NCBI GenBank assembly: GCA_963752035.1
Contig: CAVVWZ010000027.1
Span: 1-44,313 of the forward strand
DNA length: 44,313 bases
DNA from: an uncultured delta proteobacterium
GTDB taxonomy: Bacteria; Desulfobacterota; WTBG01
Direction of reading: 5' to 3'
The translations under genes and the position numbers were made by a program. Shown here piece by piece: positions 1 through 44,313 of the stretch. The notes beneath the pieces were generated by a model. That model was not told where the DNA came from and made no database searches. It was given only the letters and a program-made list of their open reading frames with translations. Each line of letters begins with the position of its first letter. The stretch's first letter is position 1.

Positions 1-1
1 C

Positions 2-703
2 CTGTTAGGTGGAACGTTCAGGGGATCCTACAAGCCGTTAAATGACAATATAATTGGCGGCAGGATCAGGGGAATTGCGGGAGTGGTAGGATGTAACAAC
101 CCGCGTGGTGTGCACGACTTTGATCACCTCTCCCTGATAAAGGAGCTGATCAGGAACGATGTAATAGTATTGACCACAGGCTGTGCAGCGATGGCCTGCG
201 GTAAGGAAGGGCTGTTACTGCCGGAGTCGGCAAAAGAGTACTGCGGCTCAGGGCTGGCGGAGATCTGCGAGACGGTGGGAATACCGCCGGTGTTACACCT
301 GGGAGCATGTGTGGACAACAGCCGGATCCTGGTAGCAGCGACTGCGGTGGTAAAGGAAGGCGGTCTGGGAGATGACATCTCTGAGCTGCCGGCAGCGGGA
401 GCAGCGCCGGGCTGGATGAGTGAGAAGGCGATAGCCATCGGTCACTATTTTGTGGCCTCGGGAGTGTACACGCTGTTCGGGACGACCTTCCCGACGCTGG
501 GGAGCAAGAAGTACACGGACTACCTGTTTAATGAGCTTGAAGAGGTGTGGGGCGGCAAGTGGGACTATGAGCCGGACCCGATGAAGATGGCCGAGAAGAT
601 GATCGCGCACATAGACAAGAAGCGAAAGGCATTAGGTATTGACAAGGCACGTGAAAGAGTGTTATACGATATGGAAATGAGGCGTGACTTGGAGAGCGCG
701 TAA
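2..703 (+). CDS. cooS: Anaerobic Ni,Fe carbon monoxide dehydrogenase catalytic subunit, C-terminal part (truncated by window start)
   Basis: Frame open from base 2: GRIRGIAGVVGCNNPR, TTGCAA, PPVLHLGACVDNSR and WMSEKA are CooS C-cluster motifs. Confidence 0.93.
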   Translation: MLGGTFRGSYKPLNDNIIGGRIRGIAGVVGCNNPRGVHDFDHLSLIKELIRNDVIVLTTGCAAMACGKEGLLLPESAKEYCGSGLAEICETVGIPPVLHLGACVDNSRILVAATAVVKEGGLGDDISELPAAGAAPGWMSEKAIAIGHYFVASGVYTLFGTTFPTLGSKKYTDYLFNELEEVWGGKWDYEPDPMKMAEKMIAHIDKKRKALGIDKARERVLYDMEMRRDLESA

Positions 704-732
704 AAGCTATATGTATGATCAGGGAGGAAGAT

Positions 733-1053
733 ATGGATATTAGAATTGATAAGAATGTGGTTGAGTTTACCCCGGAATCAGAAAAGGAAACGAAACAGTT
801 GGAAGGACTCTGGAGGACAATCGTTGATTGTGCTCGATTTAGCCGGAGGATGGTACCAATTGGTGAGTATCTGCCTACCCAGAAAAACATGGCACGCTTT
901 GCGATAGAAGGAGAAAAGGTAAGTGAATCTCAGGAGAAGTTCGCTGAAAGTGAAGGGCGGTATGTCTGCTTGACATGCAATAAATATGTCATGCTGAAGG
1001 AAGGTGACCAGATTCCTCTCTGTTGCGGCAAGCTGATGGAGTTTTATGATTGA
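733..1053 (+). CDS. Conserved hypothetical protein with C-terminal CxxC...CCG metal-binding domain
   Basis: GGAGGA RBS before ATG 733; ends CLTCNK...PLCCGKLM, resembling a desulforedoxin/Zn-ribbon motif. Confidence 0.7.
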   Translation: MDIRIDKNVVEFTPESEKETKQLEGLWRTIVDCARFSRRMVPIGEYLPTQKNMARFAIEGEKVSESQEKFAESEGRYVCLTCNKYVMLKEGDQIPLCCGKLMEFYD

Positions 1054-1081
1054 TTGTTGAACCGACTAGATTGACTTTTGT

Positions 1082-1118
1082 AAAAAATGTCCCGCAGGTT
1101 ATTGCGGGGCATTTTTTT
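1082..1118. terminator. Probable bidirectional intrinsic terminator
   Basis: AAAAAATGTCCCGCA-GGTTAT-TGCGGGGCATTTTTTT between convergent genes. Confidence 0.75.
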
Positions 1119-1722
1119 ATGGTTTATCTTTTACGAACAGAAGAGGGAAGACTATATCGCTTATACAGCAGGGGATCCACACCGAGACGAAAAGAAATAC
1201 GAATATTACTACATATGAAAACCAGTCAAGGGTTCCTCCGGCGGCCATGATAGTATGGAAGAGGGATGCCCAAGTGCTGAGCAGGACATGACCGGCATGA
1301 GGGAATTTTGTGGTTGGATTGTAGTAGGCGATTGCAATACCAAGGAACGCTAAGGGATTTACTAGCCACCACTCTTCGATAAAACCAAGATGGGCCCCTC
1401 TATTAGGTAAATCAAGCAGCACTTCACCGAGATAAGGGATTAAACAGTCACTCAGGGTGGCTATGCCTACTGAACCACAATAGCCAATGAGGATGAGCAC
1501 CCAGAGTTTGCTTTTCCCCTTTGAATGTAGTTTGTACATGGATGCAGTAACAAGTGCACTGAGAAGAACGTGTATGGGGTGAAGGGTATAGAAGATGTTA
1601 TAGGAAAGCCTGGCAGGAATGCTGAAAGAAGAATACAGCAGCATAATGAATATGCCTGTCAAAGCTCCGAGAATGGTAAAGGGTGAATGTACTTTCAGCT
1701 CAGCAAGAATTAACCGTACCAT
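1117..1722 (-). CDS. His-rich integral membrane protein of unknown function
   Basis: About 6 hydrophobic segments with HSPFT, HPIHVLLS, HAGHVLLS and CCISD motifs. Confidence 0.75.
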   Translation of the reverse strand: MVRLILAELKVHSPFTILGALTGIFIMLLYSSFSIPARLSYNIFYTLHPIHVLLSALVTASMYKLHSKGKSKLWVLILIGYCGSVGIATLSDCLIPYLGEVLLDLPNRGAHLGFIEEWWLVNPLAFLGIAIAYYNPTTKFPHAGHVLLSTWASLFHTIMAAGGTLDWFSYVVIFVFLFVSVWIPCCISDIVFPLLFVKDKP

Positions 1723-1819
1723 CTGATTCCACTACTATTCAAAGCTCTCATCTATTGGTTTGTACCGTCATACCATGCACCTGGAGTGGCTACAAAAACC
1801 TTCACTGTCGTTATGTGAC

Positions 1820-2332
1820 CTACTGTGCGGCTGCGGGAGGTGTGAAAACACGTTGTCCCAGTTCACTGTCAAGCATGAATAAACCCCCACTGGCATCGCC
1901 CATAAGTTTTATTTTTTGAACCACTTCATCCGCAGAGGCCTCTTCCTCCACCTGTTCGGCTACAAACCATTGGAGAAAATTATTTGTGGCATGGTCCTGT
2001 TCAGCAATAGACAGATCAACCAGATTGTTAATCAAGCCGGTAACCTTTTGCTCGTGTTCGTAGGCATGTTCAAAAACTGCCAGAGGAGATGACCATTCTG
2101 TCCGTGGCCCTTCAATGGAGGTTAATACAACTTTTCCCCCTCTCTCAATTATGAAGTCATAGAACTTCATTGCATGTACCAGTTCTTCCTGTGTCTGAAC
2201 TCTCATCCAGTTGGCAAATCCTTTGAGATTTATTGATTCAAAATAAGCAGCCATTGAGAGGTAGAGATATGAAGAATAAATCTCTGCATTTAAATGTTTA
2301 GTGAGTGCTTTCTCTATCTTTTCTTTAAGCAT
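1820..2332 (-). CDS. ftnA: Non-haem ferritin
   Basis: [29 protein letters not shown] and [14 protein letters not shown] ferroxidase motifs. Confidence 0.95.
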
Positions 2333-2348
2333 GGTAGAACCTCCTCTA

Positions 2349-2540
2349 TTAATCAGTTTCTATCATCTGTATTGCTCCCTCAGGGCATGCAGGGATACAT
2401 ATACCATCTGCGTCACATTTTCCGTAATCAATGGTCGTTTTCCCTTCCAGAATTGAAATAGCCTTTTGAGGGCAGGCTTTAACACATTCACCACTCAATC
2501 TGCACTTTTGATTGTCAATAACAACTTTTGTGTTTCCCAT
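2349..2540 (-). CDS. Small dicluster-type ferredoxin with atypical ligands
   Basis: [12 protein letters not shown] and [12 protein letters not shown]. Confidence 0.85.
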
Positions 2541-2990
2541 GGGTGCCTCACACTGTCGGATAAACTGTCTATTAATTGTTGCATATTTTTACAACATCTT
2601 ATCCTTGAGGACAAGTTATATTTTAATGAGGCTTTAAATTAAAGAGGCACTGTAGAAGGTATAACCGGTGAAATCCTTCCCCCGAAACTAAATCTAATTA
2701 ACTGTTTAAACGTTTACTTACGGGAAGGGATTATGGTTGCCGGGAGATTTTAAACACCTGCCTGATAACAGAAAAAGTTTGTTAGGAATAGATAAGTGCC
2801 TATAAATAATTACTTATTTAATAAAGAAATGCAAGTAGGAATAGTAATTAAAGATTATTAGATTAATAAACAATATTTATCTAGCACTTATTAAAGCAGT
2901 ACAGTTATAATTCTTAATAAAAAACAGATAGTTGACTGAAATTATGTAAAAATATTCAGAAATATCATCTAAATAAATAGAGCATAAAGA

Positions 2991-3018
2991 TTGACAATTT
3001 AATAAAAGTAATTATTAT
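2991..3018 (+). promoter_or_regulatory. Candidate sigma70 promoter for the sigma-factor gene
   Basis: TTGACA-16 nt-TATTAT, but in very AT-rich DNA where chance matches are common. Confidence 0.4.
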
Positions 3019-3170
3019 TTAACAAATAATAAAACTATACTAAATTTATAATTACTTTAAACTATACAGTGTAGCTAAATAATGATAAATATTCTAGAAA
3101 AAAATAATGTTATATAAAACAGTGCATTAGAACTTTAATGAACTGAATAATCATAAGAGAGGAGTACAAT

Positions 3171-4655
3171 ATGGAAACTAATTATTTCTTTAACAAGTCT
3201 GAAGAATTAGAAGAAATTGAGTCAGAAATGTATTCCAGCGAAATAACTAATAAGAAGCATCTTACATTGGTTCCTGGTAATCAGAATAGTGCTGCTGAGC
3301 AAGATCAAATAGTGTTTACCGACCAAAAAGAAGGTGAAGAGAAGCAGAATGAGATAGCTGAAGATGATGATGAGATTCTTTATGCAGATCTGCAAAACAT
3401 GTCACGATCGTCTTTAGCAATATACTTTAAATCAATAAACAAGTACCCCCTTCTGGATGAGGACACCGAAAGAACCCTTGCAAAGTTGATTAAAAAGTGT
3501 GAAAGGGAGTGTACTGGATTGATTGGGAAGTGGCGCACTATTTTAAAGAGTGAATTGATTGGATTATCGCCTGTCAGACAGCTGCCAGAGGTCAAAAGGG
3601 AACTAAAGCAATTAGATACCTATTTTACACTCTTTGATGATATTCTCAGTTTGGATAAGGAATGGAAAAAAGTCAACCGCTTGTTGAAGCAGGCTTCCAA
3701 ACGATCCCGTGGGGTGGAGCAGCTTCAGGAGGAACTGAATAAGATAGAGGCAGAAATTTCAAAATCTATTTCAAAGGTCCACCTGGAAGATAAAACGATA
3801 AATGATTTTATGAGGAACATTAAGAGAATACCCTTTTTAAAAAAATATGAAAAAAGGCACAAAGAAACAGAAGGTTCATTGAAAAAAACACTCAGGGATA
3901 TTGAAGGAATCTCTAGGAACATTAAGACCTATAAAAATCAGCTTGTCGAAGCTAACCTCAGGCTGGTTATTAGTATAGCCAAAAAATACATGCACCATGG
4001 CGTTACACTGCCTGATCTGATACAGGAGGGTAACCTCGGTTTGATCAGGGCAATTGACACCTATGATTTTCGTAGGGGGCACAGATTGGTAACCTATGCA
4101 ACCTGGTGGATACGACAGGCAATGATCAGGGCAATCGACTGCCAGTCTAAAACCGTGAGAACACCCGTGTATGTTAATGAAAAAATTAACCAGATTGTCA
4201 AGGCTTCTAATAAACTGTTCCAGGAGTTTAACAGGGAACCAACCCTGGATGAGCTATCGGAAGAAACTACAATCCCCCAGAAGGTCATTGAGAAAATGAT
4301 GCAGAGCTTTAAAAAAGATTATATTCCCTTAGATGTGCTGATAGATGAAAAGGGTGAACAGATAGTTAACAATGCTTACGGTGCTGAGGATGGTTCAATT
4401 TCTGATCAGGCACTTTCTTCACATTTGTCCCATATAATAAACGACCTGGTTTTATCTGACTTAACAGACAGGGAGCAGGAAATCATAAAACTCCGCTTTG
4501 GTATAGGACAGAAATATGACCACACCCTGGAAGAAATTGGTGAGGAATTTAATTTGAGCAGGGAACGTATAAGACAAATTTTAGAAGTGGCCTTGCACAA
4601 AATTAGAGCACCTAAACAGATGATGTTATTGAAGGATTTTGTTAATCCTAACTGA
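3171..4655 (+). CDS. Sigma70-family RNA polymerase sigma factor (divergent RpoD/RpoS-like paralogue)
   Basis: Region 1.2 (YFKSINKYPLL), region 2 (ANLRLVISIAKKY, DLIQEGNLGL, TYATWWIRQ) and region 4.2 (TLEEIGEEFNLSRERIRQI). Confidence 0.92.
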   Translation: METNYFFNKSEELEEIESEMYSSEITNKKHLTLVPGNQNSAAEQDQIVFTDQKEGEEKQNEIAEDDDEILYADLQNMSRSSLAIYFKSINKYPLLDEDTERTLAKLIKKCERECTGLIGKWRTILKSELIGLSPVRQLPEVKRELKQLDTYFTLFDDILSLDKEWKKVNRLLKQASKRSRGVEQLQEELNKIEAEISKSISKVHLEDKTINDFMRNIKRIPFLKKYEKRHKETEGSLKKTLRDIEGISRNIKTYKNQLVEANLRLVISIAKKYMHHGVTLPDLIQEGNLGLIRAIDTYDFRRGHRLVTYATWWIRQAMIRAIDCQSKTVRTPVYVNEKINQIVKASNKLFQEFNREPTLDELSEETTIPQKVIEKMMQSFKKDYIPLDVLIDEKGEQIVNNAYGAEDGSISDQALSSHLSHIINDLVLSDLTDREQEIIKLRFGIGQKYDHTLEEIGEEFNLSRERIRQILEVALHKIRAPKQMMLLKDFVNPN

Positions 4656-4744
4656 TTGATGCCGCCCATCAGATAAATTCTTGTTATGCTAGTGATTTTT
4701 TTGTTATAGCATAAGCATTGAAATGTGTAGAGAGGGAGTTATTC

Positions 4745-5194
4745 ATGGTACGAAACAAGTATTTTGATGGAGGGGATTTTGAGAGTGTCCAGCAGAGAAT
4801 GGAAAAGATGTTGGAAAATATTTTCGATGAAATGAGACCCACCAGGTTTTCTGCAGAAAAGATGTGGAAACCACCAGTTGATATTTATGAGACAGCAGAG
4901 GAAGTTATTGTCCTGGTTGAGGTTGCCGGCATGAATAAGAAGGATATTACGGTAACGTTGGACAATAATATTCTTAAGATCAGTGGAGTCCGTCCGGACT
5001 ATTCCCCCTCCACAAAAAGTAGAATTCACCAAATGGAAATAGACTACGGAAAATTTGAAAGGATAATGAAGATTGCTATTCCCATAGATACTGAACAGAC
5101 CAGTGCCCATTATAAAGAGGGATTTTTGAAAATTTCCATTCCAAAGAAAAAACAGCAACAAACCGTGATTGTGGGAACCTCTAAGGAAGACTAA
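4745..5194 (+). CDS. Small heat-shock protein (Hsp20/alpha-crystallin family)
   Basis: [33 protein letters not shown]; RBS GAGGGAG before ATG 4745. Confidence 0.92.
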
Positions 5195-5211
5195 ACTGCA
5201 GGAGACTGTTT

Positions 5212-7563
5212 ATGAAACAATCCGACAAAGATACACAATCTGCTGCAATGCCTGAAGAACATATCCCCGAAGAACTTGCCATTCTCCCCTTGAAAGGCGG
5301 TGTAGTGTATCCCAACGCTGTGATGCCCATCACTATTGGCCAGGAGAGATCTATTAAACTGATTGACGATGCCCTGGTCAAAGATAAGATCATTGCTGTT
5401 GTTTCAGTGAAGAATTCAGATGCGGAAGTCCCCAGCCAGGAAGATTTATACTCTATCGGATGCCTGGCAACCATCGTTAAAATGATGAAACTGCCGGATG
5501 ACCACATGAGTGTGCTGGTTCAGGGACAATCCAGGATACGGGTCGGGGAATATACACAGACTGCACCATACTTAAAGGCAAAGATAGACGTCATTGAGGA
5601 AAAGATTGAAAAAGATGTTGAAATCGAAGCACAGATGGTAAGCATTAAGAATCTTTTCCAAAGAGCGGTTGAGCTTTCTCCCCATATTCCTTCCGAGGTG
5701 GGAATAATGGTTATGAATATGGATGATCCAAGAACCCTGGCAGACCTTATTGCCTCAAATTTTAATATTAGCGTTGCCGAGAAACAGGAGATCCTGGAGA
5801 TCATTGATATCAAAAAGCGGTTGGAAAGAGTTACTGAAATTCTCAACAAAGAGCTGCAGGTTTTAGAATTGGGGAGTAAGATTCAGGGTGAGCTTAAAAA
5901 GGAGATGGATAAAAACCAGAGGGAGTATTATCTGCGGGAACAGCTTAAGGCTATACAGAAAGAGTTAGGAGAGGAAGATGAGCGCAGCGTGGAGGTTAAT
6001 GAACTCAAAGAGAAGATAGAAAAGGCACAGATGCCACAAGAGGTTAACCAGGTTGCAGAAAAAGAGCTTGACCGTCTTTCAAAAATGCCTCCATCTGCTG
6101 CAGAATACACTGTTTCCAGAACCTACCTGGATTGGCTCATTGAACTTCCCTGGTCTGTTGCTACGGAAGATAACCTTGATATTGATGAAGCACAGAAAGT
6201 GCTTGATGAGGATCACTATGATCTCGAAAAGGTAAAAAAGAGAATTCTTGAATATCTTGCTGTGAGAAAATTAAAACCTGACATGAAAGGCCCTATTCTC
6301 TGCTTTGCTGGTCCACCGGGAACGGGAAAAACCTCACTGGGTAAATCTATTGCACGGGCATTGGGCAGAAAATTTATACGCCTGTCCCTTGGAGGGGTAC
6401 GGGATGAGGCCGAAATCAGGGGGCACCGCAGAACTTATGTGGGGGCACTGCCAGGCCGTGTAATTCAGGGAATAAAAAAGGCCGGGTCCTGCAACCCTGT
6501 TTTTATGCTGGATGAAGTTGATAAAATTGGAGCCGACTTTAGGGGTGATCCATCCTCAGCCCTTTTGGAGGTGTTGGACCCTGAACAGAACTTCTCCTTT
6601 TCTGACAATTATCTTGAAGTGCCCTTTGATCTCTCCCAGGTGATGTTTATAACCACGGCTAATATTCTTGACACCATACCCCCAGCACTGCGTGACCGTA
6701 TGGAGGTCCTTGATTTAACAGGCTATACGGACGAAGAAAAATTGATGATTGCAAAAAAGTATTTGGTCCCAAGACAGCTGGAGGCCCACGGCCTCAAAGA
6801 GGAAAATCTTTCCTTTGAAGATGCCGCTCTCAAAACTGTCATCAGTGGATATACCAGGGAAGCGGGTTTGCGTAATCTGGAGAGGGAGATTGCTGCCATC
6901 TGCAGAAGTGTTGCAAAAGACTTTGCTCAGGGGAAGCAGGATGTGGTAACAATTGCAGATGAGACGGTTCGTTCCTTCCTTGGTCCTCAAAAATTCTTTT
7001 CGGATATTGCTGAGAGAACCTCTGTCCCGGGAGTGGCAACAGGATTGGCGTGGACTTCCACCGGAGGAGATATTCTTTTTATTGAAGCTACAAAAATGAA
7101 GGGTAACAAATCTCTTACCCTAACGGGCTCTCTCGGAGATGTTATGAAGGAGTCTGCGCAGGCCGCATTAAGTTACATCAGGTCCAAAGCAAAGGATCTT
7201 AACATTCCGGAGGACTTCTTCGAAAATAATGATATTCACCTTCACGTTCCGGCTGGTGCAATTCCCAAGGATGGCCCTTCTGCGGGTGTCACCATGTATA
7301 CTGCCCTTTGTTCCCTGCTTACCGGTAAACCGGTGAGAAGTGATATAGCAATGACTGGTGAAATAACTCTGCGGGGAGCAGTGCTCCCGGTAGGGGGTAT
7401 TAAAGAAAAGATACTGGCAGCAAGACGTGCAGGTATTACCAAAGTGATTCTCCCCAGGAAAAATGAAAATAATCTGGAAGACATCCCTGAAACTATAAAA
7501 AATGGAATGGAATTTTTTCTTGTTGACACTATGGATGGTGTTTTAGAAAAGGCTCTTAGATAA
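5212..7563 (+). CDS. lon: ATP-dependent Lon protease
   Basis: Lon N-domain, Walker [10 protein letters not shown], Walker B MLDEVDK, catalytic PKDGPSAG and GGIKEK. Confidence 0.97.
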
Positions 7564-7627
7564 GACTGGATTTTATATTTACCTGTGCTATTATTTTCTT
7601 ATCAACCTGCAGTAAAGAGAAGAAGTA

Positions 7628-8413
7628 ATGCATTCGAAAGACAAGATGCGAGCAGATGACATGAGCCTAGCTGCCTGTGATGTGAACATACCCTTCAGTA
7701 CATATACTGAGGGGTGTTTATTTTCTGTCATAATACCTGTGCTGCACGAGTCGGAGTCCATCAATACAGTAATCAAAAATCTTTCAGAAAGGCCCATTCA
7801 GCACAATATTGAACTTATAGTTGTTGATGGATCAGACCGGCAGGATACCATCAATGCAATACATGCGCAAAATGTCATTTGCCTTGTATCTACTGAAGGG
7901 CGTGCCCGGCAGATGAATGCCGGTGCATCTGTTGCACGTGGAGATGTGCTGGTGTTTCTCCATGCTGATACTATAGTGCCTTCTAACGCTTTCAGTTCCA
8001 TGAAAGCAGCTCTTAAAGACAGGCAGGTTGTGGGTGGTGCGTTTGATTTGGGTATACGGTCGAACAGGCTTATTTTTAAAGTCATTAGTAAGATTGCATC
8101 GCTGCGCTCCCGTTTAACCCGCATTCCCTATGGTGATCAAACGATTTTCATACGAAAGGCCTATTTCCATGCCATAGGTGGCTACCGGGAAATTCCCTTG
8201 ATGGAAGATGTAGAACTTATGCAGCGTATAAAAAGACGTGGGGATACTATCAGTATCCTTTCAGAGAAGGTCTCAACTGCGCCCCGCAGATGGGAACGGG
8301 AAGGGATTGTTTACTGTACCCTGCGTAATTGGATTGTGATACTTCTGTATTATTTTGGTGTATCACCCCAGAGACTGGTTCATTACTACAGACCTCATGG
8401 GAAAGTATCCTAG
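7628..8413 (+). CDS. GT2 glycosyltransferase, TIGR04283-like (arsenosugar/rSAM-associated); start uncertain
   Basis: SVIIPVLHE, VVDG, GRARQMNAGA, FLHAD, PYGDQTIF, PLMEDVE, RRW. Confidence 0.88.
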   Translation: MHSKDKMRADDMSLAACDVNIPFSTYTEGCLFSVIIPVLHESESINTVIKNLSERPIQHNIELIVVDGSDRQDTINAIHAQNVICLVSTEGRARQMNAGASVARGDVLVFLHADTIVPSNAFSSMKAALKDRQVVGGAFDLGIRSNRLIFKVISKIASLRSRLTRIPYGDQTIFIRKAYFHAIGGYREIPLMEDVELMQRIKRRGDTISILSEKVSTAPRRWEREGIVYCTLRNWIVILLYYFGVSPQRLVHYYRPHGKVS

Positions 8414-8464
8414 TATTGTGTGTAAGAGAAGCCCCTTTAAGAAAATACAAAGGAGACTATAGTT

Positions 8465-9562
8465 ATGGGAGGAACTGATACACCTTCTGGCAGAGATGAT
8501 GGAACCCCGATGGATGTTAAGCGTACAGTCAAACACTATTACGGCGAAATATTACAGAGCACAACCGACCTGCAAACGGATGCCTGCTGCACCGGTGATT
8601 CCATGCCGGACTATATAAAAAGAGTATTGCCCTTAATTCATGATGATATTAAGGCCAAGTTTTACGGGTGTGGCTCGCCTATTCCTCTTAGCATTGATGG
8701 GCTTAAAGTGCTTGATGTGGGCTGTGGTACGGGAAGGGATTGCTATATCATGTCCAAGCTCGTTGGGGAAGATGGATTTGTTTATGGTATTGATATGACT
8801 GAGAATCAGCTGGCAGTAGCACAGAGGTATATCCAAGAGCAGACCCGGCAATTTGCCTTTACAAAGCCGAATGTCCGATTTATTCTTGATGACATGGAAA
8901 GTATTGAGAATCATTTTGCTGGAGCATCTTTAGACCTGGTAACTTCAAACTGTGTCGTCAATTTGGCAGAAGATAAAGAGGTGATCTTACAGCAGGTTTA
9001 CCATGTATTGCGATCTGGTGGTGAATTCTATTTTGCGGATGTTTATGCCGACAGAAGAATTCCCGATTCGATCAAAACCAATGAGCTGCTCTATGGTGAG
9101 TGTCTGGGCGGTGCTCTCTACTTCAGGGATTTTGAAAGGATAGCCAATAAGGTGGGATTTGCCGATCCACGTGTTGTTCACAAGCAGGTGATTCCCGTAA
9201 ACAATGATTCTGTAAAAAAACTTGTCGGGAATATCACCTTTTATTCCATAACCTATCGTTTGTGGAAGCTTGAAGGACTTGAAGCTACCTGTGAAGACTA
9301 TGGCCAGACGGCTACCTATCTCGGCGGCATACCTGAGGCTTCCTCATCATTTCGACTCGATGGAAGTCATCTGTTTGAGAAAAATAAAACTGAAAAAATC
9401 TGTGGAAACACGGCACTGATGCTTTCGCAAACAAGGTTTAAACAGTTTTTTAAGGTGACGGGTGATTTTAGAGAGCACCTGGGGGCATTCAGGGATTGTT
9501 CCACTACTGCAAATAAAGATGGTGAAGTTGCTATACCGCCAGTTTCGGAGAGTTGCCGTTAA
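8465..9562 (+). CDS. arsM: ArsM/AS3MT-like SAM-dependent arsenite methyltransferase
   Basis: DLQTDACC, FYGCGSPIP, VLDVGCGTGRD, SNCVVNL, LYGECLGGAL, CEDYGQ. Confidence 0.82.
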   Translation: MGGTDTPSGRDDGTPMDVKRTVKHYYGEILQSTTDLQTDACCTGDSMPDYIKRVLPLIHDDIKAKFYGCGSPIPLSIDGLKVLDVGCGTGRDCYIMSKLVGEDGFVYGIDMTENQLAVAQRYIQEQTRQFAFTKPNVRFILDDMESIENHFAGASLDLVTSNCVVNLAEDKEVILQQVYHVLRSGGEFYFADVYADRRIPDSIKTNELLYGECLGGALYFRDFERIANKVGFADPRVVHKQVIPVNNDSVKKLVGNITFYSITYRLWKLEGLEATCEDYGQTATYLGGIPEASSSFRLDGSHLFEKNKTEKICGNTALMLSQTRFKQFFKVTGDFREHLGAFRDCSTTANKDGEVAIPPVSESCR

Positions 9563-10300
9563 TGGGGTTGAATCGTATGATTGGACTGTTGACGGCTATT
9601 ACACTCTTGGTGGCGATACCATCCGTTGCAGGTGACAAAAACGTATTGTTCAGAGATGATTTTGAAACCCTTGATAATTGGAGGCCATTCTACTTCCCCA
9701 AAATAAAAAAGTATTCTACCTATGTAATTCATGCTGAAGGAGATACCACAGTTCTGAAGGCAGAAAGCTTTGCTTCTGCCTCGGCACTCGTCTATAAAGA
9801 TACTTTTAGTGTGTATGACTATCCCTGTGCACGATGGCGATGGAAGGTGGAAAACGTATATAGGAGTGGTGATGCCCGGAATAAACAGGGGGATGATTAT
9901 CCCATGCGTGTTTATGTTGTGTTCCAATACCAGCCGGGAGAGGCGGGTTTTTTTACAAAGGTAAAGAATGCAGCAGCTAAACTTTTCTATGGTGAATATC
10001 CTCCCCACAGCACTCTAAATTATCTGTGGGCAAACAAAAGACATGAAGAAGCCATTCTTACCAGTACTTATACCGGCAAATCGAAACTCATTGCTTTGCA
10101 GGCTGGGGAGTGAACAAGCCGGAACATGGCATGTCGAGACTGTTAATATTGTGGAAGATTATGTAAACGCCTTTGGCTCCAAACCACCGGATAAAGCGGG
10201 TATTGCAATCATGAACGATTCTGATAATACCGGTGAACAGTCAGTTTCATACCTTGATTATATTGAAGTTTACCGGGAAATGGAGAACAATGATTCCTGA
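9553..10300 (+). CDS. DUF3047-like exported protein (frameshift in the G-run at ~10105)
   Basis: Signal-peptide-like N-terminus, WRWKV, GDDYPMRVYV, LNYLWAN; second frame IAIMNDSDNTG. Confidence 0.8.
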
Positions 10301-11247
10301 TTTCAAAGAGACAGTTGTAAAAATGAATCCCAGCATTATCAGTTTTGAAAAGCTTCAAACGTTACAGGTTAATCTGGGTAACAGGTGCAATCAGAGCTGT
10401 GAGCACTGTCATGTGTCTGCCGGACCTGAAGGTGACAACGTGATGTCTCATGAGATTATGGAAAAAATTCTTTTCTTTCTGCGGAATCATAAGGGGCTCA
10501 CTCTGGATATTACCGGAGGGTGTCCGGAATTGCATCCTCACTTTAAGTATTTCCTTGAAGAGGCTCATGCTGCTGGTTTCCCGCCTTATGGTGAGAACAA
10601 ATCTTACAATATTAACAGAACCTGAAATGGACTGGATTTTCGAGTGGTATAAGGAGCATGGGGTTGTTCTTATAGCATCACTTCCCTGTTATACCGAGGA
10701 CAATGTCAATAAGCAAAGGGGGAAGGGTGTTTTTAAAAAGAGTTTGGATGCCCTGCGAAAACTTAATGATCTCGGTTATGGACGTATTCTGGAACTCAAT
10801 TTGATCTACAATCCGAGCAGCGATTTTTTACCTGCTCCCCAAAAACAACTTGAAGAAGACTACAGGCGACAGCTTATTGAACGCTATGGCATTAGTTTTA
10901 ACAGCCTTTTCACCATAGTTAATGCTCCGCTCGGTCGTTTTAAAAACTATCTCGAATCCTGCGGCAGGACAGAAGACTACTTCCAGCTGCTGGTTGACAA
11001 TTTTAATCCTGATGCCGCCAAAAATATTATGTGCCGCACTCTTATCAACGTGGATTGGCGTGGTGTGTTGTTTAATTGTGATTTCAATCAGGCATCAGAG
11101 GTGCCACTTCGGTCAAGGGATGGAAATGTCATGACCATTGATACTATCACAGATGTGCTTGCAGAGGGATGTGAAATTGTAATGGCTGATCATTGCTATT
11201 GTTGCACAGCTGGAGCTGGTTCCAGCTGTACCGGGGAGTTAGTGTGA
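10290..11247 (+). CDS. arsS: ArsS-like arsenosugar-biosynthesis radical SAM protein with DUF3641 C-terminus (frameshift ~10575)
   Basis: LQVNLGNRCNQSCEHCHV, LDITGGCPE, RTNLT, ASLPCY, MCRTLINVDWRG, CDFNQ, HCYCCTAGAGSSC. Confidence 0.88.
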
Positions 11248-11254
11248 ATAGCTG

Positions 11255-11929
11255 ATGGATAAAAGGTGCATACTTTTTTATGTGAAATACCCCGAACAGG
11301 GTCGCGTAAAGAGACGACTTGCTGCCCACTTTGGAGAAGAACTGGCAACAGAACTATACAAAAATTTTGTCTTTGATTCCTTGACCACTCTGAGCAGATG
11401 CGAAGCTTCCTTGAAGGTCTGCTTTTATCCTCCTCACAGGGAGGAGTTATTCATAGCGTGGCTCGGTACCCATTATGCCTGTTTGCCACAAAGGGGAAGT
11501 GATTTAGGAGAACGGATGAAGAATAGCTTTTTTGATGCATGGGATCAGGGGTATCAGCATGTTATCATTACCGGTAGTGACATTCCTGATTTACCCCACG
11601 CCTTCATTCAGGACGCATTTTCAATGCTCTGTACAAATGATGCGGTGATCGGGCCGGCTTTTGATGGAGGATACTATTTAATCGGGTTTCGACGTGAAAC
11701 ATTTTTACCCGAGGCCTTTGACCAAATCCCCTGGGGAACCGAGACAGTATATATGGACACCCTCAATAGATTAAAAATGGGGGGTGTGTCGGTTGGAACC
11801 TTACCCATGTGGAGTGATATAGATACCCCTGATGATCTCAGGGATTTATGCAAGAGAAACCGCCACACACCATTTCATAGATCAAAAACAATCTCCTTTA
11901 TAACAGAAAATATGGCTGGATTGGCCTGA
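11255..11929 (+). CDS. TIGR04282/DUF2064-like transferase (arsenosugar/rSAM-associated)
   Basis: KYPEQGRVKRRLA, QRGSDLGERM, GSDIPDL, GPAFDGGYYLIG, DIDTPDDL. Confidence 0.88.
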   Translation: MDKRCILFYVKYPEQGRVKRRLAAHFGEELATELYKNFVFDSLTTLSRCEASLKVCFYPPHREELFIAWLGTHYACLPQRGSDLGERMKNSFFDAWDQGYQHVIITGSDIPDLPHAFIQDAFSMLCTNDAVIGPAFDGGYYLIGFRRETFLPEAFDQIPWGTETVYMDTLNRLKMGGVSVGTLPMWSDIDTPDDLRDLCKRNRHTPFHRSKTISFITENMAGLA

Positions 11930-12086
11930 ATGCTGTACCAGTTACTATTTTGCCACATGCAAAATGAAGAATAAACTAACCACAGAGAGCACAGAGGAGG
12001 AGAGAACAAATTCATGTATTTGGGTAGTTATTAGTTTGTCGGTGGTTTGCTTATAAAAATACTACTTGCTTAAGAAAGGTACCCCT

Positions 12087-12470
12087 ATGACAAATAATGC
12101 ATCGAAAACACTTCTTTTTGTCTACAATGCCGATACCGGATTATTTAGTGTGGTCACAGACTATGCCCACAAAATAATTTCACCAAAGACCTACCCTTGT
12201 AATTTGTGCGCCCTTACCTACGGCAATATGGGAATGAACAATAAGTGGAAAGACTTTATCGCCACCTTAAAGGTCCCCATTACCTTTCTTCATCGTGATG
12301 AATTTGTTAAGCAGTATGATTTTAAGGATACTCAACTGCCGGCCGCTTTTTTACAGCAGGGTGAATCCGTAACCATACTTATAACCCATGATGAGATAAA
12401 CGATTGTACCTCTGTAGATGATTTAATGGATCTGGTTACAAAGAAAATAGATGCGGTTGAGTGGAAATAG
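12087..12470 (+). CDS. Conserved hypothetical protein with CxxC motif
   Basis: LLFVYNADTG...HKIISPKTYPCNLCALTYG...FLHRDEF. Confidence 0.75.
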   Translation: MTNNASKTLLFVYNADTGLFSVVTDYAHKIISPKTYPCNLCALTYGNMGMNNKWKDFIATLKVPITFLHRDEFVKQYDFKDTQLPAAFLQQGESVTILITHDEINDCTSVDDLMDLVTKKIDAVEWK

Positions 12471-12537
12471 AGTTTCTAATTGTTGGACAGCTCCTTCTAG
12501 AGACCTAGGAAGGTATATTTGTTGAGGCAAATGTTTT

Positions 12538-13560
12538 ATGTCTGAACTGAGACAAAATCTGGCAACTAAGGAATGGGTAATTATTTCGGCAGAAAGAGCC
12601 AGCAAACCCAATGCGGTATTTAATAAGATTATTGGCACCCCTGTTTCTGACAAGGAATATGATCCTGAATGTCCATTTTGTCCTGAAAATGAAAAGGTGT
12701 TTCCGGTTGAGGAAAGATACAGGATAGATGATGGAGGAGGTAAATGGCTTGTAAGAGTTATCGAAAACAAATTTAAGATCCTGGATAGATTTAAAACCTG
12801 TCCGTCAGTACCGGATGCCTTTAGCAAGGAAGGTATTTATCAGAAACTGGAGGGGTGCGGCAGTCACGAACTGGTAATTGATACTAATAAACATAATAAA
12901 ACAATTACTGATCTTTCGCGGGATGATCTTAAAAAGGTTATTGCCGCTTATCTCAACAGGTATACTGCCTTCCAAAAAAATCCCAACAATCTGATTACCA
13001 TACTATTTAAAAATTACGGTGTATTGGCCGGCCAGACACAACCGCACTCCCATACCCAGCTAGTTGGCTCCCGGATAGTACCCCTCTATACCCGTTCCCT
13101 CCTCCATGAAGCAGAAAAACATTTCGATACCTATGGTTCCTGTGTGTTTTGTGATATGCTCAAGTATGAAAGAGAGGAAAAAACGAGGCTTGTCTTTCAC
13201 AATCATGATTTTGTGGCTTTTGTGCCCTATGCTGCCGGAGCAGAACATGAGGTCTGGATCGTGCCCCAGTGGCATAGTGCCGGTTTGCAGGATATGGAAG
13301 CAGACAGAATCACCAGTCTTGCTGATACCCTCCATGTAATATTGGATAAGTTTTGTCTTTCTATTGATAATCCTGATTTCAATTTTGTTTTCAGAACGGC
13401 ACCCTACGCCCTCTCTGAGGTTCCTTTTTATCACTGGTATATACAGATAACGCCTCGGACAAAGATTTTGGGCGGGTTTGAGAGGGGAACACGTATACAG
13501 GTCAACACCATACTGCCGGAAGAATCAGCCCACATGCTGCGTGAATGCACCACCTGTTAG
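12538..13560 (+). CDS. galT: GalT-like hexose-1-phosphate nucleotidyltransferase (HIT superfamily)
   Basis: SELRQNLATKEWVII, CPFCPENE, catalytic HSHTQ (HxHxQ), CVFCD, HWYIQITPR, GGFERGT. Confidence 0.8.
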   Translation: MSELRQNLATKEWVIISAERASKPNAVFNKIIGTPVSDKEYDPECPFCPENEKVFPVEERYRIDDGGGKWLVRVIENKFKILDRFKTCPSVPDAFSKEGIYQKLEGCGSHELVIDTNKHNKTITDLSRDDLKKVIAAYLNRYTAFQKNPNNLITILFKNYGVLAGQTQPHSHTQLVGSRIVPLYTRSLLHEAEKHFDTYGSCVFCDMLKYEREEKTRLVFHNHDFVAFVPYAAGAEHEVWIVPQWHSAGLQDMEADRITSLADTLHVILDKFCLSIDNPDFNFVFRTAPYALSEVPFYHWYIQITPRTKILGGFERGTRIQVNTILPEESAHMLRECTTC

Positions 13561-13766
13561 CATTACCAGCTTATCTGTTAATCTCCAGCCTGCCACTGGT
13601 GAGGGTTCAAAAAAATGTATCTTGTGCTTGACAATATGATATATATAGTTGTTTAATAGTGTTTAATCTTACAGATGCGTGCTGTTTAGGATATGTCTCA
13701 ACAATCTGCTGCAATAACACTGGACCGGTTATACAGGAGCTATAATAATAGAATCGGAGGTAAGCC

Positions 13767-14201
13767 ATGAAGACAAGAAATGTTATTGTTTTACTCTTTA
13801 TCTGGATAACAACTCTGTGCTTAACGGGGGTTGTTCTTGCTGCCGAGGAAAAAACGGAAGAACTGAAGGTAGTCAATAGAATTGTCAGTGTCTCAACAAA
13901 TCAAGGGTTGATGCCTGCTAACCTTACCACCGCCCCTGGAACAACGGTGATTTGGGTTAATCACTCCCGAGATCCTATAGAGATACTCTTTATTGACAAA
14001 AAGGTTACCCTTGCCTGCGGATCTCCTGTGAACTTTTTTGTTGGAAAAGATGGGGCTTATGAATCTGCTAAGATCCCCTTTGGCGGTACTGCCAGCCTCT
14101 GTTTTACTGAAAAGGGAAGATTTGATTATATGTTTAAGAAATCCTCCACCTTTTATCCAATGGAAGACAGAGAACATAAAGGATTCATTTTAGTTAAATA
14201 G
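13767..14201 (+). CDS. Exported cupredoxin-like protein
   Basis: Signal peptide; PGTTVIWVN and CFTEKGRFDY cupredoxin-like strands. Confidence 0.65.
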   Translation: MKTRNVIVLLFIWITTLCLTGVVLAAEEKTEELKVVNRIVSVSTNQGLMPANLTTAPGTTVIWVNHSRDPIEILFIDKKVTLACGSPVNFFVGKDGAYESAKIPFGGTASLCFTEKGRFDYMFKKSSTFYPMEDREHKGFILVK

Positions 14202-14268
14202 TATGAGAACAGTATGCTGTGTTAATGTAACCTGCAAAAGATTTAAATACTATCCTCAGTGGTTTTTA

Positions 14269-14295
14269 TTGACAACTGGACCAACTTGGTATAAT
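14269..14295 (+). promoter_or_regulatory. Candidate sigma70 promoter (extended -10)
   Basis: TTGACA-15 nt-TATAAT with TG one base before the -10 hexamer. Confidence 0.5.
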
Positions 14296-14466
14296 TGATA
14301 CTTCAAAGCAAGCGCACTCAAAAATTATATGAATTTTAATATGGTATGATTCCTTATAAAAACTATTGACTTGTCTTAAGGGGGTGATAGGTGTAACTGT
14401 TCATTGTTAATAAAGAAAGTTAACTAACCTGTATCTATCAATATAACCTGATAAGGAGGTTTCTAG

Positions 14467-14938
14467 ATGAAAAACAAAAGTTTTCTTGTTCTCATAGCTT
14501 TTTTTATTGCAAGTACTTGTTTCACAGGTTTTTTATATGCTGCTGAGGAAGTTGTCCCCGCTTCAGAAGAACTTGAGGTGGAACAGCTAAAGATCGCCAA
14601 TAAGATGGTTCGAATTACTGAAAGAGAAGGTGCATTTCCACAAACCGTTATTTCTGAGTGCTGGTACTACCGTTGTCTGGATTAACAATTCGAGATCAAC
14701 CCTGGAGGTACAGTTTCTTGATAAAAAGGTTACTCTTGCCTGCGGTTCTCCGGTAAACTTTTTTATTAATACAGACGGCGCCTATGAATCCGGAAAGATT
14801 CCCTATGGCGGTACAGCCAGCCTTTGTTTTCTCGAGAAGGGTACTTATGATTACATGGTCAGGGTTAATAGAACTTTTTACAAACCAGCATTTGGAGGTA
14901 TGGCCAAAGATCATCGGGGGAGAATTGATATAAGGTAA
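14467..14938 (+). CDS. Second exported cupredoxin-like protein, paralogue of 13767-14201 (frameshift ~14650)
   Basis: AAGGAGG RBS, signal peptide, shared DKKVTLACGSPVNFF and GGTASLCF. Confidence 0.7.
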
Positions 14939-15018
14939 TATCCCTAATAATGAAAATTGTCACCCTGAACAAAAAAGTGGTTCAGAGCAAAGAATTTAAA
15001 GCTATTTAATAATTAATT

Positions 15019-15049
15019 GACCCCTCAACATATCTGTTGGGGGGTTTTT
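15019..15049 (+). terminator. Intrinsic terminator
   Basis: GACCCCTCAACA-TATC-TGTTGGGGGTT then T-tract, between convergent genes. Confidence 0.7.
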
Positions 15050-15078
15050 GTATCTAATGAGAAATACGGGATCATTAG

Positions 15079-16251
15079 TTAGTGTGTTTCTTTTGAGGCA
15101 ACCAGTGCATACCTGGTGAAGAGGGGACCTGCAATTTCATAAAAGACGGTTGTGGCTATGATGGTTGAGAAAATCGTATTGCCCACACCGGGGAAGCGTT
15201 CCTTGACAATGAGGGCCAATCCTATGGCGACACCTGCCTGAGGTAACAGAGCCCAGCCAAGATACTTCCGTATCTTGGGTTCTGCATTTGAGAGATATCC
15301 CCCCAGGAATCCACCACAAACTTTGCCCAGAGATCTCAGGACTATGAAGAGTACTACACTGAGTGCTACCCCTTGCAGAAGGGCAAACTCAAGGTTTGCT
15401 CCTGCCAGAATAAAGAAAAGCAGGTAGAGAGGGGCATCAACAGTTTTGATAAGATCGAAAAATTTAAAGGATGTGGGGCTGAGGTTAACCAGAACTGCTC
15501 CAAGGACGATGTTGGCAAGAAGCAGAGAGAGGTGAAAATAGAGGGCCAGACCGGTGTTGAGCAAAAGGAAACCGAGCAGGTAAATGAGCAGATCTGATTT
15601 TACCTTAATGTGCCGTGCAAAAAAATGGCAGATGAAGGCAAGAACACCACCAAGTATAACAGCTAAAACAATTTCTCTAACAAAGGGAAAAAGCACTTTG
15701 AACAGGGAAGGGCTGGTGTCGGCCCCCAGCAGCGCATCCTGGGCAAGGGCAAAGGAGAGGGCAAAAACAATAAGACACCAGGCATCATCGATTGCCACCA
15801 CCCCCAGCAGGGTGTTGGTAAAATTCCCACGGGCTCGATACTCCCGAATTACCATTAAAGTGGCTGCAGGTGCGGTTGCTGAGGATATTGCCCCGAAGAG
15901 GATAGCAACAGGTAAAGGCTGTGCAAGGAGAAGATGTAAGCCTGCAGTTACGAGAAACCAGGGTAGAAGGGCAGCAGTGAGAGAAATGTAGATGACTGGT
16001 TTGCCGATTTCTTTAAAAGATCTGAAGAGGAAGCTCTCGCCCAGACTGAATGCAATGATGCCCAGGGCAATATTGGAAATGAGCCCGGAGGAAGCTATCA
16101 GCTGGTCATTGACGAGGTTAAAAAGCGAAGGTCCAAGAAGAATACCCACGATGATAAATGCAGTCACCGTGGGTAGCTTTATCTTTTGGATTAACCGTTC
16201 AGCCAGAAGGCCCACCAGGAGTATGAACCCCAGATTGAGAATGGTGTTCAC
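15079..16251 (-). CDS. Cation:proton antiporter (CPA2/Na+/H+ exchanger family)
   Basis: About 12 TM segments, SATAPAAT, VAIDD, PQAGVAIGLA. Confidence 0.9.
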   Translation of the reverse strand: MNTILNLGFILLVGLLAERLIQKIKLPTVTAFIIVGILLGPSLFNLVNDQLIASSGLISNIALGIIAFSLGESFLFRSFKEIGKPVIYISLTAALLPWFLVTAGLHLLLAQPLPVAILFGAISSATAPAATLMVIREYRARGNFTNTLLGVVAIDDAWCLIVFALSFALAQDALLGADTSPSLFKVLFPFVREIVLAVILGGVLAFICHFFARHIKVKSDLLIYLLGFLLLNTGLALYFHLSLLLANIVLGAVLVNLSPTSFKFFDLIKTVDAPLYLLFFILAGANLEFALLQGVALSVVLFIVLRSLGKVCGGFLGGYLSNAEPKIRKYLGWALLPQAGVAIGLALIVKERFPGVGNTIFSTIIATTVFYEIAGPLFTRYALVASKETH

Positions 16252-16727
16252 GTGATTACTCCCCTTTCCCGCAAAACTACATAAATAATGTCAAAGAGGG
16301 TAATGACCCCTACCAGGGTGTCATTGTTAAGCACGGGTAATCCCTGTATGTTGTGGAGTTGCATGAGAGAGGAGGCCTCAGAAATGGTTTTATCTTCTTC
16401 AATGGGGATGAAATTAGTTTCCATAATGTCGGCTACCAGGGTTAAGTGTGCCCACTCCGGAGTAACCGTAACATCAAGGATATCCATGTCTTCCTCTTCC
16501 ACTTTGAGTGAGGGGCTTGCACGCAGCATACGGGTGAGCTGTTTGCTGTGGGGTTTGAAGATGGCCAGTACGCTTTCTATGTTGACCGTTCCAAGCATGT
16601 GGTTGTCATCATCAACAACGGGGAAACGGTGAAAGTGATACTCACGGAAGAGCTTCATCAACTCAACTATGTCGAGAGATGGTTTAACCGTTATGACATC
16701 TGTGCGCATAACATCTTTTACCAGCAT
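16248..16727 (-). CDS. CBS-domain pair protein
   Basis: MLVKDVMRTDVITV, FPVVDD, LPVLNNDTLVGVIT; overlaps the antiporter start. Confidence 0.88.
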   Translation of the reverse strand: MLVKDVMRTDVITVKPSLDIVELMKLFREYHFHRFPVVDDDNHMLGTVNIESVLAIFKPHSKQLTRMLRASPSLKVEEEDMDILDVTVTPEWAHLTLVADIMETNFIPIEEDKTISEASSLMQLHNIQGLPVLNNDTLVGVITLFDIIYVVLRERGVIT

Positions 16728-16806
16728 AGGTGTTACACTCTCGTTTGATATTGGTGTTGATATAGCCAGCGGAAGGTGTCCGGTGTGCCGTTGGGAAATA
16801 CAGCTG

Positions 16807-18227
16807 TTAATCGTCATCCACAGTACAGCAGGGTTTTTCGATAGACTCCACGGACTCTGTTTCCATATAGTTGTTAAAATCTCTCAAAAAGGTAGCGGCA
16901 TTGATGCCATCAACCACACGGTGGTCCATGGAAAGAGTAACTTTCATTATTTTGGTGGGAACAACAGCGCCATCTTTTATAACCGGTGTATCTTTGATGG
17001 TACTGACTGCCATTATTGCAGTCTGGGGAGGATAGATGATAGCCGAAAAATCAGTCACCCCTAACATACCGAGGTTACTGATGGTAAAGGTACCATCGGT
17101 GAAATCATCCGGGGAGAATTTACCTGCTTCTGCTTTTTCTCTGAGACGTTTTACCCCGCTTGAAATTTCATCTATGGTCAGCTTGTCACAGTTCTTGAGA
17201 ACGGGAATGATTAGCCCTTCAGGAAGTCCTATGACAATACCCATGTTAACCTCTTTTTTCAGGATCAAGCCCTGTTCAGGATAGACAGCATTGAGATAGG
17301 GGTAGTTTTTGAGGGTTGTTGCTACTGCCTTGATGATGACATCGTTGATGGTGATCTTGTTTTTGGAGTCTTGTTTCTTTTGATTGAGTTTTGCAAGCTG
17401 GGTGATGACATTAGTCATGGCAATTTCGTAGCTTACATAGAAGTGAGGAATATGTTGTTTGCTGTAGCTCACCGTTGCCGCGATTGCCTTTCTCATTTTG
17501 GAAAGGCTGGTAATCTCTTCAGATGGCCCCAGTTCTCTCTGCACCAGCGGAAGTGTTCCCTCCTTAACTGCAGTATCTTCTTTGTAATTCCGAACATCTT
17601 TGAGGGTAATCATGGCCCCCGCACCGGTTCCCTTCAGCTGAGAAAGATCTATTCCACGTTGTTGCGCAAAACTTCGTGCTGCGGGTGATGCATTAACGTC
17701 TCCCTTGACCGTGGTGGCACCGGTTTTGCGGGTACGATTTTTAGTTTGGGAGCTACCGTGGTATCCTTAACGGGTGGTTTTTGACTTACTTCGACCTTGG
17801 ATGGTTCTTCGACCTTGGATGGTTCTTCGACCTTGGATGGTTCTTCAACCTTGGATGGTTCTTCAACCTTGGATGGTTCTTCAACCTTGGATGGTTCTTC
17901 GACCTTGGATGGTTCTTCAACCTTGGATGGTTCTTCAACCTTGGATGGTTTTTCAACCAGGGGTTCATCTTGCGGGATGACTTTATCCATATCTCCCCCG
18001 ATAACAGCAATTGGAGTTCCTACCGGTACTTTTTCTCCTTCCTGAACAAGGATCTGTGAGAGTACACCTGAAACAAAAGCTTCTACCTCCAGTACTGCCT
18101 TATCAGTTTCCACTTCAAAGAGGGTTTCCCCCTGCTGAACGTAATCCCCTTCAGCTTTATACCATTTGATCAGGGTCCCCTCCTCCATGGTGTCACTTAA
18201 TTTGGGCATGCTGATTTCTTCTGGCAT
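16807..18227 (-). CDS. pdhC: Pyruvate dehydrogenase E2 dihydrolipoamide acetyltransferase (frameshift ~17705)
   Basis: Lipoyl domain EVETDKA; other frame gives subunit-binding ASPAARSFAQQRGIDL and catalytic TISNLG, DHRVVDG. Confidence 0.92.
17790..17958. repeat. 18-bp tandem repeat, 9 units, encoding the VEEPSK linker in E2
   Basis: CCTTGGATGGTT recurs every 18 bp from 17795 to 17939. Confidence 0.97.
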
Positions 18228-18241
18228 AATGTGATTCCTTT

Positions 18242-19213
18242 CTAAAGGATATGTATTGCAGCCTGGATTATATCGTCTGGCTGGGGAATAGCAGCACGCT
18301 CAAGGTTTTTAGCATAGGGCATGGGTGTATCTTCCCCCGCGACTCGTACAATGGGTGCGTCAAGGGCCGTAAATGCGTGTTCGTATATCTGGGAACTGAT
18401 TTCTGCTCCAACACCACCGGTTTTCCAATCTTCCTCGACGATGATAACCCGGTTTGTTTTTTTGACAGAGGCAACAATGGTCTCTCTATCCAGGGGATTA
18501 AGGGATCTCAGGTCGATGAGATCTGCCTCTATTCCTTCCTTTTCCAACTGCTGAGCTGCTTCCAGGGCGGTAAGTACCATGTTGGAGTAGGCTATGATAG
18601 TGATGTCCTGCCCCTTCCGTCTAAGGGCCGCTTTCCCAATGGGAATTGTATAGTCCTCAGCGGGAACCTCGCCTTTGGTGTTGTAAAGGTGTTCGTGTTC
18701 GAGGAACATAATGGGGTTGTCGTCTCTGATTGATTCTTTTAAGAGTCCTTTTGCATCCTCGGGGGTTGATGGCATAACCACCTTTAATCCAGGGCAGTGG
18801 AGAAAATAGGATTCCAGGCTTTGGGAATGCTGAGCTCCTAACTGATTTCCGCCGCCACCGGGAGCCCTTATAACAAGTGGAACTTTTGCCTGACCGCCAA
18901 ACATGTAACGGATCTTGGCCGCGTGGTTGACGATCTGGTCCATGGCTAAAAGGGCAAAATTAACCGTCATGAGCTCGGCTATGGGACGGAGTCCCACCAT
19001 GGCAGCTCCAATGGCAGCTCCAACAATAAGTCCCTCGGCAATGGGGGTATCGATTACACGCTTCTCCCCAAATTCGGCAAATAAACCATCCGTAATCTTA
19101 AATGCACCGCCGTAAAACCCCACATCCTCACCCATTATAAAAATGTTGGGGTCACGTTGCATCTCTTCCCGCATGGCATCATTTAAGGCTTCACGATAGC
19201 TAATCAATGGCAT
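18242..19213 (-). CDS. pdhB: Pyruvate dehydrogenase E1 beta subunit
   Basis: GEDVGFYGG, DTPIAE, GAQHSQ, DLRSLNPLD, PMPYA. Confidence 0.93.
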   Translation of the reverse strand: MPLISYREALNDAMREEMQRDPNIFIMGEDVGFYGGAFKITDGLFAEFGEKRVIDTPIAEGLIVGAAIGAAMVGLRPIAELMTVNFALLAMDQIVNHAAKIRYMFGGQAKVPLVIRAPGGGGNQLGAQHSQSLESYFLHCPGLKVVMPSTPEDAKGLLKESIRDDNPIMFLEHEHLYNTKGEVPAEDYTIPIGKAALRRKGQDITIIAYSNMVLTALEAAQQLEKEGIEADLIDLRSLNPLDRETIVASVKKTNRVIIVEEDWKTGGVGAEISSQIYEHAFTALDAPIVRVAGEDTPMPYAKNLERAAIPQPDDIIQAAIHIL

Positions 19214-19232
19214 AATACATCTTCTCCCGCAT

Positions 19233-19652
19233 TTAGCCTAACTTGCTCAAAACGTGACATTCGGTAGTTAATGTCCTGTTTACCGGACAGCGCTCTGCAA
19301 TCTCAAGGATGCGCTCCTTCTGATCCTGGGTAAGGTCTCCCTTGAGATAAATAGTTTTGGTGATCTGATCCAGTTTCCCTTCTTCGGTTATGCACTCCTC
19401 ACAATCGGTGGCATGAATCTTTTCATGATTGAGCTTCACCTGGACACTCTCCAGGGGCCACTCTTTACGCCGGGCGTACATCATAATGGTCATTGATGTA
19501 CATCCCCCTAAGGCAGTAAGGAGTAGATCGTAGGGGTCAGGGCCTTTTCCGTCTCCTCCTACATCTTTTGCTTCATCAATGATGATGGTGTGCTGATCAG
19601 TTTTTGCCTCCTGCTGGTAATTTCTGACAAATTTAACCACAACCTCTTTCAT
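19233..19652 (-). CDS. OsmC/Ohr-superfamily protein
   Basis: DEAKDVGGDGKGPDPYDLLLTALGGCTSMT and AERCPVNRTL keep both catalytic Cys; extra CEEC. Confidence 0.9.
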   Translation of the reverse strand: MKEVVVKFVRNYQQEAKTDQHTIIIDEAKDVGGDGKGPDPYDLLLTALGGCTSMTIMMYARRKEWPLESVQVKLNHEKIHATDCEECITEEGKLDQITKTIYLKGDLTQDQKERILEIAERCPVNRTLTTECHVLSKLG

Positions 19653-19673
19653 AGTAGACTCCCTGCATTCATG

Positions 19674-20648
19674 TTAATCGGCGTAGATGTCTGTCATGAG
19701 TTCTTTCAATTCGGGCCAGGAACTTTTGTCAGCAAATTCAACAGCCTTATCCACTGTTTTATTTACCGCGTCCTGAAGTTCCTTCAGATCATCCGGTGAT
19801 ATGACAGCCTTGTCTCTTAACTGCTTGGCAAATTTAATTATGGGATCTCTGTCTTTCCAGATTTTCTCTTCCCGTTTTGTTCGATAGTCATCAGGGTCTG
19901 ACATGGAATGTCCGCGATACCTGTAGGTAACTGCTTCTATGAAAGATGGTCCATCACCATCACGGGCCCGTTCTACAGCCCTGCTGGTTGCTTCCCGCAC
20001 TTCCAGAACGTCCATGCCGTCTACCCGTTCACTGGGGATGCCGTATGCCTTAATCCGCTTGTAAAGTTCTTTGGAAGGAGCAACCCTGTCCAGAGAAGTG
20101 CCAATAGCATAAAAGTTGTTTTCGCAGATAAAGATGATGGGAAGTTTCCAGGCGGCGGCAACATTGAGAGATTCATGGAACGCCCCGGCATTGGTTGCAC
20201 CGTCACCAAAGAAGGTGGCAGCAACAGCAGTATCTTCAGTGTACTGTATTGCCATGGCCACACCGACCGTGATGGGCAATCCCCCTGCAACGATGGCGTA
20301 ACCACCTAAAAATCGAAGCTGGTTGTCGTAAAGGTGCATAGAGCCACCTTTACCCTTGCTTATTCCGGAGGCGCGGCCAAACAGCTCGGCCATAACGACA
20401 GTGGGGTCAGCCCCTTTAGCGATACAGTGCCCATGGTCACGGTAGGAGCTGATGACATAATCGCGCTCATTGAGTGCGGATATAGCTCCCACTGCAACTG
20501 CCTCTTCTCCAATGTAGAGATGGGAAAATCCGGTGATTTTACCCCGAACATACATCTCTGAAGCTTTTTCCTCAAATCGCCGGATGAGAAACATCGTTTT
20601 GTAAAGATCTACCAGCTCATCATTGGAAATAGTAGATGGGTGGGCCAT
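19674..20648 (-). CDS. pdhA: Pyruvate dehydrogenase E1 alpha subunit
   Basis: GFSHLYIGEEA, GKGGSMH, TPP motif GDGA...ENN, YRYRGHSMSDP. Confidence 0.95.
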   Translation of the reverse strand: MAHPSTISNDELVDLYKTMFLIRRFEEKASEMYVRGKITGFSHLYIGEEAVAVGAISALNERDYVISSYRDHGHCIAKGADPTVVMAELFGRASGISKGKGGSMHLYDNQLRFLGGYAIVAGGLPITVGVAMAIQYTEDTAVAATFFGDGATNAGAFHESLNVAAAWKLPIIFICENNFYAIGTSLDRVAPSKELYKRIKAYGIPSERVDGMDVLEVREATSRAVERARDGDGPSFIEAVTYRYRGHSMSDPDDYRTKREEKIWKDRDPIIKFAKQLRDKAVISPDDLKELQDAVNKTVDKAVEFADKSSWPELKELMTDIYAD

Positions 20649-20735
20649 AGGTTTATCCTCTTATCGTACCTGAAGTGCTTACAGATTATGCTGTTAACAG
20701 TTTAAAAAGGCTGAGATATATGAGTTTACCGGCAG

Positions 20736-20839
20736 GTGCTGAGAAAGCCCCGCCTTGTATGCGGGGATGAATCAGCACAAAGTAGAAATAATCAAATTTA
20801 ATTTCCGGGATGCCCCGCGCTGTGCGCGGGGAGCATCAC
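20736..20839 (+). mobile_element. Non-autonomous IS200/IS605-like remnant (two end hairpins, no ORF)
   Basis: GTGCTGA..AAGCCCCGC-CTTGTAT-GCGGGG..TCAGCAC and GATGCCCCGCGC-TGT-GCGCGGGGAGCATCAC, ending in TCAC. Confidence 0.55.
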
Positions 20840-20903
20840 ATTTACCACATGTGGCCATACGTGACACAAAAAACCATGAAACATGTTGCTTGCTATTGCC
20901 CGC

Positions 20904-20952
20904 CACCTCAACCCTCTCCCCTGAGGGGAGAGGGAAGGGTGAGGGGGATTCT
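20904..20952. repeat. CCCTCTCCCC-n3-GGGGAGAGGG palindromic repeat, copy 1
   Basis: Related copies at 32549-32575 and 36510-36565. Confidence 0.8.
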
Positions 20953-20995
20953 TTTTTATAGGACGGTGTTAAAATAAGTTGTTTAACCCTGTTTT

Positions 20996-21281
20996 TCAGC
21001 CTTTGAGTTGTCGCGGCTTGCAAAGAAGGCTTCTGCTTACTGATACCCTACCGCAGGCATCACAGTAGTATTGAGTATCCTCAACTTTGGGTTTGCAGAG
21101 ATGTATACGGATTGGTTGAACCGGTTCCGCAGTATTCACAGGTGTAGGCTTTCTCCACCTTGCCGGGATTACAGAGATGTTTTTTTTGGCTCGTGGTTTT
21201 ACCGCAGGTTCTACAGGAGTAGACTTTTTTGGCTACCGCTTTTTTTGTGCTCTTCTTTTTAGCAGTCTTTTTTGTTGCCAT
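20996..21281 (-). CDS. Small Lys-rich protein with three CxxC...LCxP Zn-finger-like repeats (frameshift ~21105)
   Basis: CRTCG..HLCNP, CEYCG..HLCKP, CDACG..LLCKP after removing one base; GGGAGG RBS. Confidence 0.72.
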
Positions 21282-21358
21282 GATTAAACCTCCCTGTTTG
21301 TGATATTGTATTTACCAGCTGCTCTTTGTTGAACAATAAAATAAGTGGTTATTGCTTG

Positions 21359-24300
21359 TCAAGTTTTGCTTACTCCCGGGCCTTTGAGATAGTTCATAGA
21401 TTTCTGAACGGTAATGTGTACGACCGGGATGACAACTAGCGTAAGGATGGTTGAAAGTAGCATACCACCGATAACCACCATTCCCATGGGGCTCCTGCTT
21501 TCAGAACCTGCACCGGTTGAAAATGCGATAGGGAGCATCCCGAAAATTGTCGATATGGCAGTCATAAGCACGGGTCTGAACCGGAGGCGCGATGCCTGTA
21601 CAACACTTTCTATTATATCATGGCCTTCTTCCCGCAACTGATTGGCAAATTCAACAATCAGAATGCCGTTTTTTGTAGCAAGGCCGACAAGCATGACCAG
21701 GCCAATTTGGCTGTATAAATTGAGACTCATGCCTGTAAGATAGAGTGCACCAAAGGCACCGGTGAGTCCAAGGGGAACGGTTATCAGTATGGTGAGGGGA
21801 TCAGTAAAGCTCTCAAACTGGGCGGCCAATGCCAGAAAAATAACAATCAGAGCCAGGTTAAAGGCAAAAATGAGAGAATATCCCGATTCCTTATATTCAC
21901 GGGATTGTCCCGATACGTCAGTTTGGTAACCTCCCTCTACCGGAAGTGTGTTTGCTGCAATTGCTTCAACCCGTTTAAGGACCTGGCCCAGGGTAACGCC
22001 CGGCAACAGTGAGGCTGTAATGGTAACTGCTCTCCTCCTGTCGTAGTGGTTAAGTTCACGGGGTGCTGTGCGTTCACTGACCGTCACCAGGTTAGAAAGC
22101 TGTATCAGCTCTTCCTGGTCGCCCCGCAAATAGAGGGCCTCAAGCTGGTCAGGAAGGGTCCGGTTGTTTTTCTCAAGTTGCACAATGACCTTGTACTGCT
22201 CACCTGCTTCTTCGAAGGTTGCGAAATCTCTTCCTCCGAGTTGAACCTGGAGTGTAGTGGCGATGTTGCGTACCGAAATACCCAGATCATTTGCCTTATT
22301 GCGGTCGATTTCAACCAAAAGTTCCGGTTTATTTAGTTTGAGGTCACTGTTAAGATTGATAACACCCCGGATTTTTTTTGCCTGGGTCATAATTTCTTCT
22401 GTTACCGAATAGAGGTCATCGTAATCGTTGCCTTTTATAATAAAGGAAATAGGTTGGTCAAGGGAAGTCCTCCCAAGGGATGGTGGATTAACAGGAAAAG
22501 CAAGCACACCTGGCACCGACAAAATGAGGGGGAAAATGTCTTTTACTATCTCCTGTTGCTTGCGTTTGCGTTCTTCCAGGGGTTTTAGGGTGGCAAAGAG
22601 CAAACCTCGGCTTACCACTCCGGGTCCACCGATACCAAGCCCAACAACAGAGATAGTACGTTCTACTTCCGGTTGGGACAACATGATTTGTTCAACCTGT
22701 TTAACATAAGAAAGGGTATAGTCCAGTGTGCTTCCCTCCGGTGCCAGGATAATTGTGAGAATCACTGCCCGGTCCTCAACGGGAAGAAACTCACTGGGAA
22801 GAACCCTGAATAGTCCAAGACCAGCAACTGAGACCACAGCTGCCAGGACAATGACGAGAAAAGTCTTTTTTACTGCTCTAGTGAGCAGTTTTGAGTAGAC
22901 ATTTTCAACCTTGTTAAAGCCGTTTTCAAGGAAATTAAAGAAACGTGAATTACTTGCCTGTTTTTCCCTTCCCAGAACTAGTGAACAGAGCATGGGGGTA
23001 AGGGTGAGGGCAAAGAATGTTGAAAAAGAGACGGCGATGGATAAGGTGATGCCAAACTCACGAAAAAGCCGACCGGTGTTACCGGTTATAAAGGCGAGAG
23101 GGACAAAAACAGCAATGAGAACTACAGTTGTGCTGAGTACCGCAAAGCTTACCCGCTTCATACCCTTGAGGGCAGCTGTCTTGGGATCTTCACCCTCCTC
23201 AATACCCCGGTAAATAGTTTCCAGGACAACAATTGAATCATCAACCACCAACCCGATCGCCAGCGTGAGACCGAGGATAGTGAGGATGTTGATCGAAAAG
23301 TCCAGAAAATACATGGCAGTAAAGGTTGCAATTAAAGATGCGGGTATGGTTATAGTGGGTATAAAGGTGGCTCGAAGGGTTCGTAAGAAGAAGAAAATAA
23401 CCAGTGTAACCAGGATTGCCGAGAGAAAGAGGGCATCCCGGACCTCAATGATAGCGCGTTCGATAAAAATTGTTGAATTATAGCCAATAACTGCTTCCAG
23501 TCCATCGGGTAGACCAGGTCGAATATCTTGCAATTCTTCTCTAACAAGCCGTGCCACTTCGAGTGCATTTGACTTGGACTGTTTAATGATCCCGACACCA
23601 ACACAGGTAGTACCGTTATATCGTATAAGTTTCCGGTCATCCTCGGGTCCGTACTCCACCCGTGCCACTTCAGCAATACGAATAGGCACATTGTTGTTGG
23701 TGCGGATAACCAGATTTGCAATCGCCTCCGGCGTGTTCAACTCACCTTCCATAAATACCGAAAATTCCCGTGAGGCACCTTCAATTCTTCCCGAGGGGAG
23801 GTTGACGCTCTTTTCGGAAAGGGCAGAAGACACATCAGTTACCGTGAGGTGGTAGGCCGCAAGTTTGTAGGTGTCAAGCCAGACACGGATGGACTTTCTT
23901 TTTTCACCGCCAATGATTACGGATCCCACTCCGGAAAGAGTCTGAAGGCGGTCTTTAAAGAATCTATCAGCAATATCGCTAAGTTCCAGCATTGAATAGT
24001 CTTCACCAAAGAGCACGATCCAGATAAAAGGACTGGCATCGGCATCCTGTTTGGCGATTACCGGTTCGTCAATGTCATCGGGAAGCTTGTTGCGCACCCG
24101 AAGCACCCGGTCCCTCACATCCTGTGCTGCAGCATCGATGGTACGTTCAAGCTGAAACTCGATGGTGATGAGACTCACCTGTTCCCGGTTTACCGAGACG
24201 ATAGATTTTAACCCCTCAATCCCGCTCAGCTCATCTTCCAGAACCTGACTGACTTCAACTTCCAATACGCGGGCACTGGCACCGGTGTAAACGGTGGTAA

Positions 24301-24439
24301 TGGATACGACAGGGGCATCTATGTCCGGAGATTCTCTGATAGGAAGCCTAAAAAAGCTTATGGCACCAAAGAGCACCAGGGTCAGACACATGACGGTAGC
24401 AAGAACAGGACGTTTAATCGATATGTCAGATAGTGTCAT
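21359..24439 (-). CDS. RND efflux transporter permease (AcrB/MdtB-like)
   Basis: 1026 aa, SIKRPV, IGLVVDDSIVVLE, KNGILIVEFA, RFRPVLMT. Confidence 0.95.
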   Translation of the reverse strand: MTLSDISIKRPVLATVMCLTLVLFGAISFFRLPIRESPDIDAPVVSITTVYTGASARVLEVEVSQVLEDELSGIEGLKSIVSVNREQVSLITIEFQLERTIDAAAQDVRDRVLRVRNKLPDDIDEPVIAKQDADASPFIWIVLFGEDYSMLELSDIADRFFKDRLQTLSGVGSVIIGGEKRKSIRVWLDTYKLAAYHLTVTDVSSALSEKSVNLPSGRIEGASREFSVFMEGELNTPEAIANLVIRTNNNVPIRIAEVARVEYGPEDDRKLIRYNGTTCVGVGIIKQSKSNALEVARLVREELQDIRPGLPDGLEAVIGYNSTIFIERAIIEVRDALFLSAILVTLVIFFFLRTLRATFIPTITIPASLIATFTAMYFLDFSINILTILGLTLAIGLVVDDSIVVLETIYRGIEEGEDPKTAALKGMKRVSFAVLSTTVVLIAVFVPLAFITGNTGRLFREFGITLSIAVSFSTFFALTLTPMLCSLVLGREKQASNSRFFNFLENGFNKVENVYSKLLTRAVKKTFLVIVLAAVVSVAGLGLFRVLPSEFLPVEDRAVILTIILAPEGSTLDYTLSYVKQVEQIMLSQPEVERTISVVGLGIGGPGVVSRGLLFATLKPLEERKRKQQEIVKDIFPLILSVPGVLAFPVNPPSLGRTSLDQPISFIIKGNDYDDLYSVTEEIMTQAKKIRGVINLNSDLKLNKPELLVEIDRNKANDLGISVRNIATTLQVQLGGRDFATFEEAGEQYKVIVQLEKNNRTLPDQLEALYLRGDQEELIQLSNLVTVSERTAPRELNHYDRRRAVTITASLLPGVTLGQVLKRVEAIAANTLPVEGGYQTDVSGQSREYKESGYSLIFAFNLALIVIFLALAAQFESFTDPLTILITVPLGLTGAFGALYLTGMSLNLYSQIGLVMLVGLATKNGILIVEFANQLREEGHDIIESVVQASRLRFRPVLMTAISTIFGMLPIAFSTGAGSESRSPMGMVVIGGMLLSTILTLVVIPVVHITVQKSMNYLKGPGVSKT

Positions 24440-24553
24440 AGTATAAAAGCCTTTTGTAATTTAGAATACTTTTGAAGGCAACTCGTTAATGCATGAGCAA
24501 TCCATTCAAACCGGTAAAAACTTTTCTGTAAGGAGTCCTTTATTTTTTTGTAT

Positions 24554-25690
24554 CTACTGTATTTCCTGGCGGGAACTTTCGGAGGTATAGGCGGGGGATT
24601 CTTGGCTTGTTGAAATTTCCCCTGCTTCCTGTACGAAAGCACCGGGCCCTATTTTTTGCAGTCCTGCGACAATTACCCGGTCACCAGGATTTAAACCGTC
24701 AAGGTAATTTCAACAGATCCCTCTGCAAAGATTCCCAGTTGTACCGGTCTCATGACTGCCTTGTCCTCTTCTACAATATAGAGAAAATGTTTTTCACCCC
24801 GGGATACCCGTGCCTCAAGGGGCACCGTCAAGGCATTTTCTATTGTTCTCAATGACTATGGTCACGGTACAAAACATACCTGGTTTGAGCAGGTTTTCGG
24901 GGTTTGGTACCTTTGCCTTAATCAGTGCACTTCTGGTATCAGTATTAAGCTTAGGATCAATGAGATACACGGTGCCTTCATAAAGTTGAGGCAGTGGATT
25001 AATGGAAATCCTGACCACTTGGCCCAGTGAGATCCGGCTAATAAAGCGCTGAGAAACATTAAATTCGACTTTTACCAGTGAGAGGTCCTCAAGGTTTACC
25101 ATGGGCTCTCCGATGGTTACGAAGTCACCAATGGATACCATTCGTGAACCTATGGTCCCCGTGAAGGGGGCTTTGATTGTATGTTTGCGAAGCCTGGTGG
25201 CGAGGGTGTTAAGACGGGATTTTGCGTTGAGATACGCCCTGCGCCGTTCATCGAACTCTTCACTGGGAATTACCCCGTCCTTTTTCAGTTTTTTTGCACG
25301 TTCATACTGGCTGGAGGAAAAATCAAAATTTGCCTTAACTTCCTGATATTCCGCTTCAAGAAGTTCCGCATCAAGGGTAAAGAGTGTTACTCCATTTGTA
25401 ACGGTTTTGCCTTCTTCAAAGCCGATGGAATTAATTGTGCCTGCGACCTCAGGTTTAATAGTGACAGACTCGTTGGAAAGAATAGTTCCTACCGCAGAAA
25501 TCTTATTTTCTAAAGTCTGGGGATTAACAACAACAGTTTCAACAGCAATGGATTTTCGGGGTGGCCGGGATCGACGTTTGGGCTTTTTCTTTTTGAGGGT
25601 GTAATAAAAGCCACCTCCCGCAGCCAACAGGACAATTAAAAAGAGAACCAGGACTAACACAACCTTTTGACTACCAGCTGTCTTGTTCAT
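24554..25690 (-). CDS. RND efflux membrane-fusion protein (two frameshifts, ~24850 and ~24700)
   Basis: TM anchor, IKAPFTG, LKPGMF; other frames give ALTVP...GLNPGDRVIVAG ending at TAG 24554. Confidence 0.88.
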
Positions 25691-25748
25691 CGAGCACCTT
25701 CCTTCTGTAAGACTTTTTCTGATTTGAACAGGAGCACTAAATTAGCCA

Positions 25749-26490
25749 TCAGGTGACCTCTGCATGTGCTTGAGAGTCCAAGGGATTTGTTCTGAGGGCC
25801 AGCGAAAAGAGATAGGGATAATCAACCTGTAAATGCTGCATGTAGCTTAACCACTGGGATATGAGTAATATGTATGCACGCTTTATATCTCCGGAGAGGT
25901 GTTGATAGTCAGTTTCAGGCAGGTCCTTCAAATCATTCCTGATTGCCCAACTCCTCCGTCAGGTGAAACACTGCCCAGAGGAGTTCAGAAAATGATTCAT
26001 GTTCAAGCAAATTAGGATTTTCCAGCAATCTCAGCAGGAAATCACGTTTTTCAAAGAGGAAGGATTTAAGAGCATCCAAATCGGATCGTTTAGAGTCAAC
26101 GCCGTAGTCATACCCTTTAAGGTGTTTAAGAGTTTTTGAATAGTCTTTCTTGCTCCATTTGTTCCCCACTATGAGGTCTTTTCTAATAGACTCAGCATGA
26201 GCATCAAAATCATAAAGTGACTTCAGAAGGTGTGTTCCTACTTCACTGAAGAAGGCACCGATAACCATATTCAATTTTTTTAACATGGAACGTTTTTCTC
26301 TCTCGGTGAGCAACCGGTGTATAATTAAGGTTACCATCAAAACCTCAATAGGAACAAAGGCGATATCACCTACCATATAAATAAAAATATGGTGGACATC
26401 CCGAAAAATAACATAGTGAATCAGGTAGAAAAACGCTGAGAGGCCAATAAGAGATAACCCCAGGACCAGCTGCCAGTTTAAACGTTTCAT
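25749..26490 (-). CDS. Conserved hypothetical membrane protein (frameshift ~25945)
   Basis: Two N-terminal TM segments, LLENPNLLEHE; continues in a second frame to YPYLFSLALRTNP. Confidence 0.75.
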
Positions 26491-26532
26491 GTGTAATGGC
26501 TCCTTATTTACAAGTTATTTATACCAGATGGA

Positions 26533-27237
26533 TCAGCCCTGTGCAACCCTTTCCACCCGATTTTTATAGAAATGAATCACTTTTTTTGCTGTTAAGGGCA
26601 GTATGCCAAGGAGTACGAACGATAATATCAAGCTGGGAGATAGAATGTCCGAGAGCGAAGATATCTTTGCCAGTTCTTTTCCCGCGTTAACGTATACGAG
26701 GGTACCCGCGAGCATTCCAATCTGTGATACCCAGTAAAAGGTTCGTAAGGGCATCCTGGTAAGACCCATAACCAGATTAATTGCCCAGAAGGGGAAGATG
26801 GGTATCAAGCGCAGGGTGAACAGGTAAAATGCCCCCTCCCGCTCAACACCTTCATTGACCGTTACAATCTTATCGCCAAGTTTCTTCTGTACCCAGTCCC
26901 GCAGTACAAACCGTGACACAAAACAGGCAAGGGTTGCCCCGATTGTACTTGCAAAGGATACAACAAGTGTTCCTATCCAAAGACCAAAGAGGGCTCCACC
27001 CAGGAGCGTCAGTACCGCAGCTCCCGGGAGTGACAGGGAGGTTATAAGGATGTAGGCTGTCATGTAGGACGCAATTACAATGAGAGGATGTTCAGTTGCG
27101 AGTACCTGAAACTTTTCTTGAGATGCCTTTATGTAAGAGAGGGATACAAAACGGTCAAGGTCCAAAACAATAAAAAGAATGATCATGCTAAAAAGAACCA
27201 GAACGACCACTATCTTTGTAAGGATAGAACGTTTCAT
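26533..27237 (-). CDS. TVP38/TMEM64 (DedA/SNARE-associated) membrane protein
   Basis: SLPGAAVLTLLGGALFG, LRLIPIFPF, SQIGMLAGTLVYVNAG. Confidence 0.9.
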   Translation of the reverse strand: MKRSILTKIVVVLVLFSMIILFIVLDLDRFVSLSYIKASQEKFQVLATEHPLIVIASYMTAYILITSLSLPGAAVLTLLGGALFGLWIGTLVVSFASTIGATLACFVSRFVLRDWVQKKLGDKIVTVNEGVEREGAFYLFTLRLIPIFPFWAINLVMGLTRMPLRTFYWVSQIGMLAGTLVYVNAGKELAKISSLSDILSPSLILSFVLLGILPLTAKKVIHFYKNRVERVAQG

Positions 27238-27248
27238 AATAGGACTCT

Positions 27249-28030
27249 TTAAAGGGTGTTCAAAAATGAAATCAAGTCAGTAACATTCGCCTGGGACAAA
27301 TTTGAGAATGAGGGCATACGTTTATAGGGGTTGCTAAATTGTGATGCAATGTTTTCCGGGGTTGACGGTCTTTTACTGGTTGGAAGGGTTGGATTTTTAA
27401 GAATACCTTGAAGACCGGGGCCAACAACGACTTTGAGCTGTAGGGATCGTGGCAGAAAGCACAGCTTTCCTCGAAAAGTTTTTTACCCCTGTTAATACTC
27501 TCAGCATCTGTTGTCAGTAAGGGGTTTTCAGAAGAAACTTTGTTTCCCGCAGTTTGGGCTGGTTCTTCCATCATAGATTGCATGGCATTAGCAACCGTAT
27601 TGTCTGTGCCAAATTCTGATACCAGCAGGTAGTATATGCCGGAGGTGCCAACCATGCCAAATGTTGTCAGCGCAATTACCAAACCCAGCACGCGGGCCTG
27701 TCCGTAAAATTTTTTATAAACCCTTATGAATGATAGTTTAACGGCCAGAAGGATAACAATGGTGAGTGAAAAAACACTGTGGAATGTTACCCGGGAAGAG
27801 AGCTCCACTTTGGTAGCAATCAAAAAGTCCAGGCAAAGATAGGTAAGGTAGAGAAAAAGGATACTATAGGTTATGCCATTTACCCGGTGTAGTAATTTTA
27901 ATCCTGTAACATTATATTTTATGGTATCCCTGCCAAAGATTTCGAACATGGTAAACATTGCAACAATAGCTGCAGGGATCATAAGAAGTGATAAGATGGA
28001 TTTATAGAGAAAAGGATGACATACATTCAT
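27249..28030 (-). CDS. Membrane-anchored c-type cytochrome, 4 TM plus monohaem domain (frameshift ~27435)
   Basis: His-bearing TMs, CAFCH; shifted frame gives GPGLQGIL...MPSF...LISFLNTL. Confidence 0.8.
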
Positions 28031-28187
28031 CTCCGGAAGGAGAAGGATAATTTTTTAGAATAGTTCATTAGATAGAATAACATTGCCTTTCTAATTTTGT
28101 CAACTATTATACCTGTGCAAAAATGGCAGGTAAGAGAGGGGGGGGTTGTAGTTAGGTTTCCCTGGGCATTGGGCAGGAAAAAGGAAG

Positions 28188-28229
28188 TGAGGCAGGAGTT
28201 TTCTCTTTGAAGTAGTTTCTCCTGCCTCA
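28188..28229 (-). terminator. Hairpin, possible terminator after the P460-like gene
   Basis: TGAGGCAGGAG/CTCCTGCCTCA 11-bp inverted repeat. Confidence 0.45.
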
Positions 28230-28249
28230 TGAAAGAAGAGTTCAATCTA

Positions 28250-28741
28250 TTACTTGGGAGTTGTGAAAAGCCAGTCCTTTTCTTCCTGGGTGCGATGGCA
28301 GTCGATACAGCCCCTGCACTTTACCTGATTTGGCAACTGTGCCATCAGGTGCATACTTGGCCCAGAACCAGTCCCCTGCTTCGGGATTGTACCCCTCAAC
28401 CTTGTACATAGGGGTAATGGCCATTAAAGTCTTTTGATCTTTTCCATAATTTTCCTTTACAATAATGGCACCTTGAGGCATGGGCTTTCCTTCCCGGGCT
28501 GCCTTGAGGGCGAGACCGTTGGCATACAGTTTCAGAAAGGCTCCGTGGGGGCTCTTCCCGGGATAGATTCCCGGATAGCCGGGCCAGGTTCCCCATCCGA
28601 GATAGGGGTTGCATTGGGTTATGTGAGTCCAGACTTTCCCCGGATCGGCAGGAATCCACATCTTCTCCTGCCTCAGAAACTAAGGCTGTGAAACCGAGTA
28701 GAATATACTAAGGTACATACAATGACCAGTTGCTTTTTCAT
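28250..28741 (-). CDS. Cytochrome P460-family protein (frameshifts near both ends)
   Basis: PHGAFLKLYAN, GAIIVKENY, MYKVEGYNPEAGDWFWAKY; corrected C-terminus GCIDCH...DWLF. Confidence 0.78.
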
Positions 28742-28814
28742 CACCGTTCTCCCTTCTTAATTGTGTATAAGAAAATAGTCGGGTTTTGAGAATAAAAACC
28801 TACTAATAAAGTAA

Positions 28815-28842
28815 AGTATAATGACTCCTATTGATTTGTCAA
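28815..28842 (-). promoter_or_regulatory. Candidate sigma70 promoter for the P460-like gene
   Basis: Minus strand TTGACA-16 nt-TATACT. Confidence 0.5.
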
Positions 28843-28876
28843 GCAAGAAAATAAAGGTATACAGTAAAAAAGATCG

Positions 28877-29494
28877 TCAGCCATCTTTGTAGATATTATT
28901 CTGGTAAATGTAGTCCTGTACTGTCTGTGGAACCATCCCCTCGATGGATTGATTGTTGAGTACACGCATCCTGATTTCAGTGGATGAGATAGAGAGGCTG
29001 GGTTCTTCTAAAATGGTAATGAAGGGCAAATAATCATCCGGGATTCTTTCTTCTACTGTTTCCTTTTGGTAGCCGGGTCGTACTGCCGCAATGAAGTGGC
29101 AGAGCCCAGGATAGGTTTTTGCCTTATCCCAGTTAATGATGGTGAGCAGGGCGTCTAAACCCGTAATGAAGTAAATCTGCCACTCCTTGCCATACTGTTT
29201 TTGAAGTGCCTTGATGGTATCTCCGGCGTAACAGGGACAAGTCTGCTCCATCTCAATGCGTGAGGATTCGAAGTAGGGGTTATCTTTGACTGCCAAATCA
29301 ACCATTGCAAAACGGTGTTCAGCAGGACTTATTTCATCGACCGACTTATGGGGTGGACAGTAGGCGGTTACGAAAATGACCTTGAGCAAATCCATTTCTT
29401 TTCGTGCCACCTCAGCTGCCTTCAGGTGACCGAGGTGAATGGGATCAAATGTCCCTCCCATGATAGCAATTTTAAAAGGGTGTTTCTGTGTCAT
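28877..29494 (-). CDS. nadD: Nicotinate-nucleotide adenylyltransferase
   Basis: GGTFDPIHLGH, PPHK, FITGLDA, ISSTEIR. Confidence 0.93.
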   Translation of the reverse strand: MTQKHPFKIAIMGGTFDPIHLGHLKAAEVARKEMDLLKVIFVTAYCPPHKSVDEISPAEHRFAMVDLAVKDNPYFESSRIEMEQTCPCYAGDTIKALQKQYGKEWQIYFITGLDALLTIINWDKAKTYPGLCHFIAAVRPGYQKETVEERIPDDYLPFITILEEPSLSISSTEIRMRVLNNQSIEGMVPQTVQDYIYQNNIYKDG

Positions 29495-29504
29495 GTCCAC
29501 AAAT

Positions 29505-29560
29505 TAGGGGTCAAACCTACACATTTGACACTAGTGTCAAAAGTGTAGGTTTGACCCCTA
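29505..29560. repeat. 56-bp near-perfect palindrome
   Basis: 28-bp arms, one mismatch, no spacer: TAGGGGTCAAACCTACACATTTGACACT|AGTGTCAAAAGTGTAGGTTTGACCCCTA. Confidence 0.95.
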
Positions 29561-29567
29561 TGCTGTT

Positions 29568-30164
29568 TCAGTCAGATTCCCAGACGGTACACACCTTACA
29601 AACGAGGTCAGGACCGGGTTTGAGGGTTTTTTTACCCGGTACCCAGCCTGCCGGTATTGCTTCAGTCCCCTTTGATTCCCGTACACATTGGAATGCTTCA
29701 ATCTGCCGCAGCAGTTCCTCCACATTACGACCCACGGGTGCATTGAGCACTTCAATGGCCTGAATTATTCCGTCAGGATCAATAATGAATTGTCCCCTGT
29801 TGTGTAATCCTGCGTCAGGGTTATAAACCTCGTAGGTTGTGCCCAGTTTTCCCCCGGGATCAGAGAGCATGGGGTAGGGGATTCCACCCTTGACCATCTT
29901 TGACAATTCCTGTTCATGCCAGGTTTTATGGGCGAAAACCGTATCGACACTGATAGCAAGGATTTCTGCCCCAAGTTTTTGGATCTTTGCGTGCTGGGCG
30001 GCAACTGCCGTCAACTCTGTTGGTCATACAAAGGTGAAATCAGCCGGGTAAAAATAAAGGATGACCCATTTACCTGCATAGTCAGCAAGTTTAATCTGTT
30101 TGAATGTGTTTTGGTGAAATGCCTGCAATTCAAAGTCAGGTGCCTTTTCTCCAACTTTAAGCAT
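29568..30164 (-). CDS. ahpC: Selenocysteine-containing AhpC/Prx1-type peroxiredoxin
   Basis: ATG 30164 reads [11 protein letters not shown]...[15 protein letters not shown] in frame with the 29568-30014 ORF; TGA (30024-30026) is codon 47, the peroxidatic position. Confidence 0.9.
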
Positions 30165-30202
30165 TGTATTTCCTCCATCAATTAATTAGGTGCTACCATC
30201 CA

Positions 30203-30886
30203 TCACACTTGTTTGAACTGATCTTTTCCGGCACCGCAGACCGGACAGGTCCAGCTGTCGGGAATCTCTTCAAAGGGCGTCCCGGGGGCTATTCCTCCGT
30301 CGGGGTCACCCTTTTCCTGTTCGTAAATGTATCCACAGATGGCGCACTGGTAGCCTGGTGTTGAAGAATCCTTTTTATCCTCTTCTCCACGGAAGGTCGG
30401 CGCAGTCTTGGGTGTTGTGCCTTTCTTGACCTGATGATAGTAGGCATAGGTCATTGGTTCTCCTTCCTTAAGCACTTCTGAATCCACCACTTCTCCAACA
30501 AACAGGGTGTGGGTGCCAACCTCCATTTGATGCTTTACCTTTGCTTCCAGGACTGCCAGGGAATTATCGATTATAAGTGGTGCTCCCGTAGAGCCTGTTT
30601 TGTAGTTTACCTTTTCAAATTTGTTTATGTCTCTTCCTGATTTGAAACCAAATTGGCCAATAAGGGTAAGCGGGGTTTCCTGAGAGAGGATGGAGACGGC
30701 AAACACACCGCTTTCTTTGATGAATTCGTTGGTGAGGTTTTGAGTGTTAATGCCAATGGCAAGGGCAGGGGGTTCACCAGTTACCTGGATGAGGGCATTG
30801 GCTATCTGCCCGTTTATCTTGTCCCCCTTTGTTGATGTTATAACATACAGACCATAACTTATTTTGTAGAGAGCTGTAGGATCCAT
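30203..30886 (-). CDS. hrb: High-molecular-weight rubredoxin (flavin reductase-rubredoxin fusion)
   Basis: [29 protein letters not shown], then CAICGY...WTCPVCGA. Confidence 0.88.
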
Positions 30887-30966
30887 TTCTTCCTCCTTGT
30901 GGAAATATGAGATTAGTAAAAAAGAAAACCACAGAGACACAGAGAAAATCTCGATGGTTTAGTCGT

Positions 30967-32503
30967 TTATAAGGTTTGGGTAAATGCAGCTATGTGGGAC
31001 AGCTTCAACTGTGAAAGAGCAATATGGGGCGCATAGATCACTTCATCAGCAGCCCACAATACCGTTCCGGTTTGACTGTTTTCAATTCCGGTGATGTTGT
31101 TAAAAACAGAGTGCATGTTATCGTTTATTCTTACAGTGTTCGGTTTAAGGGGCTCAGTCAGCTTGCCGTCTCTTATCAGGTAGGAATCTCCAACGATGGT
31201 TGCCGTGAAATCAGCGGCTTTAATTCCATTGATGGGATAAGTATACCAGATTCGTCCAATATATACACCATTTTCAACCTTGCTGAGTAATGCTTCCAAT
31301 GGCAGTCCATTTTCTCCCTCGATGATTACGTTGGTGGGTGAAATGGAAGGGATGGTATCATGATTCCTCCCCCCTCCCTGTCCAAACCTGAAACCGTTTC
31401 GCGGTGCAATTGCTCTTTGCCGGGTGTGGGGATCAACTCCTAACTTTTCCTGTCCCTTTTCGTCGTGAAGGATTCTTTTGGTCTCATAATCATTAGAGAG
31501 CAGTCCAGATAATATACCGGAGGTGATAAGTTCTGTTTTCCCGGTGGGTAATCCCTCGCAGGTGATGCCTTTACTTGCAGCTAACCCTTTTTTACACCCA
31601 TTGTCGTAGACAGATACTATCTCTGAAGTGATTTTCTTGCCCAGCTTACCCTGGAAGGTAGAGTTGCCGGCATAGAAACTATCGAGGCGAAGAGAAGGGA
31701 TGAGAACGTTATTAACAATGTCGGCTACTGCTTGAGGTGCAAGAACAACCGGATAGGAACCACTGTCTATCTCTGTTCCACTCAGAGCCTGCAGGGCACT
31801 TTTTACCGCCATTGATCCTGCAGTGCCGTCGAAGTCATCAAGATGGGTTCCCACTGAGCATCCCGATCCTTTGCTGTTGGTTTTTTCAATCATTGCCGTG
31901 AGGGAAGAAAAGAGTAAGGTTGATGTGTCTTCCTGGACTGATTTAAGGATGGGATGAGGCAAGGGCTATCTCCTCTTGAAGAATGGTAACATCTCCTCCA
32001 AGGATGAGTCCCAGCTCATTGAGGGAATATTTTTGAATGAGGGGAGAGTGATCCCACTCCTCCAGTGCCGCATGAATGGCTTTCCAGCCTAATTTTACAA
32101 GATCTTCATCAGTGAGGGACAACAGGCTTTCGTCATGATAATTCCAGAGGCTTCTTTTCTCCCGGGATGGTTCAGGAAGTCCATTGAAATCGGGGTCATA
32201 TACGGCACCCTGTTTTGCCTTGATCAAGGCCGAATCCAGGGCATCCATGGAGAAAGAACCTGTTTCCTGTCCAAAACCAACTTTTATGGTGTCTCCCTCT
32301 TTGAAAGCGACCCTTAGACCTATACCCTGGTTTTGGGTTGATTTTGGTTCCTCTAAACCATTACAGGGAAGGTGTGAGGTATAGTTGATTCTGCTGGTTA
32401 GGATTCCATTTACTGCAGCAAACAGCTCTACTTCATGGATCTCGTCATTCCGGGAGAGGTATGCTAGACCTTCAGTCAGTGTGTTTATTATCTGGGAGTC
32501 CAC
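30967..32503 (-). CDS. TldD/PmbA-family protein, PmbA/TldE-like (frameshift ~31945)
   Basis: Two ORFs join into about 510 aa; GSYPVVLAPQAV, SPTNVII; follows tldD. Confidence 0.75.
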
Positions 32504-32548
32504 TGAATAATTCCTTTTTTACCGTTTACTTTGTATAGAAAGCTTCTT

Positions 32549-32745
32549 CTCCCTCTCCCCACAGGGGAGAGGGAGGTTTGGGATTTTGGTTATTTGGAGT
32601 TGTCCTTCGACTTGGCTCAGGATGGTGAGCTGGCCGAACCATTTGCGACTGTGTATGAGATTTGTTATTTCCTTCGGTTACTTTGCGTTCTTTGCGTGAC
32701 TCTGCGGTGGAAATATGATTTCTGACTTCTGTCTCCTGGAATCCT
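32549..32745. repeat. Mosaic of several short repeat types between tldD and pmbA
   Basis: CTCCCTCTCCCC hairpin; TTTGG motifs; CCTTCGAC..GCTCAGG..GAGC..CGAACC; CTTTGCG nonamers; TTCTGAC heptamers. Confidence 0.65.
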
Positions 32746-32751
32746 ATTTGT

Positions 32752-34321
32752 CTAACCCGATGCTCCCGTCAAGCGGGCCCTACTTCTCAGTGTCGGGCTG
32801 CCATTACCCAGTTTTTTAACTTGCATGGGCTGCCCCTTGCCGCAGTTGGGTATGGGGTAAATTTTGAGGTCGTTACCAACGGCATCAACCTGCATGAGAA
32901 AATCACGGCTGTCGGCAGTGATCCCTCCATCGCGAAAGAGCTGACCGATTCTACCGTTTTTTATTTCATAAACCTTTCTGGAGGTGATACGAAAATTCTC
33001 TCTTGATTCGGCGATAGAGGGAATTCGGTGACCGAACAAATAGTAGCCGTGATCGACCTCGCTTACAATATCATTAACCTCACGGGTTCCATTTTCAAAA
33101 ACAGTGGTTGACATGCGAATCAGGGGGACCACCGATGCAGCAGTACTCTTATAGGATCCGTTGGGCTCAGCCTGCAGAATAGCGGCGGTTTGTCTGCTGT
33201 TCATGAATTCATTAAAGATACCCTGCTTTATGTGGTAGACTTTTTTCCCAAGGGTACCTTCGTGATCATAGGTGTAGTGACCGAAGCCGGGAAGGGATGG
33301 ATCGGAATAGGTTGACAACAACGGTGAAGCAACCTGTTTCCCCTGCTGATTGTTCTGTATAGTATTAAAGAGCCAGGAGCGGCCTGCATATGAGGTCTCC
33401 ATTTTAAGGGCCCGGTCCAGTTCATTGGGATGACCTATAATTTCATGTGCCAGCTAATGCATTATAGTGAGGATCTGTTACTACAGTTACTTCACCGTCC
33501 GTTGATTGCAGGGCAGGGGCATTGGCAAGTTCTACCGTTTCCTGTGCCAGCTCCCGGGAAAATGATCTTAAATCCTTGTTGTAGATATAGGGACCCTGAC
33601 AGCCCTGCTCTATGACTTCCCAACCCCGCTGGTGCCCAATGTAGTCATAGTGTTCCTGGACTCCTTCCTTACCTGAAGCAACAATATAGGCTATGCCGTA
33701 AGTAATAGCAAAGGTTTGATCAATTGCCGTCCCTTCACTGGAGGTGAAAAACTCTCTTGAAAGCATGGTGGAGGCACCGATTTGATTGTACAGTATAGTG
33801 CTCCCCATGGATTTAATTTCTTGAGAAATATCTTTGATGTGGGTTGAGATCTGCTGGGGGGGAATGCTTGCAGGGTCCCGTTGGAATTCGGCCGGTAGTA
33901 TTTCACGATGTATTTCTATTGGTGCCAGTTCCATATTCCACAGGCTTTGCCCCAGGTGGGGAAATTGTTCTTTCGTTTTTGTCTTCCACTCTGCATTAGA
34001 GAGGGCACGTTGGTAAGCGTGATTGAGGCACTTTTCAATAGTTGCTTCCAAGTGGTTAAGGCTTTCTGCTCCCAGTGTAAGTCCGTAATAACCAGGGGAG
34101 ATGCATTTTTTACCTGCCAGCACCCTTACGCCACATGAAAGCCCGTAGTCCATTCCGCAGTATTTTTCATCACCATTTTCGCAAAAAGCCCCGCGATCTT
34201 CAGAGACTTCAAATCGTATGTCCGTATAGTGTATGGAGGGATTATTTTTGATAAATCGTTCCTGGAGGGACTCGATCTTATCTTTTACAGTATCGATAAT
34301 TTCTATGGTAATCTGTTTCAT
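32752..34321 (-). CDS. tldD: TldD-like metalloprotease (frameshift ~33452)
   Basis: Removing one base restores HEIIGHPNELDR (HExxxH); YDHEG, PLIRMS, CGKGQPMQ. Confidence 0.85.
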
Positions 34322-34332
34322 AGGAGTCCTTT

Positions 34333-34510
34333 AACCCGGATTTTGCAGTAGGTATCGTAGCGAGGTGCAGAAAAGCACAGCGAAACGAGCAGTTGGAGCG
34401 ATTTTGTAACGATGGCATATTTATAAATATGTTGAGGAGCAAAATCGTGAAACAAGTGTTGCAGCAAGGATTTTCAAGCCGCAGTAGATGGCTACTGCAA
34501 ATTCTGGGTT
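34333..34510. mobile_element. MITE-like element with 19-bp terminal inverted repeats
   Basis: AACCCGGATTTTGCAGTAG / CTACTGCAAATTCTGGGTT (17/19 complementary), internal nested hairpins, no credible ORF. Confidence 0.65.
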
Positions 34511-34666
34511 TAACATCCAAAAAACACAACCTATTAGATAGAGGGATTTCACAGGATACGGGAAATCGTATTGTCTAACAGGCTGGCATGAAAATTCAAT
34601 GCACAATTAACAGTCGGTTAACGATGCAGTATTCTTTCCTGAGATTGTATAATAATTAGATGAAAG

Positions 34667-34985
34667 TTACAGAGCACTATCTAGCATTGCCTTTGAGTTT
34701 ATCTTTACTCTGTGCCCCTATGATTTTTTCCACCTCATTTCCATTTTTAAACAGAATAAGGGTAGGAATACTCCTGACGCCGAACTGGGCGGGTGTATTT
34801 TGGTTGTCATCAATATTGATCTTCACAATTTTAGCCTTGCCGTCAAATTCCTGGGCAAGTTCCTCCAAAACAGGGGCGATCATTTTACAGGGACCACACC
34901 AGGGTGCCCAGAAATCAACCAGCACTGGTATAGGGGAATCGGTAACTTCTGCTTTAAAACTGGCATCATTAATTTCAACTGTCAT
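34667..34985 (-). CDS. trxA: Thioredoxin (probable 1-nt insertion near the C-terminus)
   Basis: [19 protein letters not shown]; corrected end LKAMLDSAL. Confidence 0.93.
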
Positions 34986-35021
34986 GTATAAACCTCCTGT
35001 AATACTTTTATGAAATAAATT

Positions 35022-36474
35022 TTAATCAACAAGTTTTACTTCTGCAACGGCAGAGGCCATTTCAACAATGGGAAGTTCAAAGGTTTCGTCACCAAAAAGA
35101 TCATCAATGAAAGATTGCGGGGCACTGCGGTAGTTTAATCTAGCTTCGATGGTGTACCCCAATATGCCGATTATGGGAACCAGGAAACTGAACTGTTCTG
35201 TGGCTGATCCCTTTGGTGGAATACGATTATCGGAGAGAATGTGGTCGGCCTTTGCAACATTGACCGTGTGATTTCCATCCTTGTCGGCCAGTTTGATGGA
35301 AAAGGAGTGTGCCTGGGGGTCGAGGTTGCCATTTTGGTCAACCTTACCTGAGTGCACAATGACTCTTCCCAGGGCATCCTTTATCTGGAGTTCAAGCCAC
35401 ATTTCACGAACTTCACTTAATCCTGTAGGTAAATAGTGCCCGGCACCTACATTGTTAACCTTTATCTGGATTGTTGCCTGTTGCCAAATCAGAGGTAGGG
35501 AAGGAGCTGAAATTTCTATGGTTGCACAGTTTTGAAGACGTTCTATTGCCATTTGGGAGTTTTGTTCCCCCCCTTCATAAAGAGCGGGGAGAGCTGTATT
35601 GGCCCCTACATGATAGTGGGTGTAAACATGATCCCGTTCTTTCCCGCCAATAGCGGAAACACCGGGATTGTCAGGCCGTTCGGTTGAACCGGTAGCGGGT
35701 ATCCCCGGACGCTGCCTCATGTGGCAGTCTTCACAATAGACAGTGGTTGCCGGGTCTCCCGTGTTGTAGGGGCCCTCGCGCCATTCAGTGTAAGTTCTTT
35801 CAATCGGTAATCCGTTTAAGGTGTGGGTTACGTCATGACACATGCCGCACATCTCTGATTTGGTGTGGAGTTCAGAGAAGGATGTTCCGTGGTAAGGTGA
35901 AACCGCATCGTCCCGGGGGCCCCACTTGATTTTCTTATCATCTCCTGCTGATTCAATACCCACAGTGTAAGGGGCATTACCAATTCCGGCAGAGCTTTTA
36001 ACGCTGTGACAGAAGTCACAAAAGATGCCATTTTTGAGGGGAGCAAGTTCCTGGGGGTCATAATCACCCTCAGTTGTTTCGATCACTCTTGAGAGATGTC
36101 CCAGAGGTGTGTGGCATCGTACGCAACTCCGGGCTTCTTCAAGTTCACCTTCCGTATCTGCTTCAGAGAGGACCAGTTTTGTAACCTTCTGGAAAATAGG
36201 ATCGTTCAATGCATTTGCATGAACCCCGCCTTGCCACTGTTCAAAGATTGCATTGTGGCAGCCACCGCAGATTGTTGGTTGTTCGAGCTGATCAACAGCA
36301 AGATCTCCTGGCAGGCTGATTGTGCTATCAGGAATCATATTTGCTGGCCTTTCCCAGGAAGGGTTAATCCAGGTGGGAGACCAGCTCTCCGGATCCAGTG
36401 TTTGTGCTGACTGCCGGTTGAATCACCAGCAGGAGGCAGATAAGTTTTAGTGCATTACGTAAGCTATTGATCAT
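35022..36474 (-). CDS. Pentahaem c-type cytochrome, c554-like domain (frameshift ~36405 after the signal peptide)
   Basis: CGGCH, CVRCH, CDFCH, CGMCH, CEDCH; IERTYTEW; GAGHYLPT. Confidence 0.88.
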
Positions 36475-36509
36475 AATAATATCCAATTGAAAAGTACTGT
36501 TTGTTATTA

Positions 36510-36565
36510 CCCCTCACCTCATTTTTCTCCTCTCAGGGGAGAGGGACAGGGTGAGGGGGATTCTT
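36510..36565. repeat. CCCTCACC...GGGGAGAGGG..GGGTGAGGGG palindromic repeat, copy 3
   Basis: Shares AGGGTGAGGGGGATTCTT with the copy at 20904-20952. Confidence 0.8.
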
Positions 36566-36571
36566 ATGTGC

Positions 36572-37751
36572 TTATTCTTTTACACGGGCTGCTACTTTTT
36601 TACCCAGCTCTTTGCACTGCTCCAGCTCTTCCGGATCAGGCAAAAACTGGAATTGCAGGGGAGGCTCGACTACCTCTAGCCCGGTTGCTTTCAGTTCCTC
36701 AGTGATTGCCTTGGTTGCACCACCGCCCCATCCAAAGGAACCAAAAACATAGCAGATCTTCTTTTGCGGTCTTAATCCCTTCATGTAACAGAGAAAGTCA
36801 GCTACGGTGGGGTACAAGCCGTTATTGAGGGTCGGGGATCCTATCACCAGTGCCTTGGCATCGAGTACTTCTTTCATAATTACCGTTCTGCCTGTTTGCG
36901 TGATGTTCATGAGCTTGACTTCTACGCCTTCTTCACGTATGCCTTCAAGAATAGCCTTTGCCATCTTTTCGGTGCTTTGCCACATGGTATCATAGATGAT
37001 CAATACCTTCTCCTTTGCCTCATGCTGTGCCCAGGAAACATAAGAGCTTACTATTTTATCAATGTTTTTGCGCCAGATTACACCATGGCAGGGGGCAACT
37101 ATATCCAGTTCCAAACCCTTTGCGGCCTCGAGCGCCTTGAGGACCGGTGGTCCCAGGTGTAAAACGATATTGGCAAAGTAGGTTGATGCTTCAGGCAGGA
37201 TGATCTCCCAGCCCACCTCATCATCAAATCGCTTTGAAGTGGCCAGGTGTTGACCAAACGCATCATTTGAAAAGAGTATTTTGTCGCTTGGTGAATAGGT
37301 GACCATTGAATCTGGCCAGTGGACCATGGGGACTTCAAGAAAGGATACCTGTCTCGATCCTAAATCTAAGGTGTCCCCTGTTTTGACGGTTTGAAAGGGC
37401 CAGTCCTTTTTGTAGTATCGTGTTAATCCTTTTTTACCCCGTTCAGTTGCAATGATGGTAGCATTTTTTGCCAGTTCCTTTGTACGGGGCAAGGAACCGG
37501 AGTGGTCCATTTCAACATGGTTAGAAATGAGGTAGTCAATTTTATCAAGGGGAATAATTTCCTCAATCCGCTGGACCATCTCCTCAAAAAAAGGCGCTTT
37601 AACCGTGTCAATCAAGTGCCACTTTTTCGTCCACGATCAGGTAGGCATTATAGGTGGTGCCCTCCGGTGTGTCATACCCGTGAAAAATCCTGATGTTCCA
37701 GTCTATAGCCCCTACCCAGTAAATCCCCTTCTTGAGTTCTACCTTGCCCAT
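36572..37751 (-). CDS. fprA: Flavodiiron protein (FprA/Roo; O2/NO reductase) (frameshift ~37618)
   Basis: [37 protein letters not shown], flavodoxin-domain GSFGWGGG. Confidence 0.92.
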
Positions 37752-37824
37752 GTAATTATCTCCTTATCTTCCCCTAATAGCCTTAGTAGTAATTCCCTCA
37801 CTCAGCAATAACAGTGTGATGAAA

Positions 37825-38315
37825 CTAATCCCCCCATAACCATACGCCCTGGTTGTTTAAGCCGTACCACTGGTCATTTAAGATTTTGGTGTGCAGCTTC
37901 TCTTCCTCTGCAAGCTTATTAAGCATTTTTTTTCCTGCGGGATCATCTGTTTCTTCAGCGAGTTTTGTGTAGTAGGCACTGGCATTTTTTTCGTCTTCAA
38001 TGGCTTGCTTAAAATCGAGAGGACATCGTCTTTCATCCCTTCTTCAGCGGAAGAGTTCTTTGCTTCTGATGAATGTGCAGTTTCTGAAAACTGTGTTCCG
38101 GAATATGATGTCCACCCCGACCCCTCCTGTAAAGAAGTAAGAAGGGATTTTAGGTAATTGTAGTGATTTAGCTCAAAGGCAGCGAGTTGGTTAAACATGT
38201 TTTTGCCTTTAGGGCTGGTAGCTTTTTGTGCAGATTGGCTGTAATAACGGTGAGCCTGTTGTTCTGCATCCATAGCGATTTTGATTGCATCTATTTTACT
38301 TTGTGCCTGTGTCAT
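37825..38315 (-). CDS. Ferritin-like (rubrerythrin-family) di-iron protein (frameshift ~38003)
   Basis: E...YY, ELNH; corrected second half AIEDEKNA...EEEKLH...GVWLWGD. Confidence 0.82.
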
Positions 38316-38330
38316 GAACATATCCCCATA

Positions 38331-38595
38331 CCAGTTAACAGTTTACAGTTTACAGTTCCCAGTTGACAGCTTACAGTTTACAGAAAAAGCACTAGTAACC
38401 AAGAATCAATATATGCTTTATCTGCCTCATGCAAAAACAAAGAAATATTCTTTATTAGAAAACGTCTTTTTGCTTTTAGTTGCTGTGAACTGTCAACTGG
38501 GAACTGTAAACTAAATTTATAATTTGTAATTTATAATTCATAATTGTATTTCCTGTTTGTTGCTGTCAACTGTAAACCGTCAACTGTAAACTGTT
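38331..38595. repeat. Heptamer tandem arrays in inverted orientation (CAGTTTA-type) plus a TAATTTA array
   Basis: About 7 CAGTTnA units at 38331-38383; reverse-complement arrays at 38483-38513 and 38563-38593; TAATTTA-type units at 38513-38546. Confidence 0.9.
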
Positions 38596-38597
38596 TG

Positions 38598-39170
38598 TTA
38601 TTCACCTGCCAGCTCCTGCCCGAGCTCATATGCCTCCTGCAGTGCTGTTGGGTGCTTTTTGATGTCTCCGGCTGCATCGACATTTTTAAAGAGAAGACTT
38701 TTGTAAAGCTTAGCATCCAGTGCATCGAAAAAGTATTTCATGGTAAGCAGGGTGCCATCAAACAATTTTGAACCTTTGGTAGCCCCAACTGAAATGAAAA
38801 CACCCTTCTTTTTTTTGCCGGAGGCAGAGAGGGGTTGTTTTAACATATACTTACGTGCCCAGAGGGCTTGCGAGCGGTCTATGAGAGTTTTGGTTTGAGC
38901 ATTTACATTGTAGAAAAAAATAGGAGCGGCCACAACGATGCAATCATGTTCGATAAAGTGCTGATAAACATCCTGCATGTCATCCTCTAACATACACTCT
39001 CCCGTTTCTGCACAGCTGTAGTCGGCTACGCAGGGAAGAATGTTAAGATCACAGAGTTCAACTTCTGTTGTATCCGCTCCCCGTTCCTTCACCCCTTTAA
39101 CAAGCTGCCGTAAAAGCATTGAGGTGTTTCCATCTTTTCGTGGACTTCCATAGAGGGCAAGTACCTTCAT
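38598..39170 (-). CDS. Iron-sulfur flavoprotein / NADPH-dependent FMN reductase family
   Basis: GSPRKDGNT, PCVADYSC...C...DDM, APIFFYN, KTLIDR. Confidence 0.88.
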   Translation of the reverse strand: MKVLALYGSPRKDGNTSMLLRQLVKGVKERGADTTEVELCDLNILPCVADYSCAETGECMLEDDMQDVYQHFIEHDCIVVAAPIFFYNVNAQTKTLIDRSQALWARKYMLKQPLSASGKKKKGVFISVGATKGSKLFDGTLLTMKYFFDALDAKLYKSLLFKNVDAAGDIKKHPTALQEAYELGQELAGE

Positions 39171-39180
39171 ATAATCTTTC

Positions 39181-39294
39181 CTATTCTTCGACCAGTTTGA
39201 ATTTGGCTTTGCCAGCGCCACATACGGGACATTTTTCAGGTGGATTTTCTCCCACATGGACATAACCACATACAGTACATCTCCATTTCTTCAT
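39181..39294 (-). CDS. 37-aa rubredoxin-like protein (not in the ORF track)
   Basis: AAAGGAG RBS; [37 protein letters not shown]. Confidence 0.88.
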
Positions 39295-39357
39295 CTGCTT
39301 TCTCCTTTCATGTGAAGTTTGACTTACTACCAATTAAGGTTGGGACACTTAATAGAA

Positions 39358-39385
39358 ATGATAACGATTATTATTTATATGTCAA
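39358..39385 (-). promoter_or_regulatory. Sigma70 promoter overlapped by a Fur/PerR-family box
   Basis: Minus strand TTGACA-16-TATCAT; TGATAAC-G-ATTATTA (39359-39373) matches the 7-1-7 TGATAAT-n-ATTATCA at 12/14. Confidence 0.65.
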
Positions 39386-39915
39386 GCACCATCAAGACCA
39401 ATTTTCTCAGTTTTTTCGTACCAGCTGGAAGGATCGGTCAGGAGCTCATGGGCATCTTTCAGGATGAGGTAGTGCCTTTTTTCCTCTTTTGCAATGATGT
39501 CATAGAATTTCTTTTCAAGGGGATTTGCTGATTCTTCTGAAAGCTTCTTGTAATAGTTTATTCCCTTTTCTTCAAATTCCATCCCGAGGTTTAACGCCTC
39601 AACATCACCCGTTGCTGGCTTGATTGTAGTTTCGGCAGTTCCTCGTGCCTCCTCAAAGATATTCTTCCACTGTTTTTCTGCAGCAAGCGGCGCAGGCCCC
39701 TGGGTGTATTCGTCTCCAATAGCCAGTTTATCAAAGGTTTCCTTGAGTCGTGCAACATGCTTTAATTCATCATCTGCAAGAGACTGGAAGAGGCTTTTCC
39801 CCCAGGGATGTTCTGTTCTGTTCATGCAGTCAAGAAAAAGTTCCCTCCCATCTTCTTCAAATTTGATGGCAGTGGCCAAAACACTCTTGTTAATTTCAGC
39901 GGTATCTTGTGTCAT
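39382..39915 (-). CDS. Ferritin-like (rubrerythrin-family) di-iron protein
   Basis: AIKFEEDG, DELKH, MEFEEKGINYY, EEKRH. Confidence 0.85.
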   Translation of the reverse strand: MTQDTAEINKSVLATAIKFEEDGRELFLDCMNRTEHPWGKSLFQSLADDELKHVARLKETFDKLAIGDEYTQGPAPLAAEKQWKNIFEEARGTAETTIKPATGDVEALNLGMEFEEKGINYYKKLSEESANPLEKKFYDIIAKEEKRHYLILKDAHELLTDPSSWYEKTEKIGLDGA

Positions 39916-39963
39916 CTTTATTTCCTCCAGGTTAGTTTATAACTCACATTCAGCATGTTTTTT

Positions 39964-41115
39964 CTATGATGCACCTGACTTAGCACCAACATCAGCGTGC
40001 AGTTGCAGATAGTTGAGGATGTCGTTTCTTCGCAGTATTCCCAGGACCTTGTTTTCCTGTACCACAGGAACCTGATGTATATTTTTAGAGGTCAGTTTAT
40101 TGAGGGCAACACTTGCATCATCACCGGGGGATACCCTCTCCAGCTGTTTTTGAGGTATCATGATATCACCAATGGCTGTGGTGGGCCACTGTTCCCGGGG
40201 AATATCTTTAACATCATGGAGACATACGATCCCTTTTACCAGTCCATCTTCTATAACCAGAAAGCTGCGATCTCTGTGGCGCAGTATATAATCATCCACG
40301 AGTTCTTGAATGGTCATGTTCGGAGAAACAGTATCGAAATTAGTGATCATTAAATCTCCTACACTCACCTCGCTCAGGGCATCTTTGACCTGAAGGTGCC
40401 GGTAACTGCTGGTGGCTGCATTGTAGAGAAACCAGCCGATAAAGATCATCCAGATGCCATTTAAGGTGAGCCCGGTGAAGATAAACCAGATTCCTGAAAA
40501 AATAAGGAGAAAAGCTACCACTTTGCCCGAAAAAGAAGCAACTCTGGTTGCCAGGTTCCTGTTTTTGGTGATTCCCCAAATGATTGCCCTCAGTATGCGG
40601 CCCCCATCAAGAGGAAAACCGGGGACTAGATTGAAACAGGCCAGGGCAATGTTAATGAAGCCAAGATAATTAAAAATTGAGGCAAAGGAGGGCGCACTGT
40701 CTTTGAGGAGCCACCAGGTACTATAAGAGAAAATACCGATTGCAATACTGGTGAGTGGGCCCACGAATGCTATTAAAAACTCTTTGAGCGGTCTGTCCGG
40801 TTCATCTCCAATTTGAGCAACACCACCAAAGATAAACAGTGTGATGTTGTGTACCTTTTCACCCTGGTTAATTGCCACCAGGGAGTGAGAGAGTTCATGA
40901 GCCAGCACAGAGGCAAAAAAGAGTAAACTGGCTATTATTCCCAGGACCCAATTGAGCACAAGGGGAGAGTTTGGGTTCTGGGCAGGGAAATAATTACCGG
41001 CAAGGGTCCAGGTCACCAGTACAAAGATGATAAGCCAGCTTGAATCAATATGTATTTCAATGCCAAATACCTTGCCAAGTCGCCAGGCATTGCGCATGCC
41101 AAATCCTTTTTTCAT
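39964..41115 (-). CDS. Site-2 protease (M50) with CBS pair
   Basis: HELSH, NLVPGFPLDGG, C-terminal CBS domains. Confidence 0.93.
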   Translation of the reverse strand: MKKGFGMRNAWRLGKVFGIEIHIDSSWLIIFVLVTWTLAGNYFPAQNPNSPLVLNWVLGIIASLLFFASVLAHELSHSLVAINQGEKVHNITLFIFGGVAQIGDEPDRPLKEFLIAFVGPLTSIAIGIFSYSTWWLLKDSAPSFASIFNYLGFINIALACFNLVPGFPLDGGRILRAIIWGITKNRNLATRVASFSGKVVAFLLIFSGIWFIFTGLTLNGIWMIFIGWFLYNAATSSYRHLQVKDALSEVSVGDLMITNFDTVSPNMTIQELVDDYILRHRDRSFLVIEDGLVKGIVCLHDVKDIPREQWPTTAIGDIMIPQKQLERVSPGDDASVALNKLTSKNIHQVPVVQENKVLGILRRNDILNYLQLHADVGAKSGAS

Positions 41116-41144
41116 AGCTTACAGGTTGATTAACGTGTTGGTGA

Positions 41145-41718
41145 TTAATAGTTTTCGCAGAAAACCTCGTAATAGCTTTGAGGGTGGAGACAAGCCGGAC
41201 ATTCCTGTGGTGCTTCTTTTCCCTCATGTATATAACCGCAGTTGCGACACTTCCATTTAACTACGGTGTCTTTTTTGAAAACTTTTCCATCGGTAATATT
41301 CTTGTGTAATTTTCGGTAACGGGCTTCGTGCTTTGCTTCTACCTCTGCAATTTCCTGGAAAATAGTTGCAACGGTTTCAAATCCTTCGTCGCGGGCAACC
41401 TGAGCCGCTTCAGGATACAGCTTGGTCCACTCCATGTTTTCACCGGATGCAGCAGCTTCCAGATTTTCAAGGGTGGTTCCGATAGTGCCGGCAGGATAGC
41501 TTGCAGTAATCTCAACTTCTCCCGCCTTCTAAGAACTTGAAATACTTCTTGGCATGTTCTTTTTCATTGTCTGCAGTCTCAAGGAAAAGAGCAGAAATCT
41601 GTTCATATCCTTCCTTCTTGGCAACGCTGGCGTAGTAGGTATAGCGGTTTCTGGCTTGAGATTCTCCCGCAAAGGCGGCCAGGAGATTTTTTTCAGTTTT
41701 ACTTCCCTTAAGTTTCAT
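41145..41718 (-). CDS. rbr: Rubrerythrin (frameshift ~41520)
   Basis: AFAGESQARNRY, NEKEHA, GENMEWTKLY, CRNCGY...CPACLH. Confidence 0.93.
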
Positions 41719-41732
41719 TGATTTTCCTCCTC

Positions 41733-42065
41733 TTATTGAATGGGTGCTGGTGCCACAGGCGGTGGCGGGGGAATAATAAAATAATTTCCAAGATATTCAT
41801 TGATGGATTCGGCTTCGCCTTCAGATATGTTAGCGCCGGGCTTTTTACGCATCCTTTCTACAACCCCTTTTGCTTTATCCCGGCTGAGGTGTGCTTCTTT
41901 GACCCTTTCGAGAGAATGACACTGTTGACACTTGGCTTCAAAGAGTTGTTTGTTTTGCTCAACCTCGGGAGGTGAATCCTTTGTTTGAGCGGTACCTTTA
42001 GCCGGTAAGACCAGAAGAACACCAATAAAAAGAAAACATGCAAACAGTGCTATTGGTTTTTTCAT
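41733..42065 (-). CDS. Small exported monohaem cytochrome c
   Basis: Signal peptide, CQQCH, VVERM, Pro-rich tail. Confidence 0.8.
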   Translation of the reverse strand: MKKPIALFACFLFIGVLLVLPAKGTAQTKDSPPEVEQNKQLFEAKCQQCHSLERVKEAHLSRDKAKGVVERMRKKPGANISEGEAESINEYLGNYFIIPPPPPVAPAPIQ

Positions 42066-42079
42066 CTTTAAACTCCTTA

Positions 42080-42330
42080 GAGTTCGGTTTACAGTTGCCG
42101 GTTGGACAGTTTACAGTTGAGTTTAAAGGCAATTATAAATTTATTGCATTCAGTAAAGTTCACAAAATAGTTCAGTTCAGTTGACAGTTATCAGAAAGGT
42201 TACAGTTATTAGGTTTTTCATATTAGAGATTCTTTCTTTGCGTCCTTGGCGTCTCTGCGGTGTAATTCTGCTCCTTATCCCTTTGCTTCTTTCTTGCTGT
42301 CAACTGCAAACTGTAAACTGTCAACTGTTT
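42080..42330. repeat. Second locus of inverted CAGTTTA-type heptamer arrays with an internal CTTTGCG nonamer repeat
   Basis: CAGTT units at 42085-42210; CTGTCAA/CTGCAAA/CTGTAAA/CTGTCAA at 42297-42327; CTTTGCGTCCTTGGCGTCTCTGCGGTG at 42236-42262. Confidence 0.8.
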
Positions 42331-42333
42331 CCT

Positions 42334-43740
42334 TTATAATTGTATTTCCATTTCTTTCTTAACCATATCAACGATAGGTAATGTTATGGCATCCTTCCCC
42401 AGCAATTGATTGGCAAGTGACTGGGGGTAGGACCGGTAACGCAGGGTCGCACGTACCTTAAGAGGACCTTTGGTACCAGCGGGCACCAGGAAAGTATAGT
42501 CCGTGGTGGAAGATCCTTTGGGAGGGATTGTATTGTTGTATTCAAAGCGGTTAATCTCCCATGGTTTATAGGTGTGCTTGCCATTAACATCCACTGCCCT
42601 TGCATTAAACATTTTTGCCTTGGGATCAATCGTACCCTCATCATCCATGTTGCCGGAGTGGTAAACAGTTGCTCCGTTGGCATCAGTTATCACCAATTCT
42701 ATCCACATTTGGCGTACTTCGGTTAAACTGGTAGGGAGGTTGTGCCCGGCTCCCACATTGGTCACTGTAACCCCAACGATTGCAATATTACCCGGCTTTA
42801 CTGCCTCGGGTGGTGTCAGGGTCAATTCAGCGGCACTTTGAAGCCTTTTTCTGGCGATGTCTGCGTGCTCCTGCGAACCAAGAAGACTGGTGACCGTGAA
42901 ATTCCCCCCCACAAACTCATGTGTGTAAATCTGATCCCGGTCAGGACCCATAGCACAGGCTTTCCCGGGATTGTTCAGTATTTTTAGTGTCCGTGCTGTC
43001 TCGATGGCCTGCTCCAAGGGTTTCATGTGACAATCCTGACACTGAATACCGTTTTGGGCATAGACCGAGAATTTCCATTCATCGTAGGTGCGTTCGATGT
43101 GGAAATTGGTGACCGGATGGAAAACATTGTGGCAGTTGGCACAAAATTCCGATTTGGTGTGCAGTTCCGAATAGGCCGTTTTGTGAAAAGGGGATTGGGA
43201 ATCTTTGTAAGGACCCCGCTTTATGTCTCCGGGCTCTAAGACGATGGATGCGTTTTGTGGTTCGTGTGTAGGTGTTTCCAGAAAAGTGGACCGGACGACT
43301 GTGTGGCACAAATCACATTGCACCCCACGTTTCGCAATATCACTCACCTGAAATTCCCCGTCTTTAAAAACGATTTCTTCACTTACCGTACCAATAGCAG
43401 TGTGGCAGCCGGCGCACAGTTTATCAGTTAAACCGTTGGTTTCCTGTGCCCCGATCTTCCAGAGTGCTTGAAACACTGGATCAACGAAGGCATGGGCATG
43501 CATAGATCCCTTCCACTGTGCAAAGATCTCACCATGGCACCCGGCACAGATGTCAGGTGACATGAACTCACTTGAGGTAACCGGTTTCCCGGTGTGAGTG
43601 TTGATTAAAGAAGGGAAAAAAGGTGCTTTTGCATTCGTTTCTGCCTTGCTTTCATTAGCGTAAAGGGTTGAAGAGGGCAGGGTAAGCAATAGTATCGCTA
43701 TAGTTATAACAAATAGCGAACGAAAACAGCGTAGTGACAT
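42334..43740 (-). CDS. Pentahaem c-type cytochrome, paralogue of 35022-36474
   Basis: Signal peptide; CAGCH x2, CDLCH, CANCH, CQDCH; IERTYDEW; GAGHNLPT. Confidence 0.9.
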   Translation of the reverse strand: MSLRCFRSLFVITIAILLLTLPSSTLYANESKAETNAKAPFFPSLINTHTGKPVTSSEFMSPDICAGCHGEIFAQWKGSMHAHAFVDPVFQALWKIGAQETNGLTDKLCAGCHTAIGTVSEEIVFKDGEFQVSDIAKRGVQCDLCHTVVRSTFLETPTHEPQNASIVLEPGDIKRGPYKDSQSPFHKTAYSELHTKSEFCANCHNVFHPVTNFHIERTYDEWKFSVYAQNGIQCQDCHMKPLEQAIETARTLKILNNPGKACAMGPDRDQIYTHEFVGGNFTVTSLLGSQEHADIARKRLQSAAELTLTPPEAVKPGNIAIVGVTVTNVGAGHNLPTSLTEVRQMWIELVITDANGATVYHSGNMDDEGTIDPKAKMFNARAVDVNGKHTYKPWEINRFEYNNTIPPKGSSTTDYTFLVPAGTKGPLKVRATLRYRSYPQSLANQLLGKDAITLPIVDMVKKEMEIQL

Positions 43741-43772
43741 AGAACTTTCTCCTCTTCGGAGTGCCCTGCTTT

Positions 43773-44004
43773 TTAGGGCAGGGCATCCTCAATCTTCTGC
43801 TGGTCAAAACCTATAATTACCTGATCGTCGATAACGATTACAGGAACTCCACGCTGGTTGGTTAATGCTACCATCTCATCACGTGCAGTTTTATCTTCCC
43901 CCACATCTAAATCCGTGAACGTCAACATTCTTCTGCGAAAGAAACTCTTTCGCGTGGTGGCAGTGGGGTCATGTGGGAAGTGAATAGAGTTTTATAGTTG
44001 CCAT
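43773..44004 (-). CDS. Selenocysteine-containing glutaredoxin-like protein (UxxC; one frameshift ~43921; not in the ORF track)
   Basis: MATIKLYSLPT-TGA-PHCHHAKEFLSQKNV / FTDLDVGED...RGVPVIVIDDQVIIGFD; TGA at 43969-43971. Confidence 0.85.
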
Positions 44005-44029
44005 AGTCATATGCTCCTTACTCTAAAGG

Positions 44030-44173
44030 TTAGGCAGCTTCGGCTGTTAATTTACCATCTTCCATAACAAGCTTCAACTCGGCCCCACAAATTGGACAGG
44101 TTACCATGTCTCCTTCTTTAGCGCCTTCAGGTAGATCAAAATCTGCACTACAAATTGGACAGTTTACTTGCAT
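44030..44173 (-). CDS. 47-aa double-CxxC Zn-ribbon protein (LysW-like fold; not in the ORF track)
   Basis: MQVNCPICSADFDLPEGAKEGDMVTCPICGAELKLVMEDGKLTAEAA; AAAGGAG RBS. Confidence 0.8.
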   Translation of the reverse strand: MQVNCPICSADFDLPEGAKEGDMVTCPICGAELKLVMEDGKLTAEAA

Positions 44174-44204
44174 TGTACATTCTCCTTTCTTGATAAAAGT
44201 TATG

Positions 44205-44312
44205 TTATTCAGATCCTTTTATTCTTGGATCAATGTTTCCAGGACCACCACAATCCGGGGTGTAGCAGGTATTGTCAATGAAAACACAGTTTTCTTTGCA
44301 GGATGGGCACTG
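44205..44312 (-). CDS. C-terminus of a small Cys-rich rubredoxin-like protein (truncated by window end)
   Basis: QCPSCKENCVFIDNTCYTPDCGGPGNIDPRIKGSE-stop. Confidence 0.7.
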   Translation of the reverse strand, partial: QCPSCKENCVFIDNTCYTPDCGGPGNIDPRIKGSE

Positions 44313-44313
44313 C

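Follow-up and report, generated by a model that had tools for sequence, protein, structure and literature searches.

An OsmC-like gene inside a pyruvate dehydrogenase operon of an uncultured delta proteobacterium and its possible coupling to the lipoyl arm

Xylella fastidiosa Ohr and E. coli OsmC were reportedly described by Cussiol et al. in 2010 as lipoyl-dependent thiol peroxidases. Lipoylated proteins act as the reductants that regenerate Ohr and OsmC (PMC8945050; PMC5384416), and peroxidase activity needs a conserved Arg and a conserved Glu, both missing from an 'Ohr-like' group (PMC5384416). In M. tuberculosis a lipoyl-E2 reduced either by E1 ketoacid decarboxylation or by E3 and NADH powers AhpD/AhpC (PMC12995895). 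For the hydrogenosomal OsmC of Trichomonas vaginalis (TvOsmC), Nyvltova et al. (2016) reportedly described joint action with the L and H proteins, an activity that a second laboratory did not reproduce (PMC5384416), and a preprint describes a GcvH-like/OsmC gene cluster in Hyphomicrobium denitrificans. When assayed with DTT and either H2O2 or cumene hydroperoxide, the OsmC domain of the esterase EstRM, which carries a CXXC, displayed no peroxidase activity (PMC5113044).

Here we analysed a window of 44,313 nucleotides from an uncultured delta proteobacterium in which an OsmC-like gene stands between the genes for the two subunits of pyruvate dehydrogenase E1. Its product shares with the Ohr/OsmC peroxidases of X. 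fastidiosa and E. coli the fold and two catalytic Cys, the first located on the long helix, the second within a C-P-V motif, and a lipoylated E2, the reductant of those enzymes, is by analogy proposed here too. It differs from them in lacking a curated-model match and the conserved Arg, in an added conserved CxxC hairpin and a Cys spacing of 71 rather than about 60 residues, in the selenocysteine of some orthologues and in the location of its gene within a PDH operon, and its peroxidase role is a prediction from sequence. The M. tuberculosis system of DlaT (E2), AhpD and AhpC with Lpd or E1 is alike in that the lipoyl arm of a PDH E2 drives a peroxidase, and its electron path (E1 ketoacid decarboxylation and CoA, or E3 and NADH) is the one first proposed for our locus; a ketoacid-driven lipoyl peroxidase is already known (PMC12995895), and the mechanism is not the undescribed one that the initial annotation had supposed. 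The acceptor there is AhpD and then the peroxiredoxin AhpC, with folds unrelated to the OsmC-like protein, and the peroxidase genes lie outside the E1/E2 operon, whereas here one OsmC-like protein would fill the role. TvOsmC is 'Ohr-like', without the canonical Arg and Glu, and in this anaerobe it is paired with a lipoyl carrier and with Lpd. A GcvH/OsmC-like/LpdA cluster that we found in one genome (G019) is the same kind of set as the Trichomonas OsmC/L/H system; in Trichomonas and Hyphomicrobium GcvH serves as the carrier and NADH supplies the electrons, whereas an E1/E2 pair would do so here. The OsmC-esterases (Jensen et al. 2016, PMC5113044; PDB 9wo1) have the same four Cys, CXXC included, and in their fused form no peroxidase activity was detected (PMC5113044), whereas the protein studied here is stand-alone, 139 amino acids long and without a hydrolase domain.

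Operon layout and conservation

On the minus strand the genes follow the order pdhA, OsmC-like, pdhB, E2, with these features in and around the operon:

20649 to 21358, minus strand: 710-nt region upstream of pdhA, searched for regulatory elements, none identified
19674 to 20648, minus strand: pdhA, pyruvate dehydrogenase E1 alpha, 324 aa (ORF list; Pfam E1_dh, 315.8 bits)
19233 to 19652, minus strand: OsmC-like protein, 139 aa, with conserved C51, C84, C87 and C122 (Pfam OsmC)
18242 to 19213, minus strand: pdhB, E1 beta, 323 aa (Pfam Transket_pyr, 163.6 bits, and Transketolase_C, 152.7 bits)
17649 to 18227, minus strand: E2 first frame, lipoyl domain and linker with an out-of-frame tail (Biotin_lipoyl, 74.9 bits)
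17789 to 17958: 18-nt unit repeated in tandem 9.4 times, coding for the PSKVEE linker (repeat analysis)
17690 to 17733, minus strand: E2 frameshift zone (E2 span 1421 nt; 7 bases more in relatives)
16807 to 17733, minus strand: E2 second frame, peripheral-subunit-binding and acyltransferase catalytic domains (2-oxoacid_dh, 264.1 bits; translation)
16248 to 16817, minus strand: CBS-pair protein, 189 aa (Pfam CBS, 98.5 bits)
15079 to 16251, minus strand: Na+/H+ exchanger family protein, 390 aa (Pfam, 110.6 bits)

The order pdhA-osmC-pdhB-pdhC with short gaps, as initially annotated, is borne out by the ORFs and by the Pfam and NCBIfam assignments, which agree. The intergenic gaps measure 21, 19 and 14 nt, each holds an RBS-like purine run (read by eye), and no terminator-like sites were found on the minus strand between the four genes. 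The pdhA product exceeds the cut-off of the NCBIfam E1 alpha model TIGR03182 (451.8 bits; cut-off 393.85), and the pdhB product that of the E1 beta model NF006667 (470.6 bits; cut-off 321). Promoter-like sites in the 710 nt upstream of pdhA numbered 9, against 8.4 in shuffles, and are thus not in excess; an Rfam scan of this region returned no family at gathering score. Downstream, the start of the CBS-pair gene overlaps the E2 stop by 11 nt and the start of the Na+/H+ exchanger gene overlaps the end of the CBS-pair gene; both genes follow E2 in the same order in G001.

All three domains of the E2 first called as pdhC are present, but in this assembly they do not form one open frame. Between its ATG (18227) and its stop (16807) the gene measures 1421 nt, which is no multiple of 3, and the ORF list splits it into 17649-18227 and 16807-17613; the lipoyl domain and linker stand in a different frame from the subunit-binding and catalytic domains. 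The lipoyl domain carries the ETDKA lipoyl-lysine motif in a lipoyl-domain alignment, the linker consists of PSKVEE repeats, and the second frame matches TIGR01349 with 269.7 bits over model positions 136-431. Contigs from sequencing runs X1 and X2 of two studies, 93-98% identical to the window, have 7 letters inserted behind 17723, and since 1421 + 7 is a multiple of 3 the E2 frame is restored in them; E2 orthologues are intact, at 416-437 aa. The copy number of the 18-nt repeat differs between strains, a contig of X1 skipping 144 nt between 17807 and 17952.

The osmC insertion is not confined to this genome, a possibility that the initial annotation had raised: the order E1 alpha-OsmC-E1 beta-E2 is shared by 13 of the 41 genomes of the class, by 11 of 80 loci retained after scanning 185,579 species genomes and by all six regions retrieved from relatives (6/6). 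Of the 10 genomes of one Thermodesulfobacteriota family (f1), 8 have an OsmC orthologue, as have 4 of the 8 genomes of another (f2), and the synteny spans both. Across the two families identity falls to 61% for OsmC and 60% for E1 alpha, with the gene position unchanged. In the phylogeny the PDH-linked copies cluster together (SH-aLRT 84), so that the conserved order counts as a single event, not many; from the phylogeny, the insertion between pdhA and pdhB looks like one event in the common ancestor of the two families. Among the non-syntenic homologue loci, 68 of 69 had no nearby 2-oxoacid dehydrogenase gene, and by a rough estimate the exception (L081) is close to chance expectation.

The OsmC-like protein and its branch of the family

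The 139-residue product scores 63.9 bits against Pfam OsmC PF02566 (cut-off 27.5). Foldseek with its AF2 model (pLDDT 93.7) retrieved 2opl_B (E 9.6e-9, TMq 0.79), 1vla, 2onf, 2pn2 and many Ohr/OsmC entries; as modelled, the protein has the OsmC/Ohr fold. The two family catalytic Cys, the peroxidatic residue of helix 1 and the resolving residue of the C-P motif, correspond to C51 and C122, with C51 within helix 40-62 and C122 just ahead of helix 123-129 in the model; both are kept, as had been noted from the sequence. The OsmC assignment itself stood for the family fold and this Cys pair but not for a canonical OsmC. We detected no match to curated Ohr or OsmC NCBIfam models at E<=1e-5, at which threshold just NF041052 (53.8 bits, cut-off 95) and TIGR03549 (42.4 bits, cut-off 900) were returned, and the protein is below the cut-off of NF041052, 'OsmC-related (seleno)protein', though some orthologues have TGA at codon 51. 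No Arg is invariant or nearly invariant in a 77-row alignment of homologues, and ten residues before C51 stands Tyr41, followed by Asp42 (alignment only). By the curated-model scan the protein is not a canonical OsmC or Ohr.

The closest sequence relatives are OsmC-esterases: residues 273-396 of 9wo1_A match with E 1.2e-39, and identity to genomic homologues is 47-59%. Among the best 120 of 839 longer homologues, 115 carry an alpha/beta hydrolase domain, and fusions to a lipoyl, E1, E2 or Lpd domain are absent. No N-terminal hydrolase domain is present here, the 139-aa ORF having stops on both sides, and on the tree the protein groups with other stand-alone forms. Judged by sequence, it falls in the four-cysteine branch (with an extra CxxC) that is mostly known from the C-terminal part of OsmC-esterases, and its closest characterised relative is the OsmC domain of EstRM. 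The cysteines are strongly conserved in the domain homologues: C122 is Cys in 81/81, C84 and C87 in 80/81 each, and C51 in 78/81, the other 3/81, among them an actinobacterial and a Rokubacteria record, having TGA. The PDH-operon OsmC copies of two genomes (G003 and G005) likewise have TGA (selenocysteine) at C51, and selB was above cut-off in all five genomes tested (5/5). This TGA/Cys exchange argues for redox catalysis.

Dihydrolipoyl dehydrogenase and lipoate genes

The initial annotation reported no lpdA in the operon or the window, and three scans agree. We found no match in the window by tblastn with a full-length Lpd query (E<=1e-3), of the 26 TIGR01350 matches that the genome yields not one is on C27, the contig of the window, and no class-I disulfide reductase occurs among the 41 window ORFs scanned against Pfam; the 11 syntenic loci also hold no lpdA in their operon copies. 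At genome level the proposed lack of E3 is not supported. The genome is a MAG, 69% complete, in which the end of contig C24 cuts an lpdA after an N-terminus of 88 aa (model positions 1-63 are matched with 84.3 bits and the redox motif CLNLGCIPTK is present; the rest is absent from the assembly). Over these 88 aa it shares 70% identity with the Lpd proteins of G001 and G007 (464 aa, nearest genus), which score 447.7 and 451.3 bits (cut-off 408.8). An lpdA above the curated cut-off also lies elsewhere in the genome in 6 of the 12 other operon-bearing genomes, the closed one included. TIGR01350 at 1e-20 and Pyr_redox_dim gave no match in G004 (94% complete), G006 (91%) and G023 (84%), all fragmented MAGs; G004 has further E1 alpha paralogues, of a kind whose operons carry Lpd in sister genomes, so that its lpdA is probably merely unassembled. 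On these matches the E3 gene that the operon lacks appears to lie at another site of the genome, and the best reading is that the operon encodes a normal PDH with E3 in trans, not an E3-less complex.

Lipoate genes accompany several of the relatives. In f2 the PDH operons continue with lipA and a LipB/LplA-type gene; f1 operons, that of this window included, contain no lipA or lipB. In loci L080 and L111 (Ignavibacteria and Zixibacteria), which the tree places with the closest stand-alone relatives (second sister group, after L045), a TrxR-like flavoprotein gene is followed by OsmC and lipA, and the G019 cluster comprises GcvH, DGC, DGC, OsmC-like, LpdA, LipA and LplA. These gene orders lend independent genomic support to a lipoyl link of the four-cysteine branch. 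The OsmC orthologue of ORM2a was found as protein in one proteome (3 unique peptides, 25.7% coverage; PMC13101534 Table S11) from a strictly anoxic culture (PMC13101534); unlike OsmC, the ORM2a pdhA, pdhB, E2 and lpd locus tags are absent from that table.

A proposed lipoyl-coupled redox branch and its alternatives

With moderate confidence, we read the OsmC-like protein as a thiol/selenol redox enzyme that is coupled to lipoyl groups, receives its electrons from E1/E2 or Lpd and is probably a peroxidase. From the observed anatomy of the locus, its conservation, the Cys/Sec exchange, the presence of lpdA and the lipoate neighbourhood of relatives, we infer its electron path and oxidant as follows. 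A stand-alone OsmC-family gene would have entered a PDH-type operon between pdhA and pdhB in the common ancestor of the two families. A hydroperoxide or another oxidant would oxidise the C51/C122 pair, which dihydrolipoyl groups of the co-expressed E2 would re-reduce; the E2 arms may in turn receive electrons when E1/E2 turn over with pyruvate and CoA or, alternatively, from NADH through the dihydrolipoyl dehydrogenase apparently encoded elsewhere. The operon would then be a normal PDH with an unlinked shared E3 and a built-in lipoyl-dependent redox or detoxification branch.

A true bypass of E3, in which E1, E2 and OsmC need no dihydrolipoyl dehydrogenase at all and re-oxidation of the lipoyl arm depends on the OsmC-like protein obligatorily (with peroxide as oxidant under O2 exposure or, in anoxia, another disulfide or selenosulfide acceptor), seems unlikely to us. 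The lack of lpdA in 11/11 syntenic loci, even though f2 operons carry their own lipA and lipB, fits it, as do the placing of relatives' lpdA in other units (an operon with a second E2, a lipoyl-Lpd fusion and LplA, or the GcvH/OsmC-like/Lpd cluster), the three genomes without a match and the OsmC protein detected in strictly anaerobic culture. Bacterial complexes usually share one unlinked E3, however, and the lpdA fragment in this genome, the six further genomes with lpdA and the fragmented state of the three without it also speak against a bypass; a peroxide-dependent PDH would moreover be unable to sustain flux in anoxia. We equally doubt that E1 alpha-OsmC-E1 beta-E2(-LipA-LipB) is a self-contained E3-independent module with the Cys/Sec OsmC-like protein as dedicated dihydrolipoyl oxidase. 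In such a module pyruvate would reduce the lipoyl arm and the OsmC-like protein would hand the electrons to peroxides or, via the extra CxxC, to another disulfide; if true, it would decouple pyruvate oxidation from NAD+ in strict anaerobes.

Rather improbable is a role in lipoyl cofactor care, whereby the OsmC-like protein would repair or protect the arm (over-oxidised, nitrosated or mixed-disulfide forms) or help LipA-dependent lipoyl assembly. OsmC-family genes do adjoin lipA in f2 PDH operons, in L080/L111 and in G019, a CxxC with two further Cys suits thiol-disulfide exchange, and the esterase-fused relative showed no peroxidase activity, but the literature surveyed holds no experimental precedent, the hydrolase fusions have no evident tie to lipoate assembly and the f1 operons lack lipA and lipB. 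Least probable is the absence of any mechanistic coupling, a stress gene having landed once and been passively inherited with another reductant (a TrxR-like flavoprotein or thioredoxin): the single origin, the 68/69 unlinked loci with a near-chance exception and the TrxR-like gene directly before OsmC in L080 and L111 favour it, but the position kept despite sequence divergence across two families, the tight operon-like gaps and the separate lipoate-related neighbourhoods of the branch do not.

A lipoyl-coupled enzyme likewise has points against it, namely the non-canonical protein, the lack of a conserved Arg, the negative peroxidase assays of EstRM and the single insertion event, as well as the E2 frameshift, the lack of fusions to lipoyl, E1, E2 or Lpd domains among the best 120 of 839 longer homologues and the ORM2a PDH proteins that went undetected where OsmC was detected, in a strictly anoxic culture.

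The retention of osmC between the E1 genes suggests a further outlet for the lipoyl arm, into detoxification or another redox reaction. Ohr/OsmC proteins are known to reduce peroxides in a lipoyl-dependent manner in vitro, and the genomic wiring of this activity to a particular 2-oxoacid dehydrogenase is scarcely evidenced; here the operon layout suggests such wiring in an uncultivated anaerobic sediment lineage, which includes the benzene-fermenting ORM2a record. The operon provides a defined set of partners (E1, lipoyl-E2 and OsmC-like protein) for an uncharacterised four-cysteine, sometimes selenocysteine, branch. The same OsmC domain is fused to hundreds of alpha/beta hydrolases, and a lipoyl-redox role, if true, would offer a function for the OsmC domain of OsmC-esterases and would show how a PDH may serve, under oxidative stress, anaerobes whose pyruvate oxidation otherwise depends on ferredoxin.

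The pdhA-OsmC-pdhB-E2 operon and its E2 gene

The window corresponds to contig C27, and the genome from which it comes is a MAG of 1.93 Mb in 102 contigs and is 68.9% complete. The operon and the genes behind it are as follows.

20648-16807, minus strand: pdhA (E1alpha, 324 aa), OsmC-like gene (139 aa), pdhB (E1beta, 323 aa) and E2 (dihydrolipoamide acetyltransferase), from ORF calls
15079-16817, 3' of E2: CBS-pair protein, then Na+/H+ exchanger, with overlapping starts, from ORFs and Pfam

Pfam and NCBIfam were concordant on the identities of all four operon genes, and both E1 subunits scored above cut-off (E1alpha 451.8 bits against TIGR03182, PDH equivalog cut-off 393.85; E1beta 470.6 bits against NF006667, cut-off 321). 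The intergenic gaps measure 21, 19 and 14 nt and each contains, as read by eye, a purine-rich run resembling a ribosome binding site, so the gene order and short gaps reported in the initial annotation are borne out. Its observation that neither the operon nor the window has a gene for dihydrolipoyl dehydrogenase (E3, or Lpd, encoded by lpdA) also stands, since none was found within the window. An Na+/H+ exchanger gene is a companion of the operon in f1, one of two operon-bearing Thermodesulfobacteriota families, and lies downstream behind the CBS-pair gene in the window and in the relative G001; another relative, G008, has an Na_H_Exchanger-TrkA_N gene and a PilZ gene upstream of the operon (locus L020).

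A promoter scan found 9 promoter-like sites where chance predicts 8.4, the sole minus-strand site from a terminator scan was a weak 5-pair stem within the 3' end of E2, and the two Rfam matches in 14900-21500 were both well under gathering scores. RNA-library contigs of the public run X16 span 17958-18306 and 18365-18615 at ∼96% identity, which we did not count as proof of transcription because DNA can occur in such libraries; operon stretches left uncovered in runs X2, X4 and X16 carry no meaning.

E2 extends 1421 nt from an ATG at 18227 to a stop at 16807, with one frame holding the lipoyl domain and its PSKVEE-repeat linker and another the subunit-binding and catalytic domains. The inter-domain linker (17789-17958) consists of 9.4 copies of an 18-nt tandem repeat that encodes PSKVEE. 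Orthologues are intact in five relatives (416-437 aa). Contigs from two different studies, runs X1 (13 differing letters over 175 nt) and X2 (4 over 214 nt), align on the operon and both have 7 extra letters behind 17723, in the zone of the frameshift. Since 1421 plus 7 is a multiple of three, E2 appears intact in near-identical populations, and the break in this sequence comes either from faulty assembly or from a deletion of 7 bases, within an A-rich run, that is specific to this strain. One contig of X1 lacks 144 nt of the repeat, from which it follows that linker length differs between strains; another public contig has 3-nt deletions there. Two PmbA/TldD-type genes of the window are each split into two adjacent or overlapping ORFs (30967-32503, 331 + 186 aa; 32752-34321, 216 + 292 aa). 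These may be further assembly frameshifts, which would bear on the reading of E2.

The OsmC-like protein

The OsmC-like protein has the OsmC/Ohr fold (AF2 model, pLDDT 93.7), and Foldseek pairs it best with 'Ohr-like' structures that are uncharacterised (2opl, 1vla, 2onf and 2pn2). Canonical Ohr/OsmC membership was ruled out, as none of the curated models for Ohr or OsmC matches it. PMC5384416 states that both a conserved Arg and a conserved Glu are needed in Ohr and OsmC, and that an Ohr-like group has neither; no conserved Arg was found in our alignment of 77 homologues. By sequence, the protein is closest to the domains at the C-terminal end of alpha/beta-hydrolase-OsmC fusions (PDB 9wo1 residues 273-396, E 1.2e-39). 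Among the best 120 of 839 longer homologues, 115 have a hydrolase domain and none was found fused to lipoyl, E1, E2 or Lpd domains. Jensen et al. (PMC5113044) report that one such fusion, EstRM, had no peroxidase activity when given DTT and either H2O2 or cumene hydroperoxide, and term the function of its OsmC domain enigmatic. We therefore regard the operon protein as an uncharacterised member of the OsmC branch, for which we infer peroxidase activity.

Four cysteines are conserved, namely the two catalytic residues of the OsmC family (C51 and C122) and an extra CxxC (C84 and C87).

Cysteine positions of the OsmC-like protein among 81 homologues
C51: 78 Cys, 3 TGA
C84: 80 Cys
C87: 80 Cys
C122: 81 Cys

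D26, E27, P38, P40, Y41 and D42 are also invariant, an invariance forced by the search patterns. TGA occupies codon 51 in the PDH-operon copies of two relatives (G003 and G005), as well as in one Solirubrobacteraceae and one Rokubacteria record. All five genomes tested for selB, those two relatives among them, have it above cut-off. Both Sec-type orthologues can form a hairpin behind the TGA (-14.9 and -17.1 kcal/mol), but Cys-type orthologues give comparable folds at that place (-11.2 to -14.9), so the hairpin does not discriminate. The Cys/Sec exchange at the peroxidatic position is good evidence for redox chemistry at residue 51.

The orthologue of the benzene-fermenting relative ORM2a was detected as a protein in a strictly anaerobic benzene-degrading culture (1 proteome, 3 unique peptides, 25.7% coverage, abundance rank 458; PMC13101534 Table S11), and the gene is therefore expressed. 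These peptides do not imply co-expression with the PDH complex; the same table has none of the ORM2a locus tags for pdhA, pdhB, E2 or lpd.

Dihydrolipoyl dehydrogenase in this genome and its relatives

E3 is absent from the operon, but the genome holds at least a fragment of lpdA. A TIGR01350 profile search of this genome gave 26 matches, none above cut-off. One of them, 84.3 bits over model positions 1-63 only, lies at the extreme end of contig C24 in an ORF of 88 residues with an open 3' end and the redox-disulfide motif CLNLGCIPTK. Along all of its 88 residues this ORF shares 70% identity with the N-terminus of Lpd from G001 and G007 (464 aa), members of the nearest genus. Those two full-length proteins score 447.7 and 451.3 bits, above the cut-off of 408.8. 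At genome level, 'no E3' is thus not supported. Alpha subunits of ferredoxin-type 2-oxoacid oxidoreductases are encoded twice in the genome, and searches of the assembled 69% detected neither LplA/LipB nor GcvH. We also observed an orphan E1alpha/E1beta pair (locus L158, contig C49:2195-4191), 42% and 50% identical to the window's, which sits among flagellar genes with no adjoining E2 or E3.

lpdA in the 13 genomes with the operon's OsmC orthologue, this genome included
Above cut-off: G001, G002, G003, G008, G009, G019
N-terminal fragment only: this genome
329-bit match, Lpd-STAS fusion: G021
Weak matches only: G005, G017
No match at 1e-20: G004 (94% complete), G006 (91%), G023 (84%)

The last three genomes had no Pyr_redox_dim match either. 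Because all three are fragmented MAGs, and because G004 has further E1alpha paralogues resembling those that share an operon with Lpd in its sister genomes, the absence of lpdA from them is unproven. The genome-wide search proposed in the initial annotation thus suggests that E3 is encoded here and leaves its absence from these three relatives unproven.

Where found in relatives, lpdA sits in units other than the OsmC-bearing PDH operon: as a lipoyl-Lpd fusion behind a second E2 and followed by LplA (G002, G008), within a GcvH/OsmC-like cluster (G019), or as a stand-alone gene (G001, G007). The Lpd ORFs of G003, G009 and G010 are, at about 600-640 aa, comparable in length to the fusions. That no operon copy has lpdA and that lpdA belongs to other units would suit a true bypass of E3, in which E1, E2 and the OsmC-like protein work as a module without dihydrolipoyl dehydrogenase. 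The genome data, however, do not require such a bypass, and we consider it unlikely.

Conservation of the arrangement and a lipoyl-coupled role

Across 41 genomes of the class, the OsmC orthologue occurs in 8 of 10 other f1 genomes and 4 of 8 genomes of f2, the second operon-bearing family, at 61-87% identity over full length; the G003 and G017 copies, truncated by contig ends, reach 80% and 63% over what remains of them. None was found in the six genomes of families f3, f4 and f5, and 2 of 16 genomes of family f6 gave weak matches only. The order E1alpha-OsmC-E1beta-E2 was found in all six fetched regions. Scanning one genome each for 185,579 species returned 360 relatives, of which we kept the best 80; PDH genes flank 11 of these best 80 loci in the same order (8 complete, 3 cut by contig ends), all in records titled Thermodesulfobacteriota, 'delta proteobacterium' or untyped uncultured-bacterium MAGs. 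The arrangement is accordingly conserved and not unique to this genome. E1alpha orthologues at least 60% identical occur in only 12 of 42 genomes, all f1 or f2, other E1alpha matches being at most 47% identical. A quick maximum-likelihood tree built from 81 OsmC domains, with three TGA codons read as Cys, places the 12 PDH-linked rows in a single group (SH-aLRT 84), and a single insertion event would suffice for the pattern. An Alphaproteobacteria hydrolase-OsmC gene ∼600 nt from a 2-oxoacid dehydrogenase operon (L081) was not counted as further linkage because one case in 69 is about chance by rough estimate. The literature searched, subscription journals aside, yielded no account of an OsmC gene within a PDH operon.

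Lipoyl genes recur near OsmC genes. In f2, lipA and a LipB/LplA-type gene continue the operon. In one Ignavibacteria MAG (L080, 4513-7353) and one Zixibacteria MAG (L111, 4515-7343) a stand-alone OsmC gene lies between lipA and a gene for a TrxR-like flavoprotein of 307 aa, with gene ends overlapping or almost touching; on the tree these loci fall in the second sister group, behind L045, and so belong to the closest stand-alone relatives, and because they are syntenic with each other we treat them as one event. The relative G019 has, beside its PDH-OsmC operon, a one-strand cluster (L159, C1:2839000-2846500) of GcvH-like, DGC, DGC, OsmC-like, LpdA, LipA and LplA genes, the second OsmC-like protein matching PF02566 at 37.7 bits, which looks like a complete NADH-driven lipoyl/OsmC module. 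A DsbD_2 membrane protein gene lies upstream of it. In Hyphomicrobium denitrificans, according to the proposal of a preprint, OsmC receives its electrons from a GcvH-like protein; the preprint also cites a Trichomonas OsmC/L/H system. A role of the OsmC-like protein in lipoyl repair or assembly would account for the recurrent lipA neighbourhood, and we think it quite improbable. Passive hitch-hiking of the gene in the operon would fit an insertion that occurred once and is the least likely reading, with a slim chance at best.

The best-supported interpretation is a PDH that relies on an unlinked E3 and whose operon incorporates a lipoyl-coupled thiol/selenol redox enzyme. The E2 arm would be reduced from pyruvate by E1/E2 or, alternatively, from NADH by Lpd, and the OsmC-like protein would draw on the reduced lipoyl pool to reduce hydroperoxide or another oxidant. 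The pyruvate-driven lipoyl peroxidase initially suggested is partly supported: a lipoyl link has support from gene neighbourhoods, and a lack of E3 at genome level does not. Nor is the proposed electron path undescribed, as it is established in the DlaT-AhpD-AhpC system of M. tuberculosis (PMC12995895). Modelling from alignments of two OsmC-like copies with the E2 lipoyl domain yielded no complex (scores 0.00 and 0.00) and is uninformative either way.

Oxygen/ROS-defence genes of anaerobe type are unusually concentrated in the window, at 1-2332 and 28242-39915, encoding a hybrid-cluster protein, ferritin, a peroxiredoxin, a flavin reductase-rubredoxin fusion, a flavodiiron protein, two rubrerythrins and an FMN reductase. 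The window also has several genes for multihaem cytochromes. The peroxiredoxin is the following.

29568-30167, minus strand: peroxiredoxin (AhpC-TSA + 1-cysPrx_C) with an in-frame TGA at the peroxidatic position, FTFV-U-PTE

It is likely a selenocysteine peroxiredoxin, of which the ORF finder gives only the part after the TGA. This gene content fits an oxidative-stress role and is no proof of it. The PDH-OsmC operon is a defined system for assaying the four-cysteine OsmC branch.
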